A stretch of 64,000 nucleotides of DNA, from positions 124,001-188,000 of the IMG/VR virus record IMGVR_UViG_3300044638_006750; one strand, 5' to 3'. The notes under the pieces are model-generated. The model was not told the origin of the DNA. It worked only from the letters and a program-made list of their open reading frames with translations, and did not search any database. Below, one piece after another: positions 1-64,000 of this stretch. The position numbers and the translations under genes were made by a program. Numbering within the stretch: position 1 is the stretch's first letter; the number at the start of each line of letters is the position of its first letter.

Positions 1-1
1 T

Positions 2-3000
2 ATGTCAATTATAAACAATAAATTTAGAAAATGGTATGGTCAGTCAGTAATTAATAGTACATTTAAACTGAAAGTAGAATTAGTAAATTCATACCCTAAA
101 GGAAATTATGGAAATATCCCAGACCTTCATCTTAAAAATAATAGAGATTTTGATCTATTAAAATCAAATATTGCCAGAAATTCTATTTGTAATTGGGAAA
201 TTATATTAGATACATATAAGACAACAGATGCAACACATAGAAAAGAACAGAGAATAAACATTAATCATACGGCAGCGAATCATATTGACTACACTCGTAC
301 AGATACATCTTTATCCAATACTTCTGGCAGCTATCCAGATGGTTATAATTTTATTGGTGATTTTACTGATCGTAAATTTCTAGTACCTCCAGTAAACATA
401 AATGCTCCGCACCAATATTTAACAGATTACAATTCATGTGTTTATCCTACTCAAGAATATAATAATTTCGGGTTTGCCAGAGTAGAGGACAATGCATTAA
501 GATTTATTTATCAAGCATTTAATCTTTTTTCTGCTGGTATTGGTATGGCAGCTGGTATGGGTGCGATTGGTGGTTTAACAGGTGCGTTTGTCGGAGGAAC
601 TATATTTGGGGCGGCGTCTAGTCTTGCCGTAAATAGCATAGTATCATATTACAATAATGCTAGAAGAACTAGACTAGTAGATGCTTTTGATGATAGTTTC
701 TATGACCCATCGTATGATAATTATGGTTATGGAGTACCAGATAAAGCGCTGATAGAAATTTCAGTAGACGGTGGATATAAATGGTATATATTTGATGCTA
801 AAATTTTCAAATATAACCAGTACTGTTCTCCAGTATATAAGCCTCTTAAAATACAGTACAATGGAGCCGGCCCAGTATCAGAAACTACTTGTTCTAAACT
901 AAGTACGTCTTTGGTCCCAACCACGCCATCGGCAACTTCTCCAATTATTGTCGATCCTAATACTTATAACAATATTACTGGATTGATCCTACCCGCAAAG
1001 AGCATTAAAGCCAAAGAGTTGTATATACATAAAAATATTAGATTATTAAATAATAAACCCAACATAACTAACATTTCTAATGTATTTATAGGTTTTAATA
1101 CATATGATCCGGAAAGCACAGTATGTATCGAGATTCCTCATGTTAAAGCATTTTATTATTTAAAAACTGGTACCATAACAACGAATGCTCAAATAGATAT
1201 CATATATCATGATCAGAATGGTTATGGATATAGAAACTTAATCCAAAAAACAATTAATAATATTGCTATTCTCAATAAAAATAATCAATATAATACATAT
1301 ATTTTATTTAACGATAAAACTCTTAAAAATACTTTAGACAAAAATTTAGATTCTAATATATTAATTCAAAAAAGCAATGCTGAAGATTTATTAGGGGTAG
1401 TTTTGTATAAGGGAGGTAATTTATTTACGGCGGCTAGTGTCAAAGCTTTAATAAACAATAATGTCTTCACGCCGGACTATACTATGCCGGTATATGGAGA
1501 AGGTGCTTGGGGCAGGGGTTCTTCCTCTAACAATCTTTATCCAGCTAAAAAACTTACAATACCTAAAGACTATAGCTTAATTGATTTTGCTAGAGGTTAT
1601 AGTCCAAATAGATATGTTGGACGAATTCAGGTAGGAAATAATTCTCCAATACTAACATCTTCTTTAGAAATAGGTTTGTTCGATAATATCAATGGGTGGC
1701 CGCTATACAAGAATCCAGAAAAATTTAACTTATATTCAATTAGTAGCGACAATAAACAATATCTATATAAAAATATTAGTGATTTAAATTCTATTTTTTA
1801 TTTTTATACAATGACAAGTATAGAAGGTTTAAAAAATAAAGATATGCCGACAGCTGGATCAATTACTTTATTAGACCATTTGATTCCTGCGAAATTGGGT
1901 AGTAGTAGTGGAGGTTTGTCTGGAGCTAAAATAGAAGCTATATATAGCAGTCTAGATGTTGAGGGCGCTAACGGTTGTTTTGGTGGCCACTATTGTAACA
2001 GGGCTAAATTTGATATTTTTGTCAACGGAATATATTTATTTACTGCTAATTTAAATAATTATGAGGAGGGATCTCCGCCTGATCCTCCATTAGATAATGG
2101 CGTAGGACAAGACCCATCAGATAGATATGCTTCTCATATTATCACTGACTCAGAAGCTGCGGCTATAGAGGCTGTTGACCCAGAAAACATATCTATTTCC
2201 TATAGACCAACAGCAGATAATCCCGACCCTCATAATAATATCACTTGGATAAGATTAATTTCTTCATCTGGAGTAGAGATAGCTAGCACTTGTGCTACAG
2301 ATGCTGGACTTAATACAGCAATATTACCATATGATGATAACAAATACTGGATCAGTTTAGATAAAGATCAATATGGAATATATAGTAGAACCACCAGTAT
2401 TAAAGTTTTAAAGAAAATAGAATACATTTGTAGTGAGCCTAGAACCGTTCCTGGCGGACTTAATTGCAACAATATTTGTGGTATTTCTAGAAATTATGGT
2501 AGCAGTATAGGTGTTGGAGATGATGGTGTGACATGGACACCTGCTATTACAACACCAATAGAGCTAATGAAAGTTCAAGCAAAGTCAACGGCTTTTAATC
2601 TGATAGGTGCTCAAGCTGATGGAGACCCGACATTGATATTTACTAATGTCCAAGCAGATGCTCATAAAGCTGCTATAGCACGGAAATATCCTCAAATAGA
2701 GTGGACCGAGATAGTGTTTAATAGGCCAGATGTAAGAATGTCGTGTGGAAACACTAATGGTGATACACTTATGTTTATTAAAGAATATTATTGGATAGCT
2801 AAAAATACAATAGGAGCATCTGGAGGATACGCAGGATTACCAGTCAAAGCATCCGCTCTAATAGCAAATAATACAAATATTAAAGTGAGATTTAGATATA
2901 ATACAAGAAAATTAAGACATGTAGATAATTTTTTTAGAAAATATATCATATCTCCCAATGGAACATACAAAGCCGGCGGTATTGCTGGAACAGACGAGAT

Positions 3001-3478
3001 GCCGATTAAAAATAGTTTTTATACATGGTTTTGTAATTATATAGATAGGGGAACAAGTACTTTGAATACTGTTGTTCCACCATATTATATGATGTTAAAT
3101 GAAATGATATTTAGAGGATTTTTTGGGAGTGCGGATGGTTTAGAAATCAAAGGATCATCATCTAAAACACAATATCCTCATGAATGGATACCTTATGAAT
3201 ACGACAATAGTATTTTTTGTAATAATAATGATGAGGAAAAAAATATTTTTATAGCAGGATTACATAATTTAGATCAATTAGGATATAAATTAAGATGTTG
3301 GTTATTGTCCAAATTAGTCACATCATCATATGATAAAAAAAGAATAGTAAATAGATGTTTAGCATATGTGACTGAGCTTGGAGGACCAGGAATCGTGCCA
3401 GATAAAAAAACATTTGATGTTCTATATGAAACAAATGATCCTAGAATTCAAGAATTAAAAGATACATTTTTAGGATAG
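2..3478 (+). CDS. Large putative virion structural protein (tail/baseplate-associated); 5' end may lie outside the window
   Basis: 1158-aa open frame, N/T/G/Y-rich, with a glycine-rich hydrophobic segment; lies upstream of the T/P-rich protein. Function inferred only. Confidence 0.55.
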   Translation: MSIINNKFRKWYGQSVINSTFKLKVELVNSYPKGNYGNIPDLHLKNNRDFDLLKSNIARNSICNWEIILDTYKTTDATHRKEQRININHTAANHIDYTRTDTSLSNTSGSYPDGYNFIGDFTDRKFLVPPVNINAPHQYLTDYNSCVYPTQEYNNFGFARVEDNALRFIYQAFNLFSAGIGMAAGMGAIGGLTGAFVGGTIFGAASSLAVNSIVSYYNNARRTRLVDAFDDSFYDPSYDNYGYGVPDKALIEISVDGGYKWYIFDAKIFKYNQYCSPVYKPLKIQYNGAGPVSETTCSKLSTSLVPTTPSATSPIIVDPNTYNNITGLILPAKSIKAKELYIHKNIRLLNNKPNITNISNVFIGFNTYDPESTVCIEIPHVKAFYYLKTGTITTNAQIDIIYHDQNGYGYRNLIQKTINNIAILNKNNQYNTYILFNDKTLKNTLDKNLDSNILIQKSNAEDLLGVVLYKGGNLFTAASVKALINNNVFTPDYTMPVYGEGAWGRGSSSNNLYPAKKLTIPKDYSLIDFARGYSPNRYVGRIQVGNNSPILTSSLEIGLFDNINGWPLYKNPEKFNLYSISSDNKQYLYKNISDLNSIFYFYTMTSIEGLKNKDMPTAGSITLLDHLIPAKLGSSSGGLSGAKIEAIYSSLDVEGANGCFGGHYCNRAKFDIFVNGIYLFTANLNNYEEGSPPDPPLDNGVGQDPSDRYASHIITDSEAAAIEAVDPENISISYRPTADNPDPHNNITWIRLISSSGVEIASTCATDAGLNTAILPYDDNKYWISLDKDQYGIYSRTTSIKVLKKIEYICSEPRTVPGGLNCNNICGISRNYGSSIGVGDDGVTWTPAITTPIELMKVQAKSTAFNLIGAQADGDPTLIFTNVQADAHKAAIARKYPQIEWTEIVFNRPDVRMSCGNTNGDTLMFIKEYYWIAKNTIGASGGYAGLPVKASALIANNTNIKVRFRYNTRKLRHVDNFFRKYIISPNGTYKAGGIAGTDEMPIKNSFYTWFCNYIDRGTSTLNTVVPPYYMMLNEMIFRGFFGSADGLEIKGSSSKTQYPHEWIPYEYDNSIFCNNNDEEKNIFIAGLHNLDQLGYKLRCWLLSKLVTSSYDKKRIVNRCLAYVTELGGPGIVPDKKTFDVLYETNDPRIQELKDTFLG

Positions 3479-3483
3479 TTTAA

Positions 3484-5571
3484 ATGTCAACTCCGACACC
3501 TACTGCAACCCCTACTGGCTCGCCTCCTCCTACAGCAACTCCAACGAGAACAGCAACCAGAACGCCAAATAATACTCGTACTGGTACTGCTACTGCTACT
3601 TCTACGCCAACACGAACACCAACTAATACCAATACTTCTACTCCTACCCCTACTCCTACGTCTACTCAGACACCAACACCAACAACAACTCAAACTAGTA
3701 CTCCGACCAGAACTCAAACCAGAACACCTACAAAAACACCCACAGCGACCCCTACTAATACTTCTACTACGACTAAAACACCAACCAATACAAAAACCCC
3801 AACCGCTACAAAAACTTCAACTCCAACAAACACTGCTACCCCATCAAACACGCCAACTAATAGTAAAACTCCAACACAAACATCTACTAGTAATAAAGTT
3901 TATATATGTACTACTAGAACTAATACTCCAACAGGTACTCCAACTCCATCACCCACTAATACAAATACTCCATCGGTTACATCTACCAAGCCACTTAATT
4001 CTAATGAATATTACCTTAGTGATGATCTAAGAAAAATATCTCATGAAAAAGAAACACTACCGACTATTACTGTTTATGTCGATAAAGTTATAGTTGAATG
4101 TTTATGTCTAGACAATCCATTACAAAAAAAGAAATTAGTAAAAGGAGCTTCATTATTTAAGGATGAAATCACTTCTGTTATTTGGTTGATTAGAGAATTT
4201 CAGAATATCCTTGGAACAACTGCAACAGTTTTCTTCTTAAGGGCATTGGATGAAGAAGCAGGAAAAACTGAAATCTATAAGATTGGTGACTCATATGTGC
4301 CAGGACCTATTACTCCTACACCCAAACCAACAGAACCATACGTTTTCATTATTTCAGAAACCCCGACGCCAACACCGAATATTAGTTCTAGTACTATAGT
4401 TTCCGAAGTGATTAGAATATGTCCTACAAATACTCCTACACCATCTATCACTCCTACACAAACACCAACTAATAGTCCAACACCAAGCGCTACTACTACG
4501 AAGACACCCACAAACACCCCAACCAATACAACGTCTAATACTCCAAGCCCTGGCCCCTTACCCATTAAATATTTTATTGGTCCAAGATTAGCTGAAGGCG
4601 AAACATCTCTACAATTCAAAGGTAAATTTGCGTATATGCCATCTGAAGAAGATAGCGGACTGGTTCAGTGGGTCGGTGATACTTTGGAAGGCACAGGTAA
4701 GCTATTAGCTTTAGACCTAAATGGCAATGTAACAACGGTAGAACTATCTAAAAAATATGGTGTTCTCAATGACAGAATTAATCTTCAACCCCCGGCACCT
4801 GATGTAGTAAGAGAAGAGATATTTGTTGAATTAAGATGGCCAGTTAAATGTCAACCAGTAGGTCAGCTTAAAATTCCTTTCAAGGTTGAAAGATATGTTC
4901 CTCCTCCTACACCTTCCCAATCAGTGAGTAGTAGTCCAACTAATACTCCAACACCAAGCATTACAAAAACATCAACACCATCTAACACCCCGTCGAATAC
5001 TGTTACAAAAAGCAATACTCCGACCAATAGTCCGAGTCTGTCTGCTTCTTGTTCATCTAAGCCTACATCAACACCAACACCAAGTGTTTCTATAACGCCC
5101 ACACAAACTTGTAGTAATACTCCCACACCAACACCTACAGAATCTAAATATTCTAATTGTGTTTTAGTTCCAGCGCCCTATCCTGACCCTATAGAATATG
5201 ATGAAGAAACACAAGAATTAATTATTTTAGGAGATGTTAGTTTTACTACTCCAACACCATCTCCGACAGTCACGGGGTCTGTAACACCAACTCCATCGGT
5301 TACTGTGTCTGCAACGCCGACCAATACTCCTACTCCATCAGTTACTAGAACATCTACTCCTTCAGTGACCCCGACCAGAACTCCAACCAATACTCCAACA
5401 AACACTCGGACACCAACTCCTACTAACACTAGTACCCCATCTAATACTTTGACCGTAACACCGACACAGACACCAACCGCCACAGTCACCTATACCAGAA
5501 CTCCGTCACAGACACCAACCAAAACACCGACAGGTACTCCAACAAGCACATATACTCCCACCAGACCATGA
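3484..5571 (+). CDS. Mucin-like Thr/Pro-rich protein (PTxT repeats), putative virion fibre/surface protein
   Basis: 695 aa; several blocks of TPT(x)T repeats separated by non-repetitive segments; no signal peptide evident. Confidence 0.8.
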   Translation: MSTPTPTATPTGSPPPTATPTRTATRTPNNTRTGTATATSTPTRTPTNTNTSTPTPTPTSTQTPTPTTTQTSTPTRTQTRTPTKTPTATPTNTSTTTKTPTNTKTPTATKTSTPTNTATPSNTPTNSKTPTQTSTSNKVYICTTRTNTPTGTPTPSPTNTNTPSVTSTKPLNSNEYYLSDDLRKISHEKETLPTITVYVDKVIVECLCLDNPLQKKKLVKGASLFKDEITSVIWLIREFQNILGTTATVFFLRALDEEAGKTEIYKIGDSYVPGPITPTPKPTEPYVFIISETPTPTPNISSSTIVSEVIRICPTNTPTPSITPTQTPTNSPTPSATTTKTPTNTPTNTTSNTPSPGPLPIKYFIGPRLAEGETSLQFKGKFAYMPSEEDSGLVQWVGDTLEGTGKLLALDLNGNVTTVELSKKYGVLNDRINLQPPAPDVVREEIFVELRWPVKCQPVGQLKIPFKVERYVPPPTPSQSVSSSPTNTPTPSITKTSTPSNTPSNTVTKSNTPTNSPSLSASCSSKPTSTPTPSVSITPTQTCSNTPTPTPTESKYSNCVLVPAPYPDPIEYDEETQELIILGDVSFTTPTPSPTVTGSVTPTPSVTVSATPTNTPTPSVTRTSTPSVTPTRTPTNTPTNTRTPTPTNTSTPSNTLTVTPTQTPTATVTYTRTPSQTPTKTPTGTPTSTYTPTRP
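3487..5568 (+). repeat. Low-complexity degenerate coding repeats (ACN-CCN-ACN) in about four blocks: ~3490-3990, ~4300-4555, ~4900-5150, ~5245-5568
   Basis: Repeats are conserved at protein level (TPT/PTNT/PTRT/PTKT) but synonymous-diverged at DNA level. Confidence 0.8.
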
Positions 5572-5581
5572 GAGGTTAATT

Positions 5582-6016
5582 ATGAATATAGATATGAATG
5601 AATTAGATATTTTTTGTGATTTTGAACCTATTGATAATAGTGAAACAGAATTCAAATGTAAACTCTGTAATAACAGAATGCAATATGGTATGGCTGCTAC
5701 TGGACTACCGCAAATACCGTGTATAGCTAAATTATCTAAGCCAATACCGGCAGATAATATTAAATTAGTTCCAGTCAAAAGTCCTAGTTTTCCAAAAAAG
5801 GTTTATAACTTTATTTTGGCATTAGTAGATCATTTACGAACAGGCGCTAAAAGGACATCTAAAGAAGAAAGGGAGCACAGGTTATCCATATGCTCCCAAT
5901 GTGAGTTCTACGATGGTCTCGCTTGTACAAAATGCGGATGTCCTATAACAAGACACCAACAGTTTATTAGCAAGTTAGACTGGAAAAATCAGAAATGTCC
6001 AGTAGGAAAGTGGTAA
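5582..6016 (+). CDS. Cys-rich putative Zn-binding protein (DUF6171-like C-terminus)
   Basis: RLSICSQCEFYDGLACTKCGC...KLDWKNQKCPVGKW; paralogue at 60348-60590. Confidence 0.65.
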   Translation: MNIDMNELDIFCDFEPIDNSETEFKCKLCNNRMQYGMAATGLPQIPCIAKLSKPIPADNIKLVPVKSPSFPKKVYNFILALVDHLRTGAKRTSKEEREHRLSICSQCEFYDGLACTKCGCPITRHQQFISKLDWKNQKCPVGKW

Positions 6017-6017
6017 A

Positions 6018-6380
6018 TTACTTCTTCTTGGCCTTGGAATCAGATTGACCAGCAGACTCATCTTTTTGCCACTTATGCCATCCCTTATTTGACAACCATT
6101 TACCTTCATCATCTTTTCTTCTAGGAAATAGTGTCCCACCCTTTTTATGTTGGCCGAATGCTAGAGTAGCTCCGCAGTCATTATTATTACATCTTAATTC
6201 ATAGTAATCATTATCATCCACATTGCGAACAACAAATCTATAATTTGTATTGCCGCACACCCCGCATTTTTCTTCTCCAAAAATTTCTTGTACTGAGGCT
6301 AGACCTTTAAAAATTTCTTTTTGGCCTTCTCCCTCAATTTCGAACTGTAATTTATTAGAGACTGTATACTGCACTTTCAT
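6018..6380 (-). CDS. Hypothetical Zn-ribbon protein
   Basis: CGVC...C-x4-C motif; 120 aa. Confidence 0.65.
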   Translation of the reverse strand: MKVQYTVSNKLQFEIEGEGQKEIFKGLASVQEIFGEEKCGVCGNTNYRFVVRNVDDNDYYELRCNNNDCGATLAFGQHKKGGTLFPRRKDDEGKWLSNKGWHKWQKDESAGQSDSKAKKK

Positions 6381-6388
6381 ATTTCACC

Positions 6389-7108
6389 TCATGGTTTCCA
6401 ATTCTCCGAATATCCCAAAATACTCTCTGGAATTTCGTCGATATGTTGTTGATGTTTAGATAACTCTCTTATAATAGCAACAGCATCATCATGCATCAAG
6501 CCTCTAATATTATTACTATCAAAACCTAAATGGCTAATTAAACCTAAAGTATTGATATTAAGCCGTTTGGCCATAACATCAATAAAATTGATTTGATTAT
6601 TACTGATTTTGGAAACATTGTCTCCGGTTGGATCGTCCTCTACGTTTGTGGCCAATTCTTCCGCCGCCACTACTTTGCGCAACTTAAGAGCCCTTCTTAA
6701 TGCTCTTCCTTCCGCTCTGGTTTCGGCTACCGCCACAGGATGGTTTCTGTAAATTTTATCACAATTTCCCCAATAAACATCGGCAGCACCGCTCACTGTA
6801 CGACAGCGATTTAAATCATTGGCTCCCACACACTCATCGTTTAAAACGTAGCTTATGGTGTGTACCACGGTGGCTCTTTTTTCATTTGACGGGTCAGGAT
6901 TCTGTACCACATCACTAGTTGACTGAATAACAGAACATTTGAGAGCAATTTCAAAAATTCTTCTTAGGCCGTCTGTCGTTGGATTACCATCAATTTTTTC
7001 ATCCTCTGATAATAGGCCAAGTACATAATCGTTCCATTCTAAATCATTATGGCTAATCTGCTTGGGTTCTGTATTTTCGACAACTTTTTCTTTTTCCTTT
7101 TTCACCAT
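6389..7108 (-). CDS. Hypothetical protein, possible single-strand annealing protein (Rad52/Sak-like)
   Basis: AVAETRAEGRALRRAL resembles the SSAP helix motif; located at the end of the replication block. Confidence 0.4.
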   Translation of the reverse strand: MVKKEKEKVVENTEPKQISHNDLEWNDYVLGLLSEDEKIDGNPTTDGLRRIFEIALKCSVIQSTSDVVQNPDPSNEKRATVVHTISYVLNDECVGANDLNRCRTVSGAADVYWGNCDKIYRNHPVAVAETRAEGRALRRALKLRKVVAAEELATNVEDDPTGDNVSKISNNQINFIDVMAKRLNINTLGLISHLGFDSNNIRGLMHDDAVAIIRELSKHQQHIDEIPESILGYSENWKP

Positions 7109-7109
7109 T

Positions 7110-7913
7110 TTAGTCTCCTATTTCAAATATTCTATTATTAGTTGGAAATTTTGTTTTAATATTACCTAATACTGATTTCAATTCTTCGTAAATAATTAGA
7201 GCCCTAGAAGGAGAAAAGTCTTTTGACTGCTTAACTCTTATTAAGACCCAGCCTTTTCCAAGGATTAGTCCAGTTTTTTTATTATCATACTTTTGATTTC
7301 TAGACAGAGAATCGTCTCCCCATATGGGTTCAAAATGCGACGGGCCATCAACCTCAATCGCTGTATTCATGTTAGGCAGAAATAGGTCTATCTGCAACTT
7401 GGTATTTACAAGCACCTGCTCTTTATGAAAGTCTACACGATAACCGTCACCTATCAATTTATTAAAAATGTAGTGTTCGAGCTTCGACCCTGTTTTACTA
7501 GCATCTCTAACCGCCTTATTGGCTTTTTGTAGCATATCTTCTTTTATATTGTCGTCTAATGATTCCCACGCTAGTCTAGCTTTCTCTTTTCTATTTTTAA
7601 TTTCAGTCTCGGACAGATTATCCCATGATTGTAAAACAGATAAGCCTATCTTTTTCTTTGTTTCTGTATCTCTAGGCTTACCTTTGGTTGGGTGTTTATG
7701 TTTACCTGTAGCAAGAGCATTTTTTTGTGCGTCTGATTTGCTTCTTATTTTGATCTTAAATTTTTTCGCATCTCTACGAACTTTATTTGGATATGTCTCA
7801 TAAAGTTCCGCAATATCCGCAAAACTCTTATTTTGTTTAACATATAGGTCGATTAATATGTCTTTTTTTTCTACGTCACTCAGTATCGAGTATGGTTTTT
7901 TTGAAATTTTCAT
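7110..7913 (-). CDS. HTH + NUMOD3-like + Vsr/DUF559-type PD-(D/E)XK endonuclease (homing-endonuclease-like)
   Basis: N-terminal HTH (KSFADIAELY), basic HPTKGKPRDTETKKKIG repeat, QIDLFLP..AIEVDGPSH nuclease motif. Confidence 0.75.
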   Translation of the reverse strand: MKISKKPYSILSDVEKKDILIDLYVKQNKSFADIAELYETYPNKVRRDAKKFKIKIRSKSDAQKNALATGKHKHPTKGKPRDTETKKKIGLSVLQSWDNLSETEIKNRKEKARLAWESLDDNIKEDMLQKANKAVRDASKTGSKLEHYIFNKLIGDGYRVDFHKEQVLVNTKLQIDLFLPNMNTAIEVDGPSHFEPIWGDDSLSRNQKYDNKKTGLILGKGWVLIRVKQSKDFSPSRALIIYEELKSVLGNIKTKFPTNNRIFEIGD

Positions 7914-8382
7914 ATGTTATATTTTCCATAATACCTATTGGTTTATTATTCCAGCAATTACTATAAACATTATATATGTATTGATTTTTAGCTATAATAG
8001 ACAAATTTTGGGTAGGTCCATACAAATGGTTAAGATATAGATAGTTTGCTTCAGTGTTTAGCCACGGAATATCTTTTGCATAAAAATATATCTTATTTAT
8101 ATTTGTAAAGCCCTTTGATATAATAAGAGATTCTGTGTCGGATATCCATAACTTACCATTAAAAAATTTGCACTGAGATATTGGTAAGACTGGCACGTTT
8201 AATCTGTGGGTTATAGAGTTCGTATTGTATGCAAAACACACATACTGGTTAGAATGATCATATTGAATAGCAGTATATATTGTATCATATATGTTTTGAT
8301 ACTCTTGATTATTATTTACAACAAACCCAAAATCACTAATTATTGACATAAAATTCCTTTTTGATATAATCGTTAATATCAA
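7876..8382 (-). CDS. Hypothetical protein (possibly a diverged glycosyltransferase-like fragment)
   Basis: Tightly packed ORF in the operon; no clear motif. Confidence 0.5.
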   Translation of the reverse strand: MILTIISKRNFMSIISDFGFVVNNNQEYQNIYDTIYTAIQYDHSNQYVCFAYNTNSITHRLNVPVLPISQCKFFNGKLWISDTESLIISKGFTNINKIYFYAKDIPWLNTEANYLYLNHLYGPTQNLSIIAKNQYIYNVYSNCWNNKPIGIMENITYENFKKTILDTE

Positions 8383-8971
8383 TAATATCGCTATCCATGT
8401 TATCTACAGCAACCATAGTATCCATGTCGATATATGATGCACCACATAGGAGACTTTCATTTTTATATATATGATTTTTACCAATAATAGATTTATAGGA
8501 TGCTAATATAAAAGCCTTTTGATGTTCTAGTAATGTTCCTAAATTATATGGATTATTGATTTTGCTATTATTAAACATATGTATATCACAATCACTGCGC
8601 ATGGTGAGATCAACAATGTTGGATGGAAGCTCCTCAATATTATCTAGTAATATAGCTCTTTTATTATTTCTGGAGATACTATATTTTTTAAAAATCTCTC
8701 TATTAATTACATGCTTGAAATTATTTAAATCATCTATAATAAATAAATCTTTCATTGCATGGTATTGATTCATAAATGTTTTGATAGCAAAATGTTCTAT
8801 GTCAGACTTAGCTATACAAATTTTATATGGTTTAATAATATCGTATGCTTTAAAAATTTCTTCTACATTTAGAATATAAAAATCCACATATTCGGCATGA
8901 TTTGGTATAGATATTTTAATACTATCTAGTAATCTACTGTTGGTAGTAGAAATAATAATTTTGTGTTTCAT
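8336..8971 (-). CDS. Hypothetical protein
   Basis: 211-aa ORF in a coupled operon. Confidence 0.55.
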   Translation of the reverse strand: MKHKIIISTTNSRLLDSIKISIPNHAEYVDFYILNVEEIFKAYDIIKPYKICIAKSDIEHFAIKTFMNQYHAMKDLFIIDDLNNFKHVINREIFKKYSISRNNKRAILLDNIEELPSNIVDLTMRSDCDIHMFNNSKINNPYNLGTLLEHQKAFILASYKSIIGKNHIYKNESLLCGASYIDMDTMVAVDNMDSDIIDINDYIKKEFYVNN

Positions 8972-8973
8972 TG

Positions 8974-9651
8974 TTATATAAATAATTTTGCTTTATTAAT
9001 ATCTTTAATATTATTAATTTTTGTAATTTGTGATTTAGGAATATAGATATTGTTAAATACTATAGATCTATCCAGTAGTTTATTTACCATCTCAAATAGA
9101 AATAATGTCTTTAATTCATGAGGTAATATGGTTTGTTTAACTAGATCCAAAGCACTGTCTGTTAGATATAAACATTCTGACCATAAAAAGGGTAAATCAT
9201 AGAATAAATATTCTACCTTATCAGGATTTAAACATCCAATGTTGAAATTATTTTTTTTACCCTTGATCAGAAATAGCGTATTCTGTGACGGCTTAAGCAT
9301 TTTACTAAAATTAAATCTGGTAATAATACCATTATTAATAAAAATAGCTCCCTTATTAGATTCTCTTTGTTCAATATAGGACACAATAGATGCTATTTGA
9401 CTACTAGTATCGTACTGTTTATTTTCTAAGAAATGTATATTTTTTTTATGGGCGGATGAAGATATGGTTTTTTTGATTCGTTCTGATTCAAAACCGGTTA
9501 GTAGGTAGATGGGATTGTGCTTATATATGGTTCTAATTAGTTCTATTTGATGTTCTATTAGAGTATATCCCCGTATATTAATTAAAGACTTGGGGCCAAA
9601 TGACTTCATGCCCTTAGTAATTTCAGGAATAATAAAAACTATATCAATCAT
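8974..9651 (-). CDS. Sugar-phosphate nucleotidyltransferase-like protein (NTP_transferase fold, diverged)
   Basis: KGMKSFGPKSLINIRGYTLIEHQI..LLTGFE matches the GxGxRM...PKxL N-terminal signature in degenerate form. Confidence 0.7.
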   Translation of the reverse strand: MIDIVFIIPEITKGMKSFGPKSLINIRGYTLIEHQIELIRTIYKHNPIYLLTGFESERIKKTISSSAHKKNIHFLENKQYDTSSQIASIVSYIEQRESNKGAIFINNGIITRFNFSKMLKPSQNTLFLIKGKKNNFNIGCLNPDKVEYLFYDLPFLWSECLYLTDSALDLVKQTILPHELKTLFLFEMVNKLLDRSIVFNNIYIPKSQITKINNIKDINKAKLFI

Positions 9652-10376
9652 TTATATATTAAATATGGACAGCTTGGATTATCTTGAAAAAATAGTGCGG
9701 TTTCATAAAAGAATTTGGGCTTATCAGATCCAAGAATCTTATATGTATCATATGTCATAAATAATCCATCCAGATTTGTGAGACTAGATAGTCTTATTGC
9801 ATATTTTTGATCAATCACCATATCTATGTGTGCGTTGTTCATTATGTCTTCTAAATTATCCAAGGTATCCTGATTAGATACATACAAAAAACCTTTAGAG
9901 TCATATTTATCCAATAATACATCAACACATGAAATAATAGAAATTGGCTCATCTATATGAGGTAATATTTTACTAGCTTTCCATGGCACCGACAAATGTT
10001 TCTCAAAGGATGCCACCATATCGCCTTCTATTGTTTTACCAAAACACACGACATTTTTCGGCTTAAAAGAAGCATTATTAATACTGTCTATAATAGTTTG
10101 AACAGATTTATTTAAAGTATCAAAATTTAAGACTAGAGTATAATGTATCTGGTTGTTTCGTAATATAATTTCTTTGATTTGTTCTTTATTAATGGACTGT
10201 TGATTTTTTTCTAGTGTTTCACTACCAAAAGCATAAGAACAACTATATGGATGAATAGTATGATTAATACTGTCGATTATGATACTATCATTAGTAATAC
10301 TTTCCGGTATGCCAAACTCACACCACTCATCTTCTGAATAAAAAATACATTTTTTGCAGTATGTTGTGTCCATCAA
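9648..10376 (-). CDS. Hypothetical protein, N-terminal Cys motif
   Basis: CKKC..C..C; ATGA-type coupling with neighbours. Confidence 0.55.
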   Translation of the reverse strand: MMDTTYCKKCIFYSEDEWCEFGIPESITNDSIIIDSINHTIHPYSCSYAFGSETLEKNQQSINKEQIKEIILRNNQIHYTLVLNFDTLNKSVQTIIDSINNASFKPKNVVCFGKTIEGDMVASFEKHLSVPWKASKILPHIDEPISIISCVDVLLDKYDSKGFLYVSNQDTLDNLEDIMNNAHIDMVIDQKYAIRLSSLTNLDGLFMTYDTYKILGSDKPKFFYETALFFQDNPSCPYLIYK

Positions 10377-10756
10377 TACTGGATCCTCTTTAGGGTAAAA
10401 ATAGTTTTAAAGTTATCTTCTACCATTTTATATAATATAATTTTTGGCTCTAAAGAAATGATATAATTAATAATATTCATAGGTTCTGTATGATGTTTGA
10501 TATCTCTCAAAAGAGATAATCCTGCATCTACCTCTATAGAATTTTTGGACAGAGCATCTATAATTTTACTATAGTCTAATAGGCTAATTACCAGCTCCCC
10601 TTCAATTCTTATTTTTTGCAGAATGGAATTTATGGTCGGTATTTTTTTATCCTCTGGTACTTTATCTAATCCGTTATATCGGATGGCGATTTGTGAATAG
10701 TCTGGTAATTGCTGAATTTCTGCAAAGTTTTCTTGATCTAAACATACTAAATTCAT
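10373..10756 (-). CDS. Hypothetical protein, weakly class I methyltransferase-like
   Basis: TINSILQKIRIEGELVISLLD resembles the ..RVLKPGG.L.I..PD motif. Confidence 0.4.
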   Translation of the reverse strand: MNLVCLDQENFAEIQQLPDYSQIAIRYNGLDKVPEDKKIPTINSILQKIRIEGELVISLLDYSKIIDALSKNSIEVDAGLSLLRDIKHHTEPMNIINYIISLEPKIILYKMVEDNFKTIFTLKRIQY

Positions 10757-11508
10757 AGTAGCATCGCTTTCTTGAGTTGGTTTGCAAAGGTTTTAAAATC
10801 ATAATTTAAGCTAGTATTATTACTGTTCATTATATTTTTAGAATTAATAGTTTTTTGTTCTATTATATCTTTCATAAAAATTGCACTAGATCCAGATGAA
10901 ATGGCAACATAACTATCCAGAATATTTGAACATATTATTAAAGCGTATGTAGAAAAGTATTCAACTAATTTATTATAATCCATGTATTTGCTAAAGTCAA
11001 TCAATACTTCTATCTTGGACACCCCACCCATATCATATATAATATCTGTTAGTATTTTATCATGATTTTTATCTAATATAAGAATTTTATCATTTTTAAT
11101 TTTTGAGGTATTTTTGGTTTTTGGTATAGCAATTCTCAAATTTTTCTCAAAGATTTTATTGTTATTTGGATGTAAATTTATAACATTAAAAAGAGACAAT
11201 CTTTGCTTAATTAAAAATATGTCTTCTTTTTTCAGATAAGACATGTCATCGTGAATAAATAGTGTAAATTGTTTGATTCCGCTATTCGCATAATTATTTA
11301 CTAAATGAGGATTATGTATAAATACTCTGTAGTCATTTAATATAACATGTTTAGCCGTAAAATACTGTAGATCGCTTATTTGATTAGCTCTAATAATTTT
11401 ATCAGATAATTCAGACTCCATCAATAAATCAAAACAAGAATTATTGTTGATATATTGTATCAACGAATTATTTTCTGATCCATAAATTTTGTTATATGTA
11501 TTACTCAT
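10753..11508 (-). CDS. Hypothetical protein
   Basis: 251-aa coupled ORF. Confidence 0.55.
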   Translation of the reverse strand: MSNTYNKIYGSENNSLIQYINNNSCFDLLMESELSDKIIRANQISDLQYFTAKHVILNDYRVFIHNPHLVNNYANSGIKQFTLFIHDDMSYLKKEDIFLIKQRLSLFNVINLHPNNNKIFEKNLRIAIPKTKNTSKIKNDKILILDKNHDKILTDIIYDMGGVSKIEVLIDFSKYMDYNKLVEYFSTYALIICSNILDSYVAISSGSSAIFMKDIIEQKTINSKNIMNSNNTSLNYDFKTFANQLKKAMLL

Positions 11509-12379
11509 AAAGACTACCGAGATCCAGTTTAGTTGACATAGTATAATGAATATTTGTGGCTTTATCTATACAGGACAGTTTTTTAAGCAATGAATCGTGG
11601 TCTATATGGTCATAGAAATTATTGCATTTTTGGAACTTAAATATTCGTTTGTTAGTAGATATAGTCTCAATATTATATCTCTTATCTAGGTTATATTTAC
11701 CTATAATTCTTTTATGGCTTTGTAGAGCATAGTAATACTCGATATCGGATATAAAAACAGCATTGATTTGCAATAAACAATCTATGCTATTAATAACAGA
11801 AATACGATAGTCGTCTGTAATGTTTCCACTAATACTGAGAATAACTTTTGTACTGCTTGGTGCGATTCCTATTTTTTTATGTAGATTTTCTATAAAGTCT
11901 AGAACCTTTTGTTCTTCTGTTGACTCTATGGCAAGAACTAGTATAGTATTTCTGAATCTTGCAGCTTCATAAAACACACAAACTAGATCTTCGATTATAT
12001 GGATATCTTGATTAAAGTTTAGAATAGCTCCAAATTTATAGTAATTATCAAATACGCGATTCAACTTAATTTTGTTTTGATTATATGAAACAATAAAATC
12101 TAGTTTTAGACTATCTATATGATTTTGATTCAATATATTTTGAGCTACGTCATTAGTGACACAAACTTTTGAAACAAGACTATATGCTTTAGGAAAATCT
12201 ATATATTCTATATATGGAATTCTAGGAAAAACAATATTTTTTGTATATTTTCTAGATATAAAAAGTTTATCATATAAAGTAAACTGCAAAATAGTTTTTT
12301 GAGAAGGATTAAAATGCTCTGCAATAGTCTCAGCTAACTTAGATTGTGATTCTTGTATTAATATAACATTATTATTCAT
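11501..12379 (-). CDS. Hypothetical protein, degenerate GT-B-like
   Basis: YKFGAILNF..INSIDCLLQI pattern resembles a GT4 C-terminal domain. Confidence 0.45.
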   Translation of the reverse strand: MNNNVILIQESQSKLAETIAEHFNPSQKTILQFTLYDKLFISRKYTKNIVFPRIPYIEYIDFPKAYSLVSKVCVTNDVAQNILNQNHIDSLKLDFIVSYNQNKIKLNRVFDNYYKFGAILNFNQDIHIIEDLVCVFYEAARFRNTILVLAIESTEEQKVLDFIENLHKKIGIAPSSTKVILSISGNITDDYRISVINSIDCLLQINAVFISDIEYYYALQSHKRIIGKYNLDKRYNIETISTNKRIFKFQKCNNFYDHIDHDSLLKKLSCIDKATNIHYTMSTKLDLGSLYE

Positions 12380-12770
12380 GACGAGGATCTTTGATGTGTG
12401 CGTATTCTATAAAATCATCATTGAGTTTTTGTTTATTACTATAAAAAGCTATTAATGTATTGTTATTCTTGATAACAGTATTAAAATATGCAATTGCGTC
12501 AGACCAAGAATAATTAGAAATTTTTTGATTACCCATTTCAAACCCTAGTGTCAATTTTTCTAACATGTTCAGTATAAAATAAGAATTAATATGATGGGCA
12601 CCATTAAGAAATTGACTACAGATTCTATCCAGCTTTTGGATATCTGACTCGCCCAAAGACTGCACAATTTCTGGTGTTAGGTATGGTTTGGGTTGTATTT
12701 TTTTTATTTCGTCATACTTATTAGTATGGGCTGTTTGTTGTTTTTGTTGATATAGTTCTAAGAGTCGTTT
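12372..12770 (-). pseudogene. In-frame C-terminal continuation of the GT4 gene beyond a single TAA at 12771-12773
   Basis: Manual translation: ..IIFKW*KRLLELYQQKQQTAHTNKYDEIKKIQPKPYLTPEIV-QSLGESD.. runs stop-free into the ORF at 12372-12665. Confidence 0.7.
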
Positions 12771-14066
12771 TTACCATTTAAATATAATATGATTCCAGCT
12801 ATAATGATCTATACAGTTATTTCTTGTTGTAATTCTATTTCTATACTTAATGGGATAAGGAATATAAAGAAAATTATGCATAATTTCTACAAGACTATTA
12901 TTGTCTGGATAGGCCCTATAAGCCTGAGTTTCTAGCTCTTTAAATAATGTTGCGATTTGTACAGGGGTCGCGTTTAATTTTGAGACTATATCCTCCATGG
13001 CGCTATATGGGATCGTTGTGACAGGCACACCGCAAGCAGCAGCCTCTACTTGAGGCATACCGAATCCTTCGCATATTGAGTATTGTATGTACATATCAAA
13101 AGCATTATAAATATTTACCATCTGATCCAAGGTTACTCCGGATGTAACTGATGGCAAACTTGCGCTTTTATTTTTGCAATATATACAGTTTCTATGGGAT
13201 CCTGAATATACATCAGCAAATACCTTTTTGCAATTTTGACACAAATATGTCAACAATGTTCTGTTTAACATTCTGTTATCTTTAAGAAGGGTAGGTATAT
13301 CCCACCCCAAATAGTCGGGGTATCCGGTATGGAGATACAAGTACACCTTATCTGCAAAAGGAGAGTTCTCAGATGCGAGTTTGTCTATTAGCTGTCTAGT
13401 TGCTTTGATCAGCTCTGGGATTAGTTTCCTTTTTTGATTTCTCATCACAGAACCAAACACTATTTTATTTTCATCAATTTGTAGAGCTTTTTTAGCTATG
13501 CTACTATCTATTAGGCTATATGTGGTAGCATCTATCCCTGGTGATGCTGTATCTATATGATTTATATGTCCATTAGTTTGTAACTTTAAAACTTGTTCTG
13601 CCCAATCAGAATATGTAAAGATAGAATCAGCACCTAAATAAGTATCTAGCCAAGCTTCCTGCTGAGGATAAGAATCGACTGTTGGCATTACCATCCAGTG
13701 AAAACATTTTCTTAGAGGAGAGTATGCTTGATAGCAATTCATCCAATAGTCTCTTATATCTATAACCACATCTGGTTCAAAATCTATTAATGTTTTTTCA
13801 AACCTCCATCTACCAAAAGCATTTTCAGGACTAGCTGAATATTCTCCGAATCTTGGGTCTGTATTTTTAACACAGTTAGCATAATATCTCCATGTAATAT
13901 CTCGATCCCTAGGATCGTTTACCATACCATAGCAAGCCAGCTCGGCAACATGAAACGCCGGGTTCTTACTAAGTCTAGCAAGTAGTTCCTTGCCATACAC
14001 AGCATATCCAGTGCTCAAAAAACTGGCTTCATTGCACAATAAAATTTTTAATGGTTGTTGTGTCAT
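12771..14066 (-). CDS. GT4 (GT-B) glycosyltransferase; likely start ATG at 14066 rather than 14108
   Basis: KILLCNEASFLSTGYAVYG, VMRNQKRK, CEGFGMPQVEAAACGVPV; the longer start runs through a terminator hairpin. Confidence 0.85.
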   Translation of the reverse strand: MTQQPLKILLCNEASFLSTGYAVYGKELLARLSKNPAFHVAELACYGMVNDPRDRDITWRYYANCVKNTDPRFGEYSASPENAFGRWRFEKTLIDFEPDVVIDIRDYWMNCYQAYSPLRKCFHWMVMPTVDSYPQQEAWLDTYLGADSIFTYSDWAEQVLKLQTNGHINHIDTASPGIDATTYSLIDSSIAKKALQIDENKIVFGSVMRNQKRKLIPELIKATRQLIDKLASENSPFADKVYLYLHTGYPDYLGWDIPTLLKDNRMLNRTLLTYLCQNCKKVFADVYSGSHRNCIYCKNKSASLPSVTSGVTLDQMVNIYNAFDMYIQYSICEGFGMPQVEAAACGVPVTTIPYSAMEDIVSKLNATPVQIATLFKELETQAYRAYPDNNSLVEIMHNFLYIPYPIKYRNRITTRNNCIDHYSWNHIIFKW

Positions 14067-14072
14067 TATACG

Positions 14073-14100
14073 AAAAAGGGCTATGTTATTAGCATAGCCC
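14073..14100 (-). terminator. Intrinsic terminator downstream of ssb
   Basis: Minus strand GGGCTATG-CTAATAA-CATAGCCC-TTTTT: 8-bp perfect stem followed by a U tract. Confidence 0.8.
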
Positions 14101-14129
14101 TGTTTCATTCCACTTCTTATGACGATATC

Positions 14130-14501
14130 TTAGAATGCGACCGTTTCTTCCTTAGATTCTTCCTTGCGTGAAGATAGCTTAGTAATCTTAGAAAAGTTAT
14201 TGACACGAATCTTGAGAGAAGAATGCTTAACTCCATCCTTTTCCCAAGAATCATTTCTAATAGAACCTTCCACAAGAACTAGATCGCCCTTCTTGAAGGA
14301 CTTTCCGATAATCTCAGCACCCGTATCCCATGCTTCACACGGAATGAAAGATGTGATCTTATCCTTACTTCCATTAGCCTTGGTATATTCTCTAGAAGTA
14401 GCTACTGTAAAGTTAACTACTGAAGTTTCCTTACCATTACTGCTAATTGATCTAAGCTCAGGATCTCTAGCTAAATTTCCACGAATAATAACAATATTCA
14501 T
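14130..14501 (-). CDS. ssb: Single-stranded DNA-binding protein
   Basis: MNIVIIRGNLARDPELR..FTVATSREY..CEAWD..GDLVLVEGSI; C-terminal tail ending in AF. Confidence 0.95.
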   Translation of the reverse strand: MNIVIIRGNLARDPELRSISSNGKETSVVNFTVATSREYTKANGSKDKITSFIPCEAWDTGAEIIGKSFKKGDLVLVEGSIRNDSWEKDGVKHSSLKIRVNNFSKITKLSSRKEESKEETVAF

Positions 14502-14548
14502 CGTTTTCGACTCCTTGTTTAAAAACCAAAATGTCCCAACACTGGTAT

Positions 14549-14576
14549 ATTATAAACACCGTCCCACGCAAGTCAA
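14549..14576 (-). promoter_or_regulatory. Sigma70-like promoter for ssb
   Basis: TTGACT-N16-TATAAT on the minus strand, ~48 nt upstream of the ATG. Confidence 0.7.
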
Positions 14577-16189
14577 GCCATCGGCAGATAACATTTTTCA
14601 ACGATTAGGTCGTTCTTCTTCGATGACTTCGTACCCTTAAAAATAAGAATATTACCTTCAAATAATTGGTTACGATATAAAGATAGCTGTTCGGTAAAGA
14701 ATATCAATGAATCTACATATCCTGTACTGTCAGAGATGCTTACAAAAGCCATCTCATTACCTTTATTCTTTCCGTTCTTAATTTTAATCACATTCATTCC
14801 ATCTATTTCTCCAGCCATAATAATAGATTTTCTTTGAGAGTCCTTGAACTCTTTACATGTTGTATTAGTCATACTAATATCATAAGAATCTACTTTAGAA
14901 TATGTAATATTAATGCCCAATAAAGCATTCTCATTATCGCATACCCACTCTATTTTATCTTCTAGTGAATATGGAGGTTTAATTAGAGATGTTATCAAGC
15001 CCAACAAAATATTCCTACGATTCTGTGTAATCTTTGGTTTTTTTACCAAAATATTCATCAGTTGAACAATATTAAATTGTTTGATATCTAGAGATAATAC
15101 ATATTCTATTTCTTTGGCTGTTAACTCGCTAGCTATATCATAATCAAATAACATCTCAGTTCTACTCTTCTTAATATAGCTAAAGGCTCCACTACAAATC
15201 ATAGCTTTTGCGGCGGTAGAGTTTATTTTCAATAGTAGCTTAAATAATATTTCTACCCACGACATATTGTATACATCTAAATTTTTAGATATGTCTACAA
15301 TCTTGTTATAAACAGAATCACCAACACCTTTTATGTCTGTTAGACCAAAATAAATCTTATTATGATGTATCACAAAAAACTGATTAAGTAATCTATAGTC
15401 TGGAACGCAAATTTCTATATCCATATCAGTTGCGTTTTTAACTAGTTCTTTAATTTCTTGTTGAGGATCTATTTTATCTTTGGCATACTTAAGGTAGGAC
15501 GCAAAGAATATCTTGGGGAAGTGGGCTTTGCTGAAAGCTGATAAATATGCATTTATAGCATAGCTAACTGCATGAGATTTATTAAAAGAGTATCTTTGAC
15601 TTTTTTCAATCCAGCTAAAAATCTGCTCTGCTTCGCTTTCATTAACTAAACCAGTAGCTTTGCACCCTTGAATAAAAATAATCTTAAGTTTTGCCATTTC
15701 TTCTGGCTTTTTCTTGCCAATGGCTTTTCTTAACTGGTCTGCTTCCTGTAAATCGAAACCAGCTATTTTTTGAGCTATTTCCATCGCCTGTTCTTGATAA
15801 ACCATTTCTCCAAAAGTGGTTTTGAGAATAGGCTCTAGTGCAGGATTAAAGTAATCTATAGACTCTTCGCCATTCTTTTTGTCTATAAAATGATTACTAA
15901 CCGTTTTCCCATCCCTAATAGCTTCCAGACACCCAGGTCGCATAATACTAATGAGGGCGGAAAGTTCTTCAATATTAGACGGTTTAAGCTTTCTCGCCAT
16001 GCTTTGTCCAAGACGAGACTCTAACTGAAAACAACCCTTTGTGTTTCCAGAAGAAAGCATGTCCCATGTTCTTTTACAGTCAAAATTTATAGAGTTCATA
16101 TCTATAGAAAAATCTATCTTTGGCATAGCGCCTTCGGATTTCTCTATGATTGGAAATCTACAACCACAATCAAAAGTATAATATTCCAT
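14573..16189 (-). CDS. dnaE: DNA polymerase III alpha (DnaE), C-terminal half (fingers, HhH, OB)
   Basis: GCFQLES, LISIMRPG, GEMVYQEQAM, ADQLRKAIGKKK, YSFNKSHAVSY, GLTDIKGVG, C-terminal OB fold. Confidence 0.92.
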   Translation of the reverse strand: MEYYTFDCGCRFPIIEKSEGAMPKIDFSIDMNSINFDCKRTWDMLSSGNTKGCFQLESRLGQSMARKLKPSNIEELSALISIMRPGCLEAIRDGKTVSNHFIDKKNGEESIDYFNPALEPILKTTFGEMVYQEQAMEIAQKIAGFDLQEADQLRKAIGKKKPEEMAKLKIIFIQGCKATGLVNESEAEQIFSWIEKSQRYSFNKSHAVSYAINAYLSAFSKAHFPKIFFASYLKYAKDKIDPQQEIKELVKNATDMDIEICVPDYRLLNQFFVIHHNKIYFGLTDIKGVGDSVYNKIVDISKNLDVYNMSWVEILFKLLLKINSTAAKAMICSGAFSYIKKSRTEMLFDYDIASELTAKEIEYVLSLDIKQFNIVQLMNILVKKPKITQNRRNILLGLITSLIKPPYSLEDKIEWVCDNENALLGINITYSKVDSYDISMTNTTCKEFKDSQRKSIIMAGEIDGMNVIKIKNGKNKGNEMAFVSISDSTGYVDSLIFFTEQLSLYRNQLFEGNILIFKGTKSSKKNDLIVEKCYLPMA

Positions 16190-16190
16190 C

Positions 16191-16895
16191 CTAAGTCATC
16201 AATGGTTTAGAAAATGAGTCCTTGAATTTAACTTTACTTGCCAGTTTTCTGTGAAGTTTCAAAAATCTAATCAAAATATCTGCTGTATCTTTTACGTCTT
16301 TAAGTGCATCGTGAGCACCATCTTTGCTAATACCTAAATAATCTCTAAGATTATCTAATGTATAGCTCTTTAGTTCTTTTGATCCTTCGAACCAATAAAA
16401 AACTAAATTCATAATATCTATTACATCTCTCGGATAAAATAAAGACGAATTACCTTCTTTATTAACATTCTTATATTTTACGCTTAGTTTTTGAACTATA
16501 GGCAAATCAAACCTATTAATATTATAGCCAGCCGCTATGGGAGCAGTAAAGCACGATTTTTTCTCTGAACGAATATGATACATATCTAAGTAGGATGTAA
16601 ACATTTTCCATCCAGCATCCTGCTTCGGATATGATTTCCATTGTGAGAGGATATCGTCTTTTGATGATCCTCTCACCTTGGCATGAAAATCCAAAACGTC
16701 TGAGTCTTCGTAGGAATAGCTGCTATTTTGTTCCAAAGCCTCTGGCTTGAGATTTATATTAAACTCGGAGTCTGGTATGACTTCCAGTTTAAATGGATCT
16801 ACAATAATAGCGGCTATTTGAACAGGACTACAAACATTGGGGTCTTTACCGTCAGTTTCTAAATCGAACACACAAATTTTTTGATTATTAGCCAT
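16191..16895 (-). CDS. DEDDh 3'-5' exonuclease (DnaQ/epsilon-like)
   Basis: VFDLETDG, AGYNINRFD, AHDALKD. Confidence 0.9.
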   Translation of the reverse strand: MANNQKICVFDLETDGKDPNVCSPVQIAAIIVDPFKLEVIPDSEFNINLKPEALEQNSSYSYEDSDVLDFHAKVRGSSKDDILSQWKSYPKQDAGWKMFTSYLDMYHIRSEKKSCFTAPIAAGYNINRFDLPIVQKLSVKYKNVNKEGNSSLFYPRDVIDIMNLVFYWFEGSKELKSYTLDNLRDYLGISKDGAHDALKDVKDTADILIRFLKLHRKLASKVKFKDSFSKPLMT

Positions 16896-17073
16896 TAATT
16901 ACCACTGCTGTTCCTGGGGCAAAAAAAGTTTTGTTAGCCGCATTGGACACGTCCTCTGCATTAATAGATTTGCAACAGCTAACCTTAATCGTATCAATTT
17001 TTCTATACTGAGTGTCAGAACCATGAACTTTAAATTCTTGTCCAACATTTAGCTCAGAAAATAGTTTATTCAT
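16888..17073 (-). CDS. Small hypothetical protein between the polymerase halves
   Basis: GGAGG SD then ATG at 17073; overlaps both neighbours. Confidence 0.7.
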   Translation of the reverse strand: MNKLFSELNVGQEFKVHGSDTQYRKIDTIKVSCCKSINAEDVSNAANKTFFAPGTAVVING

Positions 17074-18943
17074 AACTACCTCCATTTTTCAAAAGTGTAC
17101 TTACAGTCATAACCTTATCTAACATTGCAACGCCTAAGATATCGAACTTGATAATACCTAAAGTTTCTAAATCTTGCATTTCCATGCCAGCTATTTGTTG
17201 CTTATTTTTGGTATCATAAACCATAGGACATATATTCCCTAGTTTTTGATCAGAAATAACAATGCCAGCCGCATGTTTGGATTGGTTAACTTTAGTTCCT
17301 TCTAGACGAATGGCTTGCTCAAAACGCATCGCTAGGGGACCAGACAGCACACCATCCTCATTAATATAACACCAATTCTTGAGTTTGTCAACATTATTTT
17401 CTAGAGACCACTGTATAATCGAGGCTTCTCCATATTCTTCTTTCATTTCTTGTAGTTCGTCTGCAATCTTAGCCTCGTCGGGTATATTTTTTGTGATAGT
17501 GTTCATTTCATCAAAAGTTATATCTCCGTATACTCTTAAAACATCCTTTAAAGCCCCTCGACCCTTTAGGGTGTTAAAAGTAATCATTTGGGACACATTT
17601 TCTGTACCATACCTATTTTTGATATAACCAATAACATCTTCTCTCTTATTAATTGGTACGTCAACGTCAATATCTGGCATAGAGATTCTATCCTTAGTAT
17701 TTCTTCCTGCATTATAAAATCTTTCAAAGATTAGATTATATTTTAGTGGATCAATACTAGTAATACCAATCAAATAGGAAACCAGACATCCGGCAGCTGA
17801 ACCTCGACCGGGACCGGGCAACCAGCCACTATCTCGCACAAAATTGACGATATCAGACACTATTAAAAAGTAGCTAGACAGACCAGCCCCCTGTAAAACA
17901 GACAGTTCGTATTTGATCCTTTCTGCATACATGTCTTGTTGTTCTTTGCTAATATTATTGCTAATTTTTTCTCTCCACCCATTTCTACACAACTGTCTCA
18001 GAAATTCATCAGGATCATTATTGATGCATTCGAATGGAGGCAGCATTGGTTTATGAGAGATATCGTAATCTTCACACATACTATCTATAAGGTTGGTATT
18101 ATCAACTTCTTCTTGTGTATGAATTTCATTCATCTCTTCTGGAGACAGAATATAATAATTATCCGATACAAAAAATGTTGACATTGGTACAGACTCATTA
18201 TTTACTATCTTTCGATTAATGTCTGTAAATGTTGTTTTTAGATTATTACAAAGAAGTATTCTCTGATCTATCGCGTCTTCTTTTTCTGAATAGTGAGCAT
18301 CGGGTGTGCAGATCACTTTGGTATTAGTCAGTTTACCCAATTCACGAATACAGTCTGTCAATATTTTTTGAGCGGGGTTATGGTTTTGATCCATAAGTTG
18401 TGCTTCAAGAAAAAAATTGTCATTGCCAAATGCATTCTTGAGTATGCCTATTTTTTCTATGCCTATATTTTTCCAGTCTGGAGAAATCTTATCATCTTCT
18501 AAAATATGGTTAGCAATATATGATCCCAGATGACCACAGAAACCAATCATATTTCCATCTAAAAATTCTGACAACTTATCTATACTAAGTCTTGGCTTAC
18601 GATAGAAGTAGTCTTCTCTATTTGATTCGGATATAATTCGTATTAATTTATGCCAACCGGCCAAATTTTTTGCTAAAACTAAGAAATGACTAGGAGATTC
18701 TTCTTTATTTTTTATAGAAGGATCCGAGTCTGAAATATATAGTTCGCATCCCAATATGGGTTTGATACCAGACTTTTTTAAGGTGGTATGGAACTGAACT
18801 GCTCCGGCTATGTTGCCATGATCAGTTAATGCACAAGATCCTACCCCTATTTTTTTACATCTTTCTGATATTTGTGATGGTTTACTTAATCCATCCAATA
18901 AACTATAGTGAGAATGAACGTGCAGTGGAATATAATTTTTCAT
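17066..18943 (-). CDS. dnaE: DNA polymerase III alpha (DnaE), N-terminal half (PHP + palm/thumb)
   Basis: HVHSHYSLLDG, TDHGN, DAHY; GPGRGSAAGCLVSY, MPDIDVD, IKFDILG (all three catalytic Asp). Confidence 0.95.
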   Translation of the reverse strand: MKNYIPLHVHSHYSLLDGLSKPSQISERCKKIGVGSCALTDHGNIAGAVQFHTTLKKSGIKPILGCELYISDSDPSIKNKEESPSHFLVLAKNLAGWHKLIRIISESNREDYFYRKPRLSIDKLSEFLDGNMIGFCGHLGSYIANHILEDDKISPDWKNIGIEKIGILKNAFGNDNFFLEAQLMDQNHNPAQKILTDCIRELGKLTNTKVICTPDAHYSEKEDAIDQRILLCNNLKTTFTDINRKIVNNESVPMSTFFVSDNYYILSPEEMNEIHTQEEVDNTNLIDSMCEDYDISHKPMLPPFECINNDPDEFLRQLCRNGWREKISNNISKEQQDMYAERIKYELSVLQGAGLSSYFLIVSDIVNFVRDSGWLPGPGRGSAAGCLVSYLIGITSIDPLKYNLIFERFYNAGRNTKDRISMPDIDVDVPINKREDVIGYIKNRYGTENVSQMITFNTLKGRGALKDVLRVYGDITFDEMNTITKNIPDEAKIADELQEMKEEYGEASIIQWSLENNVDKLKNWCYINEDGVLSGPLAMRFEQAIRLEGTKVNQSKHAAGIVISDQKLGNICPMVYDTKNKQQIAGMEMQDLETLGIIKFDILGVAMLDKVMTVSTLLKNGGSYE

Positions 18944-19980
18944 TCAACGCTTCCTGGTGCCTTGTACTTTCCAACAGTATACCCTGGAACTGTGTATTCG
19001 TCAACTACAGCATCTATGCCTTTTAGCTCGATATCGTGCTTAACCTGTTCACACTTTGTCATAAAGGTATCTTTTTGACACAACTGATTATCTCTATATT
19101 CGATGATTGGCAAAACATTAGAGTCTTGAAAAGTGCTTTTCCCATAATGACAAAGCTTACTACACATCCAGCTCTTATTCAATTTAGGTCTTTTTGTTTT
19201 CTTTATAATTTCAAATTTTTCTCTTAGCATTGATTCTGTTTTGGGCATATCGGATTTATCAAAATGAACGCTAAAAGCTCCACCGTCGTTAATAAAAAAT
19301 ATAGTAACCATTACATGTTCAATATCTGGATATAGATTTTGCACAGCATAGTGGTATATCCTGAGTTGAGGATCATCTTCTAATTTTTCTTGTGTTTTTT
19401 CTTGTCCCGTGGCCCAGTTAAGTCTGCGACCTGTTTTCCAGTCTACAATTTCCAAAGTATTATCATTAACTTTTGTAATTAAGTCTATTGTTCCCTTTAT
19501 TCCTAAATTACCCTCAAGCACACCTTGAGATGTATTATACTTATATTTGGCCCAAGGTTTTTGTATTACTATATCAAAATGTTGTTCTGGACATACAATT
19601 TCTCTATTCCTGGGATCAAACATCCCATTATTATATAAGATTGCTTTATCAACCCATGTTCTACAGTCTTTGCGATCCTTGTCTGTCCATTTATGATGAT
19701 GAAACCTACTAGTGTAATAATCATATACTTGATTACTAATATCATCTAAATTATAATTAGAAATATCTACATTTCCAATAGTATCGTCTTCAAATACTTG
19801 GTTTTTATTCTGCTGATTTTGTTTGATCATAGCAAGTATTTCTAGTACCTTATGTACTATTGTACCTTTATCAGCTTTTTGATTACTTGGTCCACGATAA
19901 CCCAAAACATACTCAAAAAAATATTGCTGCTCACACATCGAATGAGCATTATAGGATGAGCTTCGAAAATATGTGATTAT
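18940..19980 (-). CDS. PD-(D/E)XK RecB/Cas4-like exonuclease; probable ATA/ATT start at 19980/19983
   Basis: KGTIVHKVLE, KGTIDLI, IVDWKTG, QLRIY, C-terminal Cys; the family N-terminal motif RSSSY....C...Y lies upstream of ATG 19938. Confidence 0.85.
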   Translation of the reverse strand: MITYFRSSSYNAHSMCEQQYFFEYVLGYRGPSNQKADKGTIVHKVLEILAMIKQNQQNKNQVFEDDTIGNVDISNYNLDDISNQVYDYYTSRFHHHKWTDKDRKDCRTWVDKAILYNNGMFDPRNREIVCPEQHFDIVIQKPWAKYKYNTSQGVLEGNLGIKGTIDLITKVNDNTLEIVDWKTGRRLNWATGQEKTQEKLEDDPQLRIYHYAVQNLYPDIEHVMVTIFFINDGGAFSVHFDKSDMPKTESMLREKFEIIKKTKRPKLNKSWMCSKLCHYGKSTFQDSNVLPIIEYRDNQLCQKDTFMTKCEQVKHDIELKGIDAVVDEYTVPGYTVGKYKAPGSVE

Positions 19981-20615
19981 AATTGGAGTATTCCTTTATC
20001 TAAGAGAAATTTATAAATAGCTTGATTTTTTTCTTCTATGGATAGCTGAGAATTATTAAGAACTAAATCAAACTTTGACCAGTCATAGAAACATTGGTCT
20101 AAAGCAGACTCGCTATCGGAATTGGATTGAAAAGGATCCTTGGTTAGCCTTATGACAAGCCCATTGTTATTTTGTATAGTCTCAACCTCATTGGGAAATC
20201 TACAATCTGCTACTAAGGCCACATCTACATTTTCTGATTTGATTTTATTAATAGTAGCGGCTGACCAGACATCTTTTTTCATTTGTCTGAATATTGATGT
20301 TCCTACAAATTCCATAACTTGTCTAGCTGTCATAAATCCACTCTCGTGGTAATCTTTCATTCGTGTCCATGTAATATTGTACTCCGGCATATCTTTCCAG
20401 CGTAAAGACGTAAGAGTATTCTTGTCTTCGTCTGTACCATAGCATTGTTCATATGTTAGCCCCAATATATTGATACATATATCTTGTTTTAAAGGATCTG
20501 CAAAGCTGTATATTTTGCATGAAAGGTTGGGCTGATATTGTCTGATTACCAATTGAATATAATCACATGCTGTACTCTTACCAGACTGTTTTCGTCCCGC
20601 TAATGCTATGATCAT
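19977..20615 (-). CDS. Deoxynucleoside monophosphate kinase (T4 gp1-like)
   Basis: IIALAGRKQSGKST, FADPLK, RQVMEFVGT, VADCRFPNE. Confidence 0.9.
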   Translation of the reverse strand: MIIALAGRKQSGKSTACDYIQLVIRQYQPNLSCKIYSFADPLKQDICINILGLTYEQCYGTDEDKNTLTSLRWKDMPEYNITWTRMKDYHESGFMTARQVMEFVGTSIFRQMKKDVWSAATINKIKSENVDVALVADCRFPNEVETIQNNNGLVIRLTKDPFQSNSDSESALDQCFYDWSKFDLVLNNSQLSIEEKNQAIYKFLLDKGILQL

Positions 20616-21781
20616 TGTATACTCGCTATTTGTGGTATTATTTCTTTCTTTATTTCATCAACAGATAGTTCACCAACATCGGAGCCGGTGAATTTTGGAC
20701 AATATATTCTATAGATTTTACGACATTTTTCTGTAATTTGTTTTACAGCCTTTTGTCCAGCCTCATCGTTGTCCATTAGAAGTATTATATTCATAGCTCC
20801 CGATGAATCAATCAGTAGTTTCTGCTTATCGCTGAGAGAAGAACCAAAAATGGCTACACTATTATGTATACCGGCTTCTTCTAATTTCCATACATTCCCT
20901 GGGCTTTCTACAAGAATAATATTTTTAGTTTTCTGAATATGGTCTTTTGCAAACCAGAAATTATATAGATGCTCTTGGGATTTGAATCCAAAATTATGTT
21001 TCCACTTGCAATATTTCCATGATTCTTCTTTGTCTGGACAAGAAACGGATGAGGCATGGTAATGCTTGCATTTATTACAGCAATCGAATATGCTTCTTCC
21101 TGTGCATCCGACAATAGACTTTCCATCTAGAGAATATATAGGTACTACTACTCGATTGTGCATTTCTTTACCTGGAGTAGCACATAAGCCTACATCATAT
21201 TTAGTCAATATCTCTGACGTATATCCTCTTTGAACATAATATGTAGCTGGTATCTGTAGAGATTGTCTAACCTGAGATCGTGTAACTGTGGACAAAGGAT
21301 TATTGTCTACTTTATTGGTTTTAACATTTTCTACTATTCTTGTAAATGTTGTTTTTTCAGCATCTGATCTGGATATTTTAATATCTTTTAGAGACTTATT
21401 AAGTAGCCCAAGACAAAATTCTACAGCTTCTTGAAATGACGCAGTATTGTCTCCGTCTTCTTTCCACTCATATTTTGATCTGGATAATACACCTCTGACA
21501 AAACCAATGATAGAACCTTTGAAAATCTGATCGCAATTATGCGTTCTACACTTCCAATTGCCTCTATAATAGTCTCCGGTATGATATATGTTCACCGCGG
21601 ACATATTATCTCCACCGTGTATAGGACATGACATTGTAACCATCTTATTGGTTATTTTATAATCAGTATCGGGAATATCGAGGGCTATCAATAAATCCTC
21701 TATATTATCACAAACCTGATCACAAATCACCTTAAGTTTGTTTTGGTCATACGAACGGAATTTCTGTGTCATTGTTTTCAT
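20612..21781 (-). CDS. DnaG-like primase (CHC2 zinc finger + TOPRIM)
   Basis: CPIHGGDN..WKCRTHNC; LVESPGNV; MDNDEAG. Confidence 0.88.
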   Translation of the reverse strand: MKTMTQKFRSYDQNKLKVICDQVCDNIEDLLIALDIPDTDYKITNKMVTMSCPIHGGDNMSAVNIYHTGDYYRGNWKCRTHNCDQIFKGSIIGFVRGVLSRSKYEWKEDGDNTASFQEAVEFCLGLLNKSLKDIKISRSDAEKTTFTRIVENVKTNKVDNNPLSTVTRSQVRQSLQIPATYYVQRGYTSEILTKYDVGLCATPGKEMHNRVVVPIYSLDGKSIVGCTGRSIFDCCNKCKHYHASSVSCPDKEESWKYCKWKHNFGFKSQEHLYNFWFAKDHIQKTKNIILVESPGNVWKLEEAGIHNSVAIFGSSLSDKQKLLIDSSGAMNIILLMDNDEAGQKAVKQITEKCRKIYRIYCPKFTGSDVGELSVDEIKKEIIPQIASIQ

Positions 21782-23207
21782 TTGATGTGTCTACCACAAA
21801 TCCATCTTGGTTATTACTGCGAGTATTATTGATTTCTAACTTAGTTTTACCTTCGGTTATTTTAGCACACCAGCCCTTCATGTGACAATTGATATAGTCA
21901 TTGTCATCCAATCCTCCACCATGTCTACTAATAAGTGGAACTAATTTTCTATTGCCGTTTGTTGGCCCATCCTCCGCTATTTCCTCATCAGACTTACGCT
22001 TAAATATTGTAAAATTGCTACATAGCCATATGATTCTATCCGATCCAGATGCCGTGTCTGTAGATTCTTTGGTGATACCATCTCTATTAAGCTGTATAAA
22101 TGAGACAATAGGCACTTTGTATCTAACAGCAAAATTATGTAAACTTGTCATCATAAATCCTAGCACTTGGTATTCTTTCATATCTTGAGATATACCAGCA
22201 GAATCCATTAATTTCAAATAATCATAAAATATTACACATTCCTTAGCTGTACCGTCCGCATTCAGGCCAACCTCTTTAACCAACCATCTACGCATAATAG
22301 ACAATTGATCTTCAAAAGGTTTACCGGCTATGCTTTTATAATAAAGTTTTGCATTCTTTAAAGCTTCTGTAGCCTTAGATATTTTTAGTTTCTTATCATT
22401 AGATTCTGCAAATTGTCCTGTTTCAATAGCATTGATTTCTATTTCTGTCATCATAGCTAAGAGCCTATGAATATGATCTTCTTTGTTCATTTCTGTATCC
22501 ATATTTAATACAGGAATACCTCTTAGAGCAATATTCGCACCCATATTATCGGATAGCAGCGTTTTACCGGTTTTGGGTCTTGCGGCTATAACATTAACCG
22601 TTCCTCTTCTTAATCCTCCGCCGATAGATTGATCATAGATAGGGAAACCAGTAGGAATACCAACTTGATCCACTTTGTTGAGTTCAAGCTGTTCGACATA
22701 CTCTTCTAGAGAATGTCCTATTTTTTCTGGCGCTCCGTCGCTATCTGCGAGCAATGAAGAAAAGTTAAATATACTATCTTCAGCTATACCTATAATAGAA
22801 GAAATAGGTTCATTACCAGTTACATCTAAGATTTTCTCTTGTGTAAGTTCCAGCTGTTTTCTAAGAAGCCTAGCAATTTCTAGCTTACGGATTTTAGCAG
22901 CAAATTTTCTGACATTATCCAGACTGACAGGAAAATCTATAATAGCTTTTAAATGTTGTGTTTCCTCTTTTTTGCTCAGAATATTGGCAACCCCAATCTC
23001 CTGAGCAATCGAGTATATAGACGCTATATCTATAGTCGATTGTTGATTATCACACAATGTTTTTAAACACTTATAGATGATACTATTACTATCTATGGTA
23101 AATGATGTATCCTGGAGAATATCAGCAACATCAAGGTAAGCATCTTGACCATAAGCACATATACCAGCTAATACAGCTCTTTCTGCTGCGGGATCTGCCA
23201 AAATCAT
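21747..23207 (-). CDS. dnaB: Replicative DNA helicase
   Basis: AERAVLAGI, AARPKTGKT, FYDYLKL, FIQLNRD. Confidence 0.93.
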   Translation of the reverse strand: MILADPAAERAVLAGICAYGQDAYLDVADILQDTSFTIDSNSIIYKCLKTLCDNQQSTIDIASIYSIAQEIGVANILSKKEETQHLKAIIDFPVSLDNVRKFAAKIRKLEIARLLRKQLELTQEKILDVTGNEPISSIIGIAEDSIFNFSSLLADSDGAPEKIGHSLEEYVEQLELNKVDQVGIPTGFPIYDQSIGGGLRRGTVNVIAARPKTGKTLLSDNMGANIALRGIPVLNMDTEMNKEDHIHRLLAMMTEIEINAIETGQFAESNDKKLKISKATEALKNAKLYYKSIAGKPFEDQLSIMRRWLVKEVGLNADGTAKECVIFYDYLKLMDSAGISQDMKEYQVLGFMMTSLHNFAVRYKVPIVSFIQLNRDGITKESTDTASGSDRIIWLCSNFTIFKRKSDEEIAEDGPTNGNRKLVPLISRHGGGLDDNDYINCHMKGWCAKITEGKTKLEINNTRSNNQDGFVVDTSNENNDTEIPFV

Positions 23208-23210
23208 AGT

Positions 23211-23705
23211 TTATCCTATTTTGCTATGAGAACTCATCAATTTAATTTTTTGAATAGACAGAAGAATATCCGACAGATTTTTTATATTTCCTGCAAGATA
23301 TTGAAGTCTGTCACTTCTTTGTTTCGCATACTTTCTAATCTTATTAAGAGCTATCGCCTTGTCATTATTTTTTATGGCCTGTAAAGACTTCTCTAAATAC
23401 CCGTACCCTTTATAATTATTGACCTCATCTGCGATAACATCCTTAATAGTCTCTTCTGCCCAATTGTATCTGGCTATTTCTCTATTAATAGTTCTTTGTA
23501 CATGAAATGAGAACTGACCTAATCTATAAGCTATCTGAGCACAATCTTCTGGAGTTAGTTTTTCCAACATATCCCTATTCATTGTAAGATAGTTTTGTAA
23601 TTCTGTCTCCTCAAAGATATTCGGCCTATACTTTTCTAAGCCTATGGAATTTTCATATTCATCTAATATGTTATCCCATGATTCAACCTGTTCTTTTGTA
23701 TTCAT
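23211..23705 (-). CDS. Hypothetical helical protein (possibly UvsY-like recombination mediator)
   Basis: Coiled-coil character; lies between recA and dnaB. Confidence 0.4.
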   Translation of the reverse strand: MNTKEQVESWDNILDEYENSIGLEKYRPNIFEETELQNYLTMNRDMLEKLTPEDCAQIAYRLGQFSFHVQRTINREIARYNWAEETIKDVIADEVNNYKGYGYLEKSLQAIKNNDKAIALNKIRKYAKQRSDRLQYLAGNIKNLSDILLSIQKIKLMSSHSKIG

Positions 23706-24105
23706 CCGTTATCCTTTGTTCCCATTGATCTACTGTCTCATTAAATGGTAGTTCTATGTATTTGATATCATTTTTGTAACACCATTCCACCTTTTCTCTA
23801 TCTCTCTTCTTGTGTTTCATAAACCCAAGCTGATTAGAGTGATAGTGTGCTACAAATTTATAGTGCTGCTCACCATGTACCTCTATACAGAATTTGATTA
23901 GAGGCAAGTAAAAATCGAGAAACAGAGTTTCTGACTTTCGTAGTATTATAGGCACTTCCTCCAGCACAACCAAGGTCGGGAAAATGTTCTTGATCAGCGA
24001 TCTGGCTTGCATGTGTAAATTAGATTTATTGGTTAATTTACTATGAGCCATATTTCCAATCAATTGCCAATTATGAGTGTTATCATCTAGATCTTTTATT
24101 AGCAT
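23683..24105 (-). CDS. DUF559/Vsr-like PD-(D/E)XK endonuclease
   Basis: LFLDFYLP..CIEVHGEQHY..RDREK..WC. Confidence 0.75.
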   Translation of the reverse strand: MLIKDLDDNTHNWQLIGNMAHSKLTNKSNLHMQARSLIKNIFPTLVVLEEVPIILRKSETLFLDFYLPLIKFCIEVHGEQHYKFVAHYHSNQLGFMKHKKRDREKVEWCYKNDIKYIELPFNETVDQWEQRITDEYKRTG

Positions 24106-25118
24106 TTTATGCCCATCATATTTTTCACTTCTCCATAAAGTTTGTCATAAACTTCTGGATGTTCCAATAGGTATAGTCTTACTTTTTCTACACCCTGAAA
24201 TTTGGGTTTGGTGTCACCATCGACAAAATCTAAAGTATACCATGCACCACCCTTATTAATCAAACCCATATCCGAAGCTAAAACAATTAGCTCTGTTTGC
24301 TTATCAATACCCTGCCCGTATCTTAGATATGATGTAATAGTACCGCCGGGAGGACCGAGAGCAGAACATACCACTTGCCAAGTAATTTCTTGACCGATTT
24401 GATTACCATCACTACCCAGTGTCCATGCACTAAATGATTTTGCTCTAAGTTTTATATCTGTTTGATATGCTATTGCCTGCCCAGACTTTTCTTTAAACTC
24501 AGCACCATAACCAGTGGGATTTCCCATCAAGTGTGTAATACCTATAACAATATTTTTATTTACTGGTATAACATTAGCTACTTTACGACAAAACTTAGCC
24601 AATAGTTTTGCTCCGTCCGCTCTTTGCATTTTATCCATATCAGATGTTATTTCTGCTTCTGTACACAATGCAGAATATGAGTCTATAATTAGAACACATC
24701 CAGGTTCTTCGTTAATAATTCTTTCTGCAATCTGTAAGTACTCTTCAGCATGTAATATTTTACCCTGTTGAGAACCTATAATATCAAATCTAGATAAATC
24801 AAGGCCGGGTATACCCTCTAAATCTCTTTTCTTCAATCTACCTTCGATGTTTAGATAGTACACATGTCTAGGTTTTTTAAGATCTCCCTGATACTCTTTC
24901 TTTTGTGCTGTAGCACAAAACGAGAGAGAGGTTGTAGTTTTGCCGCATTTGGGTTGTCCAGTTAAAACAACAAAGCTACCCTCTGGGATGCCTCCATTTA
25001 AAATAACGTCGATGGCTGGACTCACAGGGATCACTATTGATGTTTTGTCTACTACAGCACTAGCCGACAAGATGATGTCCGAACCAAAATCTTTAATTAC
25101 CCCTTCTTTAAGTCCCAT
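24099..25118 (-). CDS. recA: RecA/UvsX recombinase
   Basis: GGIPEG..GQPKCGKTT, IIDSYSAL, SGQAIAYQTDIKL, KGGAWY. Confidence 0.93.
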   Translation of the reverse strand: MGLKEGVIKDFGSDIILSASAVVDKTSIVIPVSPAIDVILNGGIPEGSFVVLTGQPKCGKTTTSLSFCATAQKKEYQGDLKKPRHVYYLNIEGRLKKRDLEGIPGLDLSRFDIIGSQQGKILHAEEYLQIAERIINEEPGCVLIIDSYSALCTEAEITSDMDKMQRADGAKLLAKFCRKVANVIPVNKNIVIGITHLMGNPTGYGAEFKEKSGQAIAYQTDIKLRAKSFSAWTLGSDGNQIGQEITWQVVCSALGPPGGTITSYLRYGQGIDKQTELIVLASDMGLINKGGAWYTLDFVDGDTKPKFQGVEKVRLYLLEHPEVYDKLYGEVKNMMGIKC

Positions 25119-25527
25119 TGTCTATGTCCTCTAATTTAGATAGTATATTTGATTTACCTTTGATGTTTTGTCTATGAGAAATATTATCTTTTCTCTCTAG
25201 ATTTTTTGTCAAAGTATTGTTTTCTTTCTCTAACATCGACGCCTCTTGTTCAATAATAGGAACCAGATGCGGCGCTCGCAATGAATAGATTTTTTCACAC
25301 TTTGGATTCTTCAAAGCTCTAATCACAGCTTTTTCACCATACTTTTTAATTAATTTATTAGCACTAGCTATTTGATTTCTAAAAAATCCTGCCCACACTT
25401 TATTAGTCCAGAATCTATGATGAAGATCCTGCTTATCCATCTTAGCCTTTTTCTCGCAAATCATTTCTGTAATATATTGGGCGGCAGAAACAAATTTGTC
25501 ATTCGAGTATCTTGATGGGTATTTCAT
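25108..25527 (-). CDS. Hypothetical protein
   Basis: 139-aa coupled ORF. Confidence 0.65.
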   Translation of the reverse strand: MKYPSRYSNDKFVSAAQYITEMICEKKAKMDKQDLHHRFWTNKVWAGFFRNQIASANKLIKKYGEKAVIRALKNPKCEKIYSLRAPHLVPIIEQEASMLEKENNTLTKNLERKDNISHRQNIKGKSNILSKLEDIDNGT

Positions 25528-25880
25528 TGTTTTTTATCAAAAATTTCCTTACTGGCTTTTGCCATTGATTTCTGTAGATGATCATCAAATATTCCTATAA
25601 ACCTATCATAGTCTTCTTTGACCGGAAGAGGGATATAGAAATTTTTTTCTACAACTTTAGACGTTTTGACTGATTGCCCTTTTTCATTAACAGACAAAAC
25701 TTGGAATACTACTTTTGCTAAAATCTCATGCTGGTAGTCTGTGTGTTTCTCTTGATCTTCAAACAGTTCTCCATATGAACCCCTAAAATAGTCTTCTGCT
25801 TCTTTAGTTTTAGCGGAAACTAAATCTTCTATTATTTTATCTATATGCTCTTGGTCGGTATTTTCTGGTATATCTGACAT
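25524..25880 (-). CDS. Hypothetical protein
   Basis: 118-aa coupled ORF. Confidence 0.6.
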   Translation of the reverse strand: MSDIPENTDQEHIDKIIEDLVSAKTKEAEDYFRGSYGELFEDQEKHTDYQHEILAKVVFQVLSVNEKGQSVKTSKVVEKNFYIPLPVKEDYDRFIGIFDDHLQKSMAKASKEIFDKKQ

Positions 25881-25883
25881 ATT

Positions 25884-26258
25884 TTATCCTGGAGATGTTG
25901 CGCAGTTATTACATTTGTATCTGTCTGTAGAGTCTACAACATTTTCACTAACCATTTCAGATTTGCCACATACTCTGCATTTAACTTCGACGAAGTTGAC
26001 AGGTCTGTTTCTCATGGTTGGAGGATATTTTGCTAATTTTTTATCTATAGCCACATCTTCTTGATGCATCTTAGCTTCTGGCATATCTGTAAATTTATTA
26101 ACTCTTTTAGTTTTGGTGTTAAATTTTCTACTAGTATCTTTTATAGGGTCGTCTACTCTTGGAGTTTCTGTTTCTTCCTCATCAGATATTAGAGACGATA
26201 ATAAAGATATTAGTTCTTTGATCTTTTTTGGGTCTTTAGATAATTTATCAAGATCCAT
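25884..26258 (-). CDS. Hypothetical protein with C-terminal Zn ribbon
   Basis: CRVC...CNNC. Confidence 0.65.
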   Translation of the reverse strand: MDLDKLSKDPKKIKELISLLSSLISDEEETETPRVDDPIKDTSRKFNTKTKRVNKFTDMPEAKMHQEDVAIDKKLAKYPPTMRNRPVNFVEVKCRVCGKSEMVSENVVDSTDRYKCNNCATSPG

Positions 26259-26261
26259 AAA

Positions 26262-26639
26262 TTATTTTCCTTTATTTTTCTTACTTTCACTGGGAATGAA
26301 TATGCCATCTCTCATATATCTGTTTTGTTCTATACCAGCAGCGGGAGCATTCTTTTTTACAGCATCATTATATTCTGATGCGTCCTTAGTCATAATAGAG
26401 ACTGTTTTAGTTTGCTTGCCCATAGTAGTATTGATCATCAAATTCTTAGACTTACTTACTCCGGGTTCTTGTGCTGTTTTTATATTTGAACCAGTTGTGT
26501 TTGTCATATTATGTTTTTCAAGAATTTTTGATACTTGATCAACACTTAGTTTAAGCTCTTCCGCTATTTCTTCTGGTGTCTTATTTTGTTGAGCTAACCA
26601 ATTAACAGCATATATATTAGTCTTACTGATTCTAGCCAT
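26262..26639 (-). CDS. Putative HTH DNA-binding protein
   Basis: KTPEEIAEELKLSVDQVSKILEK. Confidence 0.55.
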   Translation of the reverse strand: MARISKTNIYAVNWLAQQNKTPEEIAEELKLSVDQVSKILEKHNMTNTTGSNIKTAQEPGVSKSKNLMINTTMGKQTKTVSIMTKDASEYNDAVKKNAPAAGIEQNRYMRDGIFIPSESKKNKGK

Positions 26640-27049
26640 TATATCATCTCTCTTTCTGCGTTGTTAAGCCACGACTCATTTTTTGTTCTAAGGAATCTTA
26701 GATACATACTAAAAATTTTAGGATTTACATCTTGAAACTTAGTATTTTCTTTACATACTCTATTGATAAAATTCTGAGAAACACTTTCATTGAACTTACT
26801 CATTGGATTAAAAAGCTTTCCTCGGGAATCTAGTTTAACGTAGTATCTGGTACTGTTATTATCTGGGATATAAATAGATTTAGCGTAGGTTTGATTGTTT
26901 TCTACGTTAAGCCTAGGATTAAATTCGTCGTCCTTAAAGTCTTCTGATCCAGCTATAGTATAGTAATTCTCTGTTCTGGGTTTAGACACTGTTTGATTAT
27001 TAGCTTGAAAAATACAGCTACTATCTAACTTTTCTATTCTTTTGTCCAT
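26639..27049 (-). CDS. Hypothetical protein, paralogue of 27387-27791
   Basis: Shared YYT..G.EDF.D, YY.K, NP.S, F...VCK, YL.FL.TKN..WL..A.RE motifs. Confidence 0.75.
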   Translation of the reverse strand: MDKRIEKLDSSCIFQANNQTVSKPRTENYYTIAGSEDFKDDEFNPRLNVENNQTYAKSIYIPDNNSTRYYVKLDSRGKLFNPMSKFNESVSQNFINRVCKENTKFQDVNPKIFSMYLRFLRTKNESWLNNAEREMI

Positions 27050-27387
27050 TTTACTTTTCCTTTCGATTTTTTCATTCTGCTCATACCACTCGGTAAGCTC
27101 TTAGTAGATTCCTCATACTTATAGCTATTATGTTTCATATTTAGTGCAGCTTTTTGGTCATCGCTCATTTTTTCACTATTTCTATTTGCTAGATGTCCCA
27201 GCGTTTTAATCTCACTGTCTGCTAATCTAACAGAGGTAGCTAGTGTAGACAGGTCATCATGATATGATCTGGTTGCATTTTTGGCTCCGCACTGTTCACA
27301 AGAAACCTTTTCTTTATAGTCTCGTAATGAACAGACTATCTCAAATTTAGTTGAACATTTCTCGCAAATATATGTATAGCAGGGCAT
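27034..27387 (-). CDS. FmdB-family zinc-ribbon protein
   Basis: MPCYTYICEKC..FE...CEQCG; TAATG overlap start. Confidence 0.8.
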   Translation of the reverse strand: MPCYTYICEKCSTKFEIVCSLRDYKEKVSCEQCGAKNATRSYHDDLSTLATSVRLADSEIKTLGHLANRNSEKMSDDQKAALNMKHNSYKYEESTKSLPSGMSRMKKSKGKVKWTKE

Positions 27388-27791
27388 TATTTTATTTCTC
27401 TTTGAGCTTCCGTTAGCCACTGGATATTTTTTGTTTTTAAGAAAGTCAGGTATTTATCGAATATTGCCTTGTTGACTTCTATAAATGCTTTGTCTTTTTT
27501 GCACACCGAATCTATAAAGGATGGCTTTGAGCTATTAGTCGAGTATAACGATACCGGATTGTGTAATACCCTATTTGGGGATGCCTTTATATAATAAGAA
27601 AACCCCGCACTATTATTTAATGTATTAGATTGAAAAGCTTTTGGAGGCTTGTTCTTTACCGCTTTGGCACAGACACTATTATCTAACGATTTTTTAGCTG
27701 GATTACCATATTCATCAAGAAAATCTTCATCTCCTATTAATGTATAGTAAAATGATTCTACAATATTCTCTTTAATTTTATGTATGTTCAT
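27387..27791 (-). CDS. Hypothetical protein, paralogue of 26639-27049
   Basis: Shared motifs as above; ATGA overlap with the HNH gene. Confidence 0.75.
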   Translation of the reverse strand: MNIHKIKENIVESFYYTLIGDEDFLDEYGNPAKKSLDNSVCAKAVKNKPPKAFQSNTLNNSAGFSYYIKASPNRVLHNPVSLYSTNSSKPSFIDSVCKKDKAFIEVNKAIFDKYLTFLKTKNIQWLTEAQREIK

Positions 27792-28375
27792 GATATGTAA
27801 GACGCTGGTAAATAAGTCAGCCATTCCTCTGGGATCTCATCCTTTATCTTAGAGAGGTAAGACTTGAGTGGCAAGTACTTAACGCTTTTAGACGGCTTAT
27901 ATGGAAGATTTAGTAGTGGCATATTCGCTTGTTTTGGTGTTCTATTGCCCTTTTTCCTGTTACAAGGCAAGCAGGATGTGACTATATTTGTCCAATTTGT
28001 TGGCGTACCATTATTATGGTAATCCCATTGAGATTTAGGAATAATATGATCATACGTTAATTCATTAACTGGTCTAGATTCACCACAATATTGACATGTA
28101 AAATCATCTCTAACAAACAGATTTTTCCTAGAAAAATTAACTGTTATATGATTCTGCTTACGATATTTAGAGGTTTTAGCTATTGCAGGAACAGGAAATT
28201 TTTTCCCGTTTGGAGCATTTATAAAATCATTCTTATAAAAGTCCACAATTTCTATTCCTATAGTATTATCGTATGAATTTTTAATAGACCAGATTAAAGC
28301 CCTCCGCCACGATATGACGCACAGAGGGCTGTAATCGGCATTCAATACTAAACACTTACGATGATTGTCCTTCAT
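27788..28375 (-). CDS. HNH endonuclease
   Basis: RDDFTCQYCG..TYDHIIPKS..NIVTSCLPCNRKKG. Confidence 0.92.
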   Translation of the reverse strand: MKDNHRKCLVLNADYSPLCVISWRRALIWSIKNSYDNTIGIEIVDFYKNDFINAPNGKKFPVPAIAKTSKYRKQNHITVNFSRKNLFVRDDFTCQYCGESRPVNELTYDHIIPKSQWDYHNNGTPTNWTNIVTSCLPCNRKKGNRTPKQANMPLLNLPYKPSKSVKYLPLKSYLSKIKDEIPEEWLTYLPASYIS

Positions 28376-29078
28376 AATTATCTAATCTTGCTAAAATAGA
28401 AGCTATTATAGGATTCCTAACTATGTCCGATGATTCTAGTTTGGCAAAGCCTATGCCTTCTAGACCATCTAGAGCATGAATAAGGTCTATAAAGCCGCCT
28501 TGCAAGTGTCTCATTAGATCTGACTGTCCTATGTCGCCAGTCATAACTAATTTACTATTTTGTCCAACTCTAGTTAATAACATTTTTAATTGTTCGTATG
28601 AAGCATTCTGGCACTCGTCTGCTACTATAAAACAATTATGAAAATTTCTACCTCTCATTAATCCCAGAGGAACAACTTCTATTCTGTTATTAGTCTTCAA
28701 AGAAACGTATTGTGCAGGAGATATGAAGTAGTTTATCTCATCTAGAATGGGCAATAAGTACGGATGAAGTTTTTCTTCAGCAGTGCCTGGGAGATAACCT
28801 ATCTTTTCACCTGCTTCTATCACTGGTCTAGTAATAACTATACGTTTGACTTTTTCATCTAATAAATATTCTAAAGCCATTCCTATAGCAATGTGTGTTT
28901 TGCCGCTTCCAGCCAATCCTTGACAAAAGGTTACTGTATTTTCGGCAATTGTTCTGATATACTCTTGTTGATTTTTACTCCTGGGTTTTAATCTATTTCT
29001 ATATAACTGTGGGGCTGGCTGTAAATCGTTTGTTGCGTCTACAACCCTCTTCTTCTTATTGTTATTTTTTTTTCTCAA
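28356..29078 (-). CDS. phoH: PhoH-family ATPase
   Basis: GLAGSGKT, ITRPVIE, GYLPG, MRGRNF, DECQN, TGDIGQSD. Confidence 0.95.
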   Translation of the reverse strand: MRKKNNNKKKRVVDATNDLQPAPQLYRNRLKPRSKNQQEYIRTIAENTVTFCQGLAGSGKTHIAIGMALEYLLDEKVKRIVITRPVIEAGEKIGYLPGTAEEKLHPYLLPILDEINYFISPAQYVSLKTNNRIEVVPLGLMRGRNFHNCFIVADECQNASYEQLKMLLTRVGQNSKLVMTGDIGQSDLMRHLQGGFIDLIHALDGLEGIGFAKLESSDIVRNPIIASILARLDNYEGQSS

Positions 29079-29130
29079 AGTATACCCTTTACTATAGAGT
29101 GTTACGATGTATCGATACCAATTATAGCTT

Positions 29131-29140
29131 AATATACACC
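29131..29140 (-). promoter_or_regulatory. GGTGTAT-type putative phage promoter upstream of phoH
   Basis: GGTGTATATT in the intergenic gap; motif recurs in other gaps. Confidence 0.45.
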
Positions 29141-29151
29141 GCTATCTATAG

Positions 29152-29583
29152 CTATTTAGATAATCCACTAGATCCAAAACCTTTGGTTGATCTATCAGAA
29201 TTGTGCAATTCTTCGCATTCTACAAATGAAAAATTAAAATGTTGTTCAATAATAATTTGTGCAATTCGATCTCCTGTTTTAACATAAAAACTTTCGGAGC
29301 TGTCCGTATTGTATAGCAGAACACATACCTCTCCTCTATAGGAACTATCCACAACTCCTGCCATCACATCTATGCCATGTTTTAATGCTAGTCCAGATCT
29401 TGGAGCTATACGACCATAGTAAGATTTTGGTAGCTGTATGGCAATGCCTGTTTTAATTAGTTTACGAGATAATGGCTTGATCTCCTGCGTTTCCACTGCA
29501 AACAGATCGGCTCCTGCATCTGTAGGATTCGTCCTACGTGGCATAGAGGCTTCTGGATGTAGTTTTTTAAAGTAGATAAACAA
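29152..29583 (-). CDS. dut: dUTPase (probable TTG start at 29583)
   Basis: AGADL, RSGLA, GVVDSSYRGE, RIAQ, RSTKGFGSSG; AAGGAG SD. Confidence 0.95.
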   Translation of the reverse strand: MFIYFKKLHPEASMPRRTNPTDAGADLFAVETQEIKPLSRKLIKTGIAIQLPKSYYGRIAPRSGLALKHGIDVMAGVVDSSYRGEVCVLLYNTDSSESFYVKTGDRIAQIIIEQHFNFSFVECEELHNSDRSTKGFGSSGLSK

Positions 29584-29596
29584 ACCATCTGTCTCC

Positions 29597-31792
29597 TTAT
29601 AATAGGCACGCGCCGCCTGCACAGCTGATCTCCTCAATACCTAGTGTGTTATCTTCTGTTTCGGACAGTTGAGTATAGTCTACTTTCTTAAAGCTATTAT
29701 AAAGATCACAATACAGCTTCCAATTGTAAACATCTTTCATGCAGTATGTTAATCGTTTAACATCTCCATCAAAATATTTACCAGCAAAGTTTTTCATTTT
29801 TGTGACAAACTTTAGCTTGTTTTCATTGTCATTTTCTTTAGCTTGGTTCATTGACACATAATCACATGCTGCCCACAGATTATTATCAAATGCATTTAGG
29901 CCAAGCTCTATTAATCCAGAGCACCACAACGCAGCATCTCCATATTCTTTGACTATTTCTCTACTTGTATAGACTGTTGTAAATGGTGCTTGTGGATAAT
30001 CTTTATCTCCACTTTGAGGTATTAAACTAATACCAGCAAAATATTTTCGATTATCGTAGATAAATTTTGTAACACTATCCCATTCATCTGGTTTGACAGT
30101 AACAGTATTACTAACGTTATGACTCAAGTAATCCTGAGTACATAATGATCTGTTCTTACCAGAATACACCCAATTTTTTTGTGTCTCTTTAACTATAGTT
30201 AACATTTCAACAGCTGGTAATTGATTTTTAAGTTTGGCTCCATCTGGTACTTCGATGGGAAACTTAATTACTTCATCTGTATTATTAGCAGACCATGATG
30301 ATCTTTCACAAGCTTGTGGATTGATTTTCTTGAAGTGCTGATAAGGAGCTTCTAGTACATTGGCTTGAACATGTCTGATATATCTTTTAGCATGATGGGG
30401 ATGTATGCCTGATGATGTTCCAAGCATACTTGAAGATGTTCCTTCTGGTTTGAGACAGGTTACTCTAGCCGCTTGATTGATACCAATCTTCTTCGAAAGT
30501 TCTTTGTTGGTCTCTACAGCTATTTTGGCTCCATTCTTTAGAACCTTTTCTGTTAATACTATATCATGTTTTTCCATAATACCAGTAAGAGACACACCCA
30601 ATAAAGCTTCTCTTTGAAATATTTTCTTACTAATATCTCCTAGATAATCAAGATCGGTAAAACCAGCCTGAAGAGTGCCGATAATTGCAGCAGCCTTGCA
30701 TCTCTCATAAAAGTCTTCTGCGTCATCTACGCTGGAACAATTTATAGTTGAGAGATTGCATCCTTGCCACCCGCTCTTACCGCTTTCTTCGTCAACAGGC
30801 CACATGCCGACTTCTACACATGGATTAAAAGTCATCTCAGTAGAATCGCTCCAGATAAATCCTGGCTCTCCAAATTCTTTGACACTTTCCATAAGTGTAT
30901 TAAATGCCTCAAAAGAGGTTTCATCCTTTAATAGGAGGGCAGAATTGTTACTTCTGGCTCTTTGTGGATTATCTATGTACCAATTACCAGTTTTGGCTTT
31001 AGCCATTTCTGTATCATCTGGACTAAATAATGCTAACGAAGCACTTCGTCGTACACCACCAGAGAGTACCGCATCACTACTATGCATAATGATATCATAT
31101 GCATCTATAGGTCGTAGTTTTTTTTGTCCATTTTCAATACACCTATCTAGCAGTGCTCTAATTTTTTCTAGACCATTCTGGAGAGGCTCAAAACCCGGAG
31201 CCTTGCCTACGCCAGATGACAGAGAAGATCCTTTTGCTCTAATATTAGAATAATCAAAAACAATGTATTGATCTTTATATTCTTTGAATCTATCTTCTGC
31301 TGGTTTAACAAAGTATGAGCTAAGAAGAACACCCAAAGCATCCGCCCAGCCTTCGATACTGTCCTCGATAATATATTTTTTTCCTTGTGCTGGTTTTGGC
31401 TCTTGAGAAAGCGCAGGGAGTTTAGATACATGGTGTTTTTGAACACTAAAACCAGTGCCACTGCCACACAACAACAACCAGAAACATTCTTGAAAAAATC
31501 TCAAACGATCACAATAAGAACTTGTACAATTATAGATCTTGGCATGTCTTTTCAGGATAGGTTCTCCTCCAAACTGTAAAGCTCTTTGACTACCCAAAAC
31601 TTTCTTTTTATACATCATATCGTATGCCCAATTGATTTGGTCGGCTATATCATAGCCAGCATACTTGGTATTCATCATGTCTTTAACGCGCTCTACCGCT
31701 TCTTTCCAAGTTTCTCTACGATTTTTTTCCTCAAGCCAACGAGCATATTTACTAACGAAAGTATAATTCTGTAATTCTTGTAGAGCAGACAT
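29597..31792 (-). CDS. nrdJ: Ribonucleotide reductase, class II-like (adenosylcobalamin-dependent, monomeric type)
   Basis: YNC, GGVRRSA, NPCVE, GCNL, TCLKPEGT, C-terminal CAGGAC; no beta subunit gene in the window. Confidence 0.85.
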   Translation of the reverse strand: MSALQELQNYTFVSKYARWLEEKNRRETWKEAVERVKDMMNTKYAGYDIADQINWAYDMMYKKKVLGSQRALQFGGEPILKRHAKIYNCTSSYCDRLRFFQECFWLLLCGSGTGFSVQKHHVSKLPALSQEPKPAQGKKYIIEDSIEGWADALGVLLSSYFVKPAEDRFKEYKDQYIVFDYSNIRAKGSSLSSGVGKAPGFEPLQNGLEKIRALLDRCIENGQKKLRPIDAYDIIMHSSDAVLSGGVRRSASLALFSPDDTEMAKAKTGNWYIDNPQRARSNNSALLLKDETSFEAFNTLMESVKEFGEPGFIWSDSTEMTFNPCVEVGMWPVDEESGKSGWQGCNLSTINCSSVDDAEDFYERCKAAAIIGTLQAGFTDLDYLGDISKKIFQREALLGVSLTGIMEKHDIVLTEKVLKNGAKIAVETNKELSKKIGINQAARVTCLKPEGTSSSMLGTSSGIHPHHAKRYIRHVQANVLEAPYQHFKKINPQACERSSWSANNTDEVIKFPIEVPDGAKLKNQLPAVEMLTIVKETQKNWVYSGKNRSLCTQDYLSHNVSNTVTVKPDEWDSVTKFIYDNRKYFAGISLIPQSGDKDYPQAPFTTVYTSREIVKEYGDAALWCSGLIELGLNAFDNNLWAACDYVSMNQAKENDNENKLKFVTKMKNFAGKYFDGDVKRLTYCMKDVYNWKLYCDLYNSFKKVDYTQLSETEDNTLGIEEISCAGGACLL

Positions 31793-31800
31793 AAACACTC

Positions 31801-31941
31801 CTATTGTTTTGAAAATGAGTACATGAATCCGAGGAACACAGTGAGATTAAAACAAAAATTTGCCATTTCTGTGTTACCACTCATCCAGTGAAAAAAATAA
31901 AAAAATATTCCGACATAGAACGCGCCGATATGTATTTTCAT
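31801..31941 (-). CDS. 46-aa hydrophobic small protein (absent from the ORF track)
   Basis: MKIHIGAFYVGIFFYFFHWMSGNTEMANFCFNLTVFLGFMYSFSKQ; ATGA overlap with dcd, stop overlaps the nrdJ SD. Confidence 0.55.
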   Translation of the reverse strand: MKIHIGAFYVGIFFYFFHWMSGNTEMANFCFNLTVFLGFMYSFSKQ

Positions 31942-32405
31942 AATACACCGGCTAGGTTATGAAGCCAAGAAAGATCAGCATCAACTTTGTGAATTTCCAT
32001 CTTGCTCATACTAATAAATGTATCGAATCTTTGTTGTGCGTCGTGATCAAATAGATGAGTTCCGTGATCATCGATCATGTAAACTTTTTTAATACCTTCT
32101 TGCCATAGAGCGATAATACAATCATTACAGCATTGGCCAGTGACGTAAGCTATTCCGTTATCTGGTCTAACCACACAATTAGACAATGCGTTTCTTTCTG
32201 AATGCACCATCCAAGGATATTTTTCTGGTCTTGACGTTGGAAGTTTAGTGTCATCCAATCCTCTAGGAAAACCATTATATCCTACACCTAAAATTCTATT
32301 ATTTTGATCAGTAATAACACAGCCATGCTTAGTATGTATGTCATGACTGCGCTGAGAAATAACCTTAGCAAGTCCTAAGAAATAATTGATCCAATCAGGT
32401 CGCAT
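31938..32405 (-). CDS. dCMP deaminase
   Basis: GYNGFPRG, HSERNA, CCNDC. Confidence 0.93.
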   Translation of the reverse strand: MRPDWINYFLGLAKVISQRSHDIHTKHGCVITDQNNRILGVGYNGFPRGLDDTKLPTSRPEKYPWMVHSERNALSNCVVRPDNGIAYVTGQCCNDCIIALWQEGIKKVYMIDDHGTHLFDHDAQQRFDTFISMSKMEIHKVDADLSWLHNLAGVL

Positions 32406-32408
32406 ATC

Positions 32409-32654
32409 CTACTTTTCTAGCAATTTTTTGTAAAACACTAATGAAGCTGTAGCTCCTACTACACCCATCATTAGTCCAGCGGGTTGAAGAGGCGTCATGC
32501 CTAACAGGTATGTTATTGTACCTCCTGCATACGATCCTGCAACCCCTAGAGCCACTGTTTTTACAAAACCGAAATTTTCTTCTCCCGGCACTAAACTTTT
32601 TGCAATACTACCAACGAATATACCATATACTGACCATACTATTAAACTAAACAT
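32409..32654 (-). CDS. GlsB/YeaQ/YmgE (transglycosylase-associated) membrane protein
   Basis: GIFVGSIAK.LVPG..TVALGVAGS..GG...GVVGA. Confidence 0.8.
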   Translation of the reverse strand: MFSLIVWSVYGIFVGSIAKSLVPGEENFGFVKTVALGVAGSYAGGTITYLLGMTPLQPAGLMMGVVGATASLVFYKKLLEK

Positions 32655-33045
32655 TTGCGGCCTCCACTAAAGTCTTGATTTCATCCTTGGTTAATGTTTC
32701 TCCTGTATCTAACAATGCATTCAAGATCGAAAACGCATATTTATTATAGTCTTCTGGGCTCATTTCTCTTCTAAGAATTTTTTTAATTCTCATTTTGGTG
32801 AACCATCCTCTACGACTACTGAATTCTTTTATTTGTTCACCATACAATGCATATTTATCTTCTGCTGTGCAGTTAGCCAAAATTTTACTTTTATTACATT
32901 CTTGTAAAATTCTAACACACGTTAAGACAATACTTATAATCATTAAAATAGTAACTATAGCAAATCCATAATTGTCGTCTTTTGGAGTCTTAGATTTTTC
33001 TAAAATTTTAATAGCTATATTTTTTAATTTTTCGTCGTTATTCAT
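32647..33045 (-). CDS. Hypothetical protein with one TM segment
   Basis: FAIVTILMIISIVLTCV. Confidence 0.65.
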   Translation of the reverse strand: MNNDEKLKNIAIKILEKSKTPKDDNYGFAIVTILMIISIVLTCVRILQECNKSKILANCTAEDKYALYGEQIKEFSSRRGWFTKMRIKKILRREMSPEDYNKYAFSILNALLDTGETLTKDEIKTLVEAANV

Positions 33046-33048
33046 AGA

Positions 33049-33408
33049 TTATCTTCTTATATTTTTTTGTAAAGGACATTTACCATTTGGACAATTGTCT
33101 TTAGTCGGAGGGGCAGGCGCAGGAGTAATAGAAGTAATCGGTCCAATAGATATTACCCCACTAGCAGAAGAATCATCTGTTTCACAATATGTGCAATCTA
33201 TTTTTTTGATATTATCTCCACTCATATACCAGCCCTTACCCTTACACACTGGACAGTCTTTACGCTTATATTTTTTAACTACTTCATCTGTGTGCTTTGC
33301 TTTTATAATACCGCCAGCAAGAGTTACTGGAGCGGTTGTAGAGCCATAGTAGTGTGATTGAACGAACAGTAGTCCAATACATAAAAGTCCGATATTAATT
33401 TTGTTCAT
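33049..33408 (-). CDS. Signal/TM-anchored Cys-rich hypothetical protein
   Basis: Hydrophobic N-terminus, CPVCKGKG..CTYC, CPNGKCP. Confidence 0.65.
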   Translation of the reverse strand: MNKINIGLLCIGLLFVQSHYYGSTTAPVTLAGGIIKAKHTDEVVKKYKRKDCPVCKGKGWYMSGDNIKKIDCTYCETDDSSASGVISIGPITSITPAPAPPTKDNCPNGKCPLQKNIRR

Positions 33409-33617
33409 TTTTTACTCCACGGAAAAGGAATCACCTCGTTAATTTTATTAACCACCTTTTTAAGAGGTCTAACTCTATTAGGTTTATTAGGTGTAACTTC
33501 TGGCTTTTTTGGAATATAATTTTTTTGAACAGTATCAAAAATTCTAACTAATCTTTCAATGACACTGATAATTAAATTGACTATAGCCCTGACCTTTAGT
33601 CTTTCTCTCAGATTCAT
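33405..33617 (-). CDS. Small hypothetical protein
   Basis: GAGGTG SD; 70 aa. Confidence 0.6.
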   Translation of the reverse strand: MNLRERLKVRAIVNLIISVIERLVRIFDTVQKNYIPKKPEVTPNKPNRVRPLKKVVNKINEVIPFPWSKK

Positions 33618-33636
33618 TAGTCACCTCTATAAAATA

Positions 33637-33656
33637 TGGTATATATTAATACACCA
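33637..33656 (-). promoter_or_regulatory. GGTGTAT-type putative promoter; imperfect palindrome TGGTATATATTAATACACCA
   Basis: Intergenic; shares the 14-mer AAAATATGGTATAT with 36530-36543. Confidence 0.5.
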
Positions 33657-33682
33657 TTTATAGTATTGTGAGAATGAATATT

Positions 33683-34609
33683 TTAGGCTAAATAGTCGAA
33701 ACCGTAATCTGGTAGCTTTTGTAGTGGGAATCCATCAAATCCACTAAAAGCATATGATCCGTTTTGTGATAGCATACCAGCGGCAACATCTGCATGAATT
33801 AAGAAAGATCCATCTGGTATCGGACCCCATTCTGGATGACCACCATCATTCCATTTACCCCAACTATTTTGTACAAGAAATGCTGGCTCTCCACCAGTGT
33901 CATCACATGCTATCCATGCCATGCAATGAGCCCAGCTTCCTGATTGTTTAGCAAAACCCTTTTTATCTCGTGTATTACTAAACCCATAACTAGAACATAC
34001 TGCCAAGCCGTAGCCGTTCGCTAGAGCATCTCTAGCTTCTTCTACTGTTCTAATTAAAGAAGCTGTACGTATTTGATGATCATTGGCGAGATCTAATACT
34101 TTATCTGGTAATCCTCTGCCTCCCCACCCAGCACCAAGATTACCATTATATTTGCTAAAGTCTGCTATGCCGGGATAATTTTTTCTAACTACAATACCAC
34201 CAACTTTACTAACAAATTCTGCTGCTCTAGCACAACTCATGCCCTGACCGGAAAATCCTCTATAGCCGTAGATAGCTTCGGTAGCTCCTTTCGCCACCCA
34301 ATCTTCTCTTTCATTGTGTACGTCTATTTCGACTGCTCGGCTTACATCACAAGCATTTCGTGTTCCATGGCTAACACAATCTCCTGTCGTTTGTCTTTCA
34401 TTATAAGGGTTTTTATCAAACTTCAACACACTCTTGTATGGTGTTGATAATTTACCTTTACCAGTATTACTAATTTTTTTACTGGCATCTCCAAACAAAG
34501 GATACTTGGAGGTTTCCATCAAATGGTCAAATACGTGCTGTTCCCATATGCATCCAGAAAAACCTTTGCGATAATTATCGTACAGTTCTTTAGGTGTAAA
34601 TCTAGCCAT
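33683..34609 (-). CDS. Papain-like (C1) cysteine peptidase
   Basis: QTTGDCVSHG (Cys), WAHCMAWIA (His), VQNSWG (Asn). Confidence 0.88.
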   Translation of the reverse strand: MARFTPKELYDNYRKGFSGCIWEQHVFDHLMETSKYPLFGDASKKISNTGKGKLSTPYKSVLKFDKNPYNERQTTGDCVSHGTRNACDVSRAVEIDVHNEREDWVAKGATEAIYGYRGFSGQGMSCARAAEFVSKVGGIVVRKNYPGIADFSKYNGNLGAGWGGRGLPDKVLDLANDHQIRTASLIRTVEEARDALANGYGLAVCSSYGFSNTRDKKGFAKQSGSWAHCMAWIACDDTGGEPAFLVQNSWGKWNDGGHPEWGPIPDGSFLIHADVAAGMLSQNGSYAFSGFDGFPLQKLPDYGFDYLA

Positions 34610-35103
34610 TATTTACTACTTTCATTACATGCCCATGCCAGAGCTTTAAAAGCATCCACAGCTTTAACTCTTAGTTCAGGAGACAAAACAATTTGATCAT
34701 CACCAATTGCTGTAACCATTACTTTTTTTGCCGCGTCTGCTAGATTGGTATACTTACCTTTTATATCTAGCCTACACATAGCCCCGGCTAAACTATTAGC
34801 CTGACGAATATCTTCTGTATTTTTTACTACCATATCTTCTCCATCTAGTTCAACAAGTCTAGACAGATCTAAATATAGGTCTCTTAATCTTCTAGAATCA
34901 TACTTATGATCAGCTACAGAAGATAAGATTTTTGTTACTTCTTCTGCCGCAGATTTGACTTCAGGGTCTGTTGGGGCCGATAGTTCTAAAACGTCAACAA
35001 CAACAGACGGTTTTGAATTAAGGAGATTAGATAAATCTGGCTTAATCAAACCCAGCAAAATTAGAACCCCAGCAAGACCAAGTAGTACGTTTTTCTTATT
35101 CAT
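34609..35103 (-). CDS. N-terminally membrane-anchored hypothetical protein
   Basis: KKNVLLGLAGVLILLGLI. Confidence 0.65.
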   Translation of the reverse strand: MNKKNVLLGLAGVLILLGLIKPDLSNLLNSKPSVVVDVLELSAPTDPEVKSAAEEVTKILSSVADHKYDSRRLRDLYLDLSRLVELDGEDMVVKNTEDIRQANSLAGAMCRLDIKGKYTNLADAAKKVMVTAIGDDQIVLSPELRVKAVDAFKALAWACNESSK

Positions 35104-35485
35104 GGTTCACACTTCCTTTTTCAGCACATACGGTTGGACTTAAGTATGGAAACATTTGATCGGCTACTTTTACGGCTTCTACGCATCCGCTTGCTACAGC
35201 CAGATCACGAGTTTGTTTCCAAGACACAACAAGTTTAAAAAAGGTGTCCTCGGCAGTGCTTTTTGGAACTGTTACTGGATTAACAACAGGAACACTAACA
35301 GCCGGAAGAGATACCTTGTCTGAAGCACCTTTTACTTTCTCTACCAAGTTCACAACCAATTTTTGTACCGGGCTTAGTTTATCCTTAAACATGACCCATA
35401 GTACAATACCTACACCAGCATATAAAGCCAAATCCGTTGTGCTTACACGACTACTAAAATCTTGAAAACTTTCTGTAAAATTCAT
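35096..35485 (-). CDS. Membrane hypothetical protein
   Basis: LALYAGVGIVLWVMF. Confidence 0.65.
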   Translation of the reverse strand: MNFTESFQDFSSRVSTTDLALYAGVGIVLWVMFKDKLSPVQKLVVNLVEKVKGASDKVSLPAVSVPVVNPVTVPKSTAEDTFFKLVVSWKQTRDLAVASGCVEAVKVADQMFPYLSPTVCAEKGSVNHE

Positions 35486-35496
35486 TGTATCCTCAC

Positions 35497-35919
35497 TTAT
35501 TTGTCTGAAACTTCTGGGATTTTATCTACTTCATTATTTACTGTTGACGACGGATTAACAAAAACACCAGTTTGTCTAAAGGTTGTTACCAAAGCGTCAA
35601 TCGATGCACTCACAAGGATCATAAGCAACTGTTTCACATACTTCTGTATAATAGGCTGTAAAACTTTGGGGACAAAAGGAAAATTTATTATTGTAAATAC
35701 TTGATCATAAAAGTTGCTTAACATAGCCATAGCTAATGTCTTTTTGTCTGCCCCTCTTAAATTAGGATTATTATCTTCTATATTTTGAATAACTTCGGCA
35801 ACTGCTAATTGTAATACATTCCATGCTTGTGGAAATGCTACTTGTTTAGCTGATTTAATAATATCTTTAGCTTTATTGACTAGATTTGTTAGATCGTTTA
35901 CGGACAGTTGTGCTTCCAT
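35497..35919 (-). CDS. Hypothetical protein (probable start 35919)
   Basis: AAAGGAG SD before MEAQLS. Confidence 0.65.
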   Translation of the reverse strand: MEAQLSVNDLTNLVNKAKDIIKSAKQVAFPQAWNVLQLAVAEVIQNIEDNNPNLRGADKKTLAMAMLSNFYDQVFTIINFPFVPKVLQPIIQKYVKQLLMILVSASIDALVTTFRQTGVFVNPSSTVNNEVDKIPEVSDK

Positions 35920-36229
35920 TAGGCTTACTCCTTTTCTTTTTGGTTTTAATGATTGGGACGTCATTTTTCTCATCAACCCTTTTTCTTTCTTCTTCGTTTG
36001 CTGTATTCCACCACGTTTTTTTAATTTCTTTTCTACTATTAATATATTTCCAGAGAATAGCTAATTGACCACCTATTAATATAATGCTTTCTACTCCATG
36101 GCTAACATCTCTTATAAGATCTTCTTTTTGGCTGTTGTCTCCTATTAAACCTAGAAGATATAAACCGCTAAATAAGAAACTAACAAGAGTAAACCAAAAT
36201 TCGCTGGTTCTATATCCTGGTTTGATCAT
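35873..36229 (-). CDS. Holin-like two-TM protein
   Basis: MIKPGYRTSEFW + two hydrophobic segments + highly basic C-terminal tail. Confidence 0.5.
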   Translation of the reverse strand: MIKPGYRTSEFWFTLVSFLFSGLYLLGLIGDNSQKEDLIRDVSHGVESIILIGGQLAILWKYINSRKEIKKTWWNTANEEERKRVDEKNDVPIIKTKKKRSKPNGSTTVRKRSNKSSQ

Positions 36230-36274
36230 TAGTTCACCCCTCAAATAATTTGATGTAATTTACAAACTATAGTT

Positions 36275-36284
36275 TATATACACC
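36275..36284 (-). promoter_or_regulatory. GGTGTAT-type putative promoter
   Basis: GGTGTATATA in the intergenic gap. Confidence 0.45.
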
Positions 36285-36301
36285 AATAAAATATATGAGT
36301 A

Positions 36302-36508
36302 TTATGTAGTGCTAATTACTTCTACAAAAATGCCATTATAGAATCTATTGCCGTATTTGTTAGATATAGTTTCTACTGTGGGGGTATTGAGTACTGTAAC
36401 ATTATTTGTTTTATAATTACCTGTTTTTTGAACACTAGTAACTAGCGTACCGTTTTTTATTGGTTCTGATGTCTTACTTTTTGTAATATCTGTAAATGGT
36501 CTTGCCAT
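36302..36508 (-). CDS. Small hypothetical (putative virion) protein
   Basis: GGAG SD; T/N-rich 68 aa. Confidence 0.6.
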   Translation of the reverse strand: MARPFTDITKSKTSEPIKNGTLVTSVQKTGNYKTNNVTVLNTPTVETISNKYGNRFYNGIFVEVISTT

Positions 36509-36529
36509 AATAAAATCTCCAAGTTTTAA

Positions 36530-36556
36530 AAAATATGGTATATTATATAATACACT
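36530..36556 (-). promoter_or_regulatory. Putative promoter AGTGTATTATATAATATACC
   Basis: Motif variant plus a perfect TATAAT; shares sequence with the 33631 and 14544 sites. Confidence 0.5.
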
Positions 36557-36557
36557 T

Positions 36558-36878
36558 TTAGTGATTTTCTATTCTATTTTCTAATGCTTCTAGTGTTTTG
36601 CCTAGCATTGCAATTTGAACCTTAAGTTCGTTCATGACTTCTGTGTTTCTTTGTAAAGCAGCTGCGAATGCCGCTTGACTTTCTTTTCCGCTATTAAGTC
36701 TTTCCATAATAAATTGTCTATCATGAACATAAGGACTTTGAGTTTCTATCATAGATAAAACTTCGGCTTTTGTGGCCATATTTTTACCTATTGCAACCCA
36801 GAATCCCATCATGGTTACAATAATTCCAATACAAGTTGTTGCTATATTTTCCCAGAAATGTATAATAGTTTCACTCAT
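36558..36878 (-). CDS. TM + coiled-coil hypothetical protein (holin/haemolysin XhlA-like architecture)
   Basis: IATTCIGIIVTMMGFWVAIG followed by a coiled coil. Confidence 0.55.
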   Translation of the reverse strand: MSETIIHFWENIATTCIGIIVTMMGFWVAIGKNMATKAEVLSMIETQSPYVHDRQFIMERLNSGKESQAAFAAALQRNTEVMNELKVQIAMLGKTLEALENRIENH

Positions 36879-36893
36879 ATAAAATGACCCTTT

Positions 36894-37385
36894 CTAAGCA
36901 CAGCCAGGGGTATTAGATTGCATTAACTGAATACCTGCGACAGTGGTTAATCTTCTTCTATTTATAATAATTTTGCCTGTTTCACAATCTGATGTTTGAC
37001 ATGTGGATTCCGAGGTTTGTCCGTTTGCACTATCATCGCTGGCCGCTCTATTGGCCTTGGCCTGTAATGCCAACATAAACGCTTCAAACTCTTGAGTATA
37101 GTTATTAATGTTAGTACACTTATACATTGTTCTTGGATCGCCGCCTATTTGAAAATTAAAATCAAATTCAAATTCTAGAGTAAAACTAAAAGTATCTCTA
37201 CCTCCTTCAATTGGAGGGAAATTACTTACTGGTGTCCATCCGGTACTTTTGGAGTCATCACAGCCATTAGTGATTTTCTGTTGGCCTTCTCGTTTTAAAA
37301 AAAATGCATAAACAAAACTTATACTTCTAGAGAATCTGGGCATTCCTACTGATGGTGGATAACATGTTCCTGTTGGTGGATTCAT
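36894..37385 (-). CDS. Hypothetical protein
   Basis: 163-aa ORF. Confidence 0.55.
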   Translation of the reverse strand: MNPPTGTCYPPSVGMPRFSRSISFVYAFFLKREGQQKITNGCDDSKSTGWTPVSNFPPIEGGRDTFSFTLEFEFDFNFQIGGDPRTMYKCTNINNYTQEFEAFMLALQAKANRAASDDSANGQTSESTCQTSDCETGKIIINRRRLTTVAGIQLMQSNTPGCA

Positions 37386-37413
37386 AATTATTCTTTCTTA
37401 ATAAAAAAATATT

Positions 37414-37842
37414 TCAAGGAATAATGTTATTAACATCACATTGATAATTATCGTCAGAACCTATAAGAGAAAAACCAACAGTAGACATTGCACCAATAGT
37501 AGCACCCATGTTTCGCTCGGACACAGAAGATCCTGTATTATCAGACAGAATTGCGAATTGCGAATATGTCTCATATTCATTAGAGTTCATACTATTAAGT
37601 ATAGTATTATTGATAATACTAATAGGATTATTGTAATCATATCCTATAAGCTCGTCAGACAACCCATGTTCTGTATAATAGATATTATCTACTAAAAGAG
37701 GAATAGTTCTTTGGTTGTTAAAAGTATTATCCGAAAATATTTTACCGTCGTGAACAAACGCTGGTTTTCTCAGTTTAGAGACTGAACCAAAAATTTTTTT
37801 ACTAAAATCTGTACCAGATGATATTGATATATTTCTAGGCAT
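37414..37842 (-). CDS. Hypothetical protein
   Basis: 142-aa ORF. Confidence 0.55.
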   Translation of the reverse strand: MPRNISISSGTDFSKKIFGSVSKLRKPAFVHDGKIFSDNTFNNQRTIPLLVDNIYYTEHGLSDELIGYDYNNPISIINNTILNSMNSNEYETYSQFAILSDNTGSSVSERNMGATIGAMSTVGFSLIGSDDNYQCDVNNIIP

Positions 37843-38053
37843 ATTTTATCCTTACCGATAATGAAGGAAGTCTTGCCCCAATATTGAAATTGATTTTGGT
37901 ATTACGAGCATCAATATCTAATTCATTAAATTGTTTATATATATGATCTTTAGATACTATAAAGTCCGACACCGTAGTGTCGGACTTATAGATAGCATTG
38001 GTATGTTTATAGATACCATTCGGTTTTTTTACCAAATAGTTATTTCTATACAT
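37835..38053 (-). CDS. Small hypothetical protein
   Basis: 72-aa coupled ORF. Confidence 0.5.
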   Translation of the reverse strand: MYRNNYLVKKPNGIYKHTNAIYKSDTTVSDFIVSKDHIYKQFNELDIDARNTKINFNIGARLPSLSVRIKYA

Positions 38054-38057
38054 TTAA

Positions 38058-38630
38058 TTAACCATTCTTTGCTTTGTAGTTAACAACAACAGGATTCTTT
38101 GCGCCACCCTTGAAGGTGAGTCTGCCGGGAACGCTTCTTGTTGGAGTTGCTGCAACATCTTTGTAATTGCCGCTAGCATCAACAAGAACACCTGCTGTAC
38201 CAGTTGTTCCAGTATCGTTTGCTACAGCGGGATAGCCAGCATCCCATTTACCAAGATAAAAATTAAACTTACCAGCTCTGATAGCTGTTAACTCTCTGCG
38301 AGTAAGTACTGATTCTAATTTATGAATACCTCTGATTTGGGATGGAACATCCGCACCAGATAGTAGAGCAGTATTAGCTAAGCCTGTAATTGTTGAAGAA
38401 ACTCTTAAAGCTACTGGTTGTCTGGTATTATAAGCAATAAGACCAGCACTAACAGCTTTTGCAACGTCAGTTGTAACAAGAACTCTAGAGCCTACAAAGC
38501 CTAGATTTGAGCCACCAAGACTAACACCAGCTACGTTGACAGCAGATGTTTTTACTCTTAGTACAGCTCCTCTATTGTTTTTAGTACTTGTTACAGTAAC
38601 TGCCGAACCATTTTGTTGAATTGTTGCCAT
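38058..38630 (-). CDS. A/G/V/T-rich putative virion (decoration-like) protein
   Basis: GGAG SD; strongly GCT/GTT/ACT-biased codons typical of highly expressed genes. Confidence 0.6.
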   Translation of the reverse strand: MATIQQNGSAVTVTSTKNNRGAVLRVKTSAVNVAGVSLGGSNLGFVGSRVLVTTDVAKAVSAGLIAYNTRQPVALRVSSTITGLANTALLSGADVPSQIRGIHKLESVLTRRELTAIRAGKFNFYLGKWDAGYPAVANDTGTTGTAGVLVDASGNYKDVAATPTRSVPGRLTFKGGAKNPVVVNYKAKNG

Positions 38631-38699
38631 TTTATAATCTCCATGCATGGGTAAAAAAGGAAAACGATGAATATTCGTTAATTTTATACCCCAAACCTA

Positions 38700-39356
38700 T
38701 TATTTTGCTATATTTTTAGCAAATAGGCTTAGACCGTTTATAGAGTTCAGTCTAACTGCTTGTAAATCAGCCTTTTTAATGGCATTTGCTTGGTTATCAT
38801 TCCATATATTACCATTACAAATAATATTAATATCTGCAACTTTACGCTTAATCATAACAGATGCAAGGATGTTATCATTAATATCATCTAATAAATATCC
38901 TGTTGACGGCAAAATATTCTTAATACCATATCCATGTAGAATTTGAGCAATTTTATACAATAAATCATATGTGAATATTCTATATTCCAAAAAATACCTG
39001 ACTTCAATGTTCGTATAAGAAGAGCATAGCTCTAAAACATTTTTTACATCATCTCTAAACTTGTCGTATTTTCTGTTGGTTAATGGGCTTGGAGGAGCCA
39101 CAATATCAATAATAGAAGCCCCATTTTTGATGCATTGCTCAATGCACATTAGTCTGGTTTTTAGATCGGATGTACCCATAGGGTAGTCTATGGCAGCAGA
39201 GATTTTGATCCCACTAGGAATAATAGGTTTGACCACCTTTAAGTATGATGGTAAAACAGACAGTACGTCTATGTTGTATTTTATTGCTTCTGTAATATTA
39301 TCTTTATATTCATTATCATTAAGAGCAATATCGTATAAAGAATATTCTAATTTCAT
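38700..39356 (-). CDS. DeoC-like TIM-barrel protein lacking the catalytic lysines
   Basis: IDYPMG, NGASIIDIV, LPSTG (canonical KTSTG), IICNGN (canonical VKASGG). Confidence 0.8.
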   Translation of the reverse strand: MKLEYSLYDIALNDNEYKDNITEAIKYNIDVLSVLPSYLKVVKPIIPSGIKISAAIDYPMGTSDLKTRLMCIEQCIKNGASIIDIVAPPSPLTNRKYDKFRDDVKNVLELCSSYTNIEVRYFLEYRIFTYDLLYKIAQILHGYGIKNILPSTGYLLDDINDNILASVMIKRKVADINIICNGNIWNDNQANAIKKADLQAVRLNSINGLSLFAKNIAK

Positions 39357-40018
39357 TTCTTTTTATTGATTTTGAGACTATCTATTGAAGGATATTGTTT
39401 AGATCCCAAAATACCATCAGCAAAACCATAATATACTGTTTCTTCTGCTGTTAATATCCAGTCGCATTTATTTGCTAATTGTGACACAATATGTTTTTTT
39501 GCCATCATTTTTTTCCAATTTTTTTCTTTTGCAATAACACTAGTTTCCATACACCGGTCAGTGAATATGTCAACCATCTTGTCGGTTTCTCTGTCGTTCC
39601 ACGCAATACTACTTGATGCTGCTTTTGTATGTTCTTCATTAATACTAATAGACCCATAATGAATAAGCATATTTGTATTTGGCATTAATATTCTAGAATG
39701 TGCAGCTTGAAACAACACACTGCTACAAGATTCTACTTTTGCATAGGCTAGTATTATTATCTTGGCTTTAGAAAATCTAATAGCATCATACATACCTAAT
39801 CCATCTTGCCAATCTCCTCCCGGCAGATGCATATGGACTAAAATAGGATCATGAGAGATATGATTAAGTAATCTAAGATTTTTTTCGAATACGACAGAAC
39901 ACTTAAAATCTATTTGCTCATCTGCACTATCCGACAGATAAGAATGAAGAAAAATTTCTCTATTTTTAATATCAATATTAAAATTATGTATCTGATCTAT
40001 ATTTACTAAATCAATCAT
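39353..40018 (-). CDS. ClpP-family serine protease
   Basis: HLPGGD..GMYD, VESCS (Ser), LIHYG (His), CDWILTAEE.VYYGFAD (Asp). Confidence 0.88.
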   Translation of the reverse strand: MIDLVNIDQIHNFNIDIKNREIFLHSYLSDSADEQIDFKCSVVFEKNLRLLNHISHDPILVHMHLPGGDWQDGLGMYDAIRFSKAKIIILAYAKVESCSSVLFQAAHSRILMPNTNMLIHYGSISINEEHTKAASSSIAWNDRETDKMVDIFTDRCMETSVIAKEKNWKKMMAKKHIVSQLANKCDWILTAEETVYYGFADGILGSKQYPSIDSLKINKKK

Positions 40019-40415
40019 AGTATTTATCTATAAATTCATAAACATTGTCATTAATTTGTTTCATAACATCTCTATCTGTAAAAATTTTACCGATACCAAT
40101 TCTAAATCTATATCTAGTAATAATATCTAAAACCTCTACCCCGTCAGATTGCTCAATTACACCAGCAACATCTTTGGTAAGATTAAAGTTAGTGTGACCA
40201 ATCCAAAAATTAAAAATTTCACTCATATTCAAATCCTGCAAAGGCATTATCCCAATTGGCGTGATAATAGCTTTGGTAGGTATCATATGATGATTAGGTA
40301 ATATTTGTTCTTCGTCCAAATTATTTATATCGTCGATATCTTCTTCTGGAAGAGGCTCTTCTTTCTCAAATGGGTCAATCCATTTTTCCCAAACAATTAG
40401 ATTATTTCTAGACAT
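40011..40415 (-). CDS. Hypothetical protein
   Basis: 134 aa; FNFWIGHTNF..GVE.L.I.TRYRFRIG. Confidence 0.7.
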   Translation of the reverse strand: MSRNNLIVWEKWIDPFEKEEPLPEEDIDDINNLDEEQILPNHHMIPTKAIITPIGIMPLQDLNMSEIFNFWIGHTNFNLTKDVAGVIEQSDGVEVLDIITRYRFRIGIGKIFTDRDVMKQINDNVYEFIDKYYD

Positions 40416-40478
40416 AAGGATCTCCTGTTCTTAATAGTAGAGATCTGGGCTACTAAGTTAAGGTACACCGTGAACTTA

Positions 40479-40916
40479 TCAAGACCTTCTGAAAACCCTG
40501 CTAGGTCTTACTAATGGCTGATTAGAATTTCTGATTTCTTTTTTATGGTTGTCAATATGAAAAGCCGACCAAAAAGAGATAATATTGTTAACAAATAATA
40601 CGGTCTTTGGATCATCAACGTCTGAACTGCTGAGTAAAATATCGGCTATTTTTTGAGCATAAACACCATCCGTGATATTGCTTAATAATCTTCCATAGTT
40701 TTCAGCATTTTCTATCAATTCACCATCATTCATTTTTTCTATATCAGGAAAATAACACTGTATTCTTATATCTCTATTATCTATAATATCAAAAATAATA
40801 GATCCAGTAAGATTATCTTTACTATTTTGCGTAACTAACTTATCTTTGGATTTTGTAAATAAGTTTTTGATAGCTTTGTAAATTTTGGATTTCTTTAATA
40901 TCGATAGTATATCCAT
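40479..40916 (-). CDS. Hypothetical protein
   Basis: 145-aa ORF. Confidence 0.6.
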   Translation of the reverse strand: MDILSILKKSKIYKAIKNLFTKSKDKLVTQNSKDNLTGSIIFDIIDNRDIRIQCYFPDIEKMNDGELIENAENYGRLLSNITDGVYAQKIADILLSSSDVDDPKTVLFVNNIISFWSAFHIDNHKKEIRNSNQPLVRPSRVFRRS

Positions 40917-41202
40917 TTTGTAATGATATTCCTCTTGGTAGAAAAGTATAGTAGTATATATTTATACTATCATCACTACTATTATATTGAACATCATATA
41001 GTATACGAGAGGGCTCAAAATTCAAAGCGCCCAAATGGTATTCTATAATGGAATTCAATACATTGTCTATAGATCCGAACTTATCTTGCAGGGTAATAGA
41101 TGGGATTGTTACCCCCTCACCCGGAGAAGAAATAACATTATATGTCGGCCCGCTATCATCCATAGCGGGTATAAGCATCAGCAAGACAACATTAGCCTGC
41201 AT
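40840..41202 (-). CDS. Hypothetical protein
   Basis: 120-aa ORF. Confidence 0.55.
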   Translation of the reverse strand: MQANVVLLMLIPAMDDSGPTYNVISSPGEGVTIPSITLQDKFGSIDNVLNSIIEYHLGALNFEPSRILYDVQYNSSDDSINIYYYTFLPRGISLQNGYTIDIKEIQNLQSYQKLIYKIQR

Positions 41203-41782
41203 TAATTAAATCCCCTATCGACTTCAATCCCTTTTTAATATTTTGTCGTACAGCCTCTCTGGTTGTTCCGTATTTTGATCCTATCTCGGAAAGAGTCTGG
41301 TTATGAAAGTAATATAACTTAATTTGTTCTTTCTGCTTATCTGTTAAAATATTACTATCAAATAAATCTTTTACTAACTTTTGTCTGTTAGATTCAGATT
41401 CCATCATCATAACAATTTCTGATGGATCAACATCTCTACTATCTTCTATCTGATCATCAAAAGCTATATCATCATTAGATCTAGTTCTATTAATAGAAAC
41501 CGATCTGGTATTTTTCTTATATTTATTGGTAATATATGTTTTTAAGGCCCAAATAACACACTGGTTTCTGTAAGAATAAAGAGTTTTCTTTTTACCAGTA
41601 TCCTTACCAGTTCTATTTTCATCCCATTTCCAGTCTGCTGTTATGATAGCGTTTACTATTTCTCCAAATGCCTCATCATTACTTATAATTTCCATCGCTA
41701 ATGATGGATAAAATTTTGGAGCTAGTTTTCTAACAGCTTTTTGTGCAATTGTTCTATACGTATTTAGCGTTTGGTATTCCAT
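41192..41782 (-). CDS. Phage RNA polymerase sigma factor (sigma70-family regions 2 and 4)
   Basis: LYSYRNQCVIWAL (region 2-like); LTDKQKEQIKLYY..TLSEIG..YGTTREAVRQ (region 4 HTH). Confidence 0.82.
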   Translation of the reverse strand: MEYQTLNTYRTIAQKAVRKLAPKFYPSLAMEIISNDEAFGEIVNAIITADWKWDENRTGKDTGKKKTLYSYRNQCVIWALKTYITNKYKKNTRSVSINRTRSNDDIAFDDQIEDSRDVDPSEIVMMMESESNRQKLVKDLFDSNILTDKQKEQIKLYYFHNQTLSEIGSKYGTTREAVRQNIKKGLKSIGDLINAG

Positions 41783-41832
41783 TTGTGTCCTTTGAATATA
41801 AAAGTCCTAGTAAATTATCTATCGGCAATCGT

Positions 41833-42528
41833 CTATTTCTTATTGTCTTTTGTCAGCTTGTTCCATTGTTCAGGGTCCGGTCTATCTTTATCTCCCGGTT
41901 TGGCCGGTCGATATTTTTTACCCTCCCTTTCTTTTTTCTTTCTGATATTGTCCCAAAGACCCGGTTTTGATGAACCAGCATCAGAACTATCATCGTCTTC
42001 GTACTCCGAAAACATTACAAAATCTCTGATGGATCGTAATTGATCCTCTATAACAGCAATTTTACCGAGAACCCACGCTTCTGTCAAGTTATCTATTACC
42101 TTGGGGTCATCGGAAGAATTATAAATATTTTTGGCATGGATAGAAATGGTTTTAAGTGCTGTTAGAGCCATGCTTAAAAATTCATTGCCAACAATTGCTT
42201 CATCTTCTTCTTCTGCTATAAGTGGAAGATTATTGTATTGTGTATTTCTAGAATCCTCATTAGAGAAATCAGAAGCCAATACCATATGTTTCATTTCTTT
42301 TTTTAGAACCTGTCCTGCGGTCCAATTTGGTCCAGCATTTGTGGTTTTATATGCCACAACCAAACCCATTGGTTCTGTGAAGGTGTCGATACCTTCTACA
42401 ACACCTATGCTATGGTAATACTTACACTCTTTGTCGTTATTCATAACCATATTGCCAACTGTGATTTTTTCATTACTTTTAGATAGTTCTTGTTGAATAT
42501 CTGTTAAAATATTTTTAAGTCTTTTCAT
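41833..42528 (-). CDS. Hypothetical (putative head-associated) protein
   Basis: C-terminal PGLWDNIRKKK..KPGDKDRP basic motif. Confidence 0.6.
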   Translation of the reverse strand: MKRLKNILTDIQQELSKSNEKITVGNMVMNNDKECKYYHSIGVVEGIDTFTEPMGLVVAYKTTNAGPNWTAGQVLKKEMKHMVLASDFSNEDSRNTQYNNLPLIAEEEDEAIVGNEFLSMALTALKTISIHAKNIYNSSDDPKVIDNLTEAWVLGKIAVIEDQLRSIRDFVMFSEYEDDDSSDAGSSKPGLWDNIRKKKEREGKKYRPAKPGDKDRPDPEQWNKLTKDNKK

Positions 42529-42533
42529 TGAAT

Positions 42534-42950
42534 TTAATCCTTAAGTGGACCGTTTGTAAGCCATGCATCACAAGTTCTACTACCAGCACATTTAAAATCA
42601 AATAATTCACAATATCCAAGATTAGATAAATCAACTATTGCTCCCGCTTCATTGAGATCTTCTTCACAAATACCCATTTCTATACATTTCATAATTTTTT
42701 CTTTAACAATGAAAGCAGCACAATTTGAACATAACATTGTTTTGGCTTCGTCTACAGTGGTCTTGAATAAGTCGGCTTTCTTTTGCCAAAACTCTGGATT
42801 ATCTAAATTCGGATTAGCAGGTCCATAGTTTGCCTTTTCAACACAAATTTTTCTGTTAGCTAAATTTAAGCTAATGTCCTGTGTCGCAGGTGGGCACTCC
42901 ATTTTTGCCTGAACAGAATTGAGAATTTCATTAACTCTAGAGTCTTTCAT
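42534..42950 (-). CDS. Cys-rich hypothetical phage protein
   Basis: CPPATQD..NYGPANP..CSNC..GYC..FKC..RTCDAW. Confidence 0.65.
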   Translation of the reverse strand: MKDSRVNEILNSVQAKMECPPATQDISLNLANRKICVEKANYGPANPNLDNPEFWQKKADLFKTTVDEAKTMLCSNCAAFIVKEKIMKCIEMGICEEDLNEAGAIVDLSNLGYCELFDFKCAGSRTCDAWLTNGPLKD

Positions 42951-42951
42951 G

Positions 42952-43554
42952 TTAAACCTGTATCGATAAGAAGTTGTCTAGACCCATTTGTTCAATTAGT
43001 TTTAGATAGCTTTCATAAAGTTCAATACCGTCTTCACTACCCTGAAGTAATGGGATCATCATATTAGCAGTAAGTTCATCCCCTACTGCCCTTGCCGCAA
43101 CAATTGTGGCACGTTCAGCAACAGCGGCTTCTTTTACCGAAGCTAAATTATAATTAATCATTGATACCATATCATGTCGTGTCCATGCTGGAGGAGATAC
43201 TGTTAATGGTTGATAGTCTTGATCAAAAAACTCTAATCTAGCTATATTAGCCATAGCATGTTGATGTTCTTGTACAGCGTCAGCCTTGATTACTTCCGCC
43301 AGTTTTTTATATCCCCATCTCTCTAAATGAACTGCTTGAGCACTTAATACTGTTGTTTGTTGCCAGTGAATATTAAGAGATTTTTTTAATAGATCAATAA
43401 CAGTTTCAGAGGAATGTGTTTCTACTTGTTGTGATTCTGTATTATCTGATACTATTTCTGGCTGTGGTTCTTGTTCTGGTTCTGGTTTTTGTTCTTCTGT
43501 ATTGGTTGCTTTTGCCACATCTTGTTCTTCAATTAGTTCATCTATTGATTTCAT
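42952..43554 (-). CDS. Bacterioferritin-like protein with a degenerate ferroxidase centre and acidic N-terminal extension
   Basis: Near-gapless manual alignment to E. coli Bfr (WGYKKL, E-H-Q-H, MGLDNFLSIQV). Confidence 0.82.
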   Translation of the reverse strand: MKSIDELIEEQDVAKATNTEEQKPEPEQEPQPEIVSDNTESQQVETHSSETVIDLLKKSLNIHWQQTTVLSAQAVHLERWGYKKLAEVIKADAVQEHQHAMANIARLEFFDQDYQPLTVSPPAWTRHDMVSMINYNLASVKEAAVAERATIVAARAVGDELTANMMIPLLQGSEDGIELYESYLKLIEQMGLDNFLSIQV

Positions 43555-43578
43555 CGTATAATTTCCTGTTGAATTAGT

Positions 43579-44136
43579 TTACCATGCTTTACAAGACCAA
43601 TATCTTGCTTTCCATTTTGGACCAGGATTATCACAATTGTGTCTAGCCCTAAAACTTTTACGTCTTTCTGGAATATTTTTTTTGATTTTCATGTTAGGGT
43701 CGCCAAAATTAACTTTGACAACATTACCTTTTTCATTTTTGACATAAACACTAAATTTTTTAGGACCACCCGGTGTTCTAAATGGTTTATTAAGTGTTAC
43801 TTTTCTTCCTTGGTATTCTGATGCTACTATATGAGAAATATCATAATCTTCTATCTCTTCGCCTGCATCAATATAGTCTTCATCTTTGGGAATAATTAAA
43901 TTGGATATGCTCAATTCTTCTACGCTACCACATTCTTCACAATCGAATTCTGACATAAAACCCAATATGGCAGCAACATTGTCTAAAAGGCTATTTTTTG
44001 ATTTTTTAGTTTGTCCTAGACAAATAGCTACTCGTTGTTTAGCGTCAGGATAGTCTTTTTTCATAATTTCGCTACTCATGCAACGAGAAACAAATTTTTG
44101 ACTATCTTCATTTGGTTTTTTTTCTGGGATTGGCAT
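43579..44136 (-). CDS. Hypothetical phage protein (DUF6321-like C-terminus, recalled from T4-like phages)
   Basis: LNKPFRTPGGPKKF.VYVKN..V.FGDPNM..RRKSFRARH.C..YWSCKAW. Confidence 0.6.
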   Translation of the reverse strand: MPIPEKKPNEDSQKFVSRCMSSEIMKKDYPDAKQRVAICLGQTKKSKNSLLDNVAAILGFMSEFDCEECGSVEELSISNLIIPKDEDYIDAGEEIEDYDISHIVASEYQGRKVTLNKPFRTPGGPKKFSVYVKNEKGNVVKVNFGDPNMKIKKNIPERRKSFRARHNCDNPGPKWKARYWSCKAW

Positions 44137-44155
44137 ATAGTGTCTCCTACATTAG

Positions 44156-45241
44156 TTATACACAATTTATGATCTTGTCGGCAGAGTTATCCCATGAAAG
44201 CCTTTGGGCCGTATCTAGACCATTTGGATTTGTTTTAATATTATTCTTATATACATATCTTAAATGATCAATAATTTGATCTATTTGAGACTGTCCCAGT
44301 TTAGCCCAATTACCTTGTCCTCTAAAATATTTACCATCATATGCTGGCTCTGTCTCATTAATATCGACCATAAAACAATTGTCACTGGTGCAAAACTCTG
44401 TGTGTGCAGAGTAGTTGCTAGCTATAGCAGGTTTATTCATCGCCATTGTTTCTAGCAATTCAAGATTCCACCCTTCGGCTCTTGATATATAAACACCACA
44501 ATCTATATATGCTAATAATTTGGCAACGTCATTGTGCGTTTGTAGTTGCGGAAACACTTTAACTTTATCCTTTAGTTTACTATTTTGATACATTGTTTCC
44601 CATTGAACCTTTTCTTCTGGGAGGATATATCCATTATCGGAGGAGGCATTAATCCATAATTCAAAGTTTTCATTATTGGGAAATGCTTTCTCAAAAATAT
44701 TTAAAAGTATATCATGACATTTTCTAATCTCCCACTTACCAATAACAGAGAATATATATTTGTCTGGTTTATTTGTAATTTTATTAACTAGCGTATGATC
44801 GAATATGGAAGTATCAACACCCAATGGAACAACCGTTATAGGTGTTTTGATGCTATATTTATTCACTAATATATCTTTAGCCCAATGACTAGCAACATAT
44901 ACATGATCACAGCAACGGAAATTATGTTGTTCAATATTTGTTATTGTATCTAATTCAAAAAATGGGAAAACCCTATATTCGCCAGATCCTATGCGAGAAG
45001 CTAAATCCCAAGCGTGCCATATCTTGAGAGATACAGCTTTGTGATTATAACTATTTCTATTTTCTAGAGCTTGTTCTATAAGAGGTATTTTGTTCTGATT
45101 TATAGCTATGGGTTGGCCAATAGGAAATAGTGAAGTTTTTACACCCCGCTCCATAAGAGCCACTAGTATATTACAGCCAGCCACCCCATATCCTGTGTAA
45201 GTTACGGGTGCTTGTAGATTTATTTCTGATAATTTGCTCAC
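44156..45241 (-). CDS. GT4 glycosyltransferase
   Basis: TGYG, VPLGVD, GKWEIRK, SRAEGWNLELLETMAMNKPAI. Confidence 0.88.
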   Translation of the reverse strand: MSKLSEINLQAPVTYTGYGVAGCNILVALMERGVKTSLFPIGQPIAINQNKIPLIEQALENRNSYNHKAVSLKIWHAWDLASRIGSGEYRVFPFFELDTITNIEQHNFRCCDHVYVASHWAKDILVNKYSIKTPITVVPLGVDTSIFDHTLVNKITNKPDKYIFSVIGKWEIRKCHDILLNIFEKAFPNNENFELWINASSDNGYILPEEKVQWETMYQNSKLKDKVKVFPQLQTHNDVAKLLAYIDCGVYISRAEGWNLELLETMAMNKPAIASNYSAHTEFCTSDNCFMVDINETEPAYDGKYFRGQGNWAKLGQSQIDQIIDHLRYVYKNNIKTNPNGLDTAQRLSWDNSADKIINCV

Positions 45242-45244
45242 TAG

Positions 45245-46345
45245 TTAGACTCCGAAAATAGGGTTTTTATTAGAATGAATTTGATTAACTCTACAAAACT
45301 GTCCACATTTGATCATATGCTTAATATGTGAGGCGCCAATATAACAGCAGCAAGACCTAATACCTCCTAGTAATTCTTGCACAACTTTATCTAGAGATCC
45401 CCTGTAAGGTATAGTAATTTTTGTCCCCTCTGAGGCTCTATAGCTTTTTTTGCCGTCTTCGAAAATATCTTGTGAATGATGAGTACTCATTCCATAGTAT
45501 GTGAATCTTCCCTTGCTTTTTTCATCTGTACCAATTACTTTAGAGTAATCTCCACCAAATTCCCATTCTCCCTCACAAGGTTCAGTACCAGCAAAATACC
45601 CACCAAGCATCACAAAATCACTTCCTGCACACAATGCTTTACACACATCTCCTACTGTTTTATGTCCACCATCAGAACAGATCAACCCCAATTTTTTAGG
45701 GCCATTTTGAAGACCATGAGCAACATATGAATTTTCTAAAACACAAGATAGTTGCGGTATTCCGCATCCAGTTAAAAATCTGGTAGTACAAGCACTGCCA
45801 CCGCCTATACCCGCTTTAACTATGTCTATACCACCATATATTAAAAGTTCTTGCGTTGATGAAGTATTTGTAACATTACCTGCCATAATAATACTATCAG
45901 GAAAACTTTCTCTAACTTTATGACAATATTTAACAAATGCATCCATATGTCCATTTGGAACATCGATACAAATATTTGGTTGTTTGTGTAATAAATTTTT
46001 TAAGTCTAGCAGATAGTTAAGATCGCTTTTTTTATATCCTATCGAAACAAAAGTATAATCAATATTTTGAGGATAATTTGTAAAATAATCTAGTAGTTGC
46101 TGGATTGTGTGATACTTATGTAAACAAGCTATCATTTTATGATTAGCTAGTTGTTTGGCCATTTCAAAAGAACAAAAACTCATATTGGCACACATTATAG
46201 GTATGCCCGTCCAATGTCTAGGACTATGATAAAATTGAAAAGTTCTTTCTAGATTAATATCTGATCTACTAGTTAAAGTTGATCTTTGAGGAACAATAAG
46301 AACATCATCAAAATCTAACTTTGTTTCATTAATAATTTTTTGCAT
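45245..46345 (-). CDS. guaC: GMP reductase
   Basis: LDFDDVLI.P.RSTL.SR, W.GIPIM.ANM, CIDVPNG, GIGGGSACTTR, SDGG, YYGMS, RASEG, LGGIRS. Confidence 0.93.
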   Translation of the reverse strand: MQKIINETKLDFDDVLIVPQRSTLTSRSDINLERTFQFYHSPRHWTGIPIMCANMSFCSFEMAKQLANHKMIACLHKYHTIQQLLDYFTNYPQNIDYTFVSIGYKKSDLNYLLDLKNLLHKQPNICIDVPNGHMDAFVKYCHKVRESFPDSIIMAGNVTNTSSTQELLIYGGIDIVKAGIGGGSACTTRFLTGCGIPQLSCVLENSYVAHGLQNGPKKLGLICSDGGHKTVGDVCKALCAGSDFVMLGGYFAGTEPCEGEWEFGGDYSKVIGTDEKSKGRFTYYGMSTHHSQDIFEDGKKSYRASEGTKITIPYRGSLDKVVQELLGGIRSCCCYIGASHIKHMIKCGQFCRVNQIHSNKNPIFGV

Positions 46346-46348
46346 GTT

Positions 46349-46879
46349 TTATACCGAAAAGAAATACCACCTTTTGTGTGTATCAATATTCTCTGAATTA
46401 TCTATATGAGACAGATAGTTTTTAAGTTCGTCCCAATTAGAAAATATCATTTGGTGAGGTATAGTACCAAATAGCCAGTCCGGCGTTTGATTCTTACCTT
46501 GTTCCATATGTACTATTATGGGTTTTTTTTGTCTATTTGCCCAAAAAATTTCTTCGTATGTTCCACATGGATGAATATCTAAGTTTAGATTAACAATTAG
46601 AAAATCACTAATGTCTACTAATCTCAGATCTACACGACGTATAACCTTCATCATTTCTGCTAGTTCGTCGTATCTTTCAGACGCCTTTAGCTTTGTTTTT
46701 ATAATATGAGAATCATTGTCTTCCATACCTGTTGTAGTCGGCTTTGTTATAGGGTTGAATACTACAACACCCTTTTGTTCTAAAAATGGAGTTATATTAT
46801 CTCTCCATGTCATACCTCTGTCTGGAACTCTATCCATAGCACCAGCGAGATATACTCTTTGATTCTTTAGTCTATTCAT
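46349..46879 (-). CDS. Nucleoside 2-deoxyribosyltransferase / dNMP N-glycosidase-like protein
   Basis: VYLAGAM, FNP, DLRLVDISD, GTYEE. Confidence 0.82.
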   Translation of the reverse strand: MNRLKNQRVYLAGAMDRVPDRGMTWRDNITPFLEQKGVVVFNPITKPTTTGMEDNDSHIIKTKLKASERYDELAEMMKVIRRVDLRLVDISDFLIVNLNLDIHPCGTYEEIFWANRQKKPIIVHMEQGKNQTPDWLFGTIPHQMIFSNWDELKNYLSHIDNSENIDTHKRWYFFSV

Positions 46880-46932
46880 AGAAACACATTAATAAAAAAA
46901 GCACAAGAAGAAAAAGTAACATACAACATTAT

Positions 46933-47607
46933 TTATAGGTTAGACCAATCACCATTTAGTTTAGACCATTTGATATGCATAAGCGTTTCTGAGACACCAA
47001 AATAATATGGATTAATCAATCCTCTAAGTTTATTAGATTTAATTGTACTTGAAGCATTGTTGTGATGCTTACATAGTATACCGGGTGTTTTCTGAATAGT
47101 CCAGCCGTTTTTTCTTACACGCTTCATATAATCTATGTCTAAATGATAAAACGGACAACACAACCAGTCCCATTCTCCAACATCGCTTAGCATCTCTGTT
47201 TTGTATGCACAAAACAAATCTTCATTTTCATTGGCGTCCTGATGAACCCATCCTATTTTTTTAGAGGTGTCACTAAATGATAACTTAGCGGCTTCTAGCA
47301 GTATATTGTCCCCATTTTCTGTCATAACCTCGCAATCGTTGTGCATAAAGGTTATGAAGTCTGTATTTTCATTAATAGCAATAAACCTCATCCAATTATA
47401 GGTTTGAGCTGTGGTCAATGGTACTGGAGGTCTAATCAGCATGAATCCAAACTCAATATTTTGTCCAATATACTCAGCTAATGAACCATCATCACTATTG
47501 TCTATTAGTAGTGTATTAGGCCATAAATTAGGGACGCTTTTTAAAGCGGATAGGGTTAAATCTGGTCTGTTAACATGCGGAATAAAATGAATAAATTTCA
47601 TAATCAA
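46933..47607 (-). CDS. GT-A (GT2-like) glycosyltransferase
   Basis: LLIDNS, FMHNDC, YHLDID. Confidence 0.65.
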   Translation of the reverse strand: MIMKFIHFIPHVNRPDLTLSALKSVPNLWPNTLLIDNSDDGSLAEYIGQNIEFGFMLIRPPVPLTTAQTYNWMRFIAINENTDFITFMHNDCEVMTENGDNILLEAAKLSFSDTSKKIGWVHQDANENEDLFCAYKTEMLSDVGEWDWLCCPFYHLDIDYMKRVRKNGWTIQKTPGILCKHHNNASSTIKSNKLRGLINPYYFGVSETLMHIKWSKLNGDWSNL

Positions 47608-48182
47608 CTATTTTTTTGATTTTGTTTATTATATGTATAGACAAAGACATCATAGTTGCCCCAGATATCTTCAATCAGATCAGAGATAAAATTCCAATTG
47701 CCTCCAGCAATACCAGACCCGAATTTTGGAGTATGTATTTCTATTTTTTGGTTTTCTGATTGTGCTTGAAAATTCTTGATGAATTGACCAACAAGAGTCA
47801 TTGATTTAACTAGTGCCTGATAATTTAAACATCTTCTATGATTTTTATCTGGTAATCCGTTTTGAGCTATCATATTAGCAAACATTAGTTTATAGCCATA
47901 TTTATTTTTAACCGGAATCTCTATAATTTGTGCGTGTCCAAAATTATTTCTCATAAAGGTTTTACCAAGCATGTGATAATTTTCTTTTACGATAGGGTAG
48001 TGATTAGATACGGCAGCGGCAAAACCTCCGCCAAACACATCTATATTATTACATACATGAGGTACTATGACCGAACTTCCAAGTTTTTCAGAAGATAGTC
48101 TTTTTATTATTCTCTCAAAAATATCGTCATTACTTACTGTGTAAAAAGACCTATGAGATGCGTTGTGGTATTTTGTTTGCAT
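47604..48182 (-). CDS. Macro domain (ADP-ribose-binding/hydrolase) protein
   Basis: PHVCNN..FGGGFAAAV, FANMIAQ, PKFGSGIAGGNW. Confidence 0.85.
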   Translation of the reverse strand: MQTKYHNASHRSFYTVSNDDIFERIIKRLSSEKLGSSVIVPHVCNNIDVFGGGFAAAVSNHYPIVKENYHMLGKTFMRNNFGHAQIIEIPVKNKYGYKLMFANMIAQNGLPDKNHRRCLNYQALVKSMTLVGQFIKNFQAQSENQKIEIHTPKFGSGIAGGNWNFISDLIEDIWGNYDVFVYTYNKQNQKNS

Positions 48183-48203
48183 AGATTACTCCTCTTTTGA
48201 CTT

Positions 48204-48232
48204 ATAGTAGCTCCCAACCTACATACAAGCAA
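48204..48232 (-). promoter_or_regulatory. Sigma70-like promoter for the macro-domain gene
   Basis: TTGCTT-N17-TACTAT followed by a GAGGAG SD. Confidence 0.65.
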
Positions 48233-48243
48233 ACCATCAGCAT

Positions 48244-49077
48244 CTAAGACAAAATCTGTTCTATCAGATCGTCAGATATCGCCATTTCTTTATCGCTCGG
48301 GGAGTAGTATTTAGATTCTTCGTTAATCGTGGTATTATCAAAAATCCTATCTATCCACGTAAAACCATACTGATCCTTGTCATATTGAAGAACTGGAGTA
48401 GAATTATGTTCTAAAAAATTTTGATTAGATATTTTTTTCAAAAAATCAAATGATACTTTTTTTTCTAGCCTTTCTGCAATATTTTTAAACATAGCCATAC
48501 TTAATATTCTACAAGGGTGGTTATGAGTAGCAAATAATTTTGTTTTTAAAAAATTTTGATTTATAAAATTACTAACATTTTCATAACTGTGTTTAATTAA
48601 TGATTTATCCAATCTATGTTTAGATTGAATGAAACTATTTCTTGTATCTTCAATAGATTTTTTATATATATGAACAATATCGTATGCATATAATTCCAGC
48701 TCTAAGTTACTCATTCTAATTTCTTTTAGGTCTGAAATGTCAAATGTTTCAAAAAAGTTATTTGGAATATTTTTGTCTGTATTTAAAATTTGATAATTTT
48801 TTATAGTTTCTGTAATAATTAAATCTGTTTTCTGTAAAATGTTACGAATATCAGAGATCGGAAAAAGATAATTTTTCTCTGCATTCCATTTCTGTCCCCA
48901 AAACGGAGTATAAATACAATAAATGTTAAACTCTGGAAAAAGTAAACTTAAATAATACATTATTGGAGTTGTTCTACAGCTTCCCAAAAATAAAATATTT
49001 CTAGGTCCACACCCTTTATAAATCATGAAATTATTGCTAGCATTTAATTCACTAAGTTTCGCAGCGAGTATTATCAT
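48244..49077 (-). CDS. WcbI-like polysaccharide biosynthesis protein
   Basis: ILFLGSC, KLFATHNHP. Confidence 0.55.
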   Translation of the reverse strand: MIILAAKLSELNASNNFMIYKGCGPRNILFLGSCRTTPIMYYLSLLFPEFNIYCIYTPFWGQKWNAEKNYLFPISDIRNILQKTDLIITETIKNYQILNTDKNIPNNFFETFDISDLKEIRMSNLELELYAYDIVHIYKKSIEDTRNSFIQSKHRLDKSLIKHSYENVSNFINQNFLKTKLFATHNHPCRILSMAMFKNIAERLEKKVSFDFLKKISNQNFLEHNSTPVLQYDKDQYGFTWIDRIFDNTTINEESKYYSPSDKEMAISDDLIEQILS

Positions 49078-49721
49078 TGAATTAAATTTAAAATTTCTTT
49101 ATATTTGTTTGTTTTTAAAGTATTACAACTTGATGATGAGAAGTGTATTAATTTCCCTATTTTTGGATAATTAGCTACAAGATTTAAACTTTTATAATCT
49201 GTTTTACGGTTAGATAACATAATCATATCTGATGTATGTTCTTTATTATTTATAAGATGAATGTCTATTGGTTTTAGAACCATAAATGATTTCAACATAT
49301 TAAAATAATCTTCAGATCTACCAGACACTACACAAGGGACATGTCCCTGATAAATAGTTAATTCTGTGAAATCAAAAAAATTTATATCTTCTTGAAATGT
49401 ATTATTTATTACATCATAATCAATCATTACTCCTCCTCCTATGTTAGCCATTGCTAACCATCTCATATAACAATGATAGTCGTAGGACGAAGGATTGATG
49501 CTTGGGAATGTTTTTATTATTGTTGAATACTCATTATATAAAGGATGAGACAAAGCGTCTTTTTCGGATATTATCTTCAGTTCCCATCCATGATTTAGCC
49601 AAGATTTTGCACATAGCTCTATTAAAGACTCTTGAGAATATTCTTTTGCAGGCCGATGTTCGATCTCGGGTACAACTTCATAATATGTATAGATAATATT
49701 ATTTTTTGTGCAGTATTGCAT
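49074..49721 (-). CDS. Putative DxD glycosyltransferase
   Basis: KSW..HGWE, CYMRWLAM..GG.MIDYDV. Confidence 0.55.
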   Translation of the reverse strand: MQYCTKNNIIYTYYEVVPEIEHRPAKEYSQESLIELCAKSWLNHGWELKIISEKDALSHPLYNEYSTIIKTFPSINPSSYDYHCYMRWLAMANIGGGVMIDYDVINNTFQEDINFFDFTELTIYQGHVPCVVSGRSEDYFNMLKSFMVLKPIDIHLINNKEHTSDMIMLSNRKTDYKSLNLVANYPKIGKLIHFSSSSCNTLKTNKYKEILNLIQ

Positions 49722-50949
49722 AGTTATATTTTTCTTTTAGTTCTGTGATCGGCATATTTCTATTCTCTTCACTATTTAAACTTAAATTAACAATCAATGT
49801 TGTATACACATATTGTTTTTTTATATAGTTCCATAATATTTTATTGTGTTTAGATGATTCTCTATCAAAATGATAATGCATTACTAATTTAAGCAAATAG
49901 TCGTATGGCATGTCTGGACTATGATATTTAATATACTCTGGCATTACAGACTTACAAAACTGCATATATTCCTGAAATAAAGGATTTCCAGTAGCATATA
50001 TAGAAGTTCCTCCATTAATATGGCTATTTAATAAGGACGAATATGATTCATTACTAACGCCATCATACTGAGAACCAGAAATTAAAAAAGGTTGGGATGA
50101 ACAGTATTTAACCAGTCTATCTAACCACTTATCAGATAGATAACAGTCGCACTCCAACAATAAGCTAGAGTTGTATTTTCTTAACAAATCCATAACTGCA
50201 AAGAAAACATAGTTTGGACCCGATTTATATCCGTATAGAGGGATTACATTTTCATCACAATCAGAATTTTTTCCCCAATAAATATCTAAGTCTTGAGGGA
50301 TATCTAAATAAATAATCTCTAAATGTTTAAATTTGTTTTTTAAATTATTGATACCATTATTGTTTTCATAAAATTGTTGATCATATTTTTTATTAGCTAT
50401 AATTATTAAATCTATATTTTTTGACAAATCGGCATTGGTGTTTTTATCTATCTGGTCTAAGAAATTAAGATATGAGTTATCGGTAATTTCTTGTTCACCT
50501 GTTGCCAGTAAACAAATACATTCTAGGTTATTTTCATAGTGTTTAATGCTATCAAGCGAACAATACTGAGAGATATCTTTAAATAATCTAGTATCTTCTT
50601 TATTGACTTCAAAATATGACAATATATGATCATTTGTAATTAAAGTTTTATCTATTTCATTAAAATCTTTTTTTAAGTTATTAATAATTTGTTTAATATT
50701 ATGATATTTTTTTTCATATAATTGAATTAGAGTATAATAATACCATTCTGAAAATTCAATATTCTTGCTTTCCAACACTAAATTAATTTTTTCATCAATA
50801 TTATCTATCAGTTCTGAGAGTTTGTAGTATGGCCAAGACTGATTGGGGTTTAAATTAATAGCTTTATATAATAGTTCTTTAGCTATTTCTGGTTGATTAT
50901 TTTTAATACACAGCATTGCAGCTTTAGCGTATTCTTCCCAATTATTCAT
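49699..50949 (-). CDS. TPR + putative glycosyltransferase-like domain protein
   Basis: N-terminal TPR (LYKAINLNP), LLECDC. Confidence 0.5.
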   Translation of the reverse strand: MNNWEEYAKAAMLCIKNNQPEIAKELLYKAINLNPNQSWPYYKLSELIDNIDEKINLVLESKNIEFSEWYYYTLIQLYEKKYHNIKQIINNLKKDFNEIDKTLITNDHILSYFEVNKEDTRLFKDISQYCSLDSIKHYENNLECICLLATGEQEITDNSYLNFLDQIDKNTNADLSKNIDLIIIANKKYDQQFYENNNGINNLKNKFKHLEIIYLDIPQDLDIYWGKNSDCDENVIPLYGYKSGPNYVFFAVMDLLRKYNSSLLLECDCYLSDKWLDRLVKYCSSQPFLISGSQYDGVSNESYSSLLNSHINGGTSIYATGNPLFQEYMQFCKSVMPEYIKYHSPDMPYDYLLKLVMHYHFDRESSKHNKILWNYIKKQYVYTTLIVNLSLNSEENRNMPITELKEKYNYAILHKK

Positions 50950-53104
50950 TATATCTTTCTATATTAGAGATGCCTAAATTTTTGATAATATCTAAGAATT
51001 TTTTTTGATTAATAGCTTGAAATTTTTTAGTGCCTTTTAAAATATCTGTTCCGCTAGAGGAACCCTCGTCGTGAATAGCCTCGCATCTTGGATCATATAT
51101 GGTTTTTAATCCATAAAAATGAGCCCTGTACTGCCATTCACTATCTTCATAATACATAGAATCTAATTCATGGCTAAAAACACCTATTTTATTAATTGCT
51201 CCTCTTTTCATATATAATAAACATCCTGAGCAATATCCAGTATATTTAGGAATATTATATTTATAAGTTTTAGGATGGTCATATCTACCTTTATTCAAAC
51301 CAGTACCATCACTGTATAACTCTGCTCCAGCTTCAGCTAGTCTTCCGTCAGGATATATTGTTTTACCTCCAGCCGCCGCTATATAATCTGCTATATATGC
51401 GCTAGAATATAAATAATTTAACCAATATTTATCTATAATTTCAATATCATCATTAATTAATAATATATCTGACTCTTTGTATCTTGGATCAAGCATAATC
51501 TTATTATTTGGAATAATAAAATATTCATTTTGATTGTTTTTTATATATTCAATAGTATTAGGATATATTTGAACATATTTTTTTAATAGTCTCTCGGTTT
51601 CTTTATTTGTTCCATTATCTGTAACTACAATTTTATAATTTAAATAAGATGTTTTTTGTAAAATAGAATCTATACATTTACGTAATTTTTTGGGTTGATT
51701 ATATGTAACTATACTAATTGTAACTTGTTTATCTTGTAGCGTGTGTTTGAGAACATTGATAGCAGACTCTTTGGATACTATTTTATCTAGATGTTCTTTC
51801 CCGGCCTCACCCAGCTGTATTTTTTGTTTATTTTTAAGACTAAAATAGTACTGTAGACCATCTATAAATTCAAAATTAGATTCTGCTATAATAGCATGGT
51901 TTTTATGTATAAAATTAATACCTTCGTTTCCTATACTGGAAGTTATAATAGGAATGCCACTCATACCAGCATCACATATTTTCCCTTTTATGCCTGCTCC
52001 CCAATTTAGAGGAGCAATTAATATACTTGTTTTTTTATATACATCAGAAATTTTTTCTATACAACCCAAGTATTCTATAGAAGGATCAGAAGAGATATTA
52101 TCTTGTATTGTTTTATCTAAATTTGGACCAATAAGTAATAGTTTTGGTTTTATTTTAAGATTATTGTATATATTAGTTAGTTGAAAACTTTTAAAAATTT
52201 CTATAGATCTAATAGCACCATCTAGATTGGGACCATGGGCGTAATTTCCTATAAAAACTATATTATTCCCTAGTTTACAAGTATGTTTGTGATGAATATT
52301 GCTTAATATTTTAATGTTATGATTATATCCTATTTCATCTTGTATATATTCTTTATCTTTTTCTGTAACGGCAAAAATTACATTAGCAGATAAATATACT
52401 TGTTTTTCTATTTTTTTACGAACATCAAGAATGGATTGTTGTATATTTAAGTGTCCAGAGTCCTTTCCTCGCTGTTCTCTAATCCAGTGTACATCAACAG
52501 TATCTATAATAATTTTAATATTTGGATAATATTTTTTTACGATGTCAAGATATTGATTAGCTATATCATACCAAGAAAAAATTACATTGTCAAAAACAAT
52601 ATTTGATTTTTTAGCTTTTTTTAAATATGTGTCTAAGTATATTTGTTTGTCTATGTCTGGCAAAAAATATGGTATTTTTATAGCGTCTAGAGCATCTAGA
52701 TATTTTTTTTTAGAGGATCCATTACAAAGAAACCAGACATTATATTGCAGATCTATTTTTAATATTTTAAGTATCTCTAATAATCTATTGCCTCCGCTGC
52801 TGGTGTCGTAGTCTGGCGCCATTGGCGAAAAATATAATAGATTTTTACCATTATTCCAAATTTCTGGCACCAGTTCATGTGATGAAACGGTCTCTGAAAA
52901 CGATGGAACAATTTTTTTGTAAGCTCTATTCTCTTTACGTCCATATAAAATATAATGTTCTTTAGCCTTTTGTTCATCGTCTATACCGGCGACTATGAGG
53001 TCAGGATGTAACAGCGTATAAATAATAGGATCAAAATCTTTAGGTAGCAAAAATCCATATTGCTCAACAACTCTTTTGGTATATGTATTTGAAACCCATC
53101 TCAT
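50942..53104 (-). CDS. GT4 + GT2 fusion glycosyltransferase
   Basis: FDP..Y...HPD..HY..YGRKE repeat motif; PLNWGAGIKGK; IVTYN..LLINDD..YEDSE. Confidence 0.85.
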   Translation of the reverse strand: MRWVSNTYTKRVVEQYGFLLPKDFDPIIYTLLHPDLIVAGIDDEQKAKEHYILYGRKENRAYKKIVPSFSETVSSHELVPEIWNNGKNLLYFSPMAPDYDTSSGGNRLLEILKILKIDLQYNVWFLCNGSSKKKYLDALDAIKIPYFLPDIDKQIYLDTYLKKAKKSNIVFDNVIFSWYDIANQYLDIVKKYYPNIKIIIDTVDVHWIREQRGKDSGHLNIQQSILDVRKKIEKQVYLSANVIFAVTEKDKEYIQDEIGYNHNIKILSNIHHKHTCKLGNNIVFIGNYAHGPNLDGAIRSIEIFKSFQLTNIYNNLKIKPKLLLIGPNLDKTIQDNISSDPSIEYLGCIEKISDVYKKTSILIAPLNWGAGIKGKICDAGMSGIPIITSSIGNEGINFIHKNHAIIAESNFEFIDGLQYYFSLKNKQKIQLGEAGKEHLDKIVSKESAINVLKHTLQDKQVTISIVTYNQPKKLRKCIDSILQKTSYLNYKIVVTDNGTNKETERLLKKYVQIYPNTIEYIKNNQNEYFIIPNNKIMLDPRYKESDILLINDDIEIIDKYWLNYLYSSAYIADYIAAAGGKTIYPDGRLAEAGAELYSDGTGLNKGRYDHPKTYKYNIPKYTGYCSGCLLYMKRGAINKIGVFSHELDSMYYEDSEWQYRAHFYGLKTIYDPRCEAIHDEGSSSGTDILKGTKKFQAINQKKFLDIIKNLGISNIERYNE

Positions 53105-53784
53105 ATGATTAAATCAGTATTGTAAAAATTTTGCAATAATTGAATTTCGTATTTAATTTTATTACATATTATGTTTTTTACTTTGTCTCCTATTATAGAA
53201 TCAGAATCAACAGGAGACCTATTCATATGGTGATTAGTAATATGTAGTTGAAACGGATTTGAGTCATTAAAAATTTCACAAAGTTTTTGATTTTCTACCT
53301 GAAAAATAAAGTTATATTTTTTAAGTTCTTCTATAGCAATCTCATATTTTTCTTTTAAAGATTTTTCTTTATATTTCACATTAGTTAAATATTCTATAGT
53401 CATATTGCCAAATCTGTCTAAGTAATTATTAAGCAAATTTTCTGAAAGGTTGTCTATGTGTTGACCATAAAAATAATGAATGTGGCTTATCACTCGTTTA
53501 ACAGGATCTCTGATAGTCAGTATTCTGTATGTGTCTTCTATAGAAAGCTTAAAAATATCTTCTATATAATAGCTGGGACTATGGTCTATGAACATCAGAG
53601 TATCAGAGTGAATTGTGTCTATTAAATGAGGTTGTTCATATAAACACATATTTCCATGAGTAAATTGCGAGATATATGCTGGGGCTTGTTGAAAATGTTC
53701 GTTGTTCTTATAGCCTTCATAAAATCCTCTTTTAAGACTGGACCCTCCACATCTGGGAATATGATTTAAAACTAAGTATTTCAT
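53101..53784 (-). CDS. PAPS-dependent sulfotransferase (Sulfotransfer_2-like)
   Basis: HIPRCGGSS (5'-PSB), IRDPVKRVIS (3'-PB). Confidence 0.8.
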   Translation of the reverse strand: MKYLVLNHIPRCGGSSLKRGFYEGYKNNEHFQQAPAYISQFTHGNMCLYEQPHLIDTIHSDTLMFIDHSPSYYIEDIFKLSIEDTYRILTIRDPVKRVISHIHYFYGQHIDNLSENLLNNYLDRFGNMTIEYLTNVKYKEKSLKEKYEIAIEELKKYNFIFQVENQKLCEIFNDSNPFQLHITNHHMNRSPVDSDSIIGDKVKNIICNKIKYEIQLLQNFYNTDLII

Positions 53785-53788
53785 ATGT

Positions 53789-54541
53789 TTAGTTACAAAT
53801 TAGATTATTAATTAATAGTTTAGATAAAGGAACATCTTTATTGCAGACATACGAGTCTGAGCAATGATGTATGACACAATTGGGATCAATTAGCGAAAAA
53901 CTATAGTGTAATAAATTCCTAGAATAATATCCTTGAGGAATATTATAGTAAAGCAATCCTTCAGCCGATGATTCTAATATACCCTCATGTTTGCCTGTTC
54001 CAGCATATTCTTTTGAAGCTGGACATGAAAGATATTCTTTCATCATTATTTTATCCATAATATACATTGCTTGATGATTTTCTGGTAAATTAATATAATT
54101 TGATTTGTATTTTTTAATATCTCTAATGGAGTAAGTCCTGGTTATATCTGTTAAATACCATCTGTTTTGCAAATGCTCTACCCTGATGAATCCGGGAAAA
54201 AATCTTTTATCATCTATTTCTTGTCTATGATATAACCAATAATCTATATTATTCTGATCGATAACTACATCGTCTTCTGTATATATAAAATGTGTGTATG
54301 ATGAGTCATCATAATATTTTTGCATTACTGGAATATGTTTCCACGGTAAATGGAACGGGTGTTCTAGCTCTCCAACATAATAATATTCGGTATTTGGATT
54401 ATTGCATATAACAGTTATATCTATATTATATGACGTATTTTGTAATTTATTTATCACACGTTCTAAAAATTTTTTTCTTTCTTCTCTGTAATAGAAAGTT
54501 ATTACACAGGCTATTTTATCCGCCATACCAGTATCTTCCAT
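53789..54541 (-). CDS. Putative GT-A glycosyltransferase
   Basis: FIYTEDD motif. Confidence 0.5.
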   Translation of the reverse strand: MEDTGMADKIACVITFYYREERKKFLERVINKLQNTSYNIDITVICNNPNTEYYYVGELEHPFHLPWKHIPVMQKYYDDSSYTHFIYTEDDVVIDQNNIDYWLYHRQEIDDKRFFPGFIRVEHLQNRWYLTDITRTYSIRDIKKYKSNYINLPENHQAMYIMDKIMMKEYLSCPASKEYAGTGKHEGILESSAEGLLYYNIPQGYYSRNLLHYSFSLIDPNCVIHHCSDSYVCNKDVPLSKLLINNLICN

Positions 54542-55403
54542 TCTCTATTTTATTAGCATTATTTGGAATCAAATGTTCTGGAATTTCTGTAATCCAATAA
54601 TCTTTTGGCTTTCCACCAGAATCAATACCAAATAGTTTTTGTATACCAGAACCCATATGTATAGCATCTATATTAAAAGAATGAATATAGTCTGTTAGAA
54701 TACACCCCATTGGACCACATCCCACAAAAGCTATATCAAAACTACCTAGCAATGAATCAATTTGCTCTTTCATTATCTTTATATCTGTTAAATAATTGTC
54801 GTGTGATCCATTATTAAAAAATGTAAAAGGAGTTTTTATTCCAATCATATTTTTTATAGTACTCATTGATGGATATATTTTTTTTAAATTACCAGAAAAA
54901 TATTGATCTAGCATCAAATCAGAAAAACCATTAATAATTAATACTCTTTTATTATCTAATAATGGTAATATGGGGGTATAAATACACCAATAGTCTTTGT
55001 ATTGATCTAGTTCTGATTTATAAATATTGATTAAATTGGTTGAGCAGACCACTTCGTTCTCGATTGCAAAATTTGTTAGTATGGTTTTATATGGTTCTTT
55101 TAGTAAAAATCCATGAATAAATATATGCCAGTATGTAGCTTTATGTATTGATTGTTGACACATATTCAAAAATTGATTATACACATCACTATTTTTTACT
55201 GATTCAGTATCTATATCAAAATATGTTCCACCAATAGTTTTATCATAAAATCCTGTAGAACTGTATAACCAATTAATAAATTGATTTTCTAAATCAGTAA
55301 TCATTATTTTATCTATTGAATTATCATATTTTTTAGACTTTAAGAGATGTCTACAAAACATAACGGTTGTTTCTGTGTTTCCGGGTCTGGTGAGTTTTAA
55401 CAT
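54516..55403 (-). CDS. Conserved glycan-locus hypothetical protein (GT-D-like)
   Basis: KRVLII, FDIAFVGCG..G, AIHMGSG.QKLFGI. Confidence 0.5.
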   Translation of the reverse strand: MLKLTRPGNTETTVMFCRHLLKSKKYDNSIDKIMITDLENQFINWLYSSTGFYDKTIGGTYFDIDTESVKNSDVYNQFLNMCQQSIHKATYWHIFIHGFLLKEPYKTILTNFAIENEVVCSTNLINIYKSELDQYKDYWCIYTPILPLLDNKRVLIINGFSDLMLDQYFSGNLKKIYPSMSTIKNMIGIKTPFTFFNNGSHDNYLTDIKIMKEQIDSLLGSFDIAFVGCGPMGCILTDYIHSFNIDAIHMGSGIQKLFGIDSGGKPKDYWITEIPEHLIPNNANKIENGRYWYGG

Positions 55404-55405
55404 AA

Positions 55406-56188
55406 TTATTTACAGTTTAATTGATATAATGATATATTGATATCTAAAATATTTGTACGCAGTGGAACCTCATGAATTTCTGCATCATGATGGTTGTGAT
55501 ATATAGTAAAAGCATCTGGATGATTAATGCCAGATTTATAAAAACGATCAATAATTGGATAATAACTATAGTATCCGTTTGGTTTAACTGCCTCAGCAAA
55601 TTTACGATCCCCTACTACTTCTCCTCTGAGATATCCAAATTTTTCCCATATATGTCGAGGAACGGCGAACTCTGTACAATTAAGCCAATGTACCTTTTGT
55701 ATTAAATGCCAATCTTCTATATTCTTTTCAATATTTCTACATGTAGACAAAGCTGATCCGCCATAAGCTTTTTGATCATCTTTTATAAAAGATTCATATA
55801 GTGTTTCATAAAATAATAGATAGTCTTTAGCTAATACCGCATCATCTTCAGTAAAAATTACATAGTCGCTATGCTGGAAACACTCATCAATTAAGATTTT
55901 TGCTCCTTTATATGGTCCAACATTATTATTAGATAATTTAATTATTATATTTTTATATAAGTATTTTTTCTGTTCTTTATAGCTATAAATATAGTTAATC
56001 ACATGTTTATTTGCAGCATACCAATGACTCCTATTGTTATAGGACATATTATGAGTATTGTCAATAAAAAAAACAAGAGTATATTTTTCTTTTCCTATAC
56101 ACTTTTCTAAAGACGCGAGCAAATCTTGAAGTGTGTCTATTTTTACAAAACACTGTATTCCTATTACGTAATTATTTTGTTGTTGCAT
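55406..56188 (-). CDS. GT-A glycosyltransferase
   Basis: LVFFID, VIFTEDD. Confidence 0.6.
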   Translation of the reverse strand: MQQQNNYVIGIQCFVKIDTLQDLLASLEKCIGKEKYTLVFFIDNTHNMSYNNRSHWYAANKHVINYIYSYKEQKKYLYKNIIIKLSNNNVGPYKGAKILIDECFQHSDYVIFTEDDAVLAKDYLLFYETLYESFIKDDQKAYGGSALSTCRNIEKNIEDWHLIQKVHWLNCTEFAVPRHIWEKFGYLRGEVVGDRKFAEAVKPNGYYSYYPIIDRFYKSGINHPDAFTIYHNHHDAEIHEVPLRTNILDINISLYQLNCK

Positions 56189-57173
56189 AGTGGTCTAGTG
56201 TCCACGCTATAGTTTTTTTCATAGATGTATCAAAATCTACTTTTGGCTTCCAGCCCATATTAGCTAGTTTTGTTCCGTCTAGAGCATATCTACGGTCATG
56301 TCCTGGCCTGGTTTTATGAAAGTCTACATATTCTAATATTGGTGTCTTGTTCATTATATTGCCAATATATTTAACTATTTCATCATTTTTAAATTTGGTA
56401 TCACCCACTACATTATAATGTTCACCAGATATACCGTGTTCAAGTAAAAATAAAGTAGCATTTGCAGCGTTTCTAGCATGGAGCCAGTGTCTTTCTCCAA
56501 CATATTCAATTTTTCCATCATCATCTATTTTGGAATGTATTGGTATGGGTAGGTCATGAACAATATGATGTATAGCTTTCGCTATTAATTTTTCTTTATT
56601 TTGTCTTTCACCAAACATATTCATCGTATATGTTGTAATAATTGGAAGACCATATGTGACATGGTAACTGATTCCAGCAGCGCCTTGTCCGCACTTACTT
56701 CCACTATATGGATTAGACGGCCTCCATCTATCGTCCTCTTTGTAATCATAATCGTTTGGTGCGGGCCCAAAAACCTCATCTGTTAAATAATTGATAAATA
56801 CTGCGTCAGGATTAGTTTTTCTATACCATTCCAGTAAATTAACTGTGCCAATTACATTATCCTCAAAAAATTGTTTTGGATGAGTAATACTTCTGTCTAC
56901 ATGACTATTAGCAGCAAGATGAATAATATAGTCTACTTTTCCTATGCTTTCTGAAAGATGATCTGAAATATCATATTTTAAATCATGATACAAAAATTTA
57001 ATTCTATTTTGAGAATTCTGTATATGTTTACTCATCACAAGTCTATTCATATCTCCTATGTTAGAAAGTCTACATAAGGCGATAATATCCCAATTAGTAT
57101 CGACCAGAACCTCTTCTATCATATGAGAACCAAAAAATCCTGCCGCGCCAGTAATAAGAACAGTTTTTTTCAT
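56172..57173 (-). CDS. rfbB: dTDP-glucose 4,6-dehydratase-like extended SDR
   Basis: TGAAGFFG, HLAANSHVDRSI, TDEVFG, PYSGSK, RPGHDRRYALD. Confidence 0.88.
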   Translation of the reverse strand: MKKTVLITGAAGFFGSHMIEEVLVDTNWDIIALCRLSNIGDMNRLVMSKHIQNSQNRIKFLYHDLKYDISDHLSESIGKVDYIIHLAANSHVDRSITHPKQFFEDNVIGTVNLLEWYRKTNPDAVFINYLTDEVFGPAPNDYDYKEDDRWRPSNPYSGSKCGQGAAGISYHVTYGLPIITTYTMNMFGERQNKEKLIAKAIHHIVHDLPIPIHSKIDDDGKIEYVGERHWLHARNAANATLFLLEHGISGEHYNVVGDTKFKNDEIVKYIGNIMNKTPILEYVDFHKTRPGHDRRYALDGTKLANMGWKPKVDFDTSMKKTIAWTLDHYATTK

Positions 57174-57194
57174 AGTATTAACACCATTAAATTT

Positions 57195-57893
57195 TTAGTT
57201 GGTTGGTACGCAATATGTAAATTGTTGATTTTGATTAATATGACAAAATTCTATATCATGTTTGATAACTTTAATATTATTTTGTCGAAGCCATGTCAAG
57301 AGTCTGGTTTCTGAATTACCCGGTATAGCATTACATATATTATAGAAGTCACAATAAATTTGCATAGCTTTTGGTCTACCTATAGCCAATCTATCACAAA
57401 TGCCATCAAAATCGAATTTTTGTGGTACTATAATAGTATGATTATCCAAACCGTTTAAATTTATGTTTAATATTGGCTTATAGAAAAACAGATCTGGTCG
57501 TATTCTGATTATATAGTCAAAGGTATCAGATATTTCTGATATTAAATTATAGGCTCCTTTTACAAAATACCACTGCAACATAAAATGTTTAAATTTATCT
57601 TCATGAACAGTATTATTATTCATTTGACTATGAAATTGTGACCAACCACCTATACCATTAGGTATGCAGAACGCATGAAGGTCTTCTACTGGATCTTTTT
57701 TCCATATTTTTTTTTCTATAATTTTTTGATATTCATTAATAACAGTTTCAATATTATAATTTCCCTCTAGTATATTAAAAACATAATTAATGTCATAGTC
57801 TTGAAAAATATCTTCAAAATATTTTTGTATAGTTGGATAACTATAGACAAAACCTCTTAATTGTCCAGAAAATAAAAATGCTACTTTACTCAT
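57195..57893 (-). CDS. Hypothetical glycan-locus protein (GT-like)
   Basis: VAFLFSGQLR, IIRIRPDL, CDRLAIG. Confidence 0.55.
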   Translation of the reverse strand: MSKVAFLFSGQLRGFVYSYPTIQKYFEDIFQDYDINYVFNILEGNYNIETVINEYQKIIEKKIWKKDPVEDLHAFCIPNGIGGWSQFHSQMNNNTVHEDKFKHFMLQWYFVKGAYNLISEISDTFDYIIRIRPDLFFYKPILNINLNGLDNHTIIVPQKFDFDGICDRLAIGRPKAMQIYCDFYNICNAIPGNSETRLLTWLRQNNIKVIKHDIEFCHINQNQQFTYCVPTN

Positions 57894-58833
57894 ATAATGA
57901 TTGATATATTTCTATAAATTCTTTAGATCTCGTTGGTAATACGTCTTCATTATTTATTAATTTTAACGTATTTCTATATCCAACAATTTCATTTTCTAAA
58001 TTTTTAATTAAGTCCTGAGGATTTCTATCTTGATAAACAGATGCCTTATTATATATAAGAGAATTTGGAAAAACTCTTTGTATAGTATAGGATGGCCATA
58101 TGTCATCCATTCTCCCAACATGAGGAAGAACATAATAGTGTTTCATTACAGATTTATGTAAAAATGTATTTTGGCTATTAAATGGAGATATGTTAGTGCT
58201 ACAATATGGTCTGGTAATATCAAATTTAACTAGTGGTTTATATGATAGTCTACACATAGCATCTATATCTGGATCCCCATCCCACAAATCAGCTTGAATC
58301 AATGGTTTAAGATGTGTTTTCCCTCTATATATAAAAGAATTTTTTTTCCATAAAAGCTCTATAGGAAATCCTCTGTGCCATAAATGAGGGTAGTTTGTTA
58401 CGGAAAGAGGATCGAATACGCCGCTGTCATTTTCATACAGATCACACTCTATAGTTTTATCTATATGTATGTCCGATGACCATGAATCATATGGTATATT
58501 ATCATCATCTACCGTAGCTATAATAGTATTATTAGTTTTTGATGCATATATAAATCCTATATTTCTTCTTTGAATAGAATTCCATCCTATATTATCTGAT
58601 AATTCTTTAAGAGAATATTCTTGTTCATCTGGATGTATATACTGAACAGCTTTTCCGTGTTCTTTAGCTAATTTTTGATATAGTTCATGTGGAGTTTTTT
58701 TATCTCCAACTATAAAAAATATATATTCTTTTTCTTGAGCAATTTTACAAAACTTTATAGTCGCCTCTGTTGGGCTATTGATTGTTGTGGTAACTATACT
58801 AATACTCATTTTTGATAAACGCTTTCTAGCCAT
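57886..58833 (-). CDS. STELLO/DUF288-like glycosyltransferase
   Basis: IVTTTIN.PT, VGDKKTP, RRNIGF, VDDDN, RGFP, GRMDDIW. Confidence 0.72.
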   Translation of the reverse strand: MARKRLSKMSISIVTTTINSPTEATIKFCKIAQEKEYIFFIVGDKKTPHELYQKLAKEHGKAVQYIHPDEQEYSLKELSDNIGWNSIQRRNIGFIYASKTNNTIIATVDDDNIPYDSWSSDIHIDKTIECDLYENDSGVFDPLSVTNYPHLWHRGFPIELLWKKNSFIYRGKTHLKPLIQADLWDGDPDIDAMCRLSYKPLVKFDITRPYCSTNISPFNSQNTFLHKSVMKHYYVLPHVGRMDDIWPSYTIQRVFPNSLIYNKASVYQDRNPQDLIKNLENEIVGYRNTLKLINNEDVLPTRSKEFIEIYQSLYE

Positions 58834-59777
58834 TTATATAGCTTAATAGTACCATCCTTAAGTGGGTAGTTTGGCTGCCATCCTAGTTTTTGTTTAATAA
58901 GAGTATTATCAGAATTTCTACCCTTGACACCCTCTGGACCAGGAATATTTTTAATAGTTAAATTTTTACCAGATATATCAATAATCATTTGAGTAAAATT
59001 ATTAATGCTAATCATTTCATCAGAACCTATATTCACAGGACCAGAAAAATTAGATCTGTTTAATCTAATAATGCCTTCCACACATTCGTCTACGTATAAA
59101 AATGACCTAGTTTGATTGCCACTACCCCAAATTTCAATAGTGGAATTATTGGGGGCTTCTAAAACTTTTCTGCATAGTGCTGCTGGAGATTTTTCCCTGC
59201 CCCCTTTGTATGTGCATTCTATACCAAAAATATTATGAAATCTAGCAACATGAATATTTAAACCAAAATTACGTTGGTATGCAAGATAAAGTCTTTCACT
59301 AAATAATTTCTCCCAGCCATACTCACTATCTGGTTCAGCAGGGTATGCTGAAGCTTCGTTGCATTTAGGATTGTCTGGATCTGTTTGATTATATGCTGGA
59401 TATGCACAAGCGCTGCTACTATAGAATAAAGATCCGACGCCATATTTATGAGCATACTTTGCAACCAACAGGTTTATAGATGCGGAGTTAGTCATAACAT
59501 TAGCGTCATTTTCTCCTGTAAAAATATATCCCGCGCCTCCCATATCAGCAGCTAATTGATATATTTCATCGAATGGTTTATTGTTGGAATCTAATAAAAC
59601 AGCTGATACAGTATCCTCGTCTGTAAGATCCCCTATAATAAATTCATCTGCTGGACTAATAGAATAAGCAGGATGGTGAAGATCGACACTACGAACCCAT
59701 AGTCCTTCAAGCTTTAGTCTTTTGACTAAATGAGATCCTATAAATCCTCCGCCTCCTAATACTAATGCAGTTTTCAT
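58806..59777 (-). CDS. GDP-mannose 3',5'-epimerase-like NAD-dependent epimerase
   Basis: GGGGFIG, LAADMGGAGYI, YSSSACAYP, SEYGWEK, RFHNIFG, GREKSPAALCRK. Confidence 0.88.
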   Translation of the reverse strand: MKTALVLGGGGFIGSHLVKRLKLEGLWVRSVDLHHPAYSISPADEFIIGDLTDEDTVSAVLLDSNNKPFDEIYQLAADMGGAGYIFTGENDANVMTNSASINLLVAKYAHKYGVGSLFYSSSACAYPAYNQTDPDNPKCNEASAYPAEPDSEYGWEKLFSERLYLAYQRNFGLNIHVARFHNIFGIECTYKGGREKSPAALCRKVLEAPNNSTIEIWGSGNQTRSFLYVDECVEGIIRLNRSNFSGPVNIGSDEMISINNFTQMIIDISGKNLTIKNIPGPEGVKGRNSDNTLIKQKLGWQPNYPLKDGTIKLYKWLESVYQK

Positions 59778-59786
59778 TATTTTTAT

Positions 59787-60344
59787 TTACTCCTTAATTA
59801 TGTACCAGCTGTGATCTAAAAAGGTTTTAAGCGAAGTATTTTTATTTAAAATAAACTCATCTATAGCTTGTTTGGTTCCTGGATGATCTATACTGTAATC
59901 ATGTCCAGCTAAAATACCACCACTTATTAGTTTTGGATACCAAACAGAAATGTCTGTTTTCACATTATCATAGTCATGATTACCATCTATATAAACCATA
60001 TCTATAGATTCATTTGCAAATCTAGAACAGGCTTTTGTTGATATGGTTTTTAACTTTTTACATCTGTTGTTTTTAATAAAATCTTCCAATCTAGCATCAA
60101 AAATTTTTTCATAGATCGGATTTTGGTTCCATGGATCGACACAATGTATAGAATGAATATTTTCAAAGCCAAGAAAAATAGTTGTGGATTCACCAAGGTG
60201 AGAACCTATTTCAACCAAATTATTAATATTGGGTTTATCTTTTAGTATACTATTTATCATACTAATTAGTCCAACAACTTGGCTAGACTCAGCATCTGAC
60301 CACCAAGGGAAAAATCGTACAGACATAATATAATTAGTGTCCAT
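59787..60344 (-). CDS. Class I SAM methyltransferase (Methyltransf_24-like)
   Basis: VEIGSHLGES, VDPW, YIDGNHDY, GGILAGHDY. Confidence 0.88.
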   Translation of the reverse strand: MDTNYIMSVRFFPWWSDAESSQVVGLISMINSILKDKPNINNLVEIGSHLGESTTIFLGFENIHSIHCVDPWNQNPIYEKIFDARLEDFIKNNRCKKLKTISTKACSRFANESIDMVYIDGNHDYDNVKTDISVWYPKLISGGILAGHDYSIDHPGTKQAIDEFILNKNTSLKTFLDHSWYIIKE

Positions 60345-60347
60345 GAT

Positions 60348-60590
60348 CTACCATTTTTCTATAGGACACTTTTGGTCGGCCCAGGCTAATTTATTTAGAA
60401 AATGTTTTTTATTTGATAAATTACAACCACATATGCCACATTGATTATTTACTCTGTCAAAATTTTCACAATATATACAAATATTCCATCTTCGATCTAT
60501 TTCAACCTGGGTTGATTTTGGAAAACCAGCCCATACATGAAACCACAAAGATTTAAGAAAGGTTGTTATTCTTAATAAGAGTATCGACAT
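60348..60590 (-). CDS. Cys-rich DUF6171-like protein
   Basis: RWNICIYCENFD..QCGICGC..KLAWADQKCPIEKW. Confidence 0.7.
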   Translation of the reverse strand: MSILLLRITTFLKSLWFHVWAGFPKSTQVEIDRRWNICIYCENFDRVNNQCGICGCNLSNKKHFLNKLAWADQKCPIEKW

Positions 60591-60810
60591 TTGTCTGGTT
60601 CTTTATAGGATAAAAGTTATTATCTTTATCTAGAGAATATAAGCTAGACTCCTGCACTATAGTATTAGGCTTAAACCAAGATGCACAGCCATTTTTTAGG
60701 TTTATACAATTTTTTTCGCCACTTTTTTTGAAATCTGCTGTTACAATATATAGATTATCTAAATAATTAAAGCAGTCTGCGTGTTTCAATTCCTCTATGT
60801 ATTTGTCCAT
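60553..60810 (-). CDS. Hypothetical protein
   Basis: 85-aa ORF. Confidence 0.6.
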   Translation of the reverse strand: MDKYIEELKHADCFNYLDNLYIVTADFKKSGEKNCINLKNGCASWFKPNTIVQESSLYSLDKDNNFYPIKNQTNVDTLIKNNNLS

Positions 60811-60820
60811 AAATTAGATC

Positions 60821-61033
60821 TTATCGATTGTACTTTCTCAGTTGTTCTTCCCAATCCTCCCACAGTTCGTCTTGGTTCATGTCTATTTTTTTAGATTTGA
60901 ATTCATTCTTGATTTTAATTTTTTTCTTGAATTCCTCATTCTCTTGTTTTTGGATTGGCAAACCCTTTTTCTTAAAAAAATTTTCTCTTCTTAAAGATTT
61001 TCTATCCTCATAATCTTTTTTATTTTTTGACAT
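60821..61033 (-). CDS. Small, highly charged hypothetical protein
   Basis: GGAG SD; K/E-rich. Confidence 0.6.
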   Translation of the reverse strand: MSKNKKDYEDRKSLRRENFFKKKGLPIQKQENEEFKKKIKIKNEFKSKKIDMNQDELWEDWEEQLRKYNR

Positions 61034-61084
61034 GACAAATCGAATTTTATCTCCCTAGCTATTGAAGTAAAGTGAACAACCAAT

Positions 61085-61112
61085 ATAGTACACCCAGACT
61101 GATGGTTGTCAA
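61085..61112 (-). promoter_or_regulatory. Leftward sigma70-like promoter
   Basis: TTGACA-N16-TACTAT with GGTG immediately before the -10. Confidence 0.7.
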
Positions 61113-61139
61113 TATCTTTTTTGTCTAGATTTTCTTTGC

Positions 61140-61169
61140 TTGACAGAGCTAAAAACGAGCTTATATATT
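61140..61169 (+). promoter_or_regulatory. Rightward sigma70-like promoter
   Basis: TTGACA-N16-TATATA or TTGACA-N18-TATATT. Confidence 0.55.
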
Positions 61170-61232
61170 ATGCAGGCCCGGTAAGATAACTTATAGGGTA
61201 TACTTTACCTCTAATACAATACAATCTATTAC

Positions 61233-62891
61233 ATGCATAATACAACTCTCGTTACGGGTATATGGGATCTTGGTAGGTCTGGACTAGAAGAGGGGTGGTC
61301 AAGGAAATTTGATCATTACGTAGACCACTTCAAGAGGCTGCTAGAAGCAACAAAAGACACGAATATGTGTGTTTTTATAGATCCTGAGCACGAAAAGATA
61401 GTATGGGATGTACGAGATAAAAGCAACACAGCAGTCATTAATCAATCTGCAAAATCATTTAACAGTAGTTTTTTTCCATTTTTTGATAAAGTACAATCTA
61501 TAAGAACCAATCCAGACTGGTATAATCAGGTTGGATGGCTTAAAGAAAGCACACAAGCTAAAATGGAATGGTATAATCCGATGGTTATGAGCAAAATGTT
61601 CATGCTGCATAACGCTAAATGCTATAACATATTCAATACAGACTATTATTTTTGGATAGATGGAGGTATAACTAATACTATACATCCTGGATATTTTTAT
61701 CATGACAAAGTAATAGAAAAAATAGAACAATTAGTTAATAAATTCTTGTTCGTATGTTTTCCATATGAAACAAATAGCGAAATACATGGTTTTAAGATAG
61801 ATGCCATGAAAAAATTCGCACAATCAGAAATTGTCAATAGGGTTGCAAGAGGAGGATTTTTTGGTGGACATAAAGAATTTATATCATATGCAAATGATAT
61901 GTATTATGGTCTTCTAAGAGACTCATTGAACGAAGGGTTGATGGGAACCGAAGAAAGTATTTTTACATTAATGACTTATCTTGATCCTGAAGTTTTTCAG
62001 GTAGAAATGATTAATGATAATGGTTTGCTTGGTACATTTTTTGAAAATGTGAAGGACAATAAAACAGAATTAGCTAAAAGTATTAGTCCTAAAAAAGTAT
62101 CTCATAAAAATAATGATATTATAGTATATATTAATGCTTTCAATTCTCCAGAGCAACTACAAATGGTTTGCGATTCTTTTGAAAAGAACGATAAAGCCTT
62201 TTTAACAGACACTAAAATTTATCTTATTAATAATACCACAAAAGAAGAACTATTTCCTATATACGATAAAATATCAGAAAAATATGGTTTTACAGAAATA
62301 AGGAAAGGCAATATTGGGGTTTGTGGAGGTAGGCAACTAGCCGCCGAACACTTCGCTGAGTTGGGTGCAAAATATATGTTATTTTTTGAAGATGATATGT
62401 TGGTTGATAGTGGAGAAAATAGATATTGTAAATTTGGTTTTAGAAAAAATATTAGCAATTTATTAAAAAACTCTATCTCTATTATGGATATAGAGAACTA
62501 TGATTTTTTGAAGTTAACATTTAGTGAGTTTTATGGTAATAATTCAGAACAATGGGCGTGGCATAATGTGCCAGGAGAGAGGAAAATAGAATACTTTGGA
62601 AATATAAAAAAAAGACCACAAACAAAGTTTTCTTCTATAAAAACATTTAACGGTATTCCATATGCAGAGGGAGAGATTTACTATTCCAACTGGCCTCATA
62701 TTATATCTCAGGACGGAAACAAGAAAATGTTTCTAGACACTACATGGGCGCATCCTTTTGAACAGACATGGATGAGCCATATTTATACATTAACAAGAGA
62801 AAACCAAGTTAAGCCTGCAATTCTTTTAGCTAGTCCAATAACACATAATAGGGTGCATTTCTATGAAGCGTCAGAGAGGAAAGAAAACTGA
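61233..62891 (+). CDS. HtrL/YibB (WlaTC)-like domain + GT-A domain fusion
   Basis: TTLVTGIWDLGR, SKMFML, FWIDGG, GGFFGG, GTEE; C-terminal LFFEDD. Confidence 0.72.
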   Translation: MHNTTLVTGIWDLGRSGLEEGWSRKFDHYVDHFKRLLEATKDTNMCVFIDPEHEKIVWDVRDKSNTAVINQSAKSFNSSFFPFFDKVQSIRTNPDWYNQVGWLKESTQAKMEWYNPMVMSKMFMLHNAKCYNIFNTDYYFWIDGGITNTIHPGYFYHDKVIEKIEQLVNKFLFVCFPYETNSEIHGFKIDAMKKFAQSEIVNRVARGGFFGGHKEFISYANDMYYGLLRDSLNEGLMGTEESIFTLMTYLDPEVFQVEMINDNGLLGTFFENVKDNKTELAKSISPKKVSHKNNDIIVYINAFNSPEQLQMVCDSFEKNDKAFLTDTKIYLINNTTKEELFPIYDKISEKYGFTEIRKGNIGVCGGRQLAAEHFAELGAKYMLFFEDDMLVDSGENRYCKFGFRKNISNLLKNSISIMDIENYDFLKLTFSEFYGNNSEQWAWHNVPGERKIEYFGNIKKRPQTKFSSIKTFNGIPYAEGEIYYSNWPHIISQDGNKKMFLDTTWAHPFEQTWMSHIYTLTRENQVKPAILLASPITHNRVHFYEASERKEN

Positions 62892-64000
62892 TAATTTGAT
62901 TTTTGTACAGATAGCGTCATATCGTGATCCAGAGCTATTGAATACTCTAAGAGATATGATTAATAATGCTGTACATCCAGAAAATCTTAGAATCGGTATC
63001 GCTTGGCAGCATAGCGATGCAGACAGTTGGGATAAACTTGATGAATTTAAAGATGATTCTAGGTTTAGAATTCTAGACATCAATTACAAAGACTCTAAGG
63101 GTGTTTGTTGGGCGAGAAATGCCGTTCAACAACTATATGATGGAGAAAAGTACACCCTACAACTAGATTCACACCATAGATTTGCAAAAGACTGGGATAA
63201 AACTTTAATAGATATGCTAGTAGGACTACAAAAGGAAGGCTATGCAAAGCCCCTTATTACTGCATATATACCTAGTTTTGATCCAGAACATGATCCGGAA
63301 AAAAGGGTTCAAGAACCATGGAAAATGAATTTCGATAGATTCATACCCGAGGGCGCAATATTCTTTTTGCCAGCATCTCTTGAATCTTTCAACGATAAGG
63401 ATAGACCTATTAAGGGAAGATTCTATTCTGCTCATTTTGCTTTTACTGTTGGAGAATTTTGTAAAGAAGTTCCACATGATCCTAATTACTACTTTCATGG
63501 AGAAGAAATTAGCATAGCAGTTAGAGCATATACTCATGGTTATGATATATTTCATCCTCATAAAGTTGTTTGCTGGCACGAATATACTAGAAAAGGCAGA
63601 TCAAAACAATGGGACGATGATCCTGTTTGGCCTCAAAGAAATAATGATTCTCATATGAGAAACAGAAAGTTGTTCGAAATGGACGGATTAACAAATGATA
63701 TTGATTTTGGTCCATGGGGTTTTGGTAAAAAGCGTACAGTAGCAGATTATGAGAAATATGCAGGTATATCGTTTAAGAAAAGAGCTGTACAAAGATACAC
63801 ATTAGACCATAAAGAGCCGCCAAATCCAACTTATGCCACAGAAGAAGAATATCAAAAATCATTTCTGAATATCTTCAAGCACTGTATTGATATTGGCTAT
63901 TCTCAAGTACCCGAAACAGATTATGATTTCTGGTGTGTTGCATTTAAAGATGAAAATGGTCAGGATCTTTATAGACAAGATGCTGATGAAGCAGAAATTG
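62863..64000 (+). CDS. GT60/PF11397-like polypeptide GlcNAc-transferase; open to the window end, absent from the ORF track
   Basis: Manual translation from ATG 62863 is stop-free: IFVQIASYRDPEL, GIAWQ, SKGVCWARN, LQLDSHHRF, FHGEEISIAVRAYTHGYDIFHP. Confidence 0.85.
   Translation, partial: MKRQRGKKTDNLIFVQIASYRDPELLNTLRDMINNAVHPENLRIGIAWQHSDADSWDKLDEFKDDSRFRILDINYKDSKGVCWARNAVQQLYDGEKYTLQLDSHHRFAKDWDKTLIDMLVGLQKEGYAKPLITAYIPSFDPEHDPEKRVQEPWKMNFDRFIPEGAIFFLPASLESFNDKDRPIKGRFYSAHFAFTVGEFCKEVPHDPNYYFHGEEISIAVRAYTHGYDIFHPHKVVCWHEYTRKGRSKQWDDDPVWPQRNNDSHMRNRKLFEMDGLTNDIDFGPWGFGKKRTVADYEKYAGISFKKRAVQRYTLDHKEPPNPTYATEEEYQKSFLNIFKHCIDIGYSQVPETDYDFWCVAFKDENGQDLYRQDADEAEI

What the first reader, a model, noticed from the sequence alone, without database searches (positions are those of the whole stretch)
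62863..64000. Hidden GT60-like polypeptide GlcNAc-transferase: initiator of a phage mucin-type O-glycosylation system
An ORF missing from the track runs stop-free from ATG 62863 to the window end, with GT60/PF11397 hallmarks IFVQIASYRD, DSH and FHGEE (seen). GT60 enzymes attach the first alpha-GlcNAc to protein: to hydroxyproline of Skp1, or to Thr of mucin-like repeats in Dictyostelium and Trypanosoma (established). The same genome carries a PTxT-repeat protein plus elongating GTs, nucleotide-sugar enzymes, a sulfotransferase and a methyltransferase. I infer a complete initiator-elongator-decorator-acceptor pathway that coats the virion with mucin-like glycans. I cannot confirm from the sequence alone that this is undescribed.
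Basis: partly seen in the sequence, partly recalled or inferred. Interest (0 to 1): 0.85.

Follow-up and report, generated by a model that had tools for sequence, protein, structure and literature searches.

The report
Phage GT60-type protein glycosyltransferase cassette
A jumbo-phage gene cut off by the window's end encodes an enzyme of the family that starts mucin-type sugar chains in protists; with a conserved partner enzyme it probably sugar-coats threonine/proline-rich phage proteins, but no experiment has shown this.

Summary
Window 62863-64000 (+) holds the first 379 codons of a 425-codon gene that continues in the source contig. It matches Pfam PF11397 (CAZy GT60) at E 6e-75. D102, H104, E214, E215 and H239 are invariant, the fold model is confident, and its nearest solved folds are all polypeptide GalNAc-transferases.

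The gene is not unknown to databases. PHROG 24687 holds it, relatives number in the thousands, and Xanthomonas phage XacN1 ORF334 is a homologue. It looked hidden because the window truncates it.

The conserved unit is not the neighbouring sugar-nucleotide, methyltransferase and "sulfotransferase" cluster, most genes of which recur in 1-3, and none in more than 14, of 80 related loci. It is a pair: the GT60 gene plus a two-domain glycosyltransferase (HtrL_YibB N-domain, 552 aa). The pair is adjacent in 70 of 80 loci, kept in cultured jumbo phages, and fused into one chain elsewhere.

Thr/Pro-rich proteins abut GT60 genes more often than chance (17 observed, 4 expected). XacN1 virions carry Schiff-positive proteins. 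In this window, however, the PTxT gene lies 57 kb away. Donor sugar, acceptor and the initiator role remain untested. No prolyl hydroxylase was found. The sulfotransferase call falls below threshold.

The parts
62863..64000 (+). First 379 of 425 codons of the GT60-family (PF11397) glycosyltransferase. The GT-A catalytic domain covers about residues 1-320 and the start of a C-terminal beta-rich domain follows. The gene ends 140 nt beyond the window (L001 11278).
61233..62891 (+). Conserved partner, 552 aa, with two GT-A domains. The N-terminal domain matches HtrL_YibB (PF09612). The C-terminal domain has an invariant E386-D387-D388. Its stop overlaps the GT60 start by 29 nt.
   Evidence: Pfam E 9e-12. 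Adjacent in 70/80 loci. Kept in XacN1, Xoo-sp13 and RAS14 at 38-42% identity. Fused to GT60 in P0190, P0234, P0191 and P0173. Model pLDDT 87; Foldseek finds two-domain enzymes LH3, K4CP, LARGE1 and PmHS2.
61140..61169 (+). Best sigma-70-like promoter match (11 of 12) in the divergent intergenic region ahead of the plus-strand operon HtrL552-GT60-(four more genes beyond the window). This is a consensus match only.
   Evidence: operon continuation.
3484..5571 (+). 695-aa Thr/Pro-rich (PTxT-type) repeat protein with short globular inserts and no hydrophobic segment. It is the candidate acceptor. It is syntenic in close relatives, with lengths of 388-695 aa.
   Evidence: weak phrog_15511 match.
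2..3478 (+). C-terminal 1158 aa of a 2266-aa protein that the window start truncates. A 1923-aa protein precedes it. These giant proteins of unknown function lie directly upstream of the PT-rich gene.
50942..53104 (-). 720-aa fusion of a GT4-type and a GT2-type glycosyltransferase. It belongs to a strain-specific glycan cluster.
56172..57173 (-). GDP-mannose 4,6-dehydratase-like SDR (sugar-nucleotide synthesis); homologues in 7 of 80 related loci.
   Evidence: E 2e-49.
58806..59777 (-). NAD-dependent epimerase/reductase-type SDR (sugar-nucleotide synthesis); homologues in 3 of 80 related loci.
   Evidence: E 4e-37.
59787..60344 (-). Class I methyltransferase (Methyltransf_24); homologues in 14 of 80 related loci.
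   Evidence: E 1e-18.
53101..53784 (-). The Sulfotransfer_2 match is sub-threshold, so the function is not established.
   Evidence: 19.8 bits against a cut-off of 22; no NCBIfam hit.
44156..45241 (-). GT4-type (Glycos_transf_1) glycosyltransferase.

Best explanation
The ORF is the 5' 89% of a 425-aa soluble, metal-dependent GT-A glycosyltransferase of family PF11397/GT60, carried by an uncultivated jumbo phage of about 233 kb. It forms a conserved two-gene core with the upstream 552-aa two-domain glycosyltransferase. In relatives these two 'anchor' genes bracket or adjoin a fast-changing cassette of tailoring enzymes: fucosyltransferase-like, GT34-like and GT2 enzymes, methyltransferases and carbamoyltransferases.

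Most likely mechanism: in the infected cell's cytoplasm the GT60 enzyme transfers a first sugar from a UDP-sugar onto Thr/Ser hydroxyls in Thr/Pro-rich linker or repeat segments of phage proteins. By family precedent that sugar is an alpha-linked HexNAc. The two-domain partner and the variable enzymes then extend and decorate the chain.

Shown here: family membership, fold, conserved catalytic residues, the conserved and sometimes fused GT60-HtrL pair, absence of membrane segments, and non-random adjacency to T/P-rich proteins.

Inferred: donor sugar, anomeric linkage, protein acceptor, order of action, and presence of the glycoproteins in the virion.
For: Family and chemistry:
- PF11397 matches at E 6e-75.
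- D102, H104, E214, E215 and H239 are invariant in 42 homologues at 34-92% identity.
- The AF2 model has pLDDT 94 and pTM 0.90.
- The top 29 PDB fold matches are all polypeptide GalNAc-transferases, E 3e-9 to 7e-7.
- GT60 enzymes start mucin-type O-glycans in Dictyostelium and T. cruzi (PMC8724618).

Pathway partner:
- The HtrL552 gene is adjacent in 70/80 viral loci and lies within 10 kb in 33/80 bacterial or MAG loci.
- It is kept in Xanthomonas and Stenotrophomonas jumbo phages.
- It is fused to GT60 in single polypeptides.
- Cassette genes in relatives are glycan-tailoring enzymes.

Soluble pathway:
- No 19-residue hydrophobic segment occurs in 26 of the 27 proteins checked (25 cluster and operon proteins, the PT-rich protein and its neighbour); one has a single marginal segment. 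No flippase or polyprenyl-phosphate transferase was seen among the proteins scanned.

Acceptor:
- 17 of 69 T/P-rich ORFs in 160 loci lie within 500 bp of the GT60 gene against 4.0 expected. After removing near-duplicate loci the count is about 13 against 3.6, Poisson 1e-4.
- In L080, L063 and L053 the order is giant protein, PT-rich protein, GT60, cassette, HtrL552 (followed by another PT-rich protein in L080 and L063), all on one strand; L075 has the same order as far as GT60.
- In Xoo-sp13 and XacN1 the cassette lies beside baseplate-wedge genes. In Xoo-sp13, XacN1 and RAS14 it lies beside a giant protein of more than 3,100 aa that has a 35-45 aa PT/PS linker.
- XacN1 virions show Schiff-stained bands (PMC5852040).
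Against: - No biochemical datum exists for any phage member of the family.
- In this window the PT-rich gene is 57 kb from the GT60 gene. In its arrangement class (S8 protease downstream) only 11 of 46 loci have a PT-rich ORF within 10 kb.
- The adjacency signal could partly reflect the cassette sitting near structural genes, which are themselves rich in PT linkers.
- Proteins with 2-5 tandem GT60 domains exist and L075 has two adjacent paralogues. Not every GT60 domain need therefore be a peptide-directed initiator.
- The partner resembles polysaccharide polymerases, and HtrL_YibB proteins are otherwise linked to lipo-oligosaccharide loci (PMC4172580).
- The glycoproteins of XacN1 were not identified.
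Confidence: 0.55

Rival explanations
1. The GT60 enzyme and its partner build a glycan that is not protein-linked. This could be a free or carrier-linked polysaccharide, or a remodelled host envelope glycan (lipo-oligosaccharide or capsule), with GT60 adding HexNAc to a sugar acceptor rather than to a peptide.
For: - The partner's N-domain belongs to HtrL_YibB, a family seen in LOS loci (PMC4172580).
- The whole partner resembles two-domain glycosaminoglycan and matriglycan polymerases K4CP, PmHS2 and LARGE1.
- Tandem arrays of up to 4-5 GT60 domains suggest sugar-to-sugar transfer.
- Sugar-nucleotide genes lie nearby.
Against: - The cluster proteins checked show no flippase, polymerase, ABC exporter or polyprenyl-phosphate transferase and no clear membrane segment (one protein has a single marginal hydrophobic stretch).
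- The closest folds to GT60 are peptide-directed enzymes.
- There is excess adjacency to PT-rich proteins.
- In the cultured jumbo phages the cassette lies by giant-protein genes, and in Xoo-sp13 and XacN1 also by baseplate-wedge genes.
Confidence: 0.2
2. The enzyme glycosylates host proteins in the cytoplasm as a takeover or anti-defence effector, rather than phage structural proteins.
For: - The enzyme is soluble and cytoplasmic.
- GT60's Skp1-modifying branch acts on a cytoplasmic regulatory protein (established family knowledge; PMC8724618).
- In five Burkholderiaceae loci (L136, L149, L151, L158, L164) catalytic-domain-only homologues have an 800-1050-aa ORF on the opposite strand about 4 kb away. 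The L149 ORF is confirmed as VgrG and the L151 ORF looks the same by eye. This hints at effector-like use of the fold.
Against: - A whole variable glycan-tailoring cassette and a polymerase-like partner are hard to reconcile with a single regulatory modification.
- There is adjacency to PT-rich and giant proteins.
- XacN1 virions carry glycoproteins.
Confidence: 0.1
3. The enzyme glycosylates phage DNA (hydroxymethylated bases) to evade restriction.
For: DNA glycosylation is the classic role of phage glycosyltransferases. The window carries a large replication and nucleotide-metabolism module, a dNMP kinase and a nucleoside deoxyribosyltransferase-like gene.
Against: - Known GT-A DNA glycosyltransferases of phages are JGT/TarP-like with R...DDD...EDY motifs (bioRxiv 10.1101/2023.12.21.572611). 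This protein instead has DxH...H and ppGalNAc-T-like folds.
- No pyrimidine hydroxymethylase, TET/5mYOX or C5-methyltransferase was found among the ORFs scanned. Not every ORF was scanned.
- The gene is in a glycan cassette, not beside the replication genes.
Confidence: 0.04

Closest known systems
Polypeptide alpha-GlcNAc-transferases of CAZy GT60 (Dictyostelium, Trypanosoma cruzi), which start mucin-type O-glycans on Thr
   Same: Same Pfam family, PF11397, at E 6e-75. Same GT-A fold and invariant DxH...H and GEE motifs. Thr/Pro-rich candidate acceptors are encoded in the same genome and often next to the gene. Like the protist GT60 enzymes, it lacks the ricin-type lectin domain of animal enzymes (PMC8724618).
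   Different: It is soluble, with no type II membrane anchor, and would act in a bacterial cytoplasm. It has its own conserved C-terminal beta-rich domain of about 90 residues with no detectable relatives. Donor, linkage and acceptor are untested. It is paired with an HtrL_YibB-type two-domain enzyme not known from the protist pathways.
Gnt1, the cytoplasmic Skp1 hydroxyproline GlcNAc-transferase (GT60)
   Same: Same family; soluble and cytoplasmic.
   Different: No prolyl 4-hydroxylase was found in the 10 kb downstream or among the window ORFs scanned. Oxygenase-GT60 fusions exist in Chlorophyta but not here.
Animal and apicomplexan polypeptide GalNAc-transferases (GT27)
   Same: They are the closest solved structures, taking ranks 1-29 with TM 0.42-0.54 normalised to the query. 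They have the same type of DxH metal motif (recalled, not superposed here).
   Different: There is no sequence-level match to any PDB chain, even with a profile. There is no ricin B lectin domain. It belongs to a different CAZy family.
Xanthomonas phage XacN1 ORF334 with ORF330-333, and the same cassette in Xoo-sp13, RAS14 and CM1
   Same: It is homologous to the GT60 gene (48-53% identity), the HtrL552 gene (38-42%) and the 293-aa gene. The XacN1 authors saw Schiff-positive virion proteins and proposed that the phage's own glycosyltransferases make them (PMC5852040).
   Different: There a carbamoyltransferase sits in the cassette, which lies beside a giant protein with one short PT/PS linker (and, in Xoo-sp13 and XacN1, beside baseplate-wedge genes). 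The authors did not recognise the family, the partner or the PT link. The glycoproteins were not identified.
Virus-encoded virion glycosylation: mycobacteriophage capsid and tail-tube glycans, and chlorovirus PBCV-1 Vp54
   Same: In both, virus-encoded cytoplasmic glycosyltransferases decorate the virus's own structural proteins (as summarised in PMC12619734 and PMC5852040).
   Different: The enzyme families and acceptor type differ. Here a GT60 enzyme and PT-rich segments are proposed, and nothing is yet shown experimentally.
Two-domain glycosyltransferases (E. coli K4 chondroitin polymerase, PmHS2, LARGE1, LH3/ColGalT1), as analogues of the partner HtrL552
   Same: Both have two GT-A domains in one chain. 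LARGE1 extends an O-glycan on a mucin-like protein (recalled).
   Different: TM scores are only 0.22-0.29, because inter-domain geometry is uncertain (pTM 0.57). There is no sequence-level family match beyond HtrL_YibB for the N-domain.

Membership tests
Pfam PF11397 'GlcNAc' / CAZy GT60 | Sequence match to the family profile above the curated threshold | tested here: met
   253 bits against a cut-off of 21, E 5.8e-75, covering profile positions up to 351 of 352. The PF11397 to GT60 mapping is as stated in PMC6418280.
Pfam PF11397 'GlcNAc' / CAZy GT60 | GT-A fold with a DxH motif and a downstream His (metal site) plus the acidic GEE motif | tested here: met
   The model has pLDDT 94 and its fold matches are GT-A enzymes. 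D102, H104, E214, E215 and H239 are invariant in 42 sequences. The assignment of these residues to the metal site is by analogy and was not superposed.
Pfam PF11397 'GlcNAc' / CAZy GT60 | UDP-GlcNAc donor with retention (alpha-linkage) | not testable with these tools
   Needs an enzyme assay and linkage analysis.
Pfam PF11397 'GlcNAc' / CAZy GT60 | Polypeptide acceptor (Thr of mucin-like repeats, or hydroxyproline) | tested here: inconclusive
   The evidence is indirect only. T/P-rich ORFs abut GT60 genes 17 times against 4.0 expected. In this window the T/P-rich gene is 57 kb away.
Skp1-type Gnt1 pathway (GT60 subgroup) | Coupled prolyl 4-hydroxylase that creates the hydroxyproline acceptor | tested here: not met
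   No 2OG-oxygenase was found in the 10 kb downstream or among the window ORFs scanned. Not all small ORFs were scanned.
Golgi-type pp-alpha-GlcNAcT (GT60 subgroup) | Type II membrane anchor | tested here: not met
   There is no hydrophobic segment. The N-terminus is basic and disordered.
GT27 polypeptide GalNAc-transferases | Family-level sequence similarity and a C-terminal ricin B lectin domain | tested here: not met
   No PDB sequence hit, even with a profile. There is no ricin domain, and the C-terminal domain has no recognisable relatives. The similarity is at fold level only.
Phage DNA glycosyltransferases (GT-A, JGT-like) | R...DDD...EDY active-site motifs, and co-location with a hydroxymethylase or 5mYOX | tested here: not met
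   The motifs differ. No such partner genes were found among the scanned ORFs.
HtrL_YibB (PF09612), for the partner gene 61233-62891 | Match to the family profile | tested here: met
   Pfam gives 45.5 bits against a cut-off of 24.1 for residues 3-257. The NCBIfam equivalog cut-off is not reached (49.5 against 264.9). It is therefore a distant family member, not a YibB orthologue.

The most novel reading that the evidence does not exclude
A widespread, self-contained phage system for cytoplasmic mucin-type O-glycosylation. A GT60 initiator and a two-domain extender form a conserved core around a rapidly diversifying tailoring cassette. The system decorates Thr/Pro-rich linkers of giant baseplate or fibre proteins and stand-alone PT-repeat proteins. 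It is shared by freshwater jumbo phages, Xanthomonas and Stenotrophomonas jumbo phages and many elements in bacterial genomes. This would make PT-rich 'linkers' in phage proteins glycan carriers, and would place a supposedly eukaryotic O-glycan initiation chemistry in viruses of bacteria.
Probability: 0.35. Interest if true: 0.8.

Novelty: new variant of a known kind. Interest (0 to 1): 0.6.

Why it matters
Protein glycosylation by phage-encoded enzymes is documented for very few phages, and GT60 is treated in the literature as a protist family that starts mucin-type glycans.

This work finds a large, mostly viral branch of GT60: 4,715 clusters at 50% identity. It has a constant partner enzyme, a hypervariable tailoring cassette, and a statistical link to Thr/Pro-rich proteins. 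If these enzymes really glycosylate virion proteins, three things would follow:
- It would explain the abundant PT-rich proteins of large aquatic phages.
- It would identify a probable determinant of virion surface properties such as adsorption, protease resistance and recognition by hosts or grazers.
- It would offer soluble bacterial-cytoplasm enzymes for making mucin-type glycoproteins.

The hypothesis is directly testable in cultured phages (XacN1, Xoo-sp13, RAS14).

If the hypothesis is wrong, the gene is just one more annotated phage glycosyltransferase of unknown acceptor.

Tried and rejected
- Near-identical DNA in 50,697 phage records: none.
- PDB sequence search with the single protein and with a 44-sequence profile: no GT60 structure exists there.
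- NCBIfam gave nothing for the GT60 protein or six cluster proteins.
- PHROGs gave nothing for the giant proteins.
- ESM Atlas on the C-terminal domain and on the globular part of the PT-rich protein gave only sub-threshold scores.
- BLAST found no similarity between the giant proteins of this lineage and those of the Xanthomonas and Stenotrophomonas phages.
I rebuilt the alignment without those rows.
- The idea that the upstream minus-strand cluster (sugar-nucleotide enzymes, methyltransferase, 'sulfotransferase') is part of a conserved pathway with GT60 was rejected. Its genes recur in only 1-14 of 80 related loci.
- The Skp1/hydroxyproline route was rejected for lack of a hydroxylase.
- The DNA-glycosylation reading was judged unlikely.
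- I could not tie the contig to the published 'moraphage' lineage, because there are no shared identifiers.
- The paper on mycobacteriophage virion glycosylation is not held.
- A PqqD-like look of the small PT-tailed proteins upstream of GT60 in L102 and L104 was not confirmed.
Full report
**Observation.** Window 62863-64000 on the plus strand is open for 379 codons. It begins at the first ATG after an in-frame stop at 62839, and chance would give such a run about 3e-12 of the time at this base composition. Pfam PF11397 ('GlcNAc', the family CAZy calls GT60) matches at E 5.8e-75, and PHROG 24687 'glycosyltransferase' matches at E 1.7e-155.

The window comes from IMGVR_UViG_3300044638_006750 (232,683 bp). 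There the gene continues for 46 more codons, to 425 aa (L001 10001-11278). It was 'hidden' only because it runs off the window. The window is 33% G+C. It carries a phage replication module (DNA polymerase in two ORFs, primase, DnaB-like helicase, UvsX-like recombinase, ribonucleotide reductase) between 12 and 32 kb.

**The protein.** An alignment of 42 homologues at 34-92% identity has D102, H104, E214, E215, H239, R85, W111, D112 and R221 invariant. AlphaFold2 on that alignment gives pLDDT 94.3 and pTM 0.90. The model has a GT-A catalytic domain to about residue 320 and a beta-rich C-terminal domain at about 335-425.

No PDB chain matches by sequence, even with a profile. I found no solved GT60 structure by sequence. 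By fold, ranks 1-29 are all polypeptide GalNAc-transferases of GT27, including human T4, T2, T1, T7, T10 and T12, fly PGANT9 and Toxoplasma T3. After them come wall-teichoic-acid and polysaccharide GT-A enzymes. In the viral model library the best matches are 'Glycosyltransferase, GlcNAc' of uncultured Caudovirales, Megaviridae glycosyltransferases and a Pandoravirus 'N-acetyl-glucosamine transferase'.

The protein has no hydrophobic segment. The C-terminal domain has no recognisable relative.

**How common it is.** More than 7,600 proteins in the 5.8-billion-sequence set match. The 50%-identity library holds 4,715 matching clusters, 1,023 of them at E below 1e-30. IMG/VR has 148 matching stretches, of which the 80 best were analysed; many sit on contigs of 100-290 kb. 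ESM Atlas clusters of the family are 80-97% viral.

Among 50,697 deposited phage genomes only four carry it: Xanthomonas phages XacN1 and Xoo-sp13, and Stenotrophomonas phages RAS14 and CM1, at 48-53% identity. The family's presence in phages is therefore catalogued. However, I found no paper that studies it. 'GT60' with 'phage' returns only a list of viral auxiliary genes in a sponge virome, and 'PF11397' returns a brown-alga genome paper. Only open-access literature was searchable.

**What is conserved around it.** I called ORFs in the 80 viral loci (GT60 gene with up to 10 kb on each side) and clustered them.
- The 552-aa gene immediately upstream in the window (61233-62891), whose stop overlaps the GT60 start, is present in 70 of 80 loci. 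Several of the remaining loci have very short upstream flanks.
Most of its genes recur in 1-3 loci, the GDP-mannose-dehydratase-like gene in 7, and the methyltransferase in 14. The 'sulfotransferase' is a sub-threshold hit.
- Downstream, the operon continues beyond the window with 333-aa and 293-aa proteins of unknown family and two methyltransferases. These too are variable, recurring in 13-24 loci.
- An S8 protease, a trypsin-like protease, an HNH protein, an actin-like 'volactin' and a RuvB-like ATPase follow, and recur in 23-46 loci.

**The partner.** Its N-terminal half matches HtrL_YibB. This is an uncharacterised family seen in lipo-oligosaccharide loci (PMC4172580). The model (pLDDT 87) shows two GT-A domains, the second with an invariant E-D-D. 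Foldseek returns two-domain glycosyltransferases: LH3, K4 chondroitin polymerase, LARGE1, ColGalT1 and heparosan synthase. E values reach 5e-10, but TM scores are low because the domain arrangement is uncertain.

The same pair occurs in XacN1 (ORF334 and ORF330), Xoo-sp13 and RAS14, together with a homologue of the 293-aa gene. A carbamoyltransferase lies between them. It also occurs in 33 of 80 loci from bacterial genomes and MAGs with G+C from 29 to 72%.

Single polypeptides that join the two exist. P0190 and P0234 are GT60 followed by HtrL552. P0191 is HtrL552 followed by two GT60 domains. P0173 also has a methyltransferase inserted. Conserved adjacency over this evolutionary distance, together with gene fusion, is strong evidence that the two enzymes act in one pathway.

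In relatives where the two genes are apart, the genes between them are GT34-like, GT10 fucosyltransferase-like and GT2 enzymes, a weak PLOD-GT-like hit, methyltransferases and DUF3431. This is a hypervariable tailoring cassette between two constant anchors.

**The acceptor question.** The 695-aa protein at 3484-5571 is 42% Thr+Pro, with PTxT-type repeats, short globular inserts and no signal peptide. It follows two giant proteins. The window ORF 2-3478 is only the C-terminal half of a 2266-aa protein, which is preceded by a 1923-aa one. This order is kept in the three closest relatives found, with PT-rich proteins of 388-561 aa.

It is 57 kb from the GT60 gene, so the window alone gives no linkage. 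Across relatives the picture is more telling. In L080, L063 and L053 the order on one strand is giant protein, PT-rich protein, GT60, cassette, HtrL552, followed in L080 and L063 by another PT-rich protein. L075 shows the same order as far as GT60, and L042 and L066 have a PT-rich protein directly upstream of GT60.

I applied one criterion to all 160 loci: an ORF of at least 100 aa with a 40-residue window of at least 70% T+P+S, at least 55% T+P, and at least 20% each of T and P.
- In viral loci, 8 of 48 PT-rich ORFs lie within 500 bp of the GT60 gene, against 2.7 expected.
- In genome loci, 9 of 21 do, against 1.3 expected.
- Combined, that is 17 against 4.0. Dropping near-duplicate loci leaves about 13 against 3.6, Poisson 1e-4.

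The adjacent proteins are diverse: Cys-knot modules, BNR-like repeats, and small proteins with PT tails.

In Xoo-sp13 and XacN1 the cassette lies next to baseplate-wedge genes. In Xoo-sp13, XacN1 and RAS14 it lies next to a giant protein of 3,138-3,313 aa with one 35-45-residue PT/PS linker near its C-terminus. XacN1 virions contain at least two Schiff-positive bands, and its authors proposed that ORF328 and ORF334 are responsible (PMC5852040).

There are caveats:
- The expectation assumes a uniform distribution of ORFs over the flanks.
- The cassette often sits near structural genes, which may be PT-rich for other reasons.
- In the window's own arrangement class only 11 of 46 loci have a PT-rich ORF within 10 kb.
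- No glycopeptide has been mapped in any of these phages.

**Mechanism proposed.** Established for the family: GT60 enzymes transfer alpha-GlcNAc from UDP-GlcNAc to Thr of mucin-like domains, or to hydroxyproline of Skp1 (PMC8724618).

Shown here:
- The phage protein has the family's fold and conserved catalytic residues.
- It is soluble.
- It is locked to a two-domain glycosyltransferase and a variable tailoring cassette.
- It is non-randomly adjacent to PT-rich proteins.

Inferred: it adds the first HexNAc to Thr/Ser in PT-rich segments of phage proteins in the cytoplasm. HtrL552 then adds the next sugars or a repeating disaccharide. Strain-specific enzymes then fucosylate, methylate, carbamoylate or otherwise decorate the chain. 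In this phage those enzymes include a GDP-6-deoxyhexose route (dehydratase plus reductase/epimerase), GT4/GT2 enzymes and three methyltransferases.

I put this at 0.55. The rivals are a non-protein glycan (0.2), host-protein modification (0.1) and DNA glycosylation (0.04). They are set out in the Rival explanations section with their evidence. Tandem multi-GT60 proteins are the main reason to doubt that every GT60 domain is a peptide-directed initiator.

**Comparison and novelty.** The protein passes the sequence and fold tests for PF11397/GT60. It fails the tests for the Golgi-anchored subgroup (no membrane anchor) and for the Skp1 subgroup (no hydroxylase). It resembles GT27 enzymes in fold only.

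As a gene it is a new member of a known family, already named in databases. As a system it is a variant of virus-encoded virion glycosylation that I could not find described. That system is a GT60 plus HtrL-type core with a variable cassette, linked to PT-rich proteins, spanning aquatic jumbo phages, Xanthomonas and Stenotrophomonas jumbo phages and many bacterial-genome loci.

**Verdict.** Interest is 0.6. It would rise to about 0.8 if protein O-glycosylation of PT-rich segments were demonstrated.

Noticed in passing
L001 16837-17838 (-), about 6 kb beyond the window end: An actin-like protein matches Pfam 'Volactin' (PF25216) at E 2e-63. It is conserved in 35 of 80 related phage loci, next to a RuvB-like ATPase. 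An actin homologue in a jumbo phage may bear on intracellular organisation.
   Followed up: partly
window 14573-18943 (-): The DNA polymerase appears split. ORF 17066-18943 matches the first half of phrog_405 and ORF 14573-16189 matches the second half. A separate RNase_T/DnaQ-type exonuclease gene (16191-16895) lies between them.
   Followed up: no
window 12771-14108 (-): A further GT4-type glycosyltransferase (445 aa; phrog_2170, Glycos_transf_1) lies inside the replication module, far from the glycan cluster. Its target is unknown. Of the glycosyltransferases in the window, it is the one whose position would best fit a DNA-related role.
   Followed up: no
window 2-3478 (+); L084 903-13477: The first ORF of the window is only the C-terminal half of a 2266-aa protein. 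A 1923-aa protein precedes it. Neither matches any PHROG or Pfam family.
   Followed up: partly
L149 12270-15131 (-); also L136, L151, L158, L164: In Ralstonia, Paraburkholderia, Trinickia and Achromobacter loci, homologues matching only the catalytic part of the query (up to about residue 320-340, though one extends to 407) have an 800-1050-aa ORF on the opposite strand about 4 kb away. The L149 ORF is a VgrG spike gene (PDB VgrG E 2e-123) and the L151 ORF looks the same by eye. The other three were not examined. This may be a type VI secretion-linked use of the GT60 fold.
   Followed up: partly
P0122, P0121, P0127 and others: Many relatives are giant proteins with 2-5 tandem GT60 domains (for example 2461 aa with four). 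P0122 also ends in a region with an H-x-D...H pattern that looks like a 2OG-oxygenase by eye; this was not tested. ESM Atlas lists viral fusions of GT60 with Glyco_transf_7 and with O-FucT domains, and Chlorophyta oxygenase-GT60 fusions.
   Followed up: partly
L001 14792-16478 (-): A subtilisin-type S8 protease and a trypsin-like protease lie side by side just after the glycosyltransferase operon. They recur in 43-46 of 80 loci. Their relation to the glycan cassette or to PT-rich linkers is unknown.
   Followed up: no
L102 8438-9232 and L104 9212-9952 (+): In Gemmatimonadaceae MAG contigs the gene directly upstream of GT60 encodes a small protein with a globular N-domain, a hydrophobic stretch and a long PT-rich tail. 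The N-domain looked PqqD/RRE-like by eye, but no PDB sequence match was found.
   Followed up: partly
window 45245-46879 (-), 42952-43554 (-), 39353-40018 (-), 41192-41782 (-), 28356-29078 (-): Auxiliary genes are present: IMPDH/GMP-reductase family, nucleoside 2-deoxyribosyltransferase-like (sub-threshold), ferritin-like, ClpP-like protease, a sigma-70 region-4 protein and PhoH.
   Followed up: no
L090-L101 (genome contigs): The closest bacterial-genome hits (56-70% identity) include several contigs binned with Saprospiraceae, Bacteroidia, Cytophagaceae and Arcticibacterium MAGs, one of them 230 kb, alongside bins of other phyla. These are probably phage contigs binned with their hosts, which weakly hints at Bacteroidota hosts. 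The published 'moraphage' lineage of aquatic jumbo phages, with predicted Bacteroidota hosts and four core glycosyltransferase groups, may be related but could not be matched.
   Followed up: partly
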